From: a virus
Reading direction: 5' to 3' (one strand)
Length of the DNA stretch: 50,026 nucleotides
Virus record (IMG/VR): IMGVR_UViG_3300046616_000032
Location: 1-50,026 of that record
The notes beneath the pieces are model-generated. The model searched no databases, was not told the DNA's origin, and saw nothing but the letters and a program-made list of their open reading frames with translations. Shown piece by piece: positions 1 to 50,026 of the stretch (the first letter of the stretch is position 1; each line of letters starts with the position of its first letter). The translations under genes and the position numbers were made by a program.

Positions 1-127
1 TTAAAGGGCTTAAGATGTAATGTCAGACCTGCCTCCGAACGACCAGAAAGAACTTTTCAAACAAGCAATCAAAGAATGGATGGATGAACGTTACGCCGAC
101 CTAGGACGCTGGGCAGTCAAAGTCATT
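1..127. repeat. 127-bp exact terminal repeat, copy 1 (identical to 49900..50026)
   Basis: Bases 1-127 (ttaaagggcttaagatgtaatg...gcagtcaaagtcatt) recur verbatim as the last 127 bases of the window. 127 is a common maximal assembler k-mer, so this is most simply a circular-assembly overlap. Confidence 0.95.
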
Positions 128-193
128 CTGACAACTGCACTGACCGGGCTCCTCTGGGCGTACATCCAAGCACGAGGATTTAAACTCCCTTGA
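20..193 (+). CDS. small single-pass membrane protein (57 aa; holin-like candidate)
   Basis: Hand-translated: ATG at 20, 57 codons (MSDLPPNDQKELFKQAIKEW...VILTTALTGLLWAYIQARGFKLP). The TGA overlaps the TTG start of the terminase (TTGA). It has a C-terminal hydrophobic helix and is below the ORF-track length cutoff. Confidence 0.45.
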   Translation: MSDLPPNDQKELFKQAIKEWMDERYADLGRWAVKVILTTALTGLLWAYIQARGFKLP

Positions 194-1731
194 AGAAAGA
201 CAAGAAGACTGAGATCAGAGAACTTGCCGAGGCTGATCTTGAAGTCTGTGCTCGTCTTGTTCTTCCTAGCCGTGTCTACGCCTCAATTCACACCGAGCTA
301 TTCAAATGGTGGACCCGAGACGAAGCCAAGTCTCACCAGCTAGTCCTCCTCCCCCGAGATCATGGCAAGTCCGCTATGCTCGGTATTTATATCGCTTGGT
401 GCATTATCCGCAATCCAGCCATCAAAGTCCTCTACCTCTCGGCTACCGCGAACCTTGCCCAAAAGCAGTTGAAGTTCATCAAGGACATTCTCACTAGTGA
501 CATTGTCCGCTTCTACTGGCCGGAGTTGGTTAACCCGGACGAGGGGAAACGTGAAAAGTGGACCGAGACCGAAATCGCAGTGGACCATCCACTCCGCAAG
601 GCTGAACATGTCCGCGACCCCACAGTTTTCACCGGCGGGTTGACCACCACTATTACCGGACTCCATGCTGATATCATAGCATTGGATGACGTCGTTGTCA
701 AGGAAAATGCGTACACCGAAGAACTTCGTCAGAAGGTCGAGGATCAGTACAGTCTCTTGGCTTCGATTGGTTCTGGTGAAGCCCGTGTCGTAGCCGTCGG
801 TACTCGCTACCATCCCAAGGACCTCTACGGGACCATGATGGAGAAGCAGTATGAAGTCTACGACGAAGAGTCCAATGTCGTCGGTCGCGAGCACCTCTAC
901 GAAGTCCTACAGCGCGAGGTCGAAGACCGAGGCGACGGCACCGGGGAATTCCTCTGGCCACGCCAGCAGCGCAAGGATGGTAAGTGGTTCGGGTTCAATG
1001 CGAACATCCTCGCTAAGAAACGAGCCGACTACTCCGACAAGGTCCAGTTCAGGGCTCAGTACTACAACGATCCCCAAGACCGCGAAGGCGGAGGCATCGA
1101 CAGAGAGTGCTTCCAGTACTACGACAAGGTCCATCTATCCCGTAGCAATGGCTATTGGTATATGCGCAACCGCCGTCTTAATGTCTTTGCCGCTATTGAT
1201 TTCGCCTATTCCACTAAGTCTCGGGCAGATTTCACTAGCATCGCTGTTGTGGGCGTCGATACTGACCGCAATTATTATGTCCTAGAGATCGACCGGTTCA
1301 AGGCCGGGAAGATTTCAGAGTACTTCACCCATCTTCTCGCCCTCCATCAGAAATGGGACTTCCGTGTTATCTCAGCGGAATGTACCGCAGCCCAGCAGGT
1401 AATCGTCGATGATCTCAAGGATAACTACATTCGTCGCCACGGTTTGGCTCTTAGCATCAAGGATCACAAACCTACCCGTAATGATGGAACGAAAGCCGAG
1501 CGCATCGCAGCAGTCCTTAATGCCCGCTATGATAACCGTCAAATCTGGCATTACAAGGGCGGCAATTGCGAGGTCCTTGAGGAAGAACTCATCCTAACCA
1601 ATCCTCCTCATGACGACTGCAAAGACGCTCTGGCATCAGCCATTGCTGTCTCGGTCGCTCCCAGCAATCTCGCTTACTCAGTCCAATCCGTTCCTTACCA
1701 GACCCATCCTCGATTTGGAGGCGTTATCTAA
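190..1731 (+). CDS. terL: terminase large subunit
   Basis: 513 aa. Walker A-like LLPRDHGKS and Walker B-like ADIIALDDV. RNaseH-like nuclease segment FAAIDFAYS...VVGVD and DDCKDA. Directly upstream of the portal gene. Confidence 0.9.
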   Translation: MKKDKKTEIRELAEADLEVCARLVLPSRVYASIHTELFKWWTRDEAKSHQLVLLPRDHGKSAMLGIYIAWCIIRNPAIKVLYLSATANLAQKQLKFIKDILTSDIVRFYWPELVNPDEGKREKWTETEIAVDHPLRKAEHVRDPTVFTGGLTTTITGLHADIIALDDVVVKENAYTEELRQKVEDQYSLLASIGSGEARVVAVGTRYHPKDLYGTMMEKQYEVYDEESNVVGREHLYEVLQREVEDRGDGTGEFLWPRQQRKDGKWFGFNANILAKKRADYSDKVQFRAQYYNDPQDREGGGIDRECFQYYDKVHLSRSNGYWYMRNRRLNVFAAIDFAYSTKSRADFTSIAVVGVDTDRNYYVLEIDRFKAGKISEYFTHLLALHQKWDFRVISAECTAAQQVIVDDLKDNYIRRHGLALSIKDHKPTRNDGTKAERIAAVLNARYDNRQIWHYKGGNCEVLEEELILTNPPHDDCKDALASAIAVSVAPSNLAYSVQSVPYQTHPRFGGVI

Positions 1732-3564
1732 GTGGCAGGCAAAGTCCTAAACAAACAAGACTTCATGAACCCCGATGGGGTTGGTGAAGCTGTAGCCAAG
1801 TTCTGGGTAACGAACAACAACCTCCGTCAGGACTGGCTCGCTGAGAAGATCGAACTCCGTAAGTACATCTTCGCTACCGATACCCGGAAGACTAGCAATT
1901 CGTCTCAGGAATGGAAGAACACTACGACCATTCCCAAGACGTGTCAAATCCGGGACAACCTCGGAGCTAACTACGAACTAAACCTGTTCCCCAAGACCCG
2001 TTGGTTGACGTGGAACGCAGACAGTGAAGACGCCAACGAGACCGCTAAGCGGGACACTATCCTGAATTACATGCGTTGGACCAATCTCCAAGATCGGTTC
2101 AAGAATGAAATGAGGAAATGCATCTTCGACTATATCGATTACGGCAATGCCTTCGGTACGGTTGAATGGGTTGACGAGCGTGTCTCTCTCCCCGGTGGCA
2201 AAGAACAAGTCGGGTACGTCGGTCCTACCCTCCGTCGTATCTCTCCTCTGGACATCGTCTTCAATCCCACGGCGCCTAGCTTCCGAGAAGCCCCTAAGGT
2301 CATCCGAAGCATCGTCTCGATGGGCGAGCTCAAGAAAATCCTGAACTCGATGTCGAACGACCAGAACCGGGCAGAATACGAGGCCCTGTTCAAGTACCTC
2401 AAGGACATCCGGGTTACGGCTCAGACGTACACTGGCGACCTTGCAGGCTTCGATGAGAACTACGCCATGGACGGGTTTACGTCCTTCCGGAACTACCTCA
2501 TCGGGGACATGATTGAAATCCTCACCTTCTACGGTGATATGTACGATTGGGAGAAGGATGAGCTACTCGAAAACCATGTCATCACAGTGGTTGATCGGCA
2601 TAAGGTTATTGGTAAGCGACCCAACCCGAGTTACTTTGGATACGCTCCGATTTTCCACGTTGGTTGGCGACCCCGCCAAGACAACCTATGGGCCATGGGT
2701 CCTCTGGACAACATTATCGGAATGCAGTACCGCCTCGACCACGTCGAGAACGCCAAGGCAGACGCCGTAGACCTTTCCATCCTGCCGCCCCTGAAGATCA
2801 AGGGCAGCCCCCCTGATTTCAAATGGGGTCCGATGGCTAGGATTTACGTCGGTGACGACGGAGACGTCGAACAGATGCCTCCTCAGGCGGCAGTGTTCCA
2901 AGCCAACGACCAACTCGCTTGGTACCTCCAGATGATGGAGACACTAACCGGTGCTCCCCAAGAGCAGATGGGAATTCGTTCTCCCGGTGAAAAGACTGCC
3001 TTCGAGGTACAGAAGCTGGACAACGCTGCTTCCCGTATCTACGGTGCAAAGATCATGCAGTTCGAGACGAACTTCACTGAGCCTTGCATGAACGGCATGC
3101 TGGAATTGGCACGACGGAATATCACGGAAAGCCAAACGATTTCGATCTTCGACGACGATTTCAATTTCCAGACTTTCCAGACGCTGACCCCGCAGGACAT
3201 CACTGGCGCTGGTCGTCTCAAGCCGGTAGGCGCAAGGCACTTCGCCGAGCAGGCCGAGCTTCTGCAAAACCTCAACAACTTCTTTAACTCCCATATGGGT
3301 CAGGACCCGTTGATTAACGTCCACTTCTCGGGTGTCAAGACCGCCCAGATGCTGGCCGAAATCTTCAACATCAAGGACTTCAATATCGTGCAGCCTTACG
3401 CACGTGTCCCTGAACAGGCTCAAGCCCAGAGGTTGGCGCAGGCTGCTAATGAACAGCTTGCCACTGAAGCCCAGACCCCGGCGGGTCTCACCCCAGACGA
3501 CCACGACGCCTCAGTCGCACCGGTCCCTGAGGTACCCCCGATGGATATGGAGGCAATGAAGTGA
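1732..3564 (+). CDS. portal (head-tail connector) protein
   Basis: 610 aa, abuts the terminase stop and is followed by scaffold and capsid genes. Size and position are typical of podovirus portals. Confidence 0.8.
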   Translation: MAGKVLNKQDFMNPDGVGEAVAKFWVTNNNLRQDWLAEKIELRKYIFATDTRKTSNSSQEWKNTTTIPKTCQIRDNLGANYELNLFPKTRWLTWNADSEDANETAKRDTILNYMRWTNLQDRFKNEMRKCIFDYIDYGNAFGTVEWVDERVSLPGGKEQVGYVGPTLRRISPLDIVFNPTAPSFREAPKVIRSIVSMGELKKILNSMSNDQNRAEYEALFKYLKDIRVTAQTYTGDLAGFDENYAMDGFTSFRNYLIGDMIEILTFYGDMYDWEKDELLENHVITVVDRHKVIGKRPNPSYFGYAPIFHVGWRPRQDNLWAMGPLDNIIGMQYRLDHVENAKADAVDLSILPPLKIKGSPPDFKWGPMARIYVGDDGDVEQMPPQAAVFQANDQLAWYLQMMETLTGAPQEQMGIRSPGEKTAFEVQKLDNAASRIYGAKIMQFETNFTEPCMNGMLELARRNITESQTISIFDDDFNFQTFQTLTPQDITGAGRLKPVGARHFAEQAELLQNLNNFFNSHMGQDPLINVHFSGVKTAQMLAEIFNIKDFNIVQPYARVPEQAQAQRLAQAANEQLATEAQTPAGLTPDDHDASVAPVPEVPPMDMEAMK

Positions 3565-3809
3565 TTTCAACCGAATGGGTTAAAAACATCGACGACCAAA
3601 AGGATCGTGACGATTTCGAGAGCATCCTCCGGAATTCAACGTTCCTCCTAGATCGACTTCGGGCAATCCTTGCTGAGTGGGAAAATGACGTCTACTCAGC
3701 AGACCGCTCGAAGAAGCAGTACGAAACCGCGAATTGGGAAGAACTCCAAGCCCATCGAAACGGTAACCTAGAAACCATCCTCAAGCTGAAAGACCTACTC
3801 AGCTTCTAA
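3561..3809 (+). CDS. hypothetical protein (82 aa)
   Basis: 4-nt start/stop overlap with the portal gene. Helical, charged sequence, same strand and frame economy as its neighbours. Confidence 0.6.
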   Translation: MISTEWVKNIDDQKDRDDFESILRNSTFLLDRLRAILAEWENDVYSADRSKKQYETANWEELQAHRNGNLETILKLKDLLSF

Positions 3810-3823
3810 ATCAAAGGAAGATT

Positions 3824-4522
3824 ATGACCGATATCTTCACTCCCGAACCTACTCTCGATGACTACGTTGGCGAAGGCAAGAAGTACTCCGACCTGACCGC
3901 AGTGGCTAAAGCCCTTGCCGAAAAGGACCGGTTCATTGCCCAGCTTCAGGAAGAGAATAGGCAGAGGGAAGCTGCCATTCAGGCGGCACAGAATACGAAG
4001 GCTTTTGAAGACCGAATTAAAGCCCTCGAAACGGCGCAGACGCTGAGCCCGGAACCTCCCGCAGCTCAGGTGGCACCTCCTGCTACCCCGGACGTTGAAG
4101 ACATTGTTCAGAAGGCCATTGCGGCCCGAGAAGCGGCAAACGTGAGGACGCGCAACCTCATGGAAGTCCAGAACAAGCTCATTAACACTCTGGGTCAAGA
4201 CTACTCTTCGAAAGTAAAACAACGCGCTTCTGAACTGCACATCGACATGAACCGATTGAATGAACTCGCTGCGACGTCGCCCTCGGCGTTCTATGCGATG
4301 ATCGGTCTCAACAGCGGCAATCAGCCCTCAGGGTCTGTAGCCCCGCCTGTGTCGAACGTGAACTCCGCTGCTCTGAATATCAACACCAGCGGCGAGAAGG
4401 GCAACTCGTACTACACGAACCTCCGCAAGGAGAAGCCCGGCGAATACTTCACGGCTAGAATTGCAGCGGAAGAGTATAACCAACTCAAAAAGCTAGGACC
4501 CGAAAAGTTCTACGCTCTATAA
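3824..4522 (+). CDS. scaffolding protein (candidate)
   Basis: 232 aa with a coiled-coil-like charged N half (AEKDRFIAQLQEENRQREAAIQAAQ). Located between portal and major capsid, with SD aaaggaag upstream. Confidence 0.65.
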   Translation: MTDIFTPEPTLDDYVGEGKKYSDLTAVAKALAEKDRFIAQLQEENRQREAAIQAAQNTKAFEDRIKALETAQTLSPEPPAAQVAPPATPDVEDIVQKAIAAREAANVRTRNLMEVQNKLINTLGQDYSSKVKQRASELHIDMNRLNELAATSPSAFYAMIGLNSGNQPSGSVAPPVSNVNSAALNINTSGEKGNSYYTNLRKEKPGEYFTARIAAEEYNQLKKLGPEKFYAL

Positions 4523-4534
4523 TCAGGAGGGGCT

Positions 4535-5488
4535 ATGTCCTTTTCTACCAATAACAACGAGCACCTGATCCGCTCGAACCTGTGGAGCACTCGCCTCAAG
4601 GAAGTCCTCCTTGACGAGCTCTTCGCGACGAAGTTCGTCGATCTCATCACGGATTTCCCGGATGGCGATACGCTGAACATTCCGTCGATTGGTCAGGCTG
4701 AGGTTCAGGACTATGTCGAAAACGCGGCTATCCGCTACACCGGCATGGACACTGGTAACTTCACGTTCACCATCGACCAGTACAAGTCCTCGGCGACCTA
4801 CATCACCGAGAAGATGAAGCAGGACAGCTATGTCATGTCTCGTCTGATGGCTTCGTTCGTTCCCAAGCAGCATCGCGCTCTTGCGAAGGAAATGGAAGTC
4901 AAGGTGCTGGACGTTGGTCCGTCGGCCCAGACTGCTTCGAACCTCAACACCATCAACGGTGGCGATCACCGCTTTGTGGCGACGGGTACGAATGCTGTCA
5001 TCGCGCCGAAGGACTTCGCTCGTGCGAACTACGCACTTACTATGGCGAACGTGCCTAACACCAACCGTGTTGCTATCGTTCATCCCTCGACGGCTTACGC
5101 CCTTGAGACGCTGACGAACCTCACGAACGTTTCGAACAACCCCCAGTGGGAAGGCATCGTCTCCACCGGTATCTCTACGGGTATGCGGTTCCTCAAGAAC
5201 ATCTACGGTTTTGATGTTTACGAGAGCCAGAACCTGAAGTCGATCACCGCTGGTGAAACGATTAACTCGGTGTCGGTGAATACCACTGGCGTCGCCAACC
5301 TGTTCTTCTCGGCTACGTCGGACGTCCTGCCGTTCATCGGCAGCATCCGTCAGCCCCCGAAGGTTGACAGCGATTACAACAAGGACCTCCAGCGCGAAGA
5401 GTACGTAACGACCTGTCGTTACGGCTATAAGCTGTTCCGCCCGGAGAACCTCGTCGTGATCCTGACTGCCACGGATCAGGTGGTTTAA
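4535..5488 (+). CDS. major capsid protein
   Basis: 317 aa with a strong SD (aggagggg). Canonical position after the scaffold gene. The long antisense ORF 4523..5599 is a shadow. Confidence 0.8.
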   Translation: MSFSTNNNEHLIRSNLWSTRLKEVLLDELFATKFVDLITDFPDGDTLNIPSIGQAEVQDYVENAAIRYTGMDTGNFTFTIDQYKSSATYITEKMKQDSYVMSRLMASFVPKQHRALAKEMEVKVLDVGPSAQTASNLNTINGGDHRFVATGTNAVIAPKDFARANYALTMANVPNTNRVAIVHPSTAYALETLTNLTNVSNNPQWEGIVSTGISTGMRFLKNIYGFDVYESQNLKSITAGETINSVSVNTTGVANLFFSATSDVLPFIGSIRQPPKVDSDYNKDLQREEYVTTCRYGYKLFRPENLVVILTATDQVV

Positions 5489-5500
5489 TAGGAGGTTAAT

Positions 5501-6016
5501 ATGGGTTTTTGGCAAAATAACGACGGTCTTGGCGTCAAGCTTGGCGTCACTGAGGCGGTGTCTCAGGACACTACGAAGTCCCCGGTGGGCGAAGTCCACA
5601 CCAAGGGCGATCTTCGTGAAGTAGTCGTTCTCATTCCCGATCTGACCAAGCTCGCTACGGGCTCGGCCACGATCCTGAATGACGACTTCTTCCTTCCGAA
5701 GAATGCTCGTATCGACAGCGTGGAAGTCGAGGTCGTGACCGGTGCTACGAGCGGTGGTGCTGCCACCCTCAAGGTCGGTACGATTAAGTCCGATCGTTCT
5801 ACTGTTGGTTCGGCTACGGCTTTCGTGGCTGACCCGGCTCTGGCAACGATTGACACCGCTGGTAAGAAACTTACCCTTATCACTGGTGCCACCGCTGCGG
5901 GCGCTTCGATTGGTACGACCCTGTCCGCAGGTCCGTATCTCATCACGGCGCAGGCTGGTACGGCAGTTTACACGGCTGGTGCGGTTCGTATCCGCATCCG
6001 TTGGTTCGCTGTCTAA
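5501..6016 (+). CDS. hypothetical virion protein (possible head decoration or minor capsid protein)
   Basis: 171 aa with a strong SD (taggagg). Ala/Gly/Thr-rich, beta-type sequence, immediately after the capsid gene and followed by a hairpin. Confidence 0.6.
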   Translation: MGFWQNNDGLGVKLGVTEAVSQDTTKSPVGEVHTKGDLREVVVLIPDLTKLATGSATILNDDFFLPKNARIDSVEVEVVTGATSGGAATLKVGTIKSDRSTVGSATAFVADPALATIDTAGKKLTLITGATAAGASIGTTLSAGPYLITAQAGTAVYTAGAVRIRIRWFAV

Positions 6017-6023
6017 GACTAAC

Positions 6024-6045
6024 GGGGAGGTCTTCGGGCCTCCCC
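6024..6045 (+). terminator. hairpin after the capsid genes (possible partial terminator or attenuator)
   Basis: GGGGAGG-tcttcggg-CCTCCCC, a perfect 7-bp GC stem. The downstream U tract is weak (accctttgg). Confidence 0.4.
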
Positions 6046-6061
6046 ACCCTTTGGAGGTTTA

Positions 6062-6694
6062 ATGACTGTTGCACATAAAGACCTGACGGGCACCGACCTT
6101 CACGAGATCAAAGGTGCTTCGTCGGCTACGGCAGGGCAAGTCCCTATTGCTAATGGTTCAGGCGGCGCTCCATTCGGCAAGCTTGACGCTACGTCCTTGA
6201 CCGGTACGGGCAACCCCTTCGGGAACAATCTACTCCATGTTCGTGAGGAGCAGGCTTCGGGTACCGCGAGTCAGACCCCAGCTACGGCAGGCGGTGTGGT
6301 CAACAACGTCCTGAATGTCGTCAAAACGAACGAGATCGCGGGTGCGTCTCTGGCCTCCAGCCAGATCACTCTTCCTGCTGGTACGTACTTCATTGAAGCC
6401 CACATCAGCTATCTAATCACGGGCTCGGTGTCGCAGGTGTACTACCGACCCCGTCTTCAAAACATTACGCTGGCGTCTACGATCCTCGACGGACATACGG
6501 TGGTTGTTGGTCTCGGTGGTGGTGGCAGTGGTAACAGCTCCATTCAGGGTATTTCAACTATCTGCGGTCGCTTTACTCTCGCCGGCACTACCGTAATCAA
6601 TCTTCAGCACTACAAGACCTCGGCCCAGTCCCCGGTCGCTCTGAACATCGGACCCGAAGTCTACACTGATGTCATGATCTGGAAGGTCGCATAA
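6062..6694 (+). CDS. tail fibre-like protein
   Basis: 210 aa. N-terminal HKDLTGTDLHEIKG motif of the kind seen at N termini of phage fibre proteins. Gly/Thr/Ser-rich beta sequence. Confidence 0.5.
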   Translation: MTVAHKDLTGTDLHEIKGASSATAGQVPIANGSGGAPFGKLDATSLTGTGNPFGNNLLHVREEQASGTASQTPATAGGVVNNVLNVVKTNEIAGASLASSQITLPAGTYFIEAHISYLITGSVSQVYYRPRLQNITLASTILDGHTVVVGLGGGGSGNSSIQGISTICGRFTLAGTTVINLQHYKTSAQSPVALNIGPEVYTDVMIWKVA

Positions 6695-7905
6695 TGGCTA
6701 AACTAACTCTTTCCGATCTGACCAGTCTTACGAACGAAGCGTCTGCGGTTTCGACGATCAACAACAACAACGCTGCGACTGAGACGGCCTTAGAGAATAC
6801 GCTTTCGCGTGACGGCACTAGCCCCAATACCATGGGGGCTAATATCGACATGAACTCTAACCGTATCCTCAACCTGCCTGCCCCTGTCGCTGACACTGAG
6901 CCTGCTCGGTTTATCGACGTAGGCAATGCTCCGGCTGCTGCTGCCGCTGCTCTGGCCAGCCAGACTGCTGCTGCTGCAAGTGCCACGAGTGCTGCTACGT
7001 CCGCTACCACGGCTCTGAACTATCTGACCTCGTTCACTGGTACCTCGACTTCCAGCGTCGCTATCGGCACTGGTGCGAAGTCCTTTACTACGACTACTGG
7101 CCGTCTGTGGAGCACTGGTTTGTTCCTCAGCATTGTCAGCGCGGCTAACTCTGCGAACTACATGCACGGCACTGTGACCAGCTACGATCCGGCTACGGGC
7201 GCTCTGGTCATGAACATCCTAGACATCGGTGGCTCGGGTACGAAGAACGACTGGAACATTCAGTTGTCTGGTACTCAGGGTTCGATTGGCCCCACGGGCG
7301 CAGTCGGCACTTCAGGTACCCCGACCGTAGGCCAATTGGCCGTCTGGGTTACTTCGACTACTGCCAAGGGCGTTTCCATCACCGGTCTCGTCAAAGGCAA
7401 TGGCGCTTCTGATCCTACTGCGGCTGTCTCGGGCACGGACTACCAAGCCCCTATCGGCACCATCTCCGGTGTCGCCAAGGGCAACGGCGCCAACGCTCTG
7501 ATCGCTGCTACAGCAGGTACGGACTTCGTCAAGCCTGATACGGCTACTGCATTCACGAAGCAGCAGTCGTTTGCTCTCGCTACACTGACTGATGCGGCTA
7601 ACATTTCTTGGGACGTCTCGACCAGCCAGAAGGCTAAGGTCACCCTCGGTGGCAACCGCACCATGAATGCCGTCACCAACGCAGTCGAAGGCACGACTTA
7701 CCTTCTCTGGGTTATTCAGGACGGTACCGGTACTCGAACGATTACTTGGACCACGACTGGTGCAGGTTCGTTTGACTTCGGTGCAGCAGGTACTCCGGTT
7801 CTGACGACCACAATCAACAAAGCCGATCTTCTCGTATTCGAGGCGATCTCCATCGGCGGTACTCTCAAGCTTCGCTTTACTGGTATCCAAAAAGGCTTCA
7901 CGTAA
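6694..7905 (+). CDS. tail fibre / tail spike protein
   Basis: 403 aa. N-terminal LSRDGTSPNTMGANIDMNSNRILNLPAPVADTEPARF motif typical of phage fibre anchoring domains. ATGA-type junction with the preceding gene. Confidence 0.65.
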   Translation: MAKLTLSDLTSLTNEASAVSTINNNNAATETALENTLSRDGTSPNTMGANIDMNSNRILNLPAPVADTEPARFIDVGNAPAAAAAALASQTAAAASATSAATSATTALNYLTSFTGTSTSSVAIGTGAKSFTTTTGRLWSTGLFLSIVSAANSANYMHGTVTSYDPATGALVMNILDIGGSGTKNDWNIQLSGTQGSIGPTGAVGTSGTPTVGQLAVWVTSTTAKGVSITGLVKGNGASDPTAAVSGTDYQAPIGTISGVAKGNGANALIAATAGTDFVKPDTATAFTKQQSFALATLTDAANISWDVSTSQKAKVTLGGNRTMNAVTNAVEGTTYLLWVIQDGTGTRTITWTTTGAGSFDFGAAGTPVLTTTINKADLLVFEAISIGGTLKLRFTGIQKGFT

Positions 7906-8756
7906 TGCCTATCTTCTACCCTCACATGGCTAACAACCTGAACATCAACTACCTCATCGTAGGTGGTGGTGGCTCAGGAGGCGCCGGTTCGGGTACCGGA
8001 GGTGGCGGAGGTGGAGGTGGCGCTGGTGAAATGATTACCGGCTCCTTCGTAATGTCTCCGGGCTCCTACCCTGTTACTGTCGGCAACGGCGGTGCTCAGG
8101 TCACGGGCGTCTCATCGGGCCAAGCCTCTGCTGGTAACGACGGCGGCCAATCGCTTATCTTCGGTATCTTCGCTGCCAACGGTGGTGGTGGAGGCGGCGG
8201 AGCCGGACCTACCCCTACGGGCCGTAACGGTGGCTCGGGCGGCGGTGGTGGTTCTAACGCTTCGGGTGGTCCTTACTCGGGCGGTACTTCCACTAAGACC
8301 GTCGGTCTAGGCAACGCAGGCGGCACCGGTAACGGTACGTCTCAAGCTGGTGGTGGTGGCGGTTCTGCTGCTGCTGGTGTCAACGCCTCTGGTACTGTCG
8401 CAGGTAACGGTGGTAACGGCACAGCATCCTCGATCTCTGGCTCGTCTGTTACTTATGCAGGCGGTGGCGGTGGTGGAGCGAACACCACGAATACTATTGG
8501 TACCGGTGGTACTGGTGGTGGTGGTAATGGTGCCAATAACGGTGGCACTGGTGTCGCTGGTACGGCCAATACCGGTTCAGGTGGCGGCGGAGGCGGCAAC
8601 GCAGGTTCAGGTGGCACTGGCGGAGCAGGTGGCTCTGGTATCGTCATCATTTCTTATCCCGGTACGGCTCAAATCGGCACCGGTGGTACGGTCACCTTCT
8701 CGGGTGGCAATGTAATCCATACGTTCACATCAAGCGGGACGTTCACAACTTATTAA
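7905..8756 (+). CDS. glycine-rich virion/fibre-associated protein
   Basis: 283 aa dominated by GGGxGG runs, ending in GGSGIVIISYPG plus a short beta C terminus. Overlapping start/stop with the fibre gene. Confidence 0.7.
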   Translation: MPIFYPHMANNLNINYLIVGGGGSGGAGSGTGGGGGGGGAGEMITGSFVMSPGSYPVTVGNGGAQVTGVSSGQASAGNDGGQSLIFGIFAANGGGGGGGAGPTPTGRNGGSGGGGGSNASGGPYSGGTSTKTVGLGNAGGTGNGTSQAGGGGGSAAAGVNASGTVAGNGGNGTASSISGSSVTYAGGGGGGANTTNTIGTGGTGGGGNGANNGGTGVAGTANTGSGGGGGGNAGSGGTGGAGGSGIVIISYPGTAQIGTGGTVTFSGGNVIHTFTSSGTFTTY

Positions 8757-8765
8757 GAGGTAATT

Positions 8766-9032
8766 ATGTTCGGTATTGATTTCGACAAGCTCAAGCGCGA
8801 ATGGAAGACCTTTGCTCTGGCTGTAGGTGCCACGATTGTCGGTGCCGTTCAAGCCGGTGCAGAGCTCGGGCTTCAAGTGCCGGACTTGTTTAATTGGCTG
8901 CCCGATAAGGTTAAACCTTGGGTTCTTCTTGCCTTCGGTCTTGGTATGCTCGTATTCCGACGATACCGTGATGCGGATGCACCTAAGCCTGCACAGGCAG
9001 AGACACCCACCGTAGAGACTGACAAGACTTAA
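8766..9032 (+). CDS. small membrane protein, two predicted TM helices (holin-like candidate)
   Basis: 88 aa. Hydrophobic segments FALAVGATIVGAVQAGA and PWVLLAFGLGMLVF with a charged C terminus. Confidence 0.55.
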   Translation: MFGIDFDKLKREWKTFALAVGATIVGAVQAGAELGLQVPDLFNWLPDKVKPWVLLAFGLGMLVFRRYRDADAPKPAQAETPTVETDKT

Positions 9033-9424
9033 TGTTCGGATTTGACATCGGCGCAATCGCCAAGGGGGTTATGGAGGGGTTCGTAGGACCCCTCTTCTCT
9101 TTCCTGAATAAGAAAGAAGACGTCGCCCTAGAGAAGTTCAGGGTCGATGGTCAGGTTGACATGGCCCTCGTCAACGCCCATGTCGCTCTTGGTGTAGCTA
9201 AAATCAACCTTCTAAAGAACCAGTGGATCGTAGCCCTTCAGGTCGGCTTCGGTTTCCCGTTGATGATTTACTACGGTAAGTGCATCCTTTGGGACAAGGT
9301 TCTTGGATCAATCACCCACGGCCACACAGATGCCCTTGACGGAGACATCCAACAGTACAGCCTTTGGATTGTCGGCTTCTTGTTCGCCCATTCAGTCCTC
9401 GATAGCTGGGCAAGGAAAACCTGA
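9032..9424 (+). CDS. membrane protein (130 aa)
   Basis: Hydrophobic segments WIVALQVGFGFPLMIYYG and LWIVGFLFAHSVL. Start overlaps the previous stop. Confidence 0.55.
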   Translation: MFGFDIGAIAKGVMEGFVGPLFSFLNKKEDVALEKFRVDGQVDMALVNAHVALGVAKINLLKNQWIVALQVGFGFPLMIYYGKCILWDKVLGSITHGHTDALDGDIQQYSLWIVGFLFAHSVLDSWARKT

Positions 9425-10224
9425 TGCGATATAACAACCTTCAATACGTCCAGACTGCTTTGTCGAGCATGGACAGCGATCAGGTCAACTCCGTATCGGA
9501 TACGACCGAGAGCCTCCAAGTCCTCGCGCTTCTGAAGACGTGCTACTTCGATCTGGTCAGTAACGGCGACATCGACCGAGACTACGATCTCTACCAGCTT
9601 CAAGCCTCTGGCGACTCCACGAAGCCTGTGACGATGTTCCTGCCCGCGACGGTCAACAACGTCCAGTGGGTCAAGTACGACTACCAGACGTTGGAGAACC
9701 CTCACCCGAATTTCCAGATTGTGAAGCCCGTGGAGTTGTATGACTTCATCACGATGGCTACTAATCTCAATCCTACTGATACCAACGTCACTACGTATAC
9801 GCTGAATACCAATGGTGGTTCGTTCACGCTGTATTGCCGTAACGACGTCCCGCCTCAGTACTACACCTCGACCAACGACAACCAAATCGTCTTCGATGCC
9901 TACGACCAGACCGTAGACACTACGCTCCAAGCCTCGAAGACCATGGTGTTTGGTCAACAGAACTTCCCGTGGTCGGACACTGATAACTTTGTCCCGCCGC
10001 TGGATGACCAGCAGTCTCAGCAGCTTCTCCATATGCTGAAGGCTCTGGCCTTTGCGGAGCTCAAACAGACCCCGCACGTCAAGGCAGAAAAGGCTGCTAA
10101 AGACATCGAAATCATGCAGCAGTCTACCAAGCACAAAGTCCTGCCTCAGACCTACCAAAACACTACCTACGACTTCGGCCGACGACCCACTGGCCGCACT
10201 AAACCAACAGGAAGGTATAAGTAA
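9424..10224 (+). CDS. tail tubular protein A-like (adaptor/gatekeeper) candidate
   Basis: 266 aa. The N terminus (VQTALSSMDSDQVNSVSDTTESLQVLALLKTCYFDLVS) resembles the T7 gp11-type N-terminal pattern. Precedes the large nozzle-like protein. Confidence 0.5.
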   Translation: MRYNNLQYVQTALSSMDSDQVNSVSDTTESLQVLALLKTCYFDLVSNGDIDRDYDLYQLQASGDSTKPVTMFLPATVNNVQWVKYDYQTLENPHPNFQIVKPVELYDFITMATNLNPTDTNVTTYTLNTNGGSFTLYCRNDVPPQYYTSTNDNQIVFDAYDQTVDTTLQASKTMVFGQQNFPWSDTDNFVPPLDDQQSQQLLHMLKALAFAELKQTPHVKAEKAAKDIEIMQQSTKHKVLPQTYQNTTYDFGRRPTGRTKPTGRYK

Positions 10225-10553
10225 TGTACTCACTGCACGACCAAGCAGGTGACAAAGACCTCGCCCGTACTCGAACCTTCGAGCTTGAGAACGGCAACAA
10301 ACTCATCGCTCAGCAGACCGATCCCTACGGCTTCTGGCGTCTCCATCTCGCTCAGGGCAAGCTCCCTGAATGGCTCGATCAGAGCTTCAACGAATGGGGT
10401 CAGGTTCTCAAGGCTGTGGCTCGGTATACGACCCAGCGTAAGGAAGCCCTCGAAGAGATCGAACGGCGTGAAGCCGATAAGGCAGCCAAGCCTGTTCTGA
10501 AAGTCAAGCCGGGTTTTAACCGAGACGGCACTAAGATCGAAAAGGAAGACTAA
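10224..10553 (+). CDS. hypothetical protein (109 aa)
   Basis: Overlapping start/stop with both neighbours. Charged, helical C terminus. Confidence 0.6.
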   Translation: MYSLHDQAGDKDLARTRTFELENGNKLIAQQTDPYGFWRLHLAQGKLPEWLDQSFNEWGQVLKAVARYTTQRKEALEEIERREADKAAKPVLKVKPGFNRDGTKIEKED

Positions 10554-12655
10554 TGCCTCGTTCCGCGGCCGTTAACGTCGAAAACAATTTCGTCAAGGGG
10601 CTTGTAACTGAAGCCACGGGGATGAATTATCCTGAGAACTCCTGCGTGGAGACTTGGGATTGTGAGTTTGATTTCTTCGGCCGCGTCTTCCGTCGCTTGG
10701 GTCAGACTTACGAGATCGGCTACACCGAGAAGGTCATCAGTAAGTCCGCCTCGGCTATCAATACCTACCACTGGCGTAACGTCACTGGCGACGGAAGCAC
10801 GTCCTTCATTGTCGTCCAGATCGGGGCTACGTTGTACTTCTACAGCACTGTCAACACTACGGCGCTGTCGCCCAACGTCCTCGTGTCTACGATTGACCTG
10901 ACGACGTATTCCCCTGTCGGTGCCCCTGCTGCTCGTCTGTACGACTGCCAGTTCACTGACGGTCTGGGCAAGCTCTATGTCTTCCACCCTTACCTCGAAC
11001 ACATTTATATTACCTACAATTCTGGCACTAACGTCATGTCCGCTACGACGTACAACCTGTATGAGCGTGACTTCGAAGGTGCTGTTGCTGATCCTTATGC
11101 CGTGGACAACCGTCCGACATCGTCCCTAGCGGCTCTGGATGTCAATCACAAATACAATCTATTCAATCAAGGCTGGTGCAAAGCCGATCTGACGACCCCT
11201 GAGCTTACGGCTTGGGATGCTGCTCGTGCGGACATGCCCAGCAACTGTGACGTTTGGTGGCAGTTCAAGAACGCCTCCGATGCCTTCGACACGACGACGA
11301 TTGCCAACGCAGGCCGTGGCAACTCCCCGGCACCTAAGGGGCACTTCGTTCTTAACGTCTACAACAAGAACCGTAACGCTATCTCCGGTCTGAGCAACGT
11401 CGCTGCAACGACCTCAGGAACGGCCCGAGCCTCTACAGGTGTCTTCCATGCTGGTCGTGTCTTCTACGCGGGCGTGAATGCGACTGGGTATACTTCGAAG
11501 ATTTACTTCACCCAGATCATCACCCGAGACAGTCAGGTCGGCAACTGCTACCAGAACGCTGATCCGACGTCCGAGGATTTGTTTGACCTCTTGCCTGACG
11601 ATGGTGGTGTCATCTCCCTGCCCGAGGCTGGCACGATTTATAAACTCTTCTCGATGGCTAACGGTCTTCTGGTCTTCGCTTATCGGGGGATTTGGTTCAT
11701 CACCGGGAGTACTGGTATCGGCTTTACGGCTGTGGACTTCACGGTTACCAAAATCTCTAGTATCCGTACGGTGTCTGCGTCCAGCTTCGTTGATGTCAAC
11801 GGCGTGCCGATGTGGTGGAACACCGACGGTATCTTCACCGTCCAAGGCGGTCAGGGTGGCCCTCAGGTCTCCAGCGTCTCGATCTCGACTATCCAATCGT
11901 TCTTCAACGACATCCCGAGTACGTCAAAGCCCTACGCCAAAGGCGCCTTCAATCCTCTGGCTCAAGTCGTCCAGTGGTGCTACCGAAGCACCGCTCCGGG
12001 CACGACGGACGAACAGTACTCCTACGATGCAGTCCTTAATCTGAACGTCCTTACTGGGGCGTTCTACCCTTGGACGATTGATAACTCCCACAACGAAGTC
12101 CATGGATTGGTTGTCGTTGACGGCTCCGGCGGTACGACTATCGAACAGAACGTCGTCAACAACTCAGCAGTCCTTGTCGTCGATAACCTCGGCAACCAAG
12201 TCATCGCTAACCTCTTGACCAACTCAGCGATCATCCCGAGGACGAAGTTCCTCACCAGCATTACCGCTAACGGATCGTTTACGTGGTCGGAGCATCGAGA
12301 CAACAACTACGTTGACTTCGGAGCGACTGACTTCACGAGCTACTTCATCACGGGTTACAAGCTCCACGGCAATGCCATGATGAAGTTCCAGCCGACGTAT
12401 GTAACCGTCTACAACGAAGGCGTTGGTAAGGCTTACATCCAAGGTATCTGGGACTACGCCATCAGCACCTCGACAGGCCGGTACTCGACCAAGGAACTCC
12501 TCAACTACGATGACGCTCGGTACAGCAACTCAGCCCGTAGGGTCAAGATCAGGGGCCAAGGACGTACCCTTCAATACTTTGTCCGATCACTTCCCGGCGA
12601 GCCTTTCGCTATTGTTGGTTGGGCCGCATTTGAAACTGGAAACACTACACCATGA
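10553..12655 (+). CDS. tail tubular protein B-like (nozzle) candidate
   Basis: 700 aa. The N terminus (VNVENNFVKGLVTEATGMNYPENSCVETWDCEF..GRVFRRLG) follows the T7 gp12-type pattern. Size and position fit. Confidence 0.55.
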   Translation: MPRSAAVNVENNFVKGLVTEATGMNYPENSCVETWDCEFDFFGRVFRRLGQTYEIGYTEKVISKSASAINTYHWRNVTGDGSTSFIVVQIGATLYFYSTVNTTALSPNVLVSTIDLTTYSPVGAPAARLYDCQFTDGLGKLYVFHPYLEHIYITYNSGTNVMSATTYNLYERDFEGAVADPYAVDNRPTSSLAALDVNHKYNLFNQGWCKADLTTPELTAWDAARADMPSNCDVWWQFKNASDAFDTTTIANAGRGNSPAPKGHFVLNVYNKNRNAISGLSNVAATTSGTARASTGVFHAGRVFYAGVNATGYTSKIYFTQIITRDSQVGNCYQNADPTSEDLFDLLPDDGGVISLPEAGTIYKLFSMANGLLVFAYRGIWFITGSTGIGFTAVDFTVTKISSIRTVSASSFVDVNGVPMWWNTDGIFTVQGGQGGPQVSSVSISTIQSFFNDIPSTSKPYAKGAFNPLAQVVQWCYRSTAPGTTDEQYSYDAVLNLNVLTGAFYPWTIDNSHNEVHGLVVVDGSGGTTIEQNVVNNSAVLVVDNLGNQVIANLLTNSAIIPRTKFLTSITANGSFTWSEHRDNNYVDFGATDFTSYFITGYKLHGNAMMKFQPTYVTVYNEGVGKAYIQGIWDYAISTSTGRYSTKELLNYDDARYSNSARRVKIRGQGRTLQYFVRSLPGEPFAIVGWAAFETGNTTP

Positions 12656-13098
12656 CACTCAAGATTGCTACTGCTGAAGACGTACCTGCTATCAGGGATA
12701 TGGCGTATCGTTACGCTCGGTTGTCCCCCTACGGGTCCTACGACATCAGCCTGACGAAGATCGAAGCTCTCATCAACAACCTCCTCCGCGACCACAACAA
12801 AGGCATCATCGTTCTGTATATGGTCGATGGCAAGCCCGAGGGAATGATCGCAGGTATGCTGTCTGAGATGCTTTTTAACGACGATCCCATCGCCATCGAA
12901 CTGATGTGGTGGGTCAACCCCGAGCACCGGTCCCGAAAGAGTCTCGCTCTCAAGGAAGCCTACGAGTTCTGGGCCAAGAAAGTCGGAGCGAAGTTCATCC
13001 AGATGGCTAACATGAACGACGAGAAGATCGAACGTTTCTACCAGCGCACGGGTTACGATCTAACCGAACGTGCGTACCTCAAGGTAATTGGAGGCTGA
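12652..13098 (+). CDS. GNAT-family N-acetyltransferase
   Basis: 148 aa. GNAT-like core (IELMWWVNPEHRSRKSLALKEAYEFWAKKVGA) and C-terminal FYQRTGY. 4-nt overlap with the nozzle gene. Confidence 0.65.
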   Translation: MTLKIATAEDVPAIRDMAYRYARLSPYGSYDISLTKIEALINNLLRDHNKGIIVLYMVDGKPEGMIAGMLSEMLFNDDPIAIELMWWVNPEHRSRKSLALKEAYEFWAKKVGAKFIQMANMNDEKIERFYQRTGYDLTERAYLKVIGG

Positions 13099-13099
13099 C

Positions 13100-13663
13100 A
13101 TGCCCGCTATTACAACTCTCCTCGCAGTAGGCGCTATCGGTATCGCTGGCGCTGGTGCGTATATGTCCTACCAAGGGTCGAAGCAGAACGCTGCGGCTCA
13201 GGAGAAGGCTCTGGCTGCACAGCAGGAGACCGAGAACCTCCGACAGCAGCAGATGAACCTCGACGCTGCTCGTAAGAAACGGGAGATTGTCAGGGCCAGT
13301 ATGCAGGCTCGAAGTGCGGCTCTGGCTACTACTACGGCGCAGGGTGTTGCTGGTCAGGGAGGCTCAAGCCTTCAGGGCGCGTATGGCAGCATTGCTGGTC
13401 GTACCGGTGTGAACTGGCTCGGTGTCGATCAGAACCAGCAGATCGGTAACTCAATCTTCGCAAGCCACCAGAACCAGCTCGAAGCCTACAAGCAGGCAGC
13501 GAGTGCTCAGAGCACTATGGCGCTTGGTGCTGGCTTGTCCAGCCTCGGTGGTGCCATCCTGAGCAATGCTGGTACGATTGGTAAAGTCGGGACGTACGTC
13601 GGCGCTAAGGCATTCTCTGCCTACGCTGGTGGCGGTACCCCGAGTGGTTATGGAGCGTCCTAA
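13100..13663 (+). CDS. internal virion protein (T7 gp14-like position)
   Basis: ATG at 13100 is preceded by GGAGG; the track start at 13088 is a TTG. N-terminal TM helix (ITTLLAVGAIGIAGAGAYM), then a Gln/Ala-rich sequence. Confidence 0.5.
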   Translation: MPAITTLLAVGAIGIAGAGAYMSYQGSKQNAAAQEKALAAQQETENLRQQQMNLDAARKKREIVRASMQARSAALATTTAQGVAGQGGSSLQGAYGSIAGRTGVNWLGVDQNQQIGNSIFASHQNQLEAYKQAASAQSTMALGAGLSSLGGAILSNAGTIGKVGTYVGAKAFSAYAGGGTPSGYGAS

Positions 13664-16600
13664 GTGATTGGTAATATCTCCCTCGACGACGACACCCCGG
13701 AAGAGAAGGTTTCTCTGGATACGACCAGCGAGGCTCTGCCTCCGAATTCCAGTGTGGCGTCTCAGCGGGCTATCAAAGCTGACTATGGCCTCGGGGAGAA
13801 ATCCCCGGGAGCGCCTACGCTGTACTCTGGTATCGCCACTGGTATCGAGCCCAGCATTCGTCGTTCGGGAGCCATCGACGAGGGCATTGAGTTTGCCCAG
13901 CGTCGTAACAAACTCGTAGCTGACATTGCTGCCCAACATGGGGCTGATCTCACCCCCGAGCAGGTAGCTGTCCTTTACGACATGTCCAAGGCGGACTTCA
14001 CCACTAATCCGGATGACGTCTTCGAGAGGAAGTTCTCGGAGCGTTTCCACACGGATGCACTCCAAGTCAATGCCCAGAATAGTCAGTCTCCGATCCAGCA
14101 GGGCCTGAAGGAAGACCCTGACGAGGTCCTGAGGCTTACCGATATGTCCCAGCATCCCACGATGATCCGTGAGTACGCCAAGACGCTCGGCGAGGACCTT
14201 CAGAACCAGTGGAACCATACTGGTTGGGTTTCTGCGGGGGCTCAGTACGCTGGTCAGTTCCTGCCTCTCATGAGCGCATGGAACCTCCATAACGTCCTTC
14301 AGGGGCCTAATACGGCCGCTGGCGTCCTGCCGGGTGAGAACCTCGGTCAGGGTATCGACCACCTCCTGCGTCTGCCTTATGCGGACGCCCAGAAGCTTCT
14401 CAAGCAGGCTGTCGAGCAGGTCAACAAGACCAGCACCCTCGACGCCATGACGCTTGTCCAAGCCGTCCAGAAGTACACGTCCCTAGAGAGCACCGTCAAC
14501 AACCTCGTTGGTATTACCGACGTAGCGGGCATTGCGAGCACCGCTGGTAAGGGTTTGCTGAAGGTGGCTAAGGGAGCAGGCAATCTGGCTGACCGCGTCT
14601 CCTTGGCCCGCGCTGCGCGTCAGAGGGCTACTTCTGCTGCGACCGTCGAAGACAGTGCTGAAGCGGCTGTCCAAGAGATGTCCAAGGAAGTTGGTGTCGT
14701 TCCGGCGCAGCCCCCGAAGACGTTCTACATCCCCAAGGATGTCGCTGAGAACCTCGAAAGCGTTTCGATCCCCGAGGGCGGCATTACGGAGTTCAAAACC
14801 TCCAAAGGCAGCACCTATACCTACGACGGCGCTACTACGACCCGTAACAGGGTTGCTCATGAAGGCGACACCCCTAAGACCTCGACTGGCCCTCAGCCTC
14901 AGTCTGAGAAGACGTACTTCGTCAGCGCCGATGACCTCGATGCTGTGATCGTCCAGAAGGGCAGGCCCCAGCGCGTCCTCGAAATGAAAGACGGCAAGAT
15001 CGGTATCAGCTACCAGCAGGAGAACGGCCAGTGGTCGAAGCCCTACGGCAGCAACGTTCTCTCGACTAGTCCGTCCCCGAAGGAAGGTCTCGCCCCGATT
15101 GAAGTCTGGGGCAAGTACCCGAAGAACCCGTACAAAACGGATATCTACGGGCAGGTCCACTACGGCAACAAAATCACTGAGGTAACTCGTGGTGATAGCG
15201 CCCCTGTGTTCTGGACCAACCAAGCCGAGAACGAAGGCTTTACTGGTGGCAAGCGTGCCGAAGGCATGGTCCCTGTAACCATCGACGCCAACCATACGAT
15301 CAAGTTTGGCCGACCGGAAACTGGTGAGACGTACTATCTCCCTGCGTCTGCTATCAAGCGCATGAAGGCAGTGACTAAGTTCGGGCGTGCTCCGGAGTTC
15401 AAAGCCTCAATGGACAAGAACGGACAGCCGACTATTTGGCTTGACCGTAAGACCAAAGAGTTCGTCCAGCCTACGAAGGAAGCCGCAGACGGTTTGATGC
15501 CTGTGTCCATCTCCAAGGATGGCAAGGTAGAATTCCTTATGTCCGGACCTATGAAGGATACGCAAAAGGCCCTCGCCGATACGACGAAGGCCCTTGCAGA
15601 GACCGAGCTTAAGCCCGCTGAGGTTATGTCCCAGATCGGCGACCACGACAAAGCCTCGACGATCAAGGCTGTCAAGATGGCTACGGAGCCCAAGGCCGCT
15701 GACTTCATCGAGAGCCTGCCGTCTGGCATGAACCCCCGGAACTTCTTCGGCAAGGGTTCGTCGCTTTCGAACAACTTCGCAGCCCGTATGATGAACAAGT
15801 TTGCCACGGATACCCAGAAGATTTGGGACGTCCTTGGTAAGCTGGATGTCGCACGTCTGACCCCCGAGGCTACTGCCGTGGGTGTCCGTGAGGCTCAGGA
15901 CCAGTTGAAGCGTATCTATGGTGGTCGTGTCAACGACGGCTGGCTTGACTGGTTGCACATCCCGCCGGAGCTTAACCCCAACAAGGCCAACCTAGATACG
16001 ATCATTGGCAGGTTTGGTGACCTCAATGCCCGGCCCTTCGAGAGCCGGAAGGCGGCGGAACTGTACCTCCGTGAAATTTACAAGTTTGCCCCCGGTGAAG
16101 CCCACGTGGCCCAACAGGGTAGCTCGTTCTACATTCAGGTGCAACGTTTCCTTGATGAGACCTCCGAGGGTGTGCGACAGGCGAACATCACGCCGAAGAA
16201 CTCGACCCCAGTCAGTATGGTCAACATGCTCCTCAACCGTGTGCGAACTTCCGAGGACCTCCTCGCGGATTTCCAGCGGGGCAACCGCCATGTCGCGACG
16301 CACGCGCCACAGGTGCTCAACAAGCTGCTCCGTGAGCAGATTGACGACACTGCGCGATCCTTGACTAAACAGCAGAGGCGGAACGTCGAAGAAATTCTTC
16401 GGGTCAACCGAGATGAACTCAACCCCGCCCTCGGTCCAAATAAACGCGGTAACTTCTACCGGACTGACGCGGACTTCGAGGTGGCATACCAGACCCGGTT
16501 TGGTCGGCTTCCCACGGATAAAGAGACCGCTCACTACTTCAATTATACTCGGGTTAGCGATATCGATTATACGATCCGCAATCTCGCCATGTACCGAGAT

Positions 16601-19387
16601 AAGGGACGTCTTGGTGTTGAACAATTCAACTTCTCCTATATCAATTCAAAGGGGACGAAAGATAAAGTTCCCTATTTCGAGGGTAAGGAGCTGGATCATT
16701 TCCCGTGGGGCGGCCAGAACGCTGGCGTTCTTATACACGACGTTGATGGAGAGACACGGTTCCTTTACAAGCACGGCGTTGACCGAACTATCGATCAGTC
16801 CGCTAGGAAGACAATCGACGATCTGATTAAAGATCGCGCCTTCAAGGTAGTCCAAGTCTTTAACCCCACTAAGCGGCCCTTTGCCGATGTGGACTTCGTT
16901 CACGGGAAAGTCGGAGAGCAGGTGCATTTCGTTGTCACGAATGCGAGTGACCGCAAAGCTCTTGACTTCCAGCAACTCGACTACCGCCCCGGCGGGCACT
17001 CGATCTATATGGACGACTGGTACGTCAAACAGCCTCAACTTATGGTAGGACAAGCTGGTCGTCTCCATTACTATGGCGATAATGCCGTTATGAACTTTGC
17101 TACTGAGGCGGAAGCCAAGAAGTACGCAGAGCGGCTGGATATTGCTCGGGTGATGCTGAAGAACAACGATGCACGTCTGGACAGCTTTCTGGCTGCGAAC
17201 GTTCCGTATCACATCGATGACTTCAAGAAGATGTTCTCAAAGGGCCATCTCGATCTGGACACCCCTATCGTCCATGCCCGTAGTGGTACTTCTACCTTCG
17301 ACACGGTGACGAGCCTCAAGCCTGAGTACCGCGAGATGGTCGATGCCACTAAGTCCGAGTACAACCTCGCGGGCAGCATCGATAGCAGCTACACCGCTGA
17401 CCGTAACCTCGTCCTTGATACTGTCCAAGAACGCGGCGGCTTTATGGCTATTGCCCCGGGCCGTCAGCTTGATCCTTACGAGGCTATGAATAAGGGTCTC
17501 GGTCAGGCTGTCCGTAACCTCTGGATGAACGACTACAAGATACAGGCCGTTCAGCAGTGGATCGAAGAGTTCGGGGATGTCATGAAACCACGTTTCAAGG
17601 AGCTCTCCAACAATCCGATGTTCTTCCTCTACAATCCTCAGTGGAACGAGGCAGTGGTGGATAAGGCGCGTCTTGCTGCCGCTAAAGCAAGTCAACGTGC
17701 CATCGTGAATTTCGTAGGCGCTAACAGCGAGCTTGGTGGTCAGATTACGTTCCTCCAAAACAAGATGATGGATTGGGTGTACGGCAAAGCTGGTCAAGGC
17801 GGGGCTCAGTTCTTCGGGGATCATCTCCTCCCGGCGATCAAGGACCCTGCGTCGTATGTTCGTGCTGTGGCGTTTCACTCAAAGCTTGGATTGTTCAACC
17901 CTATTCAGTTGTTCGTCCAGATGCAGTCCATGGCCAACGTCCTAGCTATTGCTGGGCCGACCCATGGTGTCCCGGGTGCGTCAGCCGCCTTCCTTATGAG
18001 GCGTATGGCTCACACCGTCGATCCCAACATCCTCGATCACTTCGGGGGCATGGCTGCTAACCTCGGCTGGCGTAAGGCTGACTTCTTGGAAATGTACGAC
18101 GTCTTCAGGAAGACCGGTCTCTACGAAGTAGCGGGAGAAGCTGCTCTCCGAGATGACGTGTTCGATCCAAAGCTGTTCCGATCCACAGTTGGGGCATTTC
18201 TGGATAAGGGTACCTTTTTCTTCAACGAAGGTGAACGCGCTGTGCGTATGACGGCATTCGCGACAGCTTATCGCGAGTGGAAGGTCGCCAATCCGGCTAG
18301 GGTCATTGGTAATCGAGAGACCGCGGAAATAATGAACCGGAGTGACACCCTCAGTGCTAGCATGACGCGCGCAAGTGCTGCAAGTTGGCAGAATGGTATC
18401 ATGAGTATTCCTACTCAATTTGTCACCTATAATGCTCGTATTGCGGAGCAGTTCTTCTCAAAGAGACTGACTGCGACGGAGAAAGCAAAGATGTTTGGGA
18501 TATACTCCGCTCTGTATGGAGTACCCACCAGTCTTGGTGCGGCTGCGGGGATTTGGCCCTTCTACGACGACATCAAGGAAGCTGCCATGAAGCGGGGCAT
18601 CGATCTGTCTCCTGCTTACATGAAGGGCATGATGGAAGGTATTCCGTCGATGATCTTCAGTTCGGTTACTGGCCATGATTACAACTTCTCCCAGAGGTAT
18701 GGGCCGGGGGGTAGCACGATGGTCCGTGATCTCGTCCGTGGTGACAAGTCCTTTATGGAAACCATGGGTGGTCCTTCTGCTTCGATCATTGGTGATATCT
18801 TCGCTTCGGTCGAACCGGCTCTGCATTCGTTGGGGTCGTTGATGACCGGCAACTCAGAAACCTTCCCGACCCGTCGAGAGGACTGGCTGGGCATCGTCAA
18901 CAACTCTAGCACTGCTTCGTTGGCCACCCGTATCTATACGGCTCTGGCGTACCATCAGTACGTCTCCAAGAACAACGTCACTGTCGGCCCCATGGACAAC
19001 ATGGACGCTGTGATGTCCATCCTTGGTGTTACTCCGATGCAGATCACTGATACGTACATTATGTCCAAGGCAGGCAAGGAAGACCAAGAAGTCAAGAAGG
19101 TCTGGGAGGAAAGCGCTCTCAAGCAGTTCGGACTGGCATTGTCTTCGCTAGACCGTAACGACCAACAGGGCTTTGCGGATTACATGTCTCGCTTTAACAC
19201 GTATATGTCGTCTGACCTTTTCACCCCTGAGGACCGTACCCGTATCGAGGCACGGGCTTCACAATACAAGAAATCCTTGGACGAGAAGGTCCGCGAGGAC
19301 TTCTGGCGGAAGGCTCCGGCTAACCAAAGGGATCAGCGTTTCGACCGTCTCCAAAGCTTCTTCACTAACCAAAGGACTGCTCCGTAA
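13664..19387 (+). CDS. giant internal virion / DNA-ejection protein (1907 aa)
   Basis: Single uninterrupted ORF following the gp14-like gene. C-terminal third contains hydrophobic segments (MFGIYSALYGVPTSLGAAAGIWPFY, GIPSMIFSSVTG). Position equals T7 gp15/gp16. Confidence 0.6.
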   Translation: MIGNISLDDDTPEEKVSLDTTSEALPPNSSVASQRAIKADYGLGEKSPGAPTLYSGIATGIEPSIRRSGAIDEGIEFAQRRNKLVADIAAQHGADLTPEQVAVLYDMSKADFTTNPDDVFERKFSERFHTDALQVNAQNSQSPIQQGLKEDPDEVLRLTDMSQHPTMIREYAKTLGEDLQNQWNHTGWVSAGAQYAGQFLPLMSAWNLHNVLQGPNTAAGVLPGENLGQGIDHLLRLPYADAQKLLKQAVEQVNKTSTLDAMTLVQAVQKYTSLESTVNNLVGITDVAGIASTAGKGLLKVAKGAGNLADRVSLARAARQRATSAATVEDSAEAAVQEMSKEVGVVPAQPPKTFYIPKDVAENLESVSIPEGGITEFKTSKGSTYTYDGATTTRNRVAHEGDTPKTSTGPQPQSEKTYFVSADDLDAVIVQKGRPQRVLEMKDGKIGISYQQENGQWSKPYGSNVLSTSPSPKEGLAPIEVWGKYPKNPYKTDIYGQVHYGNKITEVTRGDSAPVFWTNQAENEGFTGGKRAEGMVPVTIDANHTIKFGRPETGETYYLPASAIKRMKAVTKFGRAPEFKASMDKNGQPTIWLDRKTKEFVQPTKEAADGLMPVSISKDGKVEFLMSGPMKDTQKALADTTKALAETELKPAEVMSQIGDHDKASTIKAVKMATEPKAADFIESLPSGMNPRNFFGKGSSLSNNFAARMMNKFATDTQKIWDVLGKLDVARLTPEATAVGVREAQDQLKRIYGGRVNDGWLDWLHIPPELNPNKANLDTIIGRFGDLNARPFESRKAAELYLREIYKFAPGEAHVAQQGSSFYIQVQRFLDETSEGVRQANITPKNSTPVSMVNMLLNRVRTSEDLLADFQRGNRHVATHAPQVLNKLLREQIDDTARSLTKQQRRNVEEILRVNRDELNPALGPNKRGNFYRTDADFEVAYQTRFGRLPTDKETAHYFNYTRVSDIDYTIRNLAMYRDKGRLGVEQFNFSYINSKGTKDKVPYFEGKELDHFPWGGQNAGVLIHDVDGETRFLYKHGVDRTIDQSARKTIDDLIKDRAFKVVQVFNPTKRPFADVDFVHGKVGEQVHFVVTNASDRKALDFQQLDYRPGGHSIYMDDWYVKQPQLMVGQAGRLHYYGDNAVMNFATEAEAKKYAERLDIARVMLKNNDARLDSFLAANVPYHIDDFKKMFSKGHLDLDTPIVHARSGTSTFDTVTSLKPEYREMVDATKSEYNLAGSIDSSYTADRNLVLDTVQERGGFMAIAPGRQLDPYEAMNKGLGQAVRNLWMNDYKIQAVQQWIEEFGDVMKPRFKELSNNPMFFLYNPQWNEAVVDKARLAAAKASQRAIVNFVGANSELGGQITFLQNKMMDWVYGKAGQGGAQFFGDHLLPAIKDPASYVRAVAFHSKLGLFNPIQLFVQMQSMANVLAIAGPTHGVPGASAAFLMRRMAHTVDPNILDHFGGMAANLGWRKADFLEMYDVFRKTGLYEVAGEAALRDDVFDPKLFRSTVGAFLDKGTFFFNEGERAVRMTAFATAYREWKVANPARVIGNRETAEIMNRSDTLSASMTRASAASWQNGIMSIPTQFVTYNARIAEQFFSKRLTATEKAKMFGIYSALYGVPTSLGAAAGIWPFYDDIKEAAMKRGIDLSPAYMKGMMEGIPSMIFSSVTGHDYNFSQRYGPGGSTMVRDLVRGDKSFMETMGGPSASIIGDIFASVEPALHSLGSLMTGNSETFPTRREDWLGIVNNSSTASLATRIYTALAYHQYVSKNNVTVGPMDNMDAVMSILGVTPMQITDTYIMSKAGKEDQEVKKVWEESALKQFGLALSSLDRNDQQGFADYMSRFNTYMSSDLFTPEDRTRIEARASQYKKSLDEKVREDFWRKAPANQRDQRFDRLQSFFTNQRTAP

Positions 19388-22008
19388 TGGCAATGTTCTA
19401 TCAGGAACCTAATCCGACTAACGACCCCAACTATCTCGGTTCTTCCAAGGAGCCGGATCGCGTCCAAGCCGATACGTCCTTGGGCAGCCTCTTCGAGAAC
19501 ATCGGGGGCGTTGCCAACAAGGTTGGACCGGCTGTTGAGAACATCTTCAAGGAACATATCAAGGACGATGCCCACAAGCTCATCGATCCTGTCATGGCTG
19601 AACATGGCACCGGTATGTCCCTTGAGGAAGTCCAAGGCGTAGCAGGCACTGGGGCGAAGGGACGTGTCCGTGCGCTTCAGATGAACCAAGGCGCTCCGAC
19701 GTATGACGACGGTGCAGGTGGTGGCAACTGGGAAACCGGCACAGGCGCCGAGGGTGGTGATGGCCCGGGCGGCAGTATTTTCCAGCCTGAAGCCAAGCCC
19801 CTGCCTCAGGGAGCCCAGCAACAGATCGGCGGTCTTCAGCGTCTCAACAAAGCCTATGCCGCTGGCAACCTCTCCGACAGCTACTACAATGCTCAGCTTC
19901 TGGCTACCACGAAGCAGCTTCGTGCTCAGTACCCCGGCTTCAGGGATGAAGTCGATCAGGCTGTGTCGAGTATTACTGGTGTCCAGCCTGCTAACGCTCT
20001 GCGTGCCAGCCTCCAGCGGGACATCCAGTACAACCAAGCCGCTGCGATGGCTAACGCCAACAACGACCAGAAGTTCAGGGAAAAATATCTTCCCGAGATT
20101 GGGGCCTTAGGTCTTGACGCTCAGAACACTCCGATTGAAGTCCTGCGCCCTGCTGTTCAGGAATACGTCGGTAACCGTGAACTCCTGAAGGCCCAGCAGC
20201 TCAAAGCGGAAGTAGGTAGCCCTCAGGCTGAGGCTGCTCTCAGCGATAGCATCGCCCGTGTCGTCCAGCAGAGCATTGTCGCAGAAGGCAATCGGGCTAC
20301 TAAGGGCATGACCGTTACGGACTTCGACAAGCAGGCTGCTACACTGGCTGCCCGTGGTGCTGATCCGAAGGAGGTAGACGCCCTAGTTAACCAGATGACT
20401 ATCCGCCGTGGCCAGCTCGAACAGGAAATCCGTCAGATGGCCTACAAGCCCCTAGAGGGCGACAAAGAAGGCCATAGCCTTGTCTCGAAGACCAAGGATG
20501 GCGACACCAAGCTTGCGGCTATTATTCAGGCCCAGTTGAAGCCGTATGATGATCGTATCGCTCTGGCTAAGTCCGGTAACTTCTCGGCGCTTGAGCGTGT
20601 CACTAACATGAACAAGTATCAGTCCCAGACGGACATGCAGCGTTTGACTACGGCCTTCCCTCAGGCCCGTGTCGCTGCGGCTATCAACAACTCCTTCCCG
20701 AACAATCCCCTGATGGTCAACCAGTTCATGGAGAAATCAACCATCCTTGGTGACTTCGGCAATGCCGTCAAGACCGGTTTGGGTAACGCCATCATCAACG
20801 GCACCCCGAGCACTCCTGCTCCTACTCCGTCTCAGGCTACGACGTTCTACCCCAAGGACGTGCCGACTAGTGCTGTCTATCGTGAGACCATGAAGCAGTA
20901 CGACCGAGTGATCTCGCCAGAGAACAAGAACTTCGAGAACGCAGCGCACGTCGCTGGTCAGTTTTTCGGGGACCAGAAGTTCTATGACGACCTCAACGAC
21001 AGTGGTCGATTGAAGTTGTTCATGACGATGGCCCATCCCGACAAGACGAAGTACATCAAGAGCCTCGGCGAGGAAACGTTCCAGAAGTATCAGCAGTGGG
21101 CTCAGTACGCCGCTGGCGACATCTGGCGCCGTAACTCCGATGACCTTCAGTCGATGATTACGACCAAGGGCATTGACCTTCGTTTCAATCCGACTACGCT
21201 TCAGTTCGAGTACACGCCTCCGAAGACCAACGGAGAAACCGGCATCCCGACTGCCAGCAACGGCCAGCAGCTTCAGCAGAAGGTCCAGTCGATCAACAAC
21301 GCTATTACTATGCTCCGGCCTATCGTTGGCGACAACGGCCCGAAGATCATGAACGCTCTTGGCATCGATCCCTCGGCTGCCAAGGAAGACGGGCTCATCG
21401 ACCGTATCTCCAAGGCTGTCCAAGGCAAGTGGGAAGACTGGACGACTGAAGGCGAACGTGAGGCTATCAAGTCCGGTACGGCTCCTGCTAAGGCTCCTAC
21501 GCCCGGCAAGCAGTCCATGAACGAACTCCCGGCTGCGGCCCTCCGTGAGGTCACTGCACAGGCTGAGAGCGGTGGTGACTACAACGCTGTCTTCGGCATG
21601 GGTCGTAACTCCTCCCGTGACCTCTCCGGCCATACCGTAGGCGAGATCATGGCTATGCAGAAGCACTACACCGACAGCGGCAGTCCTTCGAGTGCCGTAG
21701 GCAAATACCAGTTCCTCCGTAAGACACTGGCCAGCCTCGTCAAGGAAGGTGCGATAGCTGCCGACGAGCCCTTCACGGCCGATGTCCAAGAGCGTGCTTT
21801 TACTGCTCTGGCCAACCGCCGGGGCATGGGGAAGTATCTCTCCGGCCAGATGGACGAGAACTCCTTCATGAACTCACTGGCTCAGGAATGGGCTGGCCTG
21901 CCGACGACCAACGGTATGTCGTTCTATCAGGGCGATGGTCTCAACAAGGCAACTGTGACCCCTAAGGCGGTCAAAGACGCCTTGGCTAGACTAAGGCAAG
22001 AAGGCTAA
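19387..22008 (+). CDS. internal virion protein with C-terminal lysozyme/transglycosylase-like domain
   Basis: 873 aa. The C terminus carries EVTAQAESGGDYNAVFG ... AVGKYQFLRKTL ... EWAGLP, a pattern typical of phage muramidase/transglycosylase domains. ATGA-type junction with the 1907-aa gene. Confidence 0.65.
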   Translation: MAMFYQEPNPTNDPNYLGSSKEPDRVQADTSLGSLFENIGGVANKVGPAVENIFKEHIKDDAHKLIDPVMAEHGTGMSLEEVQGVAGTGAKGRVRALQMNQGAPTYDDGAGGGNWETGTGAEGGDGPGGSIFQPEAKPLPQGAQQQIGGLQRLNKAYAAGNLSDSYYNAQLLATTKQLRAQYPGFRDEVDQAVSSITGVQPANALRASLQRDIQYNQAAAMANANNDQKFREKYLPEIGALGLDAQNTPIEVLRPAVQEYVGNRELLKAQQLKAEVGSPQAEAALSDSIARVVQQSIVAEGNRATKGMTVTDFDKQAATLAARGADPKEVDALVNQMTIRRGQLEQEIRQMAYKPLEGDKEGHSLVSKTKDGDTKLAAIIQAQLKPYDDRIALAKSGNFSALERVTNMNKYQSQTDMQRLTTAFPQARVAAAINNSFPNNPLMVNQFMEKSTILGDFGNAVKTGLGNAIINGTPSTPAPTPSQATTFYPKDVPTSAVYRETMKQYDRVISPENKNFENAAHVAGQFFGDQKFYDDLNDSGRLKLFMTMAHPDKTKYIKSLGEETFQKYQQWAQYAAGDIWRRNSDDLQSMITTKGIDLRFNPTTLQFEYTPPKTNGETGIPTASNGQQLQQKVQSINNAITMLRPIVGDNGPKIMNALGIDPSAAKEDGLIDRISKAVQGKWEDWTTEGEREAIKSGTAPAKAPTPGKQSMNELPAAALREVTAQAESGGDYNAVFGMGRNSSRDLSGHTVGEIMAMQKHYTDSGSPSSAVGKYQFLRKTLASLVKEGAIAADEPFTADVQERAFTALANRRGMGKYLSGQMDENSFMNSLAQEWAGLPTTNGMSFYQGDGLNKATVTPKAVKDALARLRQEG

Positions 22009-22013
22009 AAGAA

Positions 22014-22048
22014 AGGCCCCTAAGGAGAAATCCCTAGGGGCCTTTTTG
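22014..22048. terminator. bidirectional rho-independent terminator between the convergent gene blocks
   Basis: AGGCCCCTA(a)GG-agaaat-CC(c)TAGGGGCCT followed by TTTTTG on the + strand. The complement is followed by TTTCTTTT on the - strand. Confidence 0.8.
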
Positions 22049-22267
22049 TTACCATGCCTCGCTTAGATGGTGTGCGACATCAAGCCAGAGTTGGCGTTCG
22101 TCGTACTCTAATCGAAGGCGTGCATCTTTGAGATTAATTTCAATGGTGTGTTTGAGTTCTCGGTAGGCTTGGTACCCTCGGTAATACTTTTTAAGGAAAT
22201 GAACATGAGGGTGTCCATTAACTTTGATAAGTACGTAGTCACTGTCGAACTCAGACGTGACATTCAC
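22049..22267 (-). CDS. hypothetical protein (72 aa)
   Basis: Last gene of the minus-strand block, with a 4-nt overlap with the upstream gene. Confidence 0.55.
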   Translation of the reverse strand: MNVTSEFDSDYVLIKVNGHPHVHFLKKYYRGYQAYRELKHTIEINLKDARLRLEYDERQLWLDVAHHLSEAW

Positions 22268-22554
22268 CCCATGACCTCCATGATCTTCTTCTGCATCTCA
22301 GGCACGAACCGTTCCTTGATCTTCAGCCGAACATCGATGAGTTCTAGGGCGTCCGCCGGTACACCAAAAGGTAGGCTACGGCTAGTGCTATCAAAGAACA
22401 AATCCAGAATATATTCGGCTCGACGGGCTTGGACGTTGTACTTGCTGTATACTTTAAGTTTAGCCTTGCGAGGGCTGTCTTCATATAGTCTCGAAAACCA
22501 CTTATGGAGTTGCTCGATTTCTTCTTGGAGGAACTTCTCAGGATCGTGGATCAT
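22264..22554 (-). CDS. hypothetical protein (96 aa)
   Basis: Its ATG shares a base with the TGA of the upstream small ORF (TGATG). Confidence 0.6.
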   Translation of the reverse strand: MIHDPEKFLQEEIEQLHKWFSRLYEDSPRKAKLKVYSKYNVQARRAEYILDLFFDSTSRSLPFGVPADALELIDVRLKIKERFVPEMQKKIMEVMG

Positions 22555-22712
22555 CAGATGTCCTTGATGGTCGGATGCCGAATGCGCATCTCGTACTCTT
22601 GGGTGTCGGTGTTGAAGTCAATAGCCACGAACACCAACTCACCATTGTAGTCAACGCCGAAGTCTCGGAATTCTTCGTAGACTTCACGAGGAATAGTGAA
22701 TTGTTGTGTCAT
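22554..22712 (-). CDS. hypothetical protein (52 aa)
   Basis: Hand-translated: MTQQFTIPREVYEEFRDFGVDYNGELVFVAIDFNTDTQEYEMRIRHPTIKDI. Its stop overlaps the next ATG. Fills an otherwise empty gap in a compact operon. Confidence 0.45.
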   Translation of the reverse strand: MTQQFTIPREVYEEFRDFGVDYNGELVFVAIDFNTDTQEYEMRIRHPTIKDI

Positions 22713-22748
22713 GGATACGCCTCACGCCACAGGAGTTTGTCAAGCTCG

Positions 22749-23093
22749 TCACGGCTTAGGCCGGTCGTCATTGCCTTGCTTTCGGAGTTCATAGGCAAGT
22801 AGAAAGAGAATGTCACATGCATCATGGGCGAGGTGGTGGATTTTGCTATCTTCTGCCACCGTCGCACCTTTCTGCCACCAATCGACTTTATGGCGGAGAC
22901 TAGCGTCGAAAAGTCGTCCGTAGTCCATTCCTTTTTCCCAGTTACGGTCAGCATACTTTTCTGCTCCAAACATCAAAACCTTAACGACTTCCTCGACTGC
23001 ATCCCAAGGCAGCAACGACCAGCGAAGCTTGCCTGCGTCCTTCTTGACACCGCCCTTGGAAATGTCGTCGCCTTCTCTGAGTTGTTCAACCAT
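22749..23093 (-). CDS. dATP/dGTP diphosphohydrolase-like (MazG/MazZ-type N-terminal domain, DUF5664-like) protein
   Basis: KLRWSLLPWDAVEEVVKVLMFGAEKYADRNWEKG...LRH...DSKIHHLAHDACDILFLL matches the conserved pattern of this family. The start is placed at the ATG (MVEQL) overlapping the upstream stop; the track ORF extends to 23159. Confidence 0.65.
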   Translation of the reverse strand: MVEQLREGDDISKGGVKKDAGKLRWSLLPWDAVEEVVKVLMFGAEKYADRNWEKGMDYGRLFDASLRHKVDWWQKGATVAEDSKIHHLAHDACDILFLLAYELRKQGNDDRPKP

Positions 23094-23451
23094 AGATGAT
23101 TTTATACTCCGGGTAACGTGCTTGGATTGCAACAGCGGCTGCATGCTCGGCTCGGGCACCAGAGGACTTCTCCCAGCCCGGGAGCAGATAGATGCCGTCG
23201 GAGTTAACGACTTTGTCGAGGTCCCACGTAAACGCTTCCTTGAAGTCCCAGCCTGACTTCATCAGGGCTTGGTCATCGCCTTTCTCCCAGCCAGCACCAC
23301 CGACGACACCAGCTTCCTCGTCCTTGTTAGCGGGGTTCCAAACCTTCCAGCCTTGCTTCTCAAGAGTGTACTGCGCCGTAAAGAAAGCCGGGAAGTTGAA
23401 CTCCGGGTAACCGGTCATAGGGCCTGCGATGTAAATACTTTTACCGAGCAT
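23086..23451 (-). CDS. DUF4406-type nucleoside 2-deoxyribosyltransferase-like protein
   Basis: 121 aa. N-terminal SIYIAGPMTGYPEFNFPAFF...GWKVWNPA is the hallmark of the DUF4406/NDT-like fold. Confidence 0.65.
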   Translation of the reverse strand: MLGKSIYIAGPMTGYPEFNFPAFFTAQYTLEKQGWKVWNPANKDEEAGVVGGAGWEKGDDQALMKSGWDFKEAFTWDLDKVVNSDGIYLLPGWEKSSGARAEHAAAVAIQARYPEYKIIYG

Positions 23452-23911
23452 ATGCTTTCAATCCTTCTACTAGGGCTTCTTCCGAATGAAATACGTCAGT
23501 AGCGAAGTTGTGCATAACGTCATACCGCTCAGGAACAGCGTCAAATAGGATAAATCCCGGCTTACCTGTTCCAACGAAGTAACCCAATTCGAGATGGCCA
23601 GACTTACCAGCAGGCATGACCAAGACAGCAAGGTCACACCGGTCAAGATGGTGTTTGTCAAAAGCAAAGACATGCCGAGCCGCGAAGCCGTAAAGGGCGG
23701 ACTTGTGGTCCCGCCCCCTGAGGTTTTCGTAGTCTCGCCACTTGTCGTCTGCTTCATGACCGGCTCCGTACCAATCGTCAAAGGCATCAAATCCTTCGGC
23801 CCGTAGGGTGTTTCCGATGTCTGGGATACGATCATTTCTGAGGCTTCCGATCAGGTAGACTGAGGTCACTTCATTACTTTCTTCTGTAGGATGGTTACCT
23901 TGCGGATACAC
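23441..23911 (-). CDS. nucleoside 2-deoxyribosyltransferase-like protein
   Basis: VYLIGSLRN...DLAVLVMPAGKSGHLELGYFVGTGKPGFILFD shows a Rossmann-like start and a Glu-containing C-terminal motif, as in the NDT/Rcl family. An alternative GTG start at 23869 would form GTGA with the upstream stop. Confidence 0.6.
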   Translation of the reverse strand: MYPQGNHPTEESNEVTSVYLIGSLRNDRIPDIGNTLRAEGFDAFDDWYGAGHEADDKWRDYENLRGRDHKSALYGFAARHVFAFDKHHLDRCDLAVLVMPAGKSGHLELGYFVGTGKPGFILFDAVPERYDVMHNFATDVFHSEEALVEGLKAYAR

Positions 23912-24141
23912 CCTTTGAGGATAACCATGAAGTCCGCGATCTTGTGGTCGTCTTTACCGGCTGGATGCCACGTCTGAGCGAGTACAAGCTTGGACTTCTG
24001 ATCCCCAATGACGAGACCAACACTGGAACAGATGATCTCGTTAAAGGGCTCTGTGTTGACCTCTGAGTAATACTGCCACCCGTTGTTAACCGAGTAGTGG
24101 TCTTCCCAATCAATTCGTACGACATGTCCACGAAGGCTCAT
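23866..24141 (-). CDS. hypothetical protein (91 aa)
   Basis: 4-nt overlap with the upstream gene. Beta-rich sequence. Confidence 0.55.
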   Translation of the reverse strand: MSLRGHVVRIDWEDHYSVNNGWQYYSEVNTEPFNEIICSSVGLVIGDQKSKLVLAQTWHPAGKDDHKIADFMVILKGCIRKVTILQKKVMK

Positions 24142-24395
24142 TTGCGCTTTGGCTGCTTCTTACGGTTGGTTTCACGGGAGACGACACGGAGATTACCGGG
24201 TGCCGTGGTTTCTTTGTTGACCTTGCCACCTTTACCGCCAAGGAACTTCTTGTGATCGACTTCCTTGCCGTCGCCCTTGTGGACCTTGCCCTTCTTCTCC
24301 ATCAGCCTGCGAGCCTTGTTACGGGCTGCGCGGGCTTTCTTTTGTTTGGGCTGTGCCTCCCATGCGGCTTCCTTCTCGGGGTTAGGATGCGGCAT
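24138..24395 (-). CDS. small highly basic protein with HNH-like DH...N...N motif
   Basis: 85 aa. EVDHKKFLGGKGGKVNKETTAPGNLRVVSRETNRKK resembles the DH-x-GG-x-NL-x-N core of HNH nucleases but has no Cys ligands. Confidence 0.35.
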   Translation of the reverse strand: MPHPNPEKEAAWEAQPKQKKARAARNKARRLMEKKGKVHKGDGKEVDHKKFLGGKGGKVNKETTAPGNLRVVSRETNRKKQPKRK

Positions 24396-24745
24396 TACGC
24401 AGGCACGCGGTCAAGCAGACGGTCAATGGCTTCAGGAGACGTCGGACCCAGACGGTTGATGAAGCAACCATTCTGATAGACGTTGATGGCGCGGATGTTC
24501 TCCTTGGCGACCAATTCCATCTCGATCTCTGCGTCGGGCACAGCGTTCGGGGGAACGCCCTTCTTGTCGAGGACCTTGGCGATCTCTGCCTTAGTCAGAT
24601 CATAGACCTCGACGCCTTCGATCTTCGCCATCTCTTCGCGGGCTTCAACCTTGCTGAGAGTGGTACACTCAGCGGCCTTCGAGTACGTGACACCAGCCAG
24701 ACCAAGGAAGATAATAGCAGCAGTAGTAATCAGGAACTTAATCAT
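24395..24745 (-). CDS. secreted or membrane-anchored protein (116 aa)
   Basis: N-terminal signal-like MIKFLITTAAIIFLGLAGVTYSKA. Confidence 0.55.
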   Translation of the reverse strand: MIKFLITTAAIIFLGLAGVTYSKAAECTTLSKVEAREEMAKIEGVEVYDLTKAEIAKVLDKKGVPPNAVPDAEIEMELVAKENIRAINVYQNGCFINRLGPTSPEAIDRLLDRVPA

Positions 24746-24983
24746 TCAGCTTCTCCGTTGAAAAATGGAAGGTGCCGAAGCGGTCACCAACACCGAAATA
24801 AGAGACTTCTTCGTCGTCATCAATCATACTCGTCGCCAGCAGGAACATCGTCAGAGCCGCTTGGACGTGTTCCCGAGTAATACTCTTGAAGACTTTCTTT
24901 TTCGTCTTCGTAGTAGTCTCGTCTGCGGGCCTCAACAACTCGTTGTCGATACTTTCTTGATCCAAGGTCTTTCGCGATGACAT
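24738..24983 (-). CDS. hypothetical protein (81 aa)
   Basis: Its start shares a base with the TAA of the upstream small ORF (TAATG). Confidence 0.55.
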   Translation of the reverse strand: MSSRKTLDQESIDNELLRPADETTTKTKKKVFKSITREHVQAALTMFLLATSMIDDDEEVSYFGVGDRFGTFHFSTEKLND

Positions 24984-25156
24984 TATTCTTCCTCATCGAT
25001 TGGCTCTACAAGATTAAGAGTTTCAGGATCAACAATGCCGTAAGTAATCAGATATTCCAGAGCCTCTTCAGGGGTTACCTCAGCGGCTTCTAGAATTTCT
25101 TCTAGACTGTAGTTCTTAAGTAGCTGCTTGGATTTCATTTCCGCCTCGGTTGCCAT
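24983..25156 (-). CDS. hypothetical acidic protein (57 aa, or 51 aa from the ATG at 25138)
   Basis: Hand-translated: MATEAEMKSKQLLKNYSLEEILEAAEVTPEEALEYLITYGIVDPETLNLVEPIDEEE. GAGG lies upstream of the second ATG. Overlaps the end of the phosphoesterase gene. Confidence 0.45.
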   Translation of the reverse strand: MATEAEMKSKQLLKNYSLEEILEAAEVTPEEALEYLITYGIVDPETLNLVEPIDEEE

Positions 25157-25913
25157 ATTCTTTCCTCAGGCTATCTAGCCTAACCCATTGAAGGTCGTAC
25201 CCTCCGTTGTTGACGTGCCGCTTGATTACGACACCACGGTTCCAGAGCTTGCCTAGTTCATCACCAGCCCAATCATTGGTATAGTCTTGGAAGCACCCAA
25301 CGACTGTGCCTATAACCGGATTGCCTTGTAGATCGACATGCCAGCTAGTGTCAAAGAGGTGGCTGTGCCCACAAGTAGCAGAAGAAAACTTCTTTGTGGC
25401 AATAGCATAACCAGCATGGATGCCACCAAGAGGACGGCCAGCGATGCCCCCAACAAAGTAATGGGCATAAGTGATACCGTCGATTTCGATTGATCCGGGT
25501 GTTGCACCTGTATACCTCACTACGTCGTCGTAGTATTTATCCAACTCCAAATCTCGAAAGCTAATGGCGCCATCGAGTTCAGGAGAAAGATCGAGAGCAC
25601 GAGTAATCCGATGCTCGTGGTTGCCTTCGCAAAACACCGTTCTAGGCATCTTTTTCTTGAGGCGCTTAATAGGGGCAAACATCCGCTCCTGAAAGTCTAG
25701 GTGAGCCGCGACATCGGCTTTGTAGTTCCTGCCTTGGAATTGTCGCTTGCCTTTGTCGTAGGCTGACAGACTTGGGAGATCACACGAGTCGCCAATGTGA
25801 ATAAGTACATCAGGCTTAACATCGGCAATAAGCTGACCCAACCAATCAGCACGATCATTTGAGTAATCTGGGTGGGCGTGACTATCTGGGACGACGAGAT
25901 GGATTTTTCCCAC
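25116..25913 (-). CDS. calcineurin-like metallophosphoesterase
   Basis: 265 aa. Motifs VVPDSHAH, HIGDSCD, GNHEHR and GHSH. Confidence 0.75.
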   Translation of the reverse strand: MGKIHLVVPDSHAHPDYSNDRADWLGQLIADVKPDVLIHIGDSCDLPSLSAYDKGKRQFQGRNYKADVAAHLDFQERMFAPIKRLKKKMPRTVFCEGNHEHRITRALDLSPELDGAISFRDLELDKYYDDVVRYTGATPGSIEIDGITYAHYFVGGIAGRPLGGIHAGYAIATKKFSSATCGHSHLFDTSWHVDLQGNPVIGTVVGCFQDYTNDWAGDELGKLWNRGVVIKRHVNNGGYDLQWVRLDSLRKEYGNRGGNEIQAAT

Positions 25914-26232
25914 TCTTCTTCCTTTTCTTTTTCTTGGGTGGTACGAACCATCCTGTGTACGGGCCGCTTAGGTATTGACTTGCGTTGAGAAGAAGTTCGA
26001 CGCCACCAAGCTCTCTCCGATGTCTTCCAATGATGCGTCGGTTGCAGTGAGTACAGAGAAGGCCCCGGATTTCTCCCGTCGAATGGTCATGGTCAACGCA
26101 GAGCCGGGTTCTAAATTCCGAATGTAGTCGTTGGCAAACTCGGCAAGACCAATTCTGTCGTCGCAATAGATCATCGTATTGTTCCTCCGTTATACCGTAG
26201 GTTCGTCTAAGATGACTTGCTCTCGTCAACAC
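25882..26232 (-). CDS. recombination endonuclease VII
   Basis: 116 aa. CRVCQR...LCVDHDHSTGEIRGLLCTHCNRRI is the Endo VII signature. Confidence 0.8.
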   Translation of the reverse strand: MLTRASHLRRTYGITEEQYDDLLRRQNWSCRVCQRLHSEFRTRLCVDHDHSTGEIRGLLCTHCNRRIIGRHRRELGGVELLLNASQYLSGPYTGWFVPPKKKKRKKSGKNPSRRPR

Positions 26233-27028
26233 GCGGCTCCCTAGCTACGTGTGTCAGAAAGGTAGGTCCTCGTCCGTAATTGAAGGTCCTAAGGCCGGGC
26301 CAGCACAGGTCTTTGTGACTGCAATAGCTGCATTCAACGCCCAGCTTACGGTTGCCGGACTTGCCATCGGGTTTGTCTTCGAAAGCTCGCGGTGGAGGTT
26401 CAGGAGCTGCGAGGACGTCTCTAACAACTTCAATTCGTCTTTCGTAGTCAATGTCTGGGAGGTCATGCTTGTCCAGTGTGAGGTTGCCGAGGACTTTATC
26501 GACGGCTAGGAAGGCACCTTTCTTATGGCCCTTGGCCTTGCCGTAGCTTCCTAGTTGGGTTAGATACCCGAACGCATCGGTTTCAGGCGTAAGCCCCGCT
26601 TCAAACTTCTTGAAAGAGAACGGCGACGCGGACTTGACGTCAACCAGAGTATCGTCAACAACAGCATCGATGTGTCCTTTTACTCCGTTGAGTTCGACTT
26701 CGTGTTGTTCGTCTCGCACGTCATGTCCGGCCAGTCGGGCGAGAAACAATACGACTGCCTCGGTAATGTCTCCGATAAGGAACTTGATGCGGGCGGGACC
26801 TGACAACGGTTCACCCAACTCGGGAGCATGGACACGATACCAAAGCTGACGAAGGCAAGAACTGCCAAGGTTAGATAGTCGAAGGTATTGTTTGTCTTGT
26901 CTTCCAAGTCTTGCACTGAGGAGAGCTCCCAGCCGCTCCCCGAAGGCACGAGCCTCCTCCGGGGGTACGGTCGTTTCCTTATCGAACACGCCGTAGATGT
27001 CATCAATTAGCGTGTCGATGTTCTTCAT
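26207..27028 (-). CDS. PD-(D/E)XK nuclease, Cas4/RecB-like with Fe-S Cys cluster
   Basis: 273 aa. N-terminal Cys (LGSSCLRQLWY), HIDAVVDDTLVDVKS (D...D-x-K) and C-terminal CSYCSHKDLC (C-x2-C-x5-C). Confidence 0.6.
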   Translation of the reverse strand: MKNIDTLIDDIYGVFDKETTVPPEEARAFGERLGALLSARLGRQDKQYLRLSNLGSSCLRQLWYRVHAPELGEPLSGPARIKFLIGDITEAVVLFLARLAGHDVRDEQHEVELNGVKGHIDAVVDDTLVDVKSASPFSFKKFEAGLTPETDAFGYLTQLGSYGKAKGHKKGAFLAVDKVLGNLTLDKHDLPDIDYERRIEVVRDVLAAPEPPPRAFEDKPDGKSGNRKLGVECSYCSHKDLCWPGLRTFNYGRGPTFLTHVAREPRVDESKSS

Positions 27029-27477
27029 TAGACGGGCACTGCGACAGCGGGAGCAGGACGAGCCTGATCCTCAGGGCGTTGGTAGACGACAAGGTTGTCT
27101 ACATGCACCGAGACCCAGCGGAGTGCCTTACCGGGGCGGCCCTTGAACTCATAGTCGTAGACGTCAATACCAACCGTGGCCGTACTGCCATTGCCGATGG
27201 GCGTGCCTTCATCAACTCCTGTCACCGTCGGGGCACCGAGGTCACCCAGAGCCGAGGCACGCTCGTAACGACGCAGCGTCAACTTGTTGCCGTCCTTGAG
27301 CTTGGTCTTGGCACCGATGGCAGAGAACAATCGAATGCTAGGCTCGTCGAGGACGAGAACCATGTTCCAGTTGCCACCCTTGCCGTTATCCGGGTCTTCG
27401 TATTCACGGTCGATCTGACCCGGCCAAGGCTTGCACCACTCGGTAACGCCAGTCAGGTTGATACGCTTAGTAGCCAT
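27028..27477 (-). CDS. ssDNA-binding protein, T7 gp2.5-like (candidate)
   Basis: 149 aa. LTGVTEWCKPWPG...GGNWNMVLVL and GSTATVGIDVYDYEF...VSVHVDNLVVY parallel the gp2.5 OB-fold pattern. The C terminus is not acidic. Confidence 0.5.
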   Translation of the reverse strand: MATKRINLTGVTEWCKPWPGQIDREYEDPDNGKGGNWNMVLVLDEPSIRLFSAIGAKTKLKDGNKLTLRRYERASALGDLGAPTVTGVDEGTPIGNGSTATVGIDVYDYEFKGRPGKALRWVSVHVDNLVVYQRPEDQARPAPAVAVPV

Positions 27478-27559
27478 TACTTACCTCCACATACTTTCAT
27501 TAGAATTACTGCGAAGCCCACAAAGCCAATGCAGGCTAGAAATGCGTCTAGTGCTGATG

Positions 27560-27817
27560 TCAATTCAGTGTCTTGGGATCAGCCGAAGCGACGTCTTCGT
27601 CATCCTCAGGCAGGCCCATCATTGACTTGATGACAACAGCCTTCTCCTCATCCGACAACTCAGACACACCGAGGATTTTGAAGCCTTCGGTCGTATCAAG
27701 GACGTTCTCCTGTACGAGCTCTGCGGCGTTCTCAGCGGACTTAGCAACGACCAGAAGCTGGCTGCGCTGAAGGTATTCGACGTCAACCTTGAAGTAATTC
27801 GTCTCTACAATGCTCAA
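27560..27817 (-). CDS. hypothetical acidic protein (85 aa)
   Basis: 4-nt overlap with the DNA polymerase stop. Asp/Glu-rich C terminus. Confidence 0.55.
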   Translation of the reverse strand: MSIVETNYFKVDVEYLQRSQLLVVAKSAENAAELVQENVLDTTEGFKILGVSELSDEEKAVVIKSMMGLPEDDEDVASADPKTLN

Positions 27818-29751
27818 TGAGTTTCCTTCCAGTTAAATCCGATATCCGACGACCCAGACATGGGGCACCGGAGGTTAAGGTCTTCACCAGCCTGACGGAT
27901 GGCGTCTTTCTGAACCGAGGCGACATACTCAGCGACGTCTCGGCCTGCGTTAACCTGTGTCTGCCATTCGTCATGCACGAAGTTAACAAGTTCGAAGGGG
28001 ATGCGTTCTTTGATAAGGCGAGGATACCAAATCTGCATCGCCCGTTTCATTACGATGACTTCTCCATTTTGGAGGTAACCAGCTAGAGCGAAGTGCTCTC
28101 GACTTCCCTGATCTTCGCCAACAATCGAGACATATCTGCCATCAAATCCTTCAAAGTATCCTCGACTTGCATCGTTAGGAATATGATCTCGTTTGAGCTC
28201 GACCAACCCGGGGTAGAAGGTGATGAAGTCTTCGCAAGCTTTCTTTGCTTCTCCACCAGAGCATCCGAGAATCTGTCCAACTTTTCCAACCCCTGCACCC
28301 AAGAGCCATGCATAGATGAAAGTTTTTGCATCTGCGCGCGACTTACAAGGGCTTCCGAGTGCGATTTTGTTAAGGGTATGTGGGTCCGTACCATCGTCTT
28401 TGTTCCCTGAGGTTACCGCGAACGTAAATCGCGGGTCGTTCATGTAGTGGGCTAGGACGCGAAGTTGGATGCCTTCTGCGTCAACACCGACCAGATAGCT
28501 TCCGGGAAATGCTCCCCAGTATGTTCGGAGTTGACTATCAATCTCGTGCGCACGGCGCTTGAGATACGTTGAAGTTTCGTCAAGAGGTTGAGGTGTGGGG
28601 ATATTGCCGGTGTTAGGATTTGTGTGGCTGCAACGACCGGTCCACGCACCCAAGCCGTTGACTGTTCCGTGGACACGCCTTGTGTCTTCATTGTAGTGTT
28701 GCACCCATTCGGTTAGGGTTCGTACTCGACTGGCTAGGGTGATCCTAAGCGCCAGACTACGTGCAGCAGCAGGAGCAGTATCGGGGAGAGTAGCTAGGTT
28801 GTTCTCGGAGACGGCCCAGCCTGTCTCTCGGAACTTTGCGAGCTTTTCTTTGTCTTTCTCGCGTTCAGCAGTGATGTGGCCCTTAGTCTTTTCGTAAGGC
28901 TTCCATCCGGCTTCGTTTAGTCGTTCGACGATTTGGCTAGGTGATCCCGGATTGAACTCTTCAAAGCGAATAAGAGTGAACGGTCCTCCATTGAAGGGGG
29001 AGAGGTCACCGTCACTGACCCATCTAAAATCGCTTCGATTGAGTGTGCCAAATTTCGTAAGTCGTGGTGTAACGGTTCGAACTGGCACAACTTTTGGATG
29101 GAACGCTTCCGCGATTTGTTCATCGAGAGTTTCTAACTCCTCAAGTATATTGTACCTCAGTTTACGGACTTTGTCAATATCTAAATAAAATCCGTTGTCG
29201 TGCATCTCACGAAGAATGAATGAGACTTCGTGCTCTGTCTCGATAGGGGCTTTCCACCGAGGGGAATTGATCCACGGCAGAAGAGTTTTGTAGACCTCAT
29301 GGGTGACTTGTACGTTCTCTGTGCAGTACCACCGGAGGTCAGGATTGTTCCAATCGAAGGGTGGTTGCTCGTGCTTCGTTATCCCGAGAGATAGCGCCCA
29401 AGCTCTAAGAGAGTGACCACCATCACGGCTGTAATCAAGCAAGCGACTGACAACAAGAGTATCGATAACACGATCTGGCACAGAAATTTTGCACAGACGA
29501 ACAAGGGCCGGAAGGTCATATCCAATAAGATTATGCCCAATGCAGGCAGTGACGGCAGACCAATATTCATTGAAGTCTTCTCCAATTGGGTAGGTCCATT
29601 CGCGGACCTCCCCGGTGTCGATGTCTTTACATGTGATGGCCCAGATTGTGTCTGGCTTCAGCCCGTTGGCTTCAATATTAACGATTACTGTTCTTGATGG
29701 TTGCTTTGATTTCATCCATATGTACTGGTTTGTACCCCGTGTGTTCGACAC
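27814..29751 (-). CDS. family A DNA polymerase (T7 gp5-like) with N-terminal 3'-5' exonuclease-like domain
   Basis: 645 aa. VNIEANGL vs T7 SDIEANAL; HNLIGYDLPAL. Motif A VGVDAEGIQLRVLAHY, motif B RADAKTFIYAWLLGAG, motif C FVHDEWQ. The start is uncertain (alternative ATG at 29715). Confidence 0.9.
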   Translation of the reverse strand: MSNTRGTNQYIWMKSKQPSRTVIVNIEANGLKPDTIWAITCKDIDTGEVREWTYPIGEDFNEYWSAVTACIGHNLIGYDLPALVRLCKISVPDRVIDTLVVSRLLDYSRDGGHSLRAWALSLGITKHEQPPFDWNNPDLRWYCTENVQVTHEVYKTLLPWINSPRWKAPIETEHEVSFILREMHDNGFYLDIDKVRKLRYNILEELETLDEQIAEAFHPKVVPVRTVTPRLTKFGTLNRSDFRWVSDGDLSPFNGGPFTLIRFEEFNPGSPSQIVERLNEAGWKPYEKTKGHITAEREKDKEKLAKFRETGWAVSENNLATLPDTAPAAARSLALRITLASRVRTLTEWVQHYNEDTRRVHGTVNGLGAWTGRCSHTNPNTGNIPTPQPLDETSTYLKRRAHEIDSQLRTYWGAFPGSYLVGVDAEGIQLRVLAHYMNDPRFTFAVTSGNKDDGTDPHTLNKIALGSPCKSRADAKTFIYAWLLGAGVGKVGQILGCSGGEAKKACEDFITFYPGLVELKRDHIPNDASRGYFEGFDGRYVSIVGEDQGSREHFALAGYLQNGEVIVMKRAMQIWYPRLIKERIPFELVNFVHDEWQTQVNAGRDVAEYVASVQKDAIRQAGEDLNLRCPMSGSSDIGFNWKETH

Positions 29752-30217
29752 AGACGTTGATGTACCGAGGGTCGTCGATCAGGTTCTGGTGGATATGCCC
29801 ATGGACGTTGACCTCTCCATGCCTCATCTGATCGTGCCTCAGAGGGATATGGCAGGCGACAAAGCCATGCTCTTTGAACTTGCCGCCAGTCCATAGTTCG
29901 ATCTTGTCGAAGCGACTATACGCAGGTTGATCTAGGCGGTCATGGTTACCGAGCATTAGCCGTTTATGCCCGTTAAGCCGATGCATCAACTCGGTGAAAT
30001 CGGAAGCCCGTTTGACCCCACAAGCAACGTCCCCGAGATGGTAGACCTTGTCTTGAGGCTTGACGCGAGCGTTCCAGTTCTCGATCATTCGCTCGTTCAT
30101 CTCAGTGACGTCTGAGAAGTCTCGAATGATCTTGCCTTGGTTGTCGGTGAACTTCAGAATATTCTCGTGGAAGAAGTGCGTATCTGAGATGAACCAGATG
30201 TCAACCAAGGGCGCCAA
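29678..30217 (-). CDS. metallophosphoesterase (small, Ser/Thr phosphatase-like)
   Basis: 179 aa. Motifs ISDTHFFH, HLGDV, GNHD and HGHIH. TTG start in the track; overlaps the polymerase start region. Confidence 0.7.
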   Translation of the reverse strand: MAPLVDIWFISDTHFFHENILKFTDNQGKIIRDFSDVTEMNERMIENWNARVKPQDKVYHLGDVACGVKRASDFTELMHRLNGHKRLMLGNHDRLDQPAYSRFDKIELWTGGKFKEHGFVACHIPLRHDQMRHGEVNVHGHIHQNLIDDPRYINVCVEHTGYKPVHMDEIKATIKNSNR

Positions 30218-30398
30218 GCTCCTCTTTCGTACCTAGAAACCGAACCCCGTACAGGCCACCACTAGGGCGCTTGATACGTTCGAGTTCGCTCTGAGGATAA
30301 CCATCACGGAGAAGAGTGTCTTCTAGGGTCTCGTCAGGCAATGGGGCATACGGCTTAGGAAAGCCATACATCCATCCACTCGGGGGGTCATAGATCAT
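30201..30398 (-). CDS. hypothetical protein (65 aa)
   Basis: Its ATG overlaps the upstream TGA (ATGA). Confidence 0.55.
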   Translation of the reverse strand: MIYDPPSGWMYGFPKPYAPLPDETLEDTLLRDGYPQSELERIKRPSGGLYGVRFLGTKEELGALG

Positions 30399-30544
30399 TT
30401 CACCACCTTAAAGTACTGCTTCTTGATGTCCTTGCGTTCTTCGTCGATGGCTCTCATGCTAGCTGGGTCGTAGTTGCTAGCTGCCTCGATGTAGGCATCG
30501 GAGAGCTTCTCCATGCGCTCCAATGCCAGCAAGCGTGTCAGCAT
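30395..30544 (-). CDS. hypothetical protein (49 aa)
   Basis: Hand-translated: MLTRLLALERMEKLSDAYIEAASNYDPASMRAIDEERKDIKKQYFKVVK. ATGA junction with the next gene. The SD is weak. Confidence 0.4.
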   Translation of the reverse strand: MLTRLLALERMEKLSDAYIEAASNYDPASMRAIDEERKDIKKQYFKVVK

Positions 30545-30607
30545 CTCAGTCGGGGGGTAGGGGTTACTCACAGCCTAGCCCAGATGCGATCAAGCTTCCA
30601 TTCGATC

Positions 30608-32197
30608 TTAGTTAACAGGGACATTAACTGCTGGTGCGACATAGTCTCCAAGTGTGAAGCTGTCTGGGCTGAACCAGAGTACACCGCCGGGTCCGGTCGA
30701 GGCTCCGAAGCGGTTCTTGGGGACTGACAAGTACATTTTGTTCCGTTCGTCATCGGTTTCCTCTAGCGTATTGCGAGATAGATCAATCCGAGTATTAGCA
30801 ACCTTACCAATATTTCGGGAGCCACGGGTTTGACCATTGTCGTTGATGTGTGACACGAGGAACAATGTGAAACCGAGGTCGTGGGCCATAGTAGCAAGAC
30901 GAGTAGACAAATAATCCAAGAGACGCCGCTCATCTTCGTCCTCTCGGCCGGTTACAACCATAGTGATGTGGTCAAAGAAGATATACTTGCACCCACAAGC
31001 CGTAACCAGAAACCGAACCATACTAAGAAGATCATTAGGGTCATCACTTCCAAAATGTTTATAAATATGAAGCCGGTCGTCTGACCCCTTAGTAATTCGC
31101 TTGAGAGCGTTAGCAATCTCTTCATTACTCGTTACTCCCTCGAAATGAGCCGGAACCTTAAGATCATATCCAGCGAGCCCTTGAAGCTGCCGGGCCTTCG
31201 TCTCTTCAAGGTGGATAGCGCCAATCGCTGCGTCCGTAGTAGTAAGGATATGATATTCGATTGCTCGAATGAATTCAGTCTTTCCCACTCCCTCTTGTGC
31301 CGTAACAAGGATAACCTCTCCGTCACGAATGCCTTTAGTAACTTCTTGGAGGCGACCAAACGGGTAGGGGATCGAAGGACGTTTAGCATCGTCGTCGAGG
31401 ATTTTGCGAAACTCGTCATGTGAGCTTACAATTCCTTCGGGTAGGTATTTTTTTGAATTACTCCAAATCTTCCTAAGAAGATCAGCTTGGTTGGCTTGGA
31501 GATACCCATTGGCATCTTTATGCGCCGCCAAATCCACGTGGTAGACTTTGTTGAAATCGAAAAGCTGCGCAATCTCCTTCGCAGCCTTCTGTCCGGGTTC
31601 GTCCGCATCGAGAGCGAGATAAATACGGTCGAAGCTGTCCAGATATTTAGCGTGTGTGACACAATCCTTCCGTGCCGAAGAGGCCGATCTAATCGATACG
31701 CATGGATGCTGAGGCCCAAGAACCTGATACAATGACGCGGCATCGTAGCCACCTTCTGTGATTGTGATGTCCCTAGCCGACCCAGCCGGGAACTTATCCA
31801 TGAACATCAGGGTAGGTTCTGATGCGTTAGGTCCGCTGGTCTTAAAGGACTTGTCCTTCAGACTACGGAATTGACGGGTACCATTGGGGAAGGTGATGAT
31901 GTCCTCAAGGGGCTCCCCTGAGGCTGCGACCTTAGTAATAATGTTAAGGCGCTCTCTGGTCTCTGCGGTAATGCCACGACCAGATGTATACTGAAATGAG
32001 ACGTCAATATCTACGCTGGGAGTTACAGTTTCACTAGCTGGTTCCAAGGTTTCTCCTCGGTTATATTGTTGGAAGTCTTTACCGCCGCACTGCCCGAAGC
32101 AAAACCCGTGGCCGTCATCATAAAGCGTAAAGGCATCTGATGAACGACCACACGGACATGGCAGCTTAGTCTGCACGACCTTAGACGAAGTCCGCAT
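30608..32197 (-). CDS. bifunctional DNA primase/helicase (T7 gp4-like)
   Basis: 529 aa. Zn ribbon CPCG...CFGQCGG, TOPRIM (ITEGGYDA, LALDADEPG), Walker A TAQEGVGKTEF and Walker B IFFDHITM. Confidence 0.9.
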   Translation of the reverse strand: MRTSSKVVQTKLPCPCGRSSDAFTLYDDGHGFCFGQCGGKDFQQYNRGETLEPASETVTPSVDIDVSFQYTSGRGITAETRERLNIITKVAASGEPLEDIITFPNGTRQFRSLKDKSFKTSGPNASEPTLMFMDKFPAGSARDITITEGGYDAASLYQVLGPQHPCVSIRSASSARKDCVTHAKYLDSFDRIYLALDADEPGQKAAKEIAQLFDFNKVYHVDLAAHKDANGYLQANQADLLRKIWSNSKKYLPEGIVSSHDEFRKILDDDAKRPSIPYPFGRLQEVTKGIRDGEVILVTAQEGVGKTEFIRAIEYHILTTTDAAIGAIHLEETKARQLQGLAGYDLKVPAHFEGVTSNEEIANALKRITKGSDDRLHIYKHFGSDDPNDLLSMVRFLVTACGCKYIFFDHITMVVTGREDEDERRLLDYLSTRLATMAHDLGFTLFLVSHINDNGQTRGSRNIGKVANTRIDLSRNTLEETDDERNKMYLSVPKNRFGASTGPGGVLWFSPDSFTLGDYVAPAVNVPVN

Positions 32198-32354
32198 CCC
32201 ACCCCTTTCTCTTGCAGTAGCCGAATACGCCTTCGGCGGGCCACTTCATCATATACCGAATGATCGGGGCAGCAGTCTCAACGAAGTCGTATTCATTGAG
32301 GACGACCGCAGCTACGAAGTACGGGGACTTAATTTGGATTGTCCTAGATGTCAT
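32181..32354 (-). CDS. hypothetical protein (57 aa)
   Basis: Internal ATG (MTSRTIQIK...) of track ORF 32181..32492. This ATG overlaps the stop of the Cys-rich ORF. The upstream part of the track ORF is low-complexity and overlaps another gene. Confidence 0.45.
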   Translation of the reverse strand: MTSRTIQIKSPYFVAAVVLNEYDFVETAAPIIRYMMKWPAEGVFGYCKRKGWDADFV

Positions 32355-32553
32355 CTGCACATTCTCGCTGACAAGCGTCGCAGCAATGGCAGGGCTCTTG
32401 GTCGCTGTAGAGTTCGTCCTTGTACGGGCACGGATGCGGCTCAGTGGGGTTCGTATAGGTGTAGTCCCCGTTGCCGTCGTAGCCTCGACCACAAGTACAA
32501 TTAAGCTTCTTCCTCATCGTCCTCCAATCCAAGTTCGTAGAGGTTTTCGTCAC
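32344..32553 (-). CDS. Cys-rich small protein (zinc-binding candidate)
   Basis: 69 aa from a GTG, or 57 aa from the ATG at 32517. Contains CTCG...CPYKDELYSDQEPCHCCDACQREC. Confidence 0.5.
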   Translation of the reverse strand: MTKTSTNLDWRTMRKKLNCTCGRGYDGNGDYTYTNPTEPHPCPYKDELYSDQEPCHCCDACQRECADDI

Positions 32554-32680
32554 TAACGGCTAGGCATTCGTCGCAAAGGTAATCGCCTTGAGGGGTGGCA
32601 TGGACCTTGAAAATATGGGGCTGAAGATCGGCGTAATCTGAGCCATGGTCCGGGGTATAATCACAAATAATACAACGCAT
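32501..32680 (-). CDS. zinc-ribbon-like small protein (59 aa)
   Basis: Hand-translated: MRCIICDYTPDHGSDYADLQPHIFKVHATPQGDYLCDECLAVSDENLYELGLEDDEEEA. SD aaggaag. It is the first ORF downstream of the consensus promoter. Confidence 0.5.
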   Translation of the reverse strand: MRCIICDYTPDHGSDYADLQPHIFKVHATPQGDYLCDECLAVSDENLYELGLEDDEEEA

Positions 32681-32800
32681 TGTTCTTCCTTATTGGCCTA
32701 GGCTTATGTGGCCTTCGGCGGTAGTAGGATCGTATGAAAAATCAATTAGAAGTATATCAAGCGGGGGCATAGGGTAGAGCAGAGTGTGTATCTCATGTAT

Positions 32801-32829
32801 ATTATACACCCCCTGCTCCACGTTGTCAA
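32801..32829 (-). promoter_or_regulatory. consensus sigma70 promoter (minus strand) upstream of the replication module
   Basis: On the minus strand this reads TTGACA-acgtggagcagggggtg-TATAAT: perfect -35 and -10 hexamers with a 17-nt spacer, in a 157-bp non-coding gap. Confidence 0.8.
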
Positions 32830-32836
32830 GAACTAT

Positions 32837-32953
32837 TTACGGATCAATCCAATTCCATAGTTTGATGCCACAAGCAATGCCCCCGAGAAGCAACGGAGGC
32901 AAGCCAAACACTAGGGCGGCAGTAGCGAGAAGGGCTACTGGAAGTTCACTCAT
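32837..32953 (-). CDS. small membrane protein (38 aa)
   Basis: Hand-translated: MSELPVALLATAALVFGLPPLLLGGIACGIKLWNWIDP. Its ATG overlaps the upstream TAA (TAATG). Confidence 0.45.
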   Translation of the reverse strand: MSELPVALLATAALVFGLPPLLLGGIACGIKLWNWIDP

Positions 32954-33297
32954 TACTTGATCCTCACGCTGAAGCCACCGTAGTAGCCATTGTGTTCGTT
33001 GTGGGTCGTCAAAGTGACGAGACCCTTGGAGGACTGCACCTCCACAAACATCGTATCGTGGCACATGTCGTGGTAGTCTGCTTCGGGCTCACCGCCTTCT
33101 TTCTCCTCGATGCTGAGGAGTTCCCCACCGACCAGCGCCTCAGGGTCGTCGTCGCAGGTGATGTACCTGTGTTCGCAGCAATGCTGAGCGTCGTCATAGA
33201 CTGTTGCAGAAGTCCCATCCGAGAACATCAGATACAGACCCCCATCATGGACCTTAGCGCCGGTAATGACCTTACCGTAGAAGTCTTCCTTAGCCAA
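32953..33297 (-). CDS. hypothetical protein (114 aa)
   Basis: Abuts the ATP-grasp gene. Contains HCCEH and HNEHNGYYGG motifs. Function unknown. Confidence 0.6.
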   Translation of the reverse strand: MAKEDFYGKVITGAKVHDGGLYLMFSDGTSATVYDDAQHCCEHRYITCDDDPEALVGGELLSIEEKEGGEPEADYHDMCHDTMFVEVQSSKGLVTLTTHNEHNGYYGGFSVRIK

Positions 33298-34086
33298 TCA
33301 TGCCTCCCGATGCAGGCGTTGGAGATAATCCCGATAGACGGCAATGGTGTTGCCTTCCAGACCGGGTGCTGTGTTACCTTCGAGGACGTGTCCACGCTTC
33401 GACGGTTGATGCCAGATCACGTCCAAGGCTGCGAAGTGCAACCCCGGGAAGTGCTCAGTCATGAACCTCCGGGACAGATCGATTACCTCTGCCGGTGGTG
33501 GTACGTTCTGAACAAATACGAAACCGTTGTCATGATTTCGTACTTCCCATGACTTTGGTACGTCCCCCTCAGCCTTCTTTTGAAAGACCTTTGCCTGAGT
33601 GAGGATAGGGTTAAAATCAACACCCCTAAGGCTACGGGCCATGTGAATGCGGAATTCATGGGTCTTCTTCTGGTACCTCGTGTAAAGTGGAGCCCGAGGG
33701 ATGGGTCGGTTCTGGTCCGGCTCCCAGACCTCAATTCCAGCCCCGCCAGAGGCTTCTAGGCGATGACGGCACATGACCTTAGCTTGCCAACCCATCGCCT
33801 CCTCGCCGTTCGTAGACCATTCTGGGACCATATCAGTATGGCCTACGGCATTGAAGAAACGAAGCTTGTTGGTCAGGTACGGCAGGTCCTGCGGGTTGTT
33901 GACGATCCGTCGAAGCCCTCCTGTCATGAATTCCGGGGTGGAGTTACCCCAGAAGACGACGAGAGGTGTGTTGAAGTTAGGTCGGCGGTCAGTCAGGATG
34001 GTCTTGATACCAGCCTCCACCAAGGCCCCTTTCAGAGCCTTGGCACCACGCGAACCACGGTTGTAGCTATTGATGAAGATTGTCAA
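33298..34086 (-). CDS. ATP-grasp family ligase
   Basis: 262 aa. NKLRFF, VMCRHRLEASGGAGIEV, HEFRIHM and AALDVIWH...VLEGNTAPGL follow ATP-grasp core motifs (Gly-rich loop, E-x-R, E-x-N). Confidence 0.6.
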   Translation of the reverse strand: MTIFINSYNRGSRGAKALKGALVEAGIKTILTDRRPNFNTPLVVFWGNSTPEFMTGGLRRIVNNPQDLPYLTNKLRFFNAVGHTDMVPEWSTNGEEAMGWQAKVMCRHRLEASGGAGIEVWEPDQNRPIPRAPLYTRYQKKTHEFRIHMARSLRGVDFNPILTQAKVFQKKAEGDVPKSWEVRNHDNGFVFVQNVPPPAEVIDLSRRFMTEHFPGLHFAALDVIWHQPSKRGHVLEGNTAPGLEGNTIAVYRDYLQRLHREA

Positions 34087-35297
34087 AATTCATTCTCCAC
34101 ATCATTGATCCAACGGTCTGCCCAGGCTATCGGCGGTTCGGGTTGGGGGGCGGGGGGAACCGGCCGTCGTCGTCCTCCAAGGCCAACCCTACGTGGCCGG
34201 GGCGGAACTGCGCCATTAGCTCCCTGAGCCGCTGCCGCTGCTCCTCCCTGTGCCTGTCTCTCGCGACGTCGGGCAAAGCCCAACCCGGGGCGAAAGTTCA
34301 CGGCGGGTTGAGCCGCCACCTCCGCAGCCGGAATGTTCAAGCCGAAGTTTGCTCCACCTACGCCAGCACCACCGGCACCCCCTGCGCCTCCAGCCGCCAC
34401 GACATTCATGAAGAATGCATCATCTGCGGCCGGTTTGCCTTGCTTCTCTCGTGTCTTCGGCTTCTCTTTGACATGACGTTGGATCACACGGGCCATCTCG
34501 AATGCCGTACGGGCACCGAAATCAACGAGCTGCCCTGCGACCTCACGGTCGAACTCACACTCACCGAAGACCTTCGAGAGGAATTCCTTCGGCTCTGCTT
34601 CAGCCCGACGAACGCACGTCAGAAAGCTCGGGTCTTCCTCGGCAGCAACGACATCACGGATATTCCTCAGCCATGTACACCACTGGGAAATCGTCTTGCC
34701 ATCAAGGCTGGTCGGGAAGATGCGGTACTCAAGAGTACCTAGAGCGTTGCCTTCGCCCGGACCCAACCGGGTAAGGTTCAGTGACGAGTACTTCCCACGG
34801 GGATTAAATCCGTTGTAGAAGTTCCGACCGACGTCTGTGCAGAAGCGATCAACAAAGCTCGACAACTCCCCGGTGTCATAGCTCGGCACGCAGAACAAAC
34901 TCCCGTCTCTTCCCGGAGGTAGTAAACGGAAAGCGACAGGTTCAACAAGCGACCACACGACGAGCGTGCCAAGCACGTCTTTAAAGGTACGGTCGGCGTA
35001 GTTGACATGGATATGGGTTGAACTCCGATAACTCGGATTGACACGGGCGCCTTTCTTATCCAGCGCCCAGCGGAGGTTCTCGACGGCGAGATGGACTTCT
35101 TTACCAGCCAGCGGGTTGGAAACGTACTCCATACCATTGCGGAGGCTGCCATCTGCCTTGCCGACGAACTCAGCGGTGATCTTGCCTTCCGGCAGACCAG
35201 CACCTTCCGTCTCGATCTCGATGCCGAAGTCACCCTTCGGAACCCGTGTGTTGAACTTCTCAAAAACCTTTGTATTCATAAACTCAGCGTAGACCAT
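34083..35297 (-). CDS. putative amidoligase (Amidoligase_2 / glutamine-synthetase-like COOH-NH2 ligase) with low-complexity C-terminal tail
   Basis: 404 aa. FGIEIETEG, KADGSLRNGMEYVSNPL and SSTHIHVN match the Amidoligase_2 pattern. The last ~120 aa are Gly/Ala/Arg/Pro-rich. Confidence 0.7.
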   Translation of the reverse strand: MVYAEFMNTKVFEKFNTRVPKGDFGIEIETEGAGLPEGKITAEFVGKADGSLRNGMEYVSNPLAGKEVHLAVENLRWALDKKGARVNPSYRSSTHIHVNYADRTFKDVLGTLVVWSLVEPVAFRLLPPGRDGSLFCVPSYDTGELSSFVDRFCTDVGRNFYNGFNPRGKYSSLNLTRLGPGEGNALGTLEYRIFPTSLDGKTISQWCTWLRNIRDVVAAEEDPSFLTCVRRAEAEPKEFLSKVFGECEFDREVAGQLVDFGARTAFEMARVIQRHVKEKPKTREKQGKPAADDAFFMNVVAAGGAGGAGGAGVGGANFGLNIPAAEVAAQPAVNFRPGLGFARRRERQAQGGAAAAAQGANGAVPPRPRRVGLGGRRRPVPPAPQPEPPIAWADRWINDVENEF

Positions 35298-35305
35298 TTC
35301 ACCCT

Positions 35306-36289
35306 CTAGGCAGTGAGTAGGAGATCGACCTTAGCGAGGTCTTTGTGCATCCAAGACGGGATCAAATCCGTCTCGTCGAGAACCTTACAGCGGTCGCCGA
35401 TAACCAAACCCAGAGGGCGACCACAGTACTCAACTCCAATCGGGGCACCTTTCTTCCCCGACTGGTAGATAGCGACACGGCTGGACAACCGAAGACTATT
35501 ATTCGCTCCGCTGAGAAGCAGATCAGTCAGGTTCGGAGCGTACTTGATGTCCTTGGCTTGAGCCAAAGCCTTCAGGAGATCGTTCGTCCGGCACATACCC
35601 GGATGGTTGCGCTCACCTGCGGGCTTGAACTGCATATTCCGCTGGCTCATGCCCTGCGAGTTCTGACGTTCAGGGACACGATAAATCCACCATGCCGAGC
35701 CACGATGGTTGTAGTACGACGGAGCGATACCACGACAATCAACGACGTCGTCATAGTGGACGATGGTGTTGTTCTCGCCATCCGGGTCAGACACGAGCAA
35801 CGCGAACTTGCCACGTTCGTATTCGCACGTCTGATGGACGTAGAACGGGTTGTTCTTAATCAGGATGACCGTCTGATTAAGCTTCTGATTGATCTGTTCG
35901 TGACTGTCGTACTCCACCTTAAACGGCGGCAATGCGATGTCCCGTTCGATCACGGGGCCGTCCTTGAGTTTCCCCAAGTCCAGCTTCTTGTACATCTTCA
36001 TAATCTTTTCGTTGGCGGCCATACCTTCTTCGCGCCTCCTCGGCGCAGCAACCCGGTTAATCATCGCGAACGGATCGATGATGTCTTGATAGTCACGCAG
36101 GTCATCGATGACGTCTATGGCATTCCGAAAATTGTCGATCTGCCACGCTGGCGTCCACGCCCAATCCGGTTCACCCCGACCAACGGCATTGCCTTCGCGG
36201 TCAGCGGGATGAAAGTTGAACTGACGGATTTTCCAGTCGCGGTTGGCATCAACTTCGGCTTGGGTCTCAGGATTACGAAACGGCCGCAT
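35306..36289 (-). CDS. hypothetical protein (327 aa) inside the amidoligase cluster
   Basis: Start placed at MRPFRNPE (ATG 36289), overlapping the upstream stop by 17 nt. The track ORF extends to 36430 across the neighbouring gene. No motif recognised. Confidence 0.6.
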   Translation of the reverse strand: MRPFRNPETQAEVDANRDWKIRQFNFHPADREGNAVGRGEPDWAWTPAWQIDNFRNAIDVIDDLRDYQDIIDPFAMINRVAAPRRREEGMAANEKIMKMYKKLDLGKLKDGPVIERDIALPPFKVEYDSHEQINQKLNQTVILIKNNPFYVHQTCEYERGKFALLVSDPDGENNTIVHYDDVVDCRGIAPSYYNHRGSAWWIYRVPERQNSQGMSQRNMQFKPAGERNHPGMCRTNDLLKALAQAKDIKYAPNLTDLLLSGANNSLRLSSRVAIYQSGKKGAPIGVEYCGRPLGLVIGDRCKVLDETDLIPSWMHKDLAKVDLLLTA

Positions 36290-37076
36290 ACCCAATTTCC
36301 TTCGCCACTTCGGGATTAAGCTCGTCCCAATCCGTGATGTTCTTATTAATCGCGTATTGAGCAAAGCCCTGATAGGTCTTATCGAGATCGCCATCAGCAT
36401 TCGCGAACTCGCAAGCAGCAATCGTAGCATCGTAGACCTCGCCCATCAGCTTTTCGGAGGAGGCCCAGACAGACGAAGGAACACGATACTCCATCCCATA
36501 GGGCTTGGGCCGGAACGCACCAGCCTTACCGTAAAGCTCACGACGCTGGTTGTCTCGGTCGAACTTGAGCGTTCGGAGACCAACGAAATAATCCATCTGC
36601 CGAGCGAGAACGCAGCAGTTCGTGAAGTGTTCGAAGTCATCGTGTTCCTTGCCTTCGGTCCAACCGATGTGGATGTGACCAGCACCGGTACGGAAGTTCA
36701 CCTCCGCATTCGGGGCATCGTTCGGGGCAAACGTATACGCATTGTAGTCCGGGTTGCAGCCCAGAGCACGAACCTCGGGAGGCAGAGCTTGGATGTACTT
36801 GCTCTTGAAGGTCACAGTGGGCTGAGCCACGATCTTGCAGCCCTTGCCAGCGACGATCTCATTGAGATCACCGATGACGCCAAGGATGTTCGAAATGAAC
36901 TCCTCCTTGGACTTGGCCGGAATGATGTTGGCTTCAAGGGCAACGCCATCGACTTGGACAGCGCCATGCTTCGTCTTCATTGGTTCGGCCTTCGTGCCGC
37001 ATTCGAACGTGTGTCCAGAGATGAACACATTGCCACGACGCACGAAGAATTCCGGATCAGCACCAATAAGAAACAT
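36273..37076 (-). CDS. phiEco32-type COOH-NH2 ligase (type 2) candidate
   Basis: 267 aa. The N-terminal MFLIGADPEFFV is the hallmark opening of this phage ligase family. Confidence 0.55.
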   Translation of the reverse strand: MFLIGADPEFFVRRGNVFISGHTFECGTKAEPMKTKHGAVQVDGVALEANIIPAKSKEEFISNILGVIGDLNEIVAGKGCKIVAQPTVTFKSKYIQALPPEVRALGCNPDYNAYTFAPNDAPNAEVNFRTGAGHIHIGWTEGKEHDDFEHFTNCCVLARQMDYFVGLRTLKFDRDNQRRELYGKAGAFRPKPYGMEYRVPSSVWASSEKLMGEVYDATIAACEFANADGDLDKTYQGFAQYAINKNITDWDELNPEVAKEIGYAAVS

Positions 37077-37085
37077 TCTACTTCC

Positions 37086-38615
37086 TCAGTTCGTAACTAC
37101 GGCCGTACGAATTTGGCCGAGATAGGGTTTGACTTGCTCGTTGTTACCGCAGTCGTAGCAGACAAAGTCCTTACTTCCCACGTCGGACGATGTAGGAAAT
37201 ACGTTATCACCGGCGACAGCAACACTGCCACACCAAGCGCAGCCACGATCCACACATCGGATGAGGTCACGGCCGATACGCTGATCGATGGGGGTTTCTT
37301 CCCGGTTACGGGTGTAGTTAGCGGGAAGGCCCACGTCTGAGATGTCGTCGTTGAGTGGGTCCGGGCTTTCAATATCGACCGAAACGTCAAACTCCTTCGG
37401 GGGGTTAATAACCCTGCCAACTCTTTGAGCAACCTGAAACCTTTGGAGGCGCTTCTTGGCGTCTCTCTCCTCTTGTGCGAGTTGTTTCGCCAGACGCTTC
37501 TGCTGCTGCTTCGATAGCGGCTTGTCAGCAACCGTCGCAGTGTTCGCCTCGACGGGCTTCTCGGGTTCCTCGGGAGGAGCCTTCTCCGCGAGGGCTTTCA
37601 GCCTGTCTTCGACGTTCTGGGGCGACGGCAGCCGAAGGACGTTATCGCCTTCGACCCAACGACCGTTGACGAAGACCTTGCCATCCGACGAACGAATAGG
37701 CCGGGTCTCGCTGCGGACATCAGAGAGACGCTCCCACGGGAGATCGTCCGCCTCCGGCCACTGCTCGTTCCAGAGTTCACGGCGCTGCGTGACGCCCTGA
37801 GCGTGACCTTGGGAGCGATGGTGGTTGCCGTTATGCCCACCCGTCCCACGACCACGCCAATGACCCCCCACCCAGTTAGAGACCTTCGGCTCCTCGGGCT
37901 TGACGTCAGTCACGGATAGCGGCCGGATGACATGCTTGACATCCAGCGGATACTTGAAGTGCTTGTGGATCGGGAGATACGTGCTCCACGTGTTGTTGCC
38001 TTTGTAGCTCCGCTTGAAAGCGAAGTCCAACATCTCCTGTTCCGACGACCAGAACAGCGTACTGATGTTGTCATTCCAGCCGACGTTCTTGAAGAACAAT
38101 GTCCGCTCGGCATTGCGCAGGAAATTGATCGATTGATCCTGCTCGTCGATCCACACTAGGGCGTATGCCCCACGGGTATCCTTCATGGTCTCTTCGACAC
38201 CGATCTTCGAGAAGCTCTCGAACAGCATCGCACTGTCGGAAGTACCAGCCGGGACGTCCTGTCCCGCAACCTTGTACAGTGTACCGTTGTGGACGCCAAT
38301 GATGTGACCAAAGCGATGCGGATGCACAGCCTTGATGTCCACACCACCCTTCGTGGGCCAGCGAGCATGCCCGATGATGGCATTGCAACGCGGCTTCAGA
38401 AGCTCGGAGAGTTCGTCCGAGTAGGCCAGAACGCCTGCGATCTTTGTCGTACGCAGGCTACGGATCGTGGGGGTCTTCTTGGTCGAGATCGTCTGGGAGA
38501 CGATGACCCCTGAGCCATCCATACCACGGAGGCTTGAGATGTTTAGCAAGTCACGGAAGAGGTTTTCCTCTCCGAAGGCCAAGCTGGAACTCATAACACC
38601 TGATAGTCCGCACAT
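37086..38615 (-). CDS. class II (Ntn) glutamine amidotransferase domain protein with long C-terminal extension and Zn ribbon
   Basis: 509 aa. Starts MCGLSG (Cys2 nucleophile). IIGHARWPTKG...VHPH...GVHNGTLYKV. No fused synthetase domain. The C terminus carries CVDRGCAWCGS...CYDCG. Confidence 0.75.
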   Translation of the reverse strand: MCGLSGVMSSSLAFGEENLFRDLLNISSLRGMDGSGVIVSQTISTKKTPTIRSLRTTKIAGVLAYSDELSELLKPRCNAIIGHARWPTKGGVDIKAVHPHRFGHIIGVHNGTLYKVAGQDVPAGTSDSAMLFESFSKIGVEETMKDTRGAYALVWIDEQDQSINFLRNAERTLFFKNVGWNDNISTLFWSSEQEMLDFAFKRSYKGNNTWSTYLPIHKHFKYPLDVKHVIRPLSVTDVKPEEPKVSNWVGGHWRGRGTGGHNGNHHRSQGHAQGVTQRRELWNEQWPEADDLPWERLSDVRSETRPIRSSDGKVFVNGRWVEGDNVLRLPSPQNVEDRLKALAEKAPPEEPEKPVEANTATVADKPLSKQQQKRLAKQLAQEERDAKKRLQRFQVAQRVGRVINPPKEFDVSVDIESPDPLNDDISDVGLPANYTRNREETPIDQRIGRDLIRCVDRGCAWCGSVAVAGDNVFPTSSDVGSKDFVCYDCGNNEQVKPYLGQIRTAVVTN

Positions 38616-38624
38616 ATGATTTCC

Positions 38625-39305
38625 TTATGCTGCGAGAGCGCGTTCGACGCACTTGAAGAAGAGTTCTCTACAGCTTTCGCTTGAGTACTCCGGATGGGGT
38701 TGAAAGCACAGGCTGCGGGTGTTCTTGTAGTACACGACCTCGGCATCACCGGGGTTCTTACCGCTGCCCGGATCATACTTGAACGTCAGCCAGTTGCCGT
38801 CCTTGTCCTTGATGCCACACGCCTTGGTCGAGGCGAGATTGGCCCAAGCCCAAACAGCAGCCCCGCCTTCACGAATAGCCGGGATCATCATCTGATGATG
38901 CGTACTCGTGACGTTGTAGGCACGCTTCAGACCAGCGGCATTGACGTATGTGACTTCGTGCGTTCCACGAATTGCGTGGTTGTCCACGTCCTGCCACATC
39001 TTGCCCTTGTTCATGATATTCAGGAACTGCCCGCCACGACAGATACCGACACGGAACTTGCCTTCGGACTTGGCGTAGCACGCCTGCTCATAAGCATCAC
39101 GCTGTTCGTTGACGAAGGTCCGAGGATGCTTCAACTCCCCGTAGAGCTTGGGGCTGACGTCCGCACCGCCGGTCCATACGGCGATGTTACACTCCGCGAG
39201 GTTCATCGCGACGGCAGCACCGGCTTCGAGGAACATCCGTTCGATGTTGTAATCCCCACCGATGATGTACACACGATGGGACTTGTTCAGTGGTTTCTCA
39301 GACAA
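38625..39305 (-). CDS. class I glutamine amidotransferase / gamma-glutamyl hydrolase (peptidase C26-like)
   Basis: 226 aa. GICRGGQFLN (nucleophile Cys), VTSTHHQ and FQPHPE together give the Cys-His-Glu triad pattern. Confidence 0.75.
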   Translation of the reverse strand: MSEKPLNKSHRVYIIGGDYNIERMFLEAGAAVAMNLAECNIAVWTGGADVSPKLYGELKHPRTFVNEQRDAYEQACYAKSEGKFRVGICRGGQFLNIMNKGKMWQDVDNHAIRGTHEVTYVNAAGLKRAYNVTSTHHQMMIPAIREGGAAVWAWANLASTKACGIKDKDGNWLTFKYDPGSGKNPGDAEVVYYKNTRSLCFQPHPEYSSESCRELFFKCVERALAA

Positions 39306-40128
39306 TACGTTCTCCTGTCATCAAAGCTTGGACGAATTGCTCCAAGGGCTTACGGATCGGTTGCTGCCAATCAATCTTCCAGATCGGTTGGTCGTACATG
39401 GCGAAGCACGATGCAGAACCACTGGGACCGTGGGCGTCCCGCTTGATTAACTTCCCATTGAGAAAGCCATAAGCTTTCTGCCACGGGGATAGACTGCCCA
39501 ACGGGGCACAATGCCCTTGGACTGCACTAGTCCAAAGACCATCGGGATTGTTCTTGTTCATCGGCTGTAGAACGTACGTAGCCAGCAGAACCAGATTGGG
39601 GTTCGTCGGGTACTTCGACCGCAGATACTGGAAAGTCTTCATCCGAGAGGGATGCTCGAACATAAACCTCGTGGCTTGGGCGAACGTCCACAACAGCCCG
39701 GCATTGAGTTTCTTGTCCGAGAGATTGTGGCAAACGATGACCTTGTCGGCCATGATGTCATCGACATCCGTCTTCCAGATGTACGGGAATACATCCTTGA
39801 ACGGGCTGTCTTTGTGCATCAAATGCGAGAGATAGTCCTTAGCCTCAGGGCCAAGGTATTCCGTGCAGGACATATTGCCGGTATCATCGCCACTGCCACC
39901 ACCACGGTACATGAACCCGATGATGTCCGAGGACTTGTGTGAGTTGAACTCACTAGCCGTCGGGGCATAGCAGACGTCAGCCCGAGCTGTGACTTTGCCA
40001 CCCGGAGCGACCATGACAACCGGGGAGCACTGGCTTGTTTTGTGGGCGGCACAGAACTTCTGCGCAGCAGTGACGATTTCCTCGCCGAGGCTAGGAGTGA
40101 ACTTCAATGGGATCATAATGCAATCCAT
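39298..40128 (-). CDS. hypothetical protein (276 aa) inside the amidoligase cluster
   Basis: 8-nt overlap with the downstream GATase gene. Alternative ATG at 40116. No motif recognised. Confidence 0.6.
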   Translation of the reverse strand: MDCIMIPLKFTPSLGEEIVTAAQKFCAAHKTSQCSPVVMVAPGGKVTARADVCYAPTASEFNSHKSSDIIGFMYRGGGSGDDTGNMSCTEYLGPEAKDYLSHLMHKDSPFKDVFPYIWKTDVDDIMADKVIVCHNLSDKKLNAGLLWTFAQATRFMFEHPSRMKTFQYLRSKYPTNPNLVLLATYVLQPMNKNNPDGLWTSAVQGHCAPLGSLSPWQKAYGFLNGKLIKRDAHGPSGSASCFAMYDQPIWKIDWQQPIRKPLEQFVQALMTGERIV

Positions 40129-40258
40129 TCAGATATGCGAGGGCTTCATAGTCTTCGTCATTGTCTGGCATGTCCCGGAAGGGATCGCGTGGGCAATCCC
40201 CTTTAGAGATGTCGTCGAGGTCGCAGGTACACGTCCTGCCGTCAGAGAAGCATTTCAT
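40091..40258 (-). CDS. small acidic Cys-containing protein (55 aa)
   Basis: Hand-translated: MKCFSDGRTCTCDLDDISKGDCPRDPFRDMPDNDEDYEALAYLNGLHYDPIEVHS. Its ATG overlaps the GGCT stop (ATGA). Fills the only sizeable gap in the cluster. Confidence 0.5.
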   Translation of the reverse strand: MKCFSDGRTCTCDLDDISKGDCPRDPFRDMPDNDEDYEALAYLNGLHYDPIEVHS

Positions 40259-40686
40259 GCCGCCCTCACATATGAAACGAGTTCATGGGCGTCATCGACC
40301 TTGATGTTTTTGCCGAGGAACGCTTGGTTGTCGTACCGATGGAAGACCTTGGCATCGCCGACGTACACCGAGACGATCTCGTCATCGAGGGTGTATTCTT
40401 CCATGCGATGGTACATATAGCCTTCGCTTTCCAACCGGTCGAGACGAGCCAGAATGATCTCGCCTTCGCGGGTCAGCTTGCCGTCTACGTTCGGAAGCTC
40501 GTATACTTCCCCCGTAGGAAAGTAACCCGGCTTGTTCTGCGTGGCCTGAAGGATAACCGGGAAGCCACCGGTATCGAACATCCGGTAAGCCTTCTTGAGG
40601 GCGGTGTCCTTAAGGAAAGCCGCGCCTTCCAGACAACGATGGTTGTGAAAGCCTTTCTTGAGCGTACCATAGACGAATACCTTCAT
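40255..40686 (-). CDS. gamma-glutamylcyclotransferase (AIG2/GGACT-like)
   Basis: 143 aa. N-terminal VFVYGTLKKGFHNH and TGEVYEL (catalytic Glu context). Confidence 0.8.
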   Translation of the reverse strand: MKVFVYGTLKKGFHNHRCLEGAAFLKDTALKKAYRMFDTGGFPVILQATQNKPGYFPTGEVYELPNVDGKLTREGEIILARLDRLESEGYMYHRMEEYTLDDEIVSVYVGDAKVFHRYDNQAFLGKNIKVDDAHELVSYVRAA

Positions 40687-40883
40687 TAGAAACTCACTTT
40701 GCTGAGTTCAAGGGTGACGTGACGATCATTTTCGACCGTGTTGGGATGGTGGTAGCCTTCATCGAGGTTGACGTGGACACACCCACCCCTGACAGTGCCC
40801 GGACCCCATGCAGTAATGACACGGGTGCCTTCCTCGATGGACTTGAGTGCCGTGCCGCGCAGCAGTGTAATCAACCACTTCAT
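40686..40883 (-). CDS. hypothetical protein (65 aa)
   Basis: Start/stop junctions overlap with both neighbours. Confidence 0.55.
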   Translation of the reverse strand: MKWLITLLRGTALKSIEEGTRVITAWGPGTVRGGCVHVNLDEGYHHPNTVENDRHVTLELSKVSF

Positions 40884-41083
40884 TTCATGCTCCCGGGCAT
40901 ACGGAATGCGTTCGGATTGATGCGGTTGCGGGGATCGTTAACGGTGGCGTGCCAAGCCGTCTGACGTGCATTCAAACGAGCACGCTTACGGTCCAGCTTC
41001 TTGCAGGGCGGCTTCGGAGCCGCACAGGTGTTGAGAACCCGGCGACGTTCCCGTGGGTACTCCATACGCGGATGCATCGTCAT
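40880..41083 (-). CDS. hypothetical basic protein (67 aa)
   Basis: Start placed at ATG 41083, preceded by AAAGGAGG. The track ORF extends to 41134. Confidence 0.55.
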   Translation of the reverse strand: MTMHPRMEYPRERRRVLNTCAAPKPPCKKLDRKRARLNARQTAWHATVNDPRNRINPNAFRMPGSMK

Positions 41084-41194
41084 GCGAAACCTCCTTTGAA
41101 CACAGGCTTGAAGCGTACCGCGAGGACAGTCCATCCCCGAGGCACGGAGTTACAGTCGAACCACGTCCGTTGGGACGTATTGAGATTGACGCAG

Positions 41195-41419
41195 TCAGCG
41201 ACCCACATCACGGCTCCTGAAATAGTGCTTGACACGCGCCAACCAAGACAACCCTTCGCCGGGTTCGGCGGGATTGACGACCTTGACGCTGATGATCGTG
41301 ATTTGAGTGGTGTTCGCCAAAGCATGGAGATCACCATCCCGCTGATAGACCCGGGTTCGGTACTTGCCTGTTTTCTTCACCCGGTAGACAACCAGATACG
41401 ACGCAACAGCGTCAGTCAT
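41195..41419 (-). CDS. hypothetical protein (74 aa)
   Basis: AAGGAG lies 8 nt upstream of the ATG, directly after the stop of the preceding gene. Confidence 0.55.
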   Translation of the reverse strand: MTDAVASYLVVYRVKKTGKYRTRVYQRDGDLHALANTTQITIISVKVVNPAEPGEGLSWLARVKHYFRSRDVGR

Positions 41420-41424
41420 GCCAA

Positions 41425-41619
41425 CTACTCCTTGTTGACGTCCTCGGCCGTAGCGTCACGCCAACGGCACACCCAACGTCCCGGGCTGTCTTCGCGTCCT
41501 GTCACGAATTCCGAGACCTCGACTTGCAGGATCAAGGGAGAGTTTAAGAACCCAGAAATGTGTGTCTTCCCTTCTAACAGCTTTCGATACCGACGACGTC
41601 CAGTCAACTCACTGGGCAT
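41425..41619 (-). CDS. hypothetical protein (64 aa)
   Basis: Its ATG shares a base with the TGA of the upstream 46-aa ORF. Confidence 0.5.
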   Translation of the reverse strand: MPSELTGRRRYRKLLEGKTHISGFLNSPLILQVEVSEFVTGREDSPGRWVCRWRDATAEDVNKE

Positions 41620-41759
41620 CAGCGCCTCGCGAAGCTGTCAGCGATACGGATATGGCGGGTGTAGATGTCCCACTTGCCAGCCAGCCAAGCGTGAATGGCC
41701 TTGTCACGATGCCACTGAGCAATAGCGCGCATCTGGGGAGTGATCGAACGCTTCGACAT
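41619..41759 (-). CDS. hypothetical protein (46 aa)
   Basis: Hand-translated: MSKRSITPQMRAIAQWHRDKAIHAWLAGKWDIYTRHIRIADSFARR. First ORF after the 16-bp palindrome at 41774. Confidence 0.4.
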   Translation of the reverse strand: MSKRSITPQMRAIAQWHRDKAIHAWLAGKWDIYTRHIRIADSFARR

Positions 41760-41773
41760 GGGAATATCTTTCT

Positions 41774-41789
41774 GTCTACTAGAGTAGAC
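41774..41789. promoter_or_regulatory. 16-bp perfect palindrome GTCTACT-AG-AGTAGAC (operator-like), copy 3
   Basis: Lies in the 59-bp gap between two minus-strand genes. It has the same half-sites as the copies at 44780 and 45032. Confidence 0.55.
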
Positions 41790-41818
41790 TTTTGAGGGAT
41801 TTAAACAAACTCTCAGTG

Positions 41819-42616
41819 TTACGCTGTTTTCTTCGCCGTGTCAACCTCAAACACCGGCTTATGCCGTACCAAGGCTTTGTTGTCCACCATCCAGACAAAC
41901 AATGTAACCTTGTTGCCTGAATTGTCGTTGGTCAAAGGACCGTGGACAGCGACGTCACCGAGCTTGTGTTCCTCGATGTACTTGACGATACGGTCGCCTT
42001 GCTTGTGCGTCCCAGTAGGCGTGGCCTCAGTAAACAGATAGTACGGGCGATGCCTGCCGTATCGCTTCTGTTGTTCCTTGGCCCAGATGATGTAATCAGT
42101 AGGGGACACCGAGACGACTTTCCGCTCGGCGACCCAGTCGGGGTCTTTGGGATCGGTTCTCGTCAGAACGATCTGGTTCTGAATGCCGTGATGCTCCTTG
42201 ACACCGCAGCAATGCATGTCCTTCGACAGCCAGTTTGGGATATGGACGTTCCACCCATCCTTCGCCGGGAACTTGTCTTCGTAGATGCCGTTATGCTTAG
42301 CCACGACTGGCTCCTTCACTGGCACGAACCGATTGAGCTGGTCCTCCATCCACTGATTGAACCTCGACGTACCCCGGCCTGTCGCCGTGTACCATACTTC
42401 GGCTGTCCGCAGTGTCTCCAGAGCTCTGAATTCGCTTGAGCTCAGCGCGGAAGGCTCGGCGGGCCTCACGGGCGGCATTGCGACGGGCTCCGCGATAGGT
42501 GCTGGCGTCCCGAGGAATACCTGCCTTTGGGCGGCGAGGGCTTCCTGCCGTTGTTGCGCCCGCTCCTGATGGGTCTTGAAGCCCTGCTTCCGCAGGTTGT
42601 AGACTGACGATTTCAT
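41819..42616 (-). CDS. hypothetical protein (265 aa)
   Basis: Long ORF with a basic N terminus and a Pro/Ala linker. No motif recognised. Confidence 0.65.
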   Translation of the reverse strand: MKSSVYNLRKQGFKTHQERAQQRQEALAAQRQVFLGTPAPIAEPVAMPPVRPAEPSALSSSEFRALETLRTAEVWYTATGRGTSRFNQWMEDQLNRFVPVKEPVVAKHNGIYEDKFPAKDGWNVHIPNWLSKDMHCCGVKEHHGIQNQIVLTRTDPKDPDWVAERKVVSVSPTDYIIWAKEQQKRYGRHRPYYLFTEATPTGTHKQGDRIVKYIEEHKLGDVAVHGPLTNDNSGNKVTLFVWMVDNKALVRHKPVFEVDTAKKTA

Positions 42617-42632
42617 TCAAGGCGTACTCCTG

Positions 42633-42881
42633 TCATAATTTGTGTAGACCAAAGCCGAATTCTTGTTTGAATTCAGCACGATAAGTTCTTTGGTAGTCTC
42701 GTTTGCGTTGCCGTAATTCAGGGTTTGATTGGTACCTCAGCCTGTCTTTTTCTTTCTTGCATTCCTTGCAATACGTCTCGTTGGGCTGGCGCTGCCGTAT
42801 GTGTCCACGACGACAAATCGGAGACTTAGGACGACCAACGCGAGCCTCGAACGTACCAACAACGACAAAGACTTGGGACAT
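42633..42881 (-). CDS. small zinc-ribbon / basic DNA-binding-like protein (82 aa)
   Basis: CRRGH...YCKEC followed by an Arg/Lys-rich helix. First ORF after the terminator at 42914..42943. Confidence 0.5.
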   Translation of the reverse strand: MSQVFVVVGTFEARVGRPKSPICRRGHIRQRQPNETYCKECKKEKDRLRYQSNPELRQRKRDYQRTYRAEFKQEFGFGLHKL

Positions 42882-42913
42882 GGAACACCTTCACAGACAC
42901 AGAAGTACAGACG

Positions 42914-42943
42914 CAAAAAATCCCCCATGTTTTCACATGGGGG
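42914..42943 (-). terminator. rho-independent terminator (minus strand)
   Basis: The minus strand reads CCCCCATG-tgaaaa-CATGGGGG-A-TTTTTT. Confidence 0.75.
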
Positions 42944-42972
42944 TTGCTACGACTAGCAGTTGGGAGGCTCGG

Positions 42973-43152
42973 TTAACCTTTCGGGTAAAGCTCTTTGTAA
43001 AGCTTTTCCCATTCTTGCGGCTCGCGGAGGTCGTACTTCCGCTGGAATTCACGCTCTTGTTTGCGTGCCTTGTAGTCAGTGTACCCATACCCGGCGATAC
43101 CAATGCCTAGGGCGAGCACGCATACAATCATAACCCAGAACACTAGAAACAT
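42973..43152 (-). CDS. small membrane protein (59 aa)
   Basis: Hand-translated: MFLVFWVMIVCVLALGIGIAGYGYTDYKARKQEREFQRKYDLREPQEWEKLYKELYPKG. AAGGAG lies 7 nt upstream. Confidence 0.55.
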   Translation of the reverse strand: MFLVFWVMIVCVLALGIGIAGYGYTDYKARKQEREFQRKYDLREPQEWEKLYKELYPKG

Positions 43153-43176
43153 TGCTATCTCCTTGATTTCGCAGCC

Positions 43177-43443
43177 TTATTTCCTGCCCCACCTCCGAGA
43201 GACACGACGCTTGAAGAGGCTCGTATGTCTCACAGAGGCGTGCAACGAACGTTCACGTATTGGCACATAACGCCGCTCCGCATTGGGCAACGGCGGTAGA
43301 GCAGTCTCAACTACAAGCGTGTCCGCTATGGCAGCACGACGCTTATTCTGCCTCACAACGAGCGCAGAAACTTCATCCCGCATCTGTAGGCGTGCGGATT
43401 GCAGAACACGGCGCGGCCTTGCCGCTTGAATGCGCTCCCCCAT
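43177..43443 (-). CDS. hypothetical Arg-rich protein (88 aa), doubtful
   Basis: ATG ORF without an obvious SD. Uses several codons (AGG, AGA, ATA, CTA) uncommon elsewhere in the genome. Overlaps a competing 109-aa TTG ORF. Confidence 0.3.
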   Translation of the reverse strand: MGERIQAARPRRVLQSARLQMRDEVSALVVRQNKRRAAIADTLVVETALPPLPNAERRYVPIRERSLHASVRHTSLFKRRVSRRWGRK

Positions 43444-43732
43444 GGCGCTAGGCCGTATGATGACAGGAACATCTCCACATACTCAAGTGAAACTCGAATA
43501 GTACACCCACCCAGATAATTCCAAGCATTCCCATTTCCATTCTCTGTTAAGGGCGAGACCCTTGCCCCTCCGGGCTGTGATGTTGACGCGGTTGCTACTA
43601 ACGTGAGACCAGATAAATCGACACGACAATGATTAGGACAATACCGGCCCATAGGGCGGCATTCCAAATCAATGCCCAACAAAAGGGAGATACTCTCATG
43701 TCCACCTCACATGACTAACTCAGGTATTCAGG

Positions 43733-43766
43733 CAAAGAAAAACCCCATGGGCCGAAACCCATGGGG
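43733..43766 (-). terminator. rho-independent terminator (minus strand) after the first early gene
   Basis: The minus strand reads CCCCATGGG-tttcgg-CCCATGGGG-TTTTTTCTTTG, about 27 nt after the stop at 43794. Confidence 0.8.
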
Positions 43767-43793
43767 CGCAAATGCCGCTAACGGGTGGGTGGG

Positions 43794-44723
43794 TTAAACG
43801 GCCTTTGCTGCCGCAGGCTCATTGGAAGCCGCTCCGCCATCGCTCGGAAACGCCTTCTGATTGCGCTTGCGGGTTGCTTTTGCCTGCTCTTTGCGAACGT
43901 TCGCAGAAGCCTGCAATTCCTTCGCACGGTCGGTAGCGGCCTGTGCCACGGCCATCAAATCATCGACGGATGACAGGAAACCAATGGAGCGGAGAACGAA
44001 CGCGAGGTGATCCACGTTCGATTGCCCGACCTTGTCCGCGATCTTGATTGCCTTGGCTTTCGCGTTGCCGGGCACAGCGTTGAAGATATCCGAACCCTTG
44101 TCCGCGACCATCGCCGCCGCGATACGAGACGGTTTGTCCGTGCTCGCCTTGACGTTGTTCGATGCCTTGGTTTCACCCTGCGGCTTGGCGGGAGGCTTGG
44201 GAGCCAACTGCTTTTCGAGCGCCGCGAAAGCGTTTGCGCCCTTCGTCTTTTTCATGATGAAATCAAAGACGATATCGCACGCCTTGTCCGCCGTCTTGGC
44301 ACGCAGGATCATGCTCAGCGGCGATCCATCCTGAACGCCCTTCTTATCGTAGTCTTTGACCAGCGACCGAGCCATGTTCGTGGCGACCGAAAGGAACCGG
44401 TAAACCCACGCCTTGCCGAACTCTTTGCCGCGCTTGGCTTCCCCGTATTCCTTGAAGGCGGTAACGATTTCCGCCTTGGTATCATCGTAGCTCGCCCGGT
44501 CAGCCTCAATCGGCGAGTACGTCCGGACAACGAGATGCACAACCATCGAAGCAGTCATTCGCAGGGTGGCATCTGCGGCGTTGCCGATATTGGCAACCAC
44601 AACCTTGAGGCTGTCCGCGGCCTTGATGTACACGACCTTGTCAATGGTCTTTTCCGAACCGGTATCGGTAGCGGCAGCCATGACAGGAACCAGCGAGGTA
44701 GAAGCGAAAAGGATTGAACGCAT
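43794..44723 (-). CDS. first leftward (early) gene: 309-aa Ala/Lys-rich protein with signal-peptide-like N terminus
   Basis: MRSILFASTSLVPVMAAATD... is followed by a helical domain and a Lys/Pro/Ala-rich linker. Flanked by the regulatory region on one side and a terminator on the other. Confidence 0.65.
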   Translation of the reverse strand: MRSILFASTSLVPVMAAATDTGSEKTIDKVVYIKAADSLKVVVANIGNAADATLRMTASMVVHLVVRTYSPIEADRASYDDTKAEIVTAFKEYGEAKRGKEFGKAWVYRFLSVATNMARSLVKDYDKKGVQDGSPLSMILRAKTADKACDIVFDFIMKKTKGANAFAALEKQLAPKPPAKPQGETKASNNVKASTDKPSRIAAAMVADKGSDIFNAVPGNAKAKAIKIADKVGQSNVDHLAFVLRSIGFLSSVDDLMAVAQAATDRAKELQASANVRKEQAKATRKRNQKAFPSDGGAASNEPAAAKAV

Positions 44724-44779
44724 GTTAGTCGCCTTTCTTGTGAACCCCTACCGTGCCGATTGGCCGGTTTCTTGGGGTT

Positions 44780-44794
44780 GTCTACTCAAGTAGA
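44780..44794. promoter_or_regulatory. operator-like palindrome GTCTACT-CA-AGTAGA(a), copy 2
   Basis: Lies 57 bp upstream of the early-gene ATG. On the minus strand it directly follows a TAGAAT hexamer. Confidence 0.5.
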
Positions 44795-44973
44795 AAAATT
44801 CTACTTTGTCCCATAGGTTCGCGTTCTCCGAAGTGGAGTTTTCGAACCCAAAGGTACCACGGGAAACAGAACCCACCCGCAGGAACCCCAATTAGACCCT
44901 TGAAATGTGGCAAAACTAAGGCAGTTCCTGCGACAAAATGTCGCATGTGTGTTCACGTTCCGTTCCTCTATAC

Positions 44974-44985
44974 TTAACATGTTAA
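44974..44985. promoter_or_regulatory. 12-bp perfect palindrome TTAACATGTTAA
   Basis: Seen directly in the non-coding leader between the two GTCTACT palindromes. Confidence 0.3.
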
Positions 44986-45031
44986 ATATCGTACAATTGG
45001 TCCCGCAGGGATATGCGTGGAATCCGAATTT

Positions 45032-45047
45032 GTCTACTCAAGTAGAC
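45032..45047. promoter_or_regulatory. 16-bp perfect palindrome GTCTACT-CA-AGTAGAC (operator-like), copy 1
   Basis: Seen directly. Identical core to the copy at 44780 and shares half-sites with 41774. Confidence 0.55.
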
Positions 45048-45154
45048 TTGCCCAACGGGCTGAGCTATGCGCCTAGTGCAGATGCCTCTAGGATTGAATT
45101 AGAAGGCCGTGGGTGAGTTTTGCCCCTTGGCCGCACCCTGACTACCCCTTGATG

Positions 45155-45182
45155 ATTTTACGAGATACGTGACATTCGTCAC
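45155..45182 (-). promoter_or_regulatory. candidate leftward sigma70-type promoter
   Basis: The minus strand reads GTGACG-16 nt-TAAAAT. The -35 overlaps the palindrome GTGAC-attc-GTCAC (45169..45182). It lies back-to-back with the rightward promoter. Confidence 0.35.
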
Positions 45183-45200
45183 AGTGTAGCGTCCTGTCAT

Positions 45201-45218
45201 TGCAACTAATAGGTTGCA
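45201..45218. promoter_or_regulatory. palindrome TGCAAC-TAATAG-GTTGCA between divergent promoters
   Basis: Seen directly. Located 12 bp upstream of the -35 of the rightward promoter. Confidence 0.4.
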
Positions 45219-45229
45219 TGCAGATTAAC

Positions 45230-45257
45230 TTGACGGTAACGACCAAGCCTCTATAAT
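45230..45257 (+). promoter_or_regulatory. sigma70-type promoter (plus strand) for two small ORFs
   Basis: TTGACG-16 nt-TATAAT. Confidence 0.65.
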
Positions 45258-45293
45258 CGCGTGTATGGGCAATCCCGCCCTAGGGGAATGACA

Positions 45294-45500
45294 ATGACAG
45301 ACAGACAGAAGGCAATTGCGAAAGCTCGCGAGGCTTATCGCTTCTGGAACACAACCGGCATTAAGCCCGTGGGTTTCACTGTGACCGATGACGAGCAACA
45401 CCCATTCCGCTTTGTTGCGCACGGTTGGGTTATCCGCTTGCGCGACCAAGGCAAAGTCTCTTTCTGCTACCGTGCAACCGAGCCTGAGGATTTCCAATGA
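45294..45500 (+). CDS. hypothetical protein (68 aa)
   Basis: ATG at 45294 (or 45288) is preceded by AGGGGA. The track start at 45261 (GTG) would lie at or upstream of the predicted transcription start. Confidence 0.5.
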   Translation: MTDRQKAIAKAREAYRFWNTTGIKPVGFTVTDDEQHPFRFVAHGWVIRLRDQGKVSFCYRATEPEDFQ

Positions 45501-45593
45501 CCAACGATGAAAAGTGGTTTGCTTGCTGCCTGCCTTTCGTGCCCGTTTGGGTTTGTTGGGCGTTGTGGTATTCATTCGGATAAGGGAGAAGCC

Positions 45594-45767
45594 ATGTTGA
45601 CGATCAAAATTGAGACTGCCTCTAATCGTGTGATGGTCTTTGAATACCAGATGCCAATGAAACACACTCTCGATTGGCTCATTCAAACGACCAAAGAGAA
45701 TGTCCCCGATTGGACCAAGATCACGATTGAGTTGACGCCTACCACCATCGAACACGCAGCTAGATAG
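45594..45767 (+). CDS. hypothetical protein (57 aa)
   Basis: ATG at 45594 is preceded by AAGGGAGAAG. The upstream part of track ORF 45507.. is Cys/Gly-rich and implausible. A terminator follows. Confidence 0.5.
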   Translation: MLTIKIETASNRVMVFEYQMPMKHTLDWLIQTTKENVPDWTKITIELTPTTIEHAAR

Positions 45768-45788
45768 CTTCTGAATATCGGAATACTC

Positions 45789-45818
45789 AAGGGCGCTTTC
45801 GGGCGCCCTTTCTTTTTG
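45789..45818 (+). terminator. rho-independent terminator (plus strand)
   Basis: AAGGGCGC-tttcgg-GCGCCCTT followed by TCTTTTTG. Confidence 0.8.
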
Positions 45819-45974
45819 TCCTAATCGTTAGTGTACAAACGATATTCGTTTAGTAGATCAATGACCTAATCATGTGTTCGAGTTAGCGGAGTGGCTTCAT
45901 TGCGTGACACACTAAAAACGTATCTCTAAGACTTCCTGTCATCGAAGATGACCCACCATCGCGCATCACATCGT

Positions 45975-46005
45975 GTTGACATCGCACGACAATCCGCATG
46001 TCAAC
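45975..46005. repeat. inverted repeat GTTGACAT-N15-ATGTCAAC
   Basis: Seen directly. Further TTGACA/TTGACG hexamers follow at 46036 and 46044, none with an adequate -10. Confidence 0.3.
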
Positions 46006-46152
46006 CCTCTTGCGTGGTCCATATACGAAAATATTTCCCTTGACACGCTTGACGACCCACCCCTAGGCAGGGGGTCACGGGGGGTGCGCGTGGGGGTGGA
46101 AGGCACCCTCAGGATTTCTCACAAGAATTCTGGGGTTTGGAGCAGATTTCTC

Positions 46153-46181
46153 TTGACAACCCTCGCGGAATATGGTATAAT
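46153..46181 (+). promoter_or_regulatory. consensus sigma70 promoter (plus strand)
   Basis: TTGACA-accctcgcggaatatgg-TATAAT: perfect hexamers with a 17-nt spacer. Confidence 0.8.
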
Positions 46182-46185
46182 ATAC

Positions 46186-46399
46186 ATAAGGTAGACATTA
46201 AGGTTCTTATAGGAAACTTAGATACCTATTAAGTTAATATCATAAGAACCCATTGAGTACTCATTGAGTAACCCAGATACCTATTAATATAAATCTAAAG
46301 GTATCTAAGTCTCCTTAAGGTACCCAATGAGTGGCCTTCGGCGCTCACTCTCTAAGATATCATTAGAGACCACATCTTTGGTCGCCCTATTTCATTTCT
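46186..46399 (+). other. AT-rich, repeat-dense transcribed leader (candidate structured RNA or replication-origin-like element)
   Basis: Inverted repeats GGTTCTTAT/ATAAGAACC (46202/46242) and CTTAGATACCT/AGGTATCTAAG (46217/46299). Direct repeats AGATACCTATTA (46220, 46275) and CATTGAGTA (46251, 46262). No plausible ORF. Confidence 0.4.
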
Positions 46400-46444
46400 G
46401 TGTCGTCCTTTTCAGTGACGAAGTCACGCCATTGCGGAGCAATT

Positions 46445-47113
46445 ATGGAACCTGCCTCTATTCGCTATAAGAACCCCGGGGCTATGTGGGGCAATGCCCT
46501 AGCCCGTAAGTGGGGAGCAGCCCCTAAGGCTGTGACCCTGAATGACGGCAAAGGCCAAGGCAATAACATCGCTGTCTTCCCGACCTATGTCCAAGGCATT
46601 TGCGCCCAGCTCGATCTGTGGCGGTCGTCCAAGAACTACAAGAACAAGAAATTCGCTGATGCGATATCCGTCTGGTCGGGCCACAACGAGGTCCCCAGCT
46701 ACATCTCCTTCGTCAAGAAGCGTGTCCCCGGCCTCACAGAGGCTACGGTCATGGATGACGCCTTCTGGAAGTCCGATAAGGGAGTAGCCTTCCTCAAGGC
46801 TCAGGCTTGGCACGAAGCAGGCAAGGAATACCCCGCTCCTTCTCAGGACTGGTTGAACGCCCAAGGCATCGTCCTTGGCCAGAAGCCTCTAGAAGCCCCT
46901 AAGAAGGCCACACAGGCGATTGTAGTCTCCGGGGCTAGTCAGGTAGCCGCCCACACCGCAGGCTTCTCCACGGCCTCCGCTGTCCTTCTGGGAGCCATTG
47001 TAGTCGTCGCCGTTGGTCTGTTCCTCTGGTGGAAGCACAAATCAGACAATCAGAAGTACATTAATACCGAACTTGCAAAGGTCACCCTTCAGGATGTCAA
47101 AGTTCAAGAATGA
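46445..47113 (+). CDS. putative cell-wall-active protein with C-terminal membrane anchor (lysis candidate)
   Basis: ATG at 46445 with GGAG 5 nt upstream. N-terminal IRYKNPGAMWGN motif of the kind seen in some phage lytic or virion enzymes. C-terminal TM helix AVLLGAIVVVAVGLFLWW. Confidence 0.35.
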   Translation: MEPASIRYKNPGAMWGNALARKWGAAPKAVTLNDGKGQGNNIAVFPTYVQGICAQLDLWRSSKNYKNKKFADAISVWSGHNEVPSYISFVKKRVPGLTEATVMDDAFWKSDKGVAFLKAQAWHEAGKEYPAPSQDWLNAQGIVLGQKPLEAPKKATQAIVVSGASQVAAHTAGFSTASAVLLGAIVVVAVGLFLWWKHKSDNQKYINTELAKVTLQDVKVQE

Positions 47114-47591
47114 CATCGGCATGTTCCTCCTTCAGGGGTTATTTTTCGAAGTCTCCCCCAATAAGGATCAAGTCGTTTACACACTCAAGGACCGGGATCA
47201 CAATGGATATCCCAGTCTATACCGGCTCTACATGGAATGCAACGACCCCACGGAGTACACCTTCGCGACCAAGCACTTGGACGGTTGGGCTCACTGGGAA
47301 CGGCTTTCCCAGTGTACGTGGTTCCAGCCTTATATCGACCGATGGCGTCGTGAGCTAGAACTCAGGTTCAAAGCCCTAGCCCTCCAGCGTATCCACAAAG
47401 CGGCTCAGGCAGGCGGCAAGGAGTCATTCCAAGCCGATAAGTTCCTCGTCAATGGCGGCTGGAAGGACCCCTCGGCTAAGAAGCGGGGTGCTCCTACGAA
47501 GGCTGAGGTCAAGTCCGAGGCTCACCGTATCGCCCTAGAGCAGTCCACCCTTGAAGACGATTTCGAACGAATTACAGGAAATCTTAATTAA
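47094..47591 (+). CDS. terminase small subunit (candidate)
   Basis: 165 aa from the internal ATG (MSKFKNDIG...). Helical with a basic C-terminal half (KKRGAPTKAEVKSEAHR). Sits on the same transcription unit that runs across the junction into terL. Confidence 0.35.
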   Translation: MSKFKNDIGMFLLQGLFFEVSPNKDQVVYTLKDRDHNGYPSLYRLYMECNDPTEYTFATKHLDGWAHWERLSQCTWFQPYIDRWRRELELRFKALALQRIHKAAQAGGKESFQADKFLVNGGWKDPSAKKRGAPTKAEVKSEAHRIALEQSTLEDDFERITGNLN

Positions 47592-49903
47592 TGGCAAAAT
47601 ACAATTCCGACGGGACAATCGCTACTACTACTGTATCCGGTTCGTCTCGAACGGGGTTGTTTGCTGCCGACGGCTCCCTGAACATCGTCCTCGATGACGC
47701 TGTCTACAAAGGTCTCTACCATCCTTGTGGAGCCCTTCGGGTCAATTCCGACACTACTACCCAGCGCACCTATGATCCCTCAGGAGCCTACTACCTCGGC
47801 ACTCTTCTTGGAAGAGGAGGGGTGGCGCCCTACGCTCCCGTTGACCCAACTATCATACAGAACTTCTTCGCCAGCGATGGCTCGCAGAACGCGGTGACGG
47901 CCGTCATCAACGGCTGGAGTGGGCAATATTACAACGGCCGAACCTATGTTGCCTATCAGGGCGCGCAGTTCGATCTCTACCTGACGGCCTACAACCATTC
48001 CACGTCGAACTTTGAGGGGCCTTACTTCGTTTCCAAGGGCAACCTTGTCGGTGACGCCCACGGCTATCCCGGTGTCCTTATCAAGAAATACGGAACGGGG
48101 ATCGGCACTATTCACTACATGGGTGGATCGCACGTCAACCCGCTGGTCTATGCCAAGTCGAGCGTAGCTCAGGACGTATCGACAATGGTTGTGCAAACCT
48201 CGCCGGTCGCCTCGTGCTCATATCCTACCTTGCGAGAAACCACTGACGGCAAGCTCTGGCTGTTCTACCGCGCCGGAGGCCATCTTAGCCCGTGGTCCTA
48301 CATCACCTCGACGGACAACGGGGCAACGTGGTCAGCGGCTACCATCTTCCTGAACTACGGACTTGGCACAAGCGACTCGGCCTATGCGTGGGTCACCAAT
48401 GACAGCGCGGACAACTTCCATATTTCTTGGCTGTGGCAGGACGAAGACAATTCACTCGGCAACCCGAACGCCCCTGCAATCGGCAACCGCTATAACGTCT
48501 ATTATATGAAACTTTCGAGCGGCGCGACGGTCAAGACAAACCTCGCCGGTACGACGCTCGCAACCTTCCCGCCGACGCTCACCAGCTCGAATGCTGAGTG
48601 TATTCTCGTCAGCACGACGCCGACATGGCTTCTGGTTCAGGTCGCCCAAGTCGCGGTCGATAGTTCGAACAATCCCTATATCTCGTGGAACCAACTGACG
48701 AACACTAACACCGGGCTTCCGCATACCTACAAGGTAGGCTGGTGGAATGGCTCGTCGTTCAGCACGAGCGACATCACGACCACGGACCACATCTTCGACG
48801 AATATGATGTGGAGTGCGTATCTGGCAGCAGTGCGGCAAACGTTGTCCTTCGTGCCGTTGTAACCAAGGGTGGCTCCACGGGCACCAACGGCGACTACGA
48901 CGCCACCCAGACGGATCGCGGCGGCAGTCTTGAGGAGTGGACCTCGACGGCAGGCATTGGAAGCTGGAGCAAGACGGCAACCATCATCACTGCTCCGAAC
49001 ACAGGCGATCTCTACAACTCGCCGAATTTCGTCAAGGACTACCAAGCGTCCGCTAAGGTCCTCTATAACGAATGGGTCAATAACCTCTCGACTTACACGG
49101 CCAAGGTCGGGCTGTGGGGCTCTGGCGGTGCCGTTAGGGTGCCGTTCGAGGCGGAGACTACTGCCTTCCTCAACCGCTTTTCCGTTACCCCAAGCGCCGC
49201 CGTCCAGTGCGACATCAATGCAATGTGGCGCATCCTGAAAGCGTCCGGCCTCACCGCATCCCTTGATGCCTTTTACCTGCTCGGCCTGATGGATGCCCAG
49301 TCCGCGCGCTTGAACTGGATCAATACGAACTTCACATTGACGCCGCAGGGCAACACCGGAAATGGGCCGACGCATACATCAGGCGCGGGCTTCACCGGGA
49401 ACGGAACGGATAGCTACCACGACACCGGCATTCTAGCTGGCGGTCTGACTAATTTTACCCAGAACAGTGCAGCGGCTGGTATCTGGTGCGATGTCAATGC
49501 TCAAGGCGCCGCCGCTGATTTCGGTCAGGCATACGGCACGTCAGATGTCTATATCCGTCTTCGTGACGCCAGCAACCTTACCTTTGGGCGCATCAATCAG
49601 AACACGACGCTCAATGTGGCTAATACCGACAACACGTATCTGACGTCAGTAGTCCGCACGGGTGCGACCGCAATGGCACTGCGTAAGAACCTCTCGCAAA
49701 TTGCCTCTGGCGCTGGCGCATCTTCGGCTCGCGATAATACGGCCGGCCATACGTTTTGGATTGGCGGTGTCAATCTCGGCACGCCTCAGTTTTCCAGCCG
49801 GCGACTTGGCGCGTGCTACATCGGCGCGGCGATCAGCGCGGCGCAGGAAAAGGCACTCTATAACATGCTTTATAGCTGGTTCCGCAAGCGTGGAACGATT
49901 TAA
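47591..49903 (+). CDS. BNR/Asp-box beta-propeller protein with C-terminal lectin-like domain (tail spike / depolymerase candidate)
   Basis: 770 aa. Asp-box STDNGATW, DAHGYPGVLIK...IHYMGGSHVNPLVY. The C-terminal ~250 aa are jelly-roll-like, ending AAQEKALYNMLYSWF. The stop lies inside the terminal repeat. Confidence 0.5.
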   Translation: MAKYNSDGTIATTTVSGSSRTGLFAADGSLNIVLDDAVYKGLYHPCGALRVNSDTTTQRTYDPSGAYYLGTLLGRGGVAPYAPVDPTIIQNFFASDGSQNAVTAVINGWSGQYYNGRTYVAYQGAQFDLYLTAYNHSTSNFEGPYFVSKGNLVGDAHGYPGVLIKKYGTGIGTIHYMGGSHVNPLVYAKSSVAQDVSTMVVQTSPVASCSYPTLRETTDGKLWLFYRAGGHLSPWSYITSTDNGATWSAATIFLNYGLGTSDSAYAWVTNDSADNFHISWLWQDEDNSLGNPNAPAIGNRYNVYYMKLSSGATVKTNLAGTTLATFPPTLTSSNAECILVSTTPTWLLVQVAQVAVDSSNNPYISWNQLTNTNTGLPHTYKVGWWNGSSFSTSDITTTDHIFDEYDVECVSGSSAANVVLRAVVTKGGSTGTNGDYDATQTDRGGSLEEWTSTAGIGSWSKTATIITAPNTGDLYNSPNFVKDYQASAKVLYNEWVNNLSTYTAKVGLWGSGGAVRVPFEAETTAFLNRFSVTPSAAVQCDINAMWRILKASGLTASLDAFYLLGLMDAQSARLNWINTNFTLTPQGNTGNGPTHTSGAGFTGNGTDSYHDTGILAGGLTNFTQNSAAAGIWCDVNAQGAAADFGQAYGTSDVYIRLRDASNLTFGRINQNTTLNVANTDNTYLTSVVRTGATAMALRKNLSQIASGAGASSARDNTAGHTFWIGGVNLGTPQFSSRRLGACYIGAAISAAQEKALYNMLYSWFRKRGTI

Positions 49904-50026
49904 AGGGCTTAAGATGTAATGTCAGACCTGCCTCCGAACGACCAGAAAGAACTTTTCAAACAAGCAATCAAAGAATGGATGGATGAACGTTACGCCGACC
50001 TAGGACGCTGGGCAGTCAAAGTCATT
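49900..50026. repeat. 127-bp exact terminal repeat, copy 2 (identical to 1..127)
   Basis: Verbatim duplicate of bases 1-127. It contains the stop of the BNR gene and the first 107 nt of the 57-codon membrane ORF. Confidence 0.95.

Follow-up and report, generated by a model that had tools for sequence, protein, structure and literature searches.

The phage "amidoligase module" was first described in 2009 in phiEco32. The system predicted by Iyer, Abhiman, Burroughs, and Aravind (2009), to whom the first-pass annotation rightly attributed the prediction, corresponds to phiEco32 gp77-gp88 and the LUZ24/UFV-P2-type cluster. Homologues of its COOH-NH2 ligase occur in 318 of 50,697 deposited phage genomes, the carriers being phiEco32-like, LUZ24-like, and PA11/TC6-like phages and phages of Vibrio, Aeromonas, and Proteus. 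Searches for the same gene set elsewhere found the module annotated in hundreds of cultured phages, which rules out that it is rare or special to the genome studied here. Of 185,579 species genomes scanned, none from an isolate contained it; the 18 loci recovered lie exclusively on MAG contigs, most of them 18-50 kb long. The module families are phage-restricted, and therefore the module is not a host-derived auxiliary gene set. As the first-pass annotation had assumed, the searchable literature holds only annotation-level mentions and speculation on the product, with no experiment defining the substrate or product of the module and no homologous cluster with a biochemically assigned function.

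The window analyzed here is the whole 50,026-nt stretch of a viral record. The 127 nt at its start recur exactly at its end, which gives a genome length of 49,899 bp; the cluster at positions 33298-40686 makes up 14.8% of this, in line with the initial estimate of about 15%. The cluster consists of nine tightly packed minus-strand ORFs, all verified at their initial coordinates except for one start codon (36289 rather than 36430), with gene-to-gene junctions of -4, +8, -17, +9, +9, -8, -26, -4, and -1 nt. The features are:

32878..32901, minus strand: terminator-like hairpin downstream of the cluster (consensus scan only)
33298..34086, minus strand: RimK-like ATP-grasp ligase, TTG start (PHROG 2599, 1.7e-41; profile versus PDB)
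34083..35297, minus strand: Amidoligase_2, glutamine-synthetase-like carboxylate-amine ligase (PF12224, 1.4e-10)
34086..34535, minus strand: disordered tail of Amidoligase_2, Ala/Gly/Pro/Arg-rich with the acidic tip ...INDVENEF (orthologue and background counts)
35306..36289, minus strand: orphA-family protein, 327 aa (alignments, position, AlphaFold model)
36273..37076, minus strand: COOH-NH2 ligase type 2, phiEco32-type, GCS2-like carboxylate-amine ligase (Pfam PF14395, 7.7e-09)
37086..38615, minus strand: Ntn (class II) glutamine amidotransferase domain, then a charged, variable linker and, C-terminally, a zinc ribbon (PF13522, GATase_6, 9.9e-13)
37131..37253, minus strand: 4-Cys zinc ribbon at the C-terminus of the Ntn amidotransferase, C459-x2-C462 ... 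C486-x2-C489 (alignment)
38625..39305, minus strand: class I glutamine amidotransferase (GAT1) / peptidase C26, gamma-glutamyl hydrolase type (PF07722, 2.6e-12)
39298..40128, start at 40128 or 40116, minus strand: orphB-family protein, family of about 270-330 aa (jackhmmer, position)
40091..40258, minus strand: 55-aa acidic 4-Cys ORF (GAGG-type ribosome-binding site)
40255..40686, minus strand: GGACT/AIG2-like gamma-glutamyl(amine) cyclotransferase (Pfam PF06094, 1.7e-14)

This cluster is another copy of the known amidoligase module, and we are highly confident of both its membership and its general amide-bond chemistry. Its products are three amide-bond ligases plus two or three enzymes that cleave glutamine or gamma-glutamyl groups; the same enzyme set is found in phiEco32, UFV-P2, TC6, and Klyazma. 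Five ORFs score above the Pfam gathering threshold, and the ATP-grasp ligase was assigned through PHROG 2599 and an orthologue profile. The motifs noted initially are present, and the six enzymes retain their catalytic residues, with catalytic-type residues at least 94% conserved in 17-66 orthologues, depending on the gene. The initial description of a cluster that builds, amidates, and trims gamma-glutamyl- or peptide-type amide bonds fits these data. In the lineage of the window's phage the cassette comprises seven co-oriented, translationally coupled genes in conserved order, orphB-family, GAT1, Ntn amidotransferase, COOH-NH2 ligase, orphA-family, Amidoligase_2, and ATP-grasp, and this order is fixed across the 67 loci compared. 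While the cassette itself was already known, its delineation as seven genes, with orphA and orphB as fixed members and GGACT as an accessory one, is added by the present analysis, as are the zinc ribbon of the Ntn enzyme, the acidic tip of long-form Amidoligase_2, and the exclusion of the 55-aa ORF from the conserved set.

The closest cultured relatives (43-48% identity in the COOH-NH2 ligase) are the PA11/TC6-type phages of Pseudomonas (Zobellviridae, Paundecimvirus) and Klebsiella phage Klyazma and Citrobacter phage CVT22 (Citrovirus), in which the seven genes recur with unchanged order, again upstream of the primase-helicase gene. Their clusters differ by inserted HNH and small ORFs, and by the lack of a 120-aa N-terminal extension present in the window's orphA, and the window's orphB is highly divergent from theirs (13-18% identity); unlike in the window, no GGACT is annotated in the TC6 and Klyazma regions compared. 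The phiEco32/LUZ24/UFV-P2-type clusters, at about 32-37% identity, share the COOH-NH2 ligase, Amidoligase_2, the Ntn amidotransferase with its zinc ribbon, the RimK-like ATP-grasp ligase, the cyclotransferase, a protein resembling orphA (about 190-205 aa; probability 78% and 55% by hhalign), and adjacency to the primase-helicase gene. However, the Ntn amidotransferase gene follows the amidoligase gene there, the class I amidotransferase is undetectable, and phiEco32 gp87 gives only a weak orphB-like signal (43% probability). Since the LUZ24-type clusters show neither a detectable class I enzyme nor a clear orphB, the seven-gene version is lineage-specific. Conversely, GGACT, constant in the phiEco32 and LUZ24-type clusters, is present in only 17 of the 67 loci and is an accessory member in the window's lineage.

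Among the ligases, the COOH-NH2 ligase matches PHROG 3815 (2.7e-70) and has 24 invariant columns in 27 orthologues. Amidoligase_2 matches PHROG 7469 (3.8e-33); its catalytic core spans residues 1 to about 250, with E27, E29, E31, H95, H97, E190, and R192 invariant in 59 orthologues. Neither protein has a solved structural relative detectable by sequence. In long-form Amidoligase_2 proteins a disordered linker is followed by an acidic tip, often Phe-terminal: the tip occurs in 21 of 32 long-form orthologues versus 47 of 1038 background ORFs, and an F/W/Y terminus in 10 of 32 versus 13 of 1038. The ATP-grasp gene overlaps the Amidoligase_2 gene by 4 nt. Its single sequence has no Pfam, NCBIfam, or PDB match, but a profile of 29 orthologues retrieves RimK / alpha-L-glutamate ligase structures (6e-7 to 4e-6), then graspetide cyclases (1e-4 to 1e-2) and, as a third tier, D-Ala-D-Ala ligases (Ddl); K74, R107, K141, E144, D222, E236, and N238 are conserved.

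The Ntn amidotransferase matches the GlmS/PurF glutaminase domains (6e-12), starts with MCG, and has invariant R30, G31, H83, R85, T88, N110, G111, and D127. The last five correspond to GlmS R73, T76, N98, G99, and D123, which in GlmS hold the free alpha-amino and alpha-carboxyl groups of glutamine. The JGI gene call (478 aa) would lose the catalytic Cys2; the 509-aa ORF is correct. The protein had been described as stand-alone: it is indeed not fused to a synthetase, but a linker joins it to the zinc ribbon, whose four cysteines are all invariant in 37 homologues, whereas the preceding 100-250 aa are unalignable. The ribbon also occurs in UFV-P2 gp25, and phiEco32 gp83 has a CxxC...Cx4C version. 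The class I amidotransferase matches PHROG 7218 (1.2e-50) and PDB 3fij (6e-5); its C89, H204, E206 triad and H136-H137-Q138 motif are 98-100% conserved in 47 orthologues. Judged by sequence, both amidotransferases could either supply the ligases with ammonia or work as gamma-glutamyl hydrolases. The GGACT ORF matches the human GGACT structure 3jub (5e-3), with Y6, G7, E60, D83, E86, and R94 conserved in 17 orthologues. The 55-aa ORF, initially counted as a cluster component, overlaps its neighbors by 4 nt and 26-38 nt; it has no family match and no homologue detected by tblastn in 46 related loci, and is doubtful or lineage-specific, outside the conserved module.

The two ORFs taken initially for orphans turned out to be conserved families without Pfam models, occupying fixed positions in the module. 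The orphA start at 36289 follows from the database gene call and agreement with the closest orthologue. This family has 518 cluster representatives in 1.84 billion proteins, and in 61 of the 67 loci its gene separates those for the COOH-NH2 ligase and Amidoligase_2. Behind the lineage-specific N-terminal extension, the C-terminal domain, about 200 aa long, is conserved, carries the motifs LGY.N, R.P.R..QG, and Y..VG, and is modelled as tandem small beta-barrels (AlphaFold pLDDT 88.9). The model has no PDB fold match and resembles uncharacterised phage proteins of about 190 aa in BFVD (TM 0.74-0.80); the match to phiEco32 gp85 is the stronger of the two hhalign hits (78% probability, E 1.9e-5). 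Conservation is confined to Arg, Pro, and Gly and includes neither a nucleophile nor an acidic residue, as would suit a binding role, and orphA is probably an adaptor or substrate-binding subunit. Jackhmmer searches from TC6_056 and T5S1 ORF14 retrieve the window's orphB at 2.5e-36 and 1.8e-15, along with 45-47 orthologues in the equivalent position, immediately upstream of GAT1. This family has invariant Cys and Arg and near-invariant Glu and His, no Pfam or PDB match, and an unusable AlphaFold model (pLDDT 36); orphB is a candidate new enzyme.

We tentatively suggest that the module is a tethered multi-enzyme system glutamylating and amidating a non-DNA macromolecular or precursor acceptor. 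Using ATP and glutamine, the proteins would assemble a short amide structure of glutamyl type on the acceptor and amidate it. Amidoligase_2 and the COOH-NH2 ligase would activate carboxylates as acyl-phosphates and couple them either with an amine or with ammonia that comes from the Ntn and, in this lineage, also the class I amidotransferase; the ATP-grasp ligase would add L-glutamate onto a glutamyl or C-terminal carboxylate. Alternatively, the class I enzyme and GGACT might serve to trim gamma-glutamyl groups or to recycle them. The zinc ribbon on its flexible linker, the acidic tip of Amidoligase_2, and the beta-barrel orphA may serve as docking or adaptor elements, and orphB may be one more enzyme of the system. 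The target could be a protein of the host or the phage, at its tail or on a side chain, or else a precursor of the envelope, with modification taking place in middle infection. The family assignments, the conserved catalytic residues, the fixed gene order, the glutamine-holding residues of the Ntn enzyme, and the binding-type conservation of orphA speak for this reading. The flexible tethers, zinc ribbon and acidic tip, argue for a tethered system. RimK enzymes act on a protein C-terminus and graspetide cyclases are peptide macrocyclases; that these are the nearest solved relatives of the ATP-grasp ligase points to a macromolecular acceptor. When a P. aeruginosa phage was put through directed evolution, its amidoligase and Ntn amidotransferase genes acquired parallel missense changes (PMC11450229), which shows that the module affects infection fitness. 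On the other hand, GS- and GCS-like ligases and amidotransferases binding free glutamine are typical small-molecule enzymes, short-form Amidoligase_2 proteins mostly lack the acidic tail (present in 2 of 27), and the module contains no conserved carrier or precursor-peptide gene. The last point also separates it from RimK, which poly-glutamylates ribosomal protein S6, and LysX/LysW: the neighboring Amidoligase_2 does have a flexible linker with an acidic C-terminal tail, but this tail usually ends in Phe rather than Glu, no S6-like or LysW-like carrier gene is present, and six more conserved proteins have no counterpart there.

A rather unlikely alternative is a free small-molecule pathway, in which the enzymes, encoded by what would be auxiliary metabolic genes, produce or use up a soluble compound of gamma-glutamyl type, for example a peptide resembling glutathione, a gamma-glutamyl-polyamine, or an amidated derivative of an amino acid. 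The superfamilies (GCS/GS-like ligases, ATP-grasp, C26 hydrolase, GGCT-fold cyclotransferase) mirror GshA/GshB/GGCT and PuuA/PuuD chemistry, the Ntn enzyme retains the free-glutamine-binding residues, and BtrG-type GGCT enzymes strip gamma-glutamyl protecting groups in natural-product pathways. However, no protein reaches the NCBIfam equivalog models for GshA/B, PuuA/D, GGCT, or GS, the families are phage-restricted, and soluble metabolic enzymes do not usually come with long linkers, a zinc ribbon, and two conserved proteins of non-catalytic appearance. A nitrogen-metabolism (nitrogen-assimilation) role was proposed for the same gene set in "Phage-ZRK32" (eLife 2024, PMC10945688), on evidence of a growth effect only.

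Modification of the cell envelope, by amidating or extending carboxylates of peptidoglycan precursors or surface polysaccharides, for instance for superinfection block or altered lysis, is the proposal of Iyer 2009 as cited in PMC10580990 and PMC11706807, and seems unlikely. The cultured carriers all infect Gram-negative hosts with mDAP-type walls, and D-Ala-D-Ala ligases are among the ATP-grasp relatives. MurT/GatD and AsnB-type amidation follows a parallel logic of amidotransferase and ATP-dependent ligase. Yet the module has no Mur-ligase, membrane, or secretion features, every protein looks cytoplasmic, and the carriers are strictly lytic podophages with the module in the early/replication block.

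Hypermodification of DNA or nucleotides, with ligases putting glutamyl or amide groups on phage bases or precursors for restriction evasion, was the first-listed role in the initial description but is least supported, disfavoured, and quite improbable. Primase-helicase and DNA polymerase genes always adjoin the module, the zinc ribbon could bind nucleic acid, and the acidic Phe-terminal tail recalls those with which SSB and T7 gp2.5/gp4 dock on replisome proteins. Some metagenomic contigs combine thymidine-hypermodification genes with Pfam matches to amidoligase and amidotransferase (PMC8989533), noted as unexplained passengers of such clusters (Lee et al. 2018/2021). But canonical bases offer no carboxylate to activate, and PHROG and Pfam searches of the window's ORFs (including only a minority of those under about 110 aa) detected no thymidylate-synthase-like (dUMP) hydroxymethylase, 5-hmdU kinase (5-HMUDK), aGPT-Pplase, PLP/radical-SAM enzyme, DpdA/TGT, TET/JBP, or methyltransferase, that is, no recognisable hmU/hmC, kinase, aGPT, or DpdA precursor-pathway genes. 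Phage Rembedalsseter, which carries the module, showed only nicks in native-versus-WGA nanopore sequencing and was not among the four phages with detected modifications (PMC11780129); LUZ24-, tf-, and phiEco32-type genomes are sequenced routinely, with no modification reported in the publications consulted.

The module belongs to the block of early/replication genes on the minus strand, where the primase-helicase gene lies downstream of it. By consensus scan only, an upstream terminator-like hairpin was found at 42922-42943, the hairpin at 32878..32901 likely marks the end of the transcription unit, and beyond it, at 32801-32829 on the minus strand, is a sigma-70 promoter matching the consensus at 12 of 12 positions.

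The nine minus-strand ORFs at 33298-40686, which run from 40686 to 33298 with junctions of -1, -4, -26, -8, +9, +9, -17, +8, and -4 nt, are assigned by sequence to the amidoligase module first described in phage phiEco32 (Iyer et al. 2009). Every testable defining feature of the module was found, and the arrangement is recognizable as the seven-gene one of the Zobellviridae type. The first-pass annotation had proposed a nine-gene amide-bond and gamma-glutamyl cluster, and this stands: all nine ORFs are found, five of them falling into Pfam families and one being a RimK-like ATP-grasp protein. The cluster was compared with 45 loci from viral contigs and 18 from metagenome-assembled genomes (MAGs), collected with the COOH-NH2 ligase as the probe; all ORFs were compared, and the counts below are over 67 sources. 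The same gene set recurs in these loci and in deposited phage genomes.

Genes of the cluster and their occurrence in the compared loci
40255-40686, minus strand: GGACT protein, 17 of 67 loci
39298-40128, minus strand: orphB, a conserved protein family, about 41 loci by BLAST and 45-47 by jackhmmer (67 sources)
38625-39305, minus strand: class I amidotransferase (C26 type), 50 of 67 loci
37086-38615, minus strand: class II (Ntn) amidotransferase, 62 of 67 loci
36273-37076, minus strand: COOH-NH2 ligase, 67 of 67 loci
35306-36289, minus strand: orphA, a conserved protein family, 61 of 67 loci
34083-35297, minus strand: Amidoligase_2 protein, 61 of 67 loci
33298-34086, minus strand: ATP-grasp ligase, 57 of 67 loci

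The order orphB, class I amidotransferase, Ntn amidotransferase, COOH-NH2 ligase, orphA, Amidoligase_2, ATP-grasp is near-invariant among the 67 sources, and in loci where the ATP-grasp gene seems to be missing it is placed just upstream of orphB. The lineage of the window differs from phiEco32 and LUZ24 in gene order and in the presence of the class I amidotransferase and a clear orphB, and it carries GGACT only sometimes. An optional AIG2/GGCT gene is found near the phiEco32-type module, for instance, gp77 in phiEco32, gp29 in UFV-P2, and the GGACT gene of the cluster.

At the protein level, homologues of the COOH-NH2 ligase are present in 318 of 50,697 deposited phage genomes. They include 121 Pseudomonas records (PA11/TC6-like and LUZ24-like phages), 94 from Escherichia (phiEco32-like), and 22 from Vibrio, with further carriers among phages of Aeromonas, Proteus, Salmonella (7-11), Cronobacter, Klebsiella, Rhizobium, and Pseudoalteromonas; every host named is Gram-negative. 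Among cultured phages, the nearest relatives are Ty, IME180, PSA11, and TC6 of the Zobellviridae (45-48% identity). Annotations of Klyazma, TC6, UFV-P2, phiEco32, and a Zobellviridae phage from an oyster metagenome list the same genes. Phage matches at the nucleotide level are confined to 65-216 bp of the ligase gene. A survey of one genome per species across 185,579 bacterial and archaeal species yielded 18 loci, all on MAG contigs, mostly of 18-50 kb, and none on an isolate chromosome. Since these contigs look like binned phage genomes, the COOH-NH2 ligase family is essentially phage-restricted, and it offers no cellular neighbourhood from which function could be inferred.

The ligase, amidotransferase, and GGACT families named from the sequence were all recovered by profile searches (Pfam, PHROG, and an ATP-grasp profile against PDB), and Pfam gathering scores are passed by five proteins of the cluster (GGACT, Peptidase_C26/GATase, GATase_6, COOH-NH2_lig, and Amidoligase_2). 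The COOH-NH2 ligase matches PF14395 at 35.6 bits (cutoff 25) and PHROG 3815 at 2.7e-70; Amidoligase_2, the ATP-grasp gene, and the class II amidotransferase all fall within 5.3 kb on one strand, and the same genome contains terminase, portal, capsid, and tail genes. Neither of the two GS/GCS-like enzymes, the COOH-NH2 ligase and Amidoligase_2, has a solved relative detectable by sequence. The class I amidotransferase (PF07722 at 47.4 bits, cutoff 20.5) has a G-x-C-x-G elbow and an H-x-E motif, and its triad C89, H204, and E206 is 98-100% conserved. GGACT (PF06094, 1.7e-14, 54.8 bits, cutoff 22.8) begins with VYGTLKKG, a YGTLK-type motif; E86 of its LDRLE motif is 94% conserved and, by analogy to human GGACT, is the probable catalytic Glu. 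Catalytic-type residues are at least 94% conserved in all six enzymes (17-66 orthologues), which are accordingly predicted to be working enzymes under selection. The models of PADLOC defence systems gave zero matches. An alternative-frame ORF at 36446-36685 on the minus strand, inside the COOH-NH2 ligase gene, groups across 15 loci (also L002, L009, and L023); we rejected it as a separate gene and consider it a by-product of conservation of the overlapping ligase gene.

As a single sequence, the ATP-grasp protein has no match in Pfam, NCBIfam, or PDB, and it belongs to PHROG 2599 at 1.7e-41. A profile of 29 orthologues searched against PDB identified RimK and alpha-L-glutamate ligases (7qyr, 5zct, and 4iwx, 6e-7 to 4e-6, over about 200 residues), followed by graspetide cyclases and then D-Ala-D-Ala ligases. 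The nucleotide- and Mg-binding residues K74, R107, K141, E144, D222, E236, and N238 are invariant. RimK attaches L-glutamate to ribosomal protein S6 at its C-terminus; "S6 glutaminyl transferase", the label of the PHROG, is an annotation transfer only.

The Ntn amidotransferase begins with MCG, and its residues R85, T88, N110, G111, and D127 are invariant, the first four being aligned to R73, T76, N98, and G99 of GlmS. In GlmS, these residues hold glutamine by its free alpha-amino and alpha-carboxyl groups. Thus the predicted substrate of the phage enzyme is glutamine or a gamma-glutamyl compound whose amino-acid end is free. All 37 aligned homologues share one layout: a glutaminase domain, a charged linker of about 100-250 aa that cannot be aligned, and a zinc ribbon at the C-terminus whose four Cys are invariant. 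The same ribbon is present in UFV-P2 gp25, and phiEco32 gp83 has a CxxC...Cx4C version. The region past residue ~200 has no Pfam, NCBIfam, or PDB match. The first-pass annotation had described this enzyme as stand-alone and not fused to a synthetase: no synthase or acceptor domain of the kind joined to the glutaminase in GlmS, PurF, and AsnB was found, but the linker and the four-Cys zinc ribbon are attached to it. The JGI gene call at this locus gives 478 aa starting at Met32, which would remove the catalytic Cys2. The correct ORF is 509 aa, starting with MCGLSG, and is called in the same way on an identical Logan contig.

The long form of Amidoligase_2 has a low-complexity linker with an acidic tip at the end, the tail in the window closing with ...INDVENEF. 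An acidic tip, defined as the last eight residues containing at least three Asp/Glu and zero Lys/Arg, was found in 21 of 32 long-form proteins versus 47 of 1038 background ORFs, and a C-terminal Phe, Trp, or Tyr in ten of 32 versus 13 of 1038; the tip is absent from all other module proteins. Acidic C-terminal tails are docking elements in SSB, T7 gp2.5, and T7 gp4, and RimK, LysX, and TTL-type ATP-grasp ligases also use them as substrates. By analogy, the Amidoligase_2 tail may be of the docking type or of the ATP-grasp substrate type, if either. We found no earlier description of this tip or of the amidotransferase zinc ribbon in the literature examined.

The tail is also the only candidate carrier-like element of the module. 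No small conserved tag or carrier gene with a C-terminal Glu/Gln (Pup/LysW-type) was found, and no conserved small-ORF family accompanies the module. The 55-aa ORF of the cluster, which ends with ...EVHS, has zero homologues in any compared locus and, because it is not conserved, was rejected as a Pup/LysW-like tag or RiPP-like precursor.

Both proteins initially taken for orphans turned out to be conserved families at fixed positions of the module. No Pfam match was obtained for any of 33 orphA-family or 41 orphB-family members, and neither family gave a match in a PDB profile search. The true start of orphA is at 36289, which gives a product of 327 aa and agrees exactly with a database gene call. 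Its C-terminal domain of about 200 aa is conserved, with the motifs LGY.N, R.P.R..QG, and Y..VG. Among 1.84 billion proteins, the family has 518 cluster representatives, and the extensions of ten long members from this search contain no Pfam domain. The AlphaFold model (pLDDT 88.9) has two small beta-barrels plus helices and matches no PDB fold with E <1e-3; eIF5A, EF-P, and HEX-1 were rejected as fold relatives, these weak matches (TM <0.3) not being evidence. The model superposes on uncharacterised proteins of about 190 aa from Salinivibrio phage CW02 and several Vibrio phages (TM 0.74-0.80). In the equivalent position, phiEco32 gp85 and UFV-P2 gp22 align to orphA with hhalign probabilities of 78% and 55%, and we assign both as remote orphA homologues.

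The orphB protein was recovered by jackhmmer from TC6_056 (2.5e-36) and T5S1 ORF14 (1.8e-15), and the 45-47 loci found by such searches hold positional orthologues. A Cys and an Arg are invariant in the family, and a Glu and a His are near-invariant. A word-index search gave two homologous sequences only, and the AlphaFold model built from three sequences (pLDDT 36) is unusable. The member at 3481-4434 in locus L052 has a weak N-terminal Rho_N/HeH-type motif (E 0.0057, below the Pfam cutoff), and those of loci L001 and L058 are extended at the N-terminus by about 170 aa; these features could reflect nucleic-acid or polyanion binding, or noise.

Two lines of P. aeruginosa phage FJK that had evolved independently acquired missense changes in the amidoligase gene as well as in the gene for the Ntn amidotransferase (PMC11450229). 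These parallel mutations under directed evolution make the module very likely important during infection. For its mode of action, we infer the following steps from the established chemistry of the families, alongside the observed parts list, conservation, and intact active sites. The GS-like and GCS-like ligases would convert a carboxylate to an acyl-phosphate, which would then be joined to an amine or ammonia. The Ntn amidotransferase could deliver ammonia to a ligase in trans or remove a gamma-glutamyl group, the RimK-like ATP-grasp enzyme could add L-glutamate onto a glutamyl or C-terminal carboxylate, and the C26 enzyme and GGACT could break gamma-glutamyl amide bonds. The presence of flexible tethers and of two conserved proteins that are not ligases suggests that the parts assemble into a complex whose acceptor is large or anchored. 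We tentatively propose, as a possibility on the less probable side, that the seven-gene cassette is a self-contained macromolecule-modifying machine, which the zinc ribbon and acidic tail hold together, and that it places a previously undescribed glutamyl/glutaminyl-type mark either on an envelope precursor or on a protein of the host or the phage, possibly at the replisome or ribosome, with orphA as the substrate adaptor and orphB as a new Cys/His-type enzyme. If true, the chemistry of phage host takeover or anti-defence would gain a new class.

Modification of the envelope is plausible in its own right; Iyer et al. (2009) is the recurring citation, which later papers invoke for cell-wall modification or superinfection exclusion, or for a secondary metabolite. 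A pathway for a soluble metabolite, including nitrogen assimilation, is also plausible: such a role was claimed for "Phage-ZRK32" on the basis of a growth effect only (PMC10945688), and a protein or envelope-precursor target is favoured over a free metabolite only modestly. The weakest reading is DNA or nucleotide hypermodification, suggested by the first-pass annotation: PHROG and Pfam searches of the submitted replication, early, and structural ORFs gave no dUMP hydroxymethylase, 5-hmdU DNA kinase, or aGPT-Pplase of the thymidine hypermodification (5-hmdU) route, the submitted ORFs of the window include no recognisable hydroxymethylase of any kind, DpdA/TGT or preQ0 synthesis gene (FolE, QueD, QueE, or QueC) for 7-deazaguanine modification, TET/JBP, or methyltransferase, canonical bases have no carboxylate for the ligases to activate, and the phage Rembedalsseter, carrying the COOH-NH2 ligase, amidoligase, and Ntn amidotransferase of the LUZ24-type module variant, had only strand nicks in a native-versus-amplified nanopore comparison that found four other phages modified, an indirect argument, the negative being left implicit in that report (PMC11780129).

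The searchable full-text literature contains annotation-level mentions of the module only, with no published biochemical function, in agreement with the earlier view that no product is assignable. The module has been known and unexplained since 2009, and its active sites are intact in the hundreds of phages that retain it, whose hosts include Pseudomonas, E. coli, Klebsiella, Vibrio, and marine bacteria; some carriers are considered for therapy. A specialist would know the module at sight, and cultured carriers have long offered the same experimental handles as the window. The contribution of the window is a refined parts list, namely seven conserved genes (two from families without Pfam models), the zinc ribbon of the Ntn amidotransferase, and the acidic tip of Amidoligase_2, to guide what to co-express and where to look. 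Solving the module would reveal new phage biochemistry, either an amide-linked modification or a metabolite.

Positions 1-127 and 49900-50026 of the window are identical, through assembler overlap or terminal redundancy, and the window thus represents a podophage genome in full, with a true length of 49,899 bp. The module takes about 15% of this 50-kb genome. Structural genes (terminase, portal, capsid, tail, and internal virion protein) are on the plus strand, and early and replication genes form a long minus-strand block. Consensus scans for promoters and hairpins gave total counts no higher than the shuffled expectation. The following features were observed outside the cluster.

22749-23159, minus strand: protein with a dATP/dGTP diphosphohydrolase N-terminal domain (PF18909, 4.5e-29), also matched by endolysin-labelled PHROGs families
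23441-23911, minus strand: nucleoside 2-deoxyribosyltransferase-like protein (PHROG 12607, 1.3e-13), far end of the replication block
32801-32829, minus strand: perfect (12/12) sigma-70 consensus promoter
32878-32901, minus strand: terminator-like hairpin
32953-33297, minus strand: DUF7448 protein (PF24240, 1.4e-16)
42922-42943, minus strand: terminator-like hairpin upstream of the cluster
46153-46181, plus strand: perfect (12/12) sigma-70 consensus promoter

The DUF7448 gene starts directly after the stop codon of the ATP-grasp gene (gap of 0 nt), within the apparent transcription unit of the cluster, and is absent from the gene families common to at least four of the 67 loci. The minus-strand promoter lies directly downstream of the hairpin that closes this putative unit. 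The two nucleotide-pool genes have no obvious link to the cluster. Four ORFs encoding 176-309 aa (41819-42616, 43794-44723, and 45225-45755 on the minus strand and 46400-47113 on the plus strand) have zero Pfam or PHROG matches, and the first two have homologues solely in the closest contig, L003.

Finally, OP650935.1 (Poriferisphaera phage ZRK32), presented in its publication as chronically infecting a deep-sea Planctomycete, has the same enzyme set as the module, and its positions 10013-10113 are 82% identical over 100 bp to the GGCT region of Pseudomonas phage UFV-P2. This record looks like a fragment of a LUZ24-type Pseudomonas phage, which touches the published host and nitrogen-metabolism claims.
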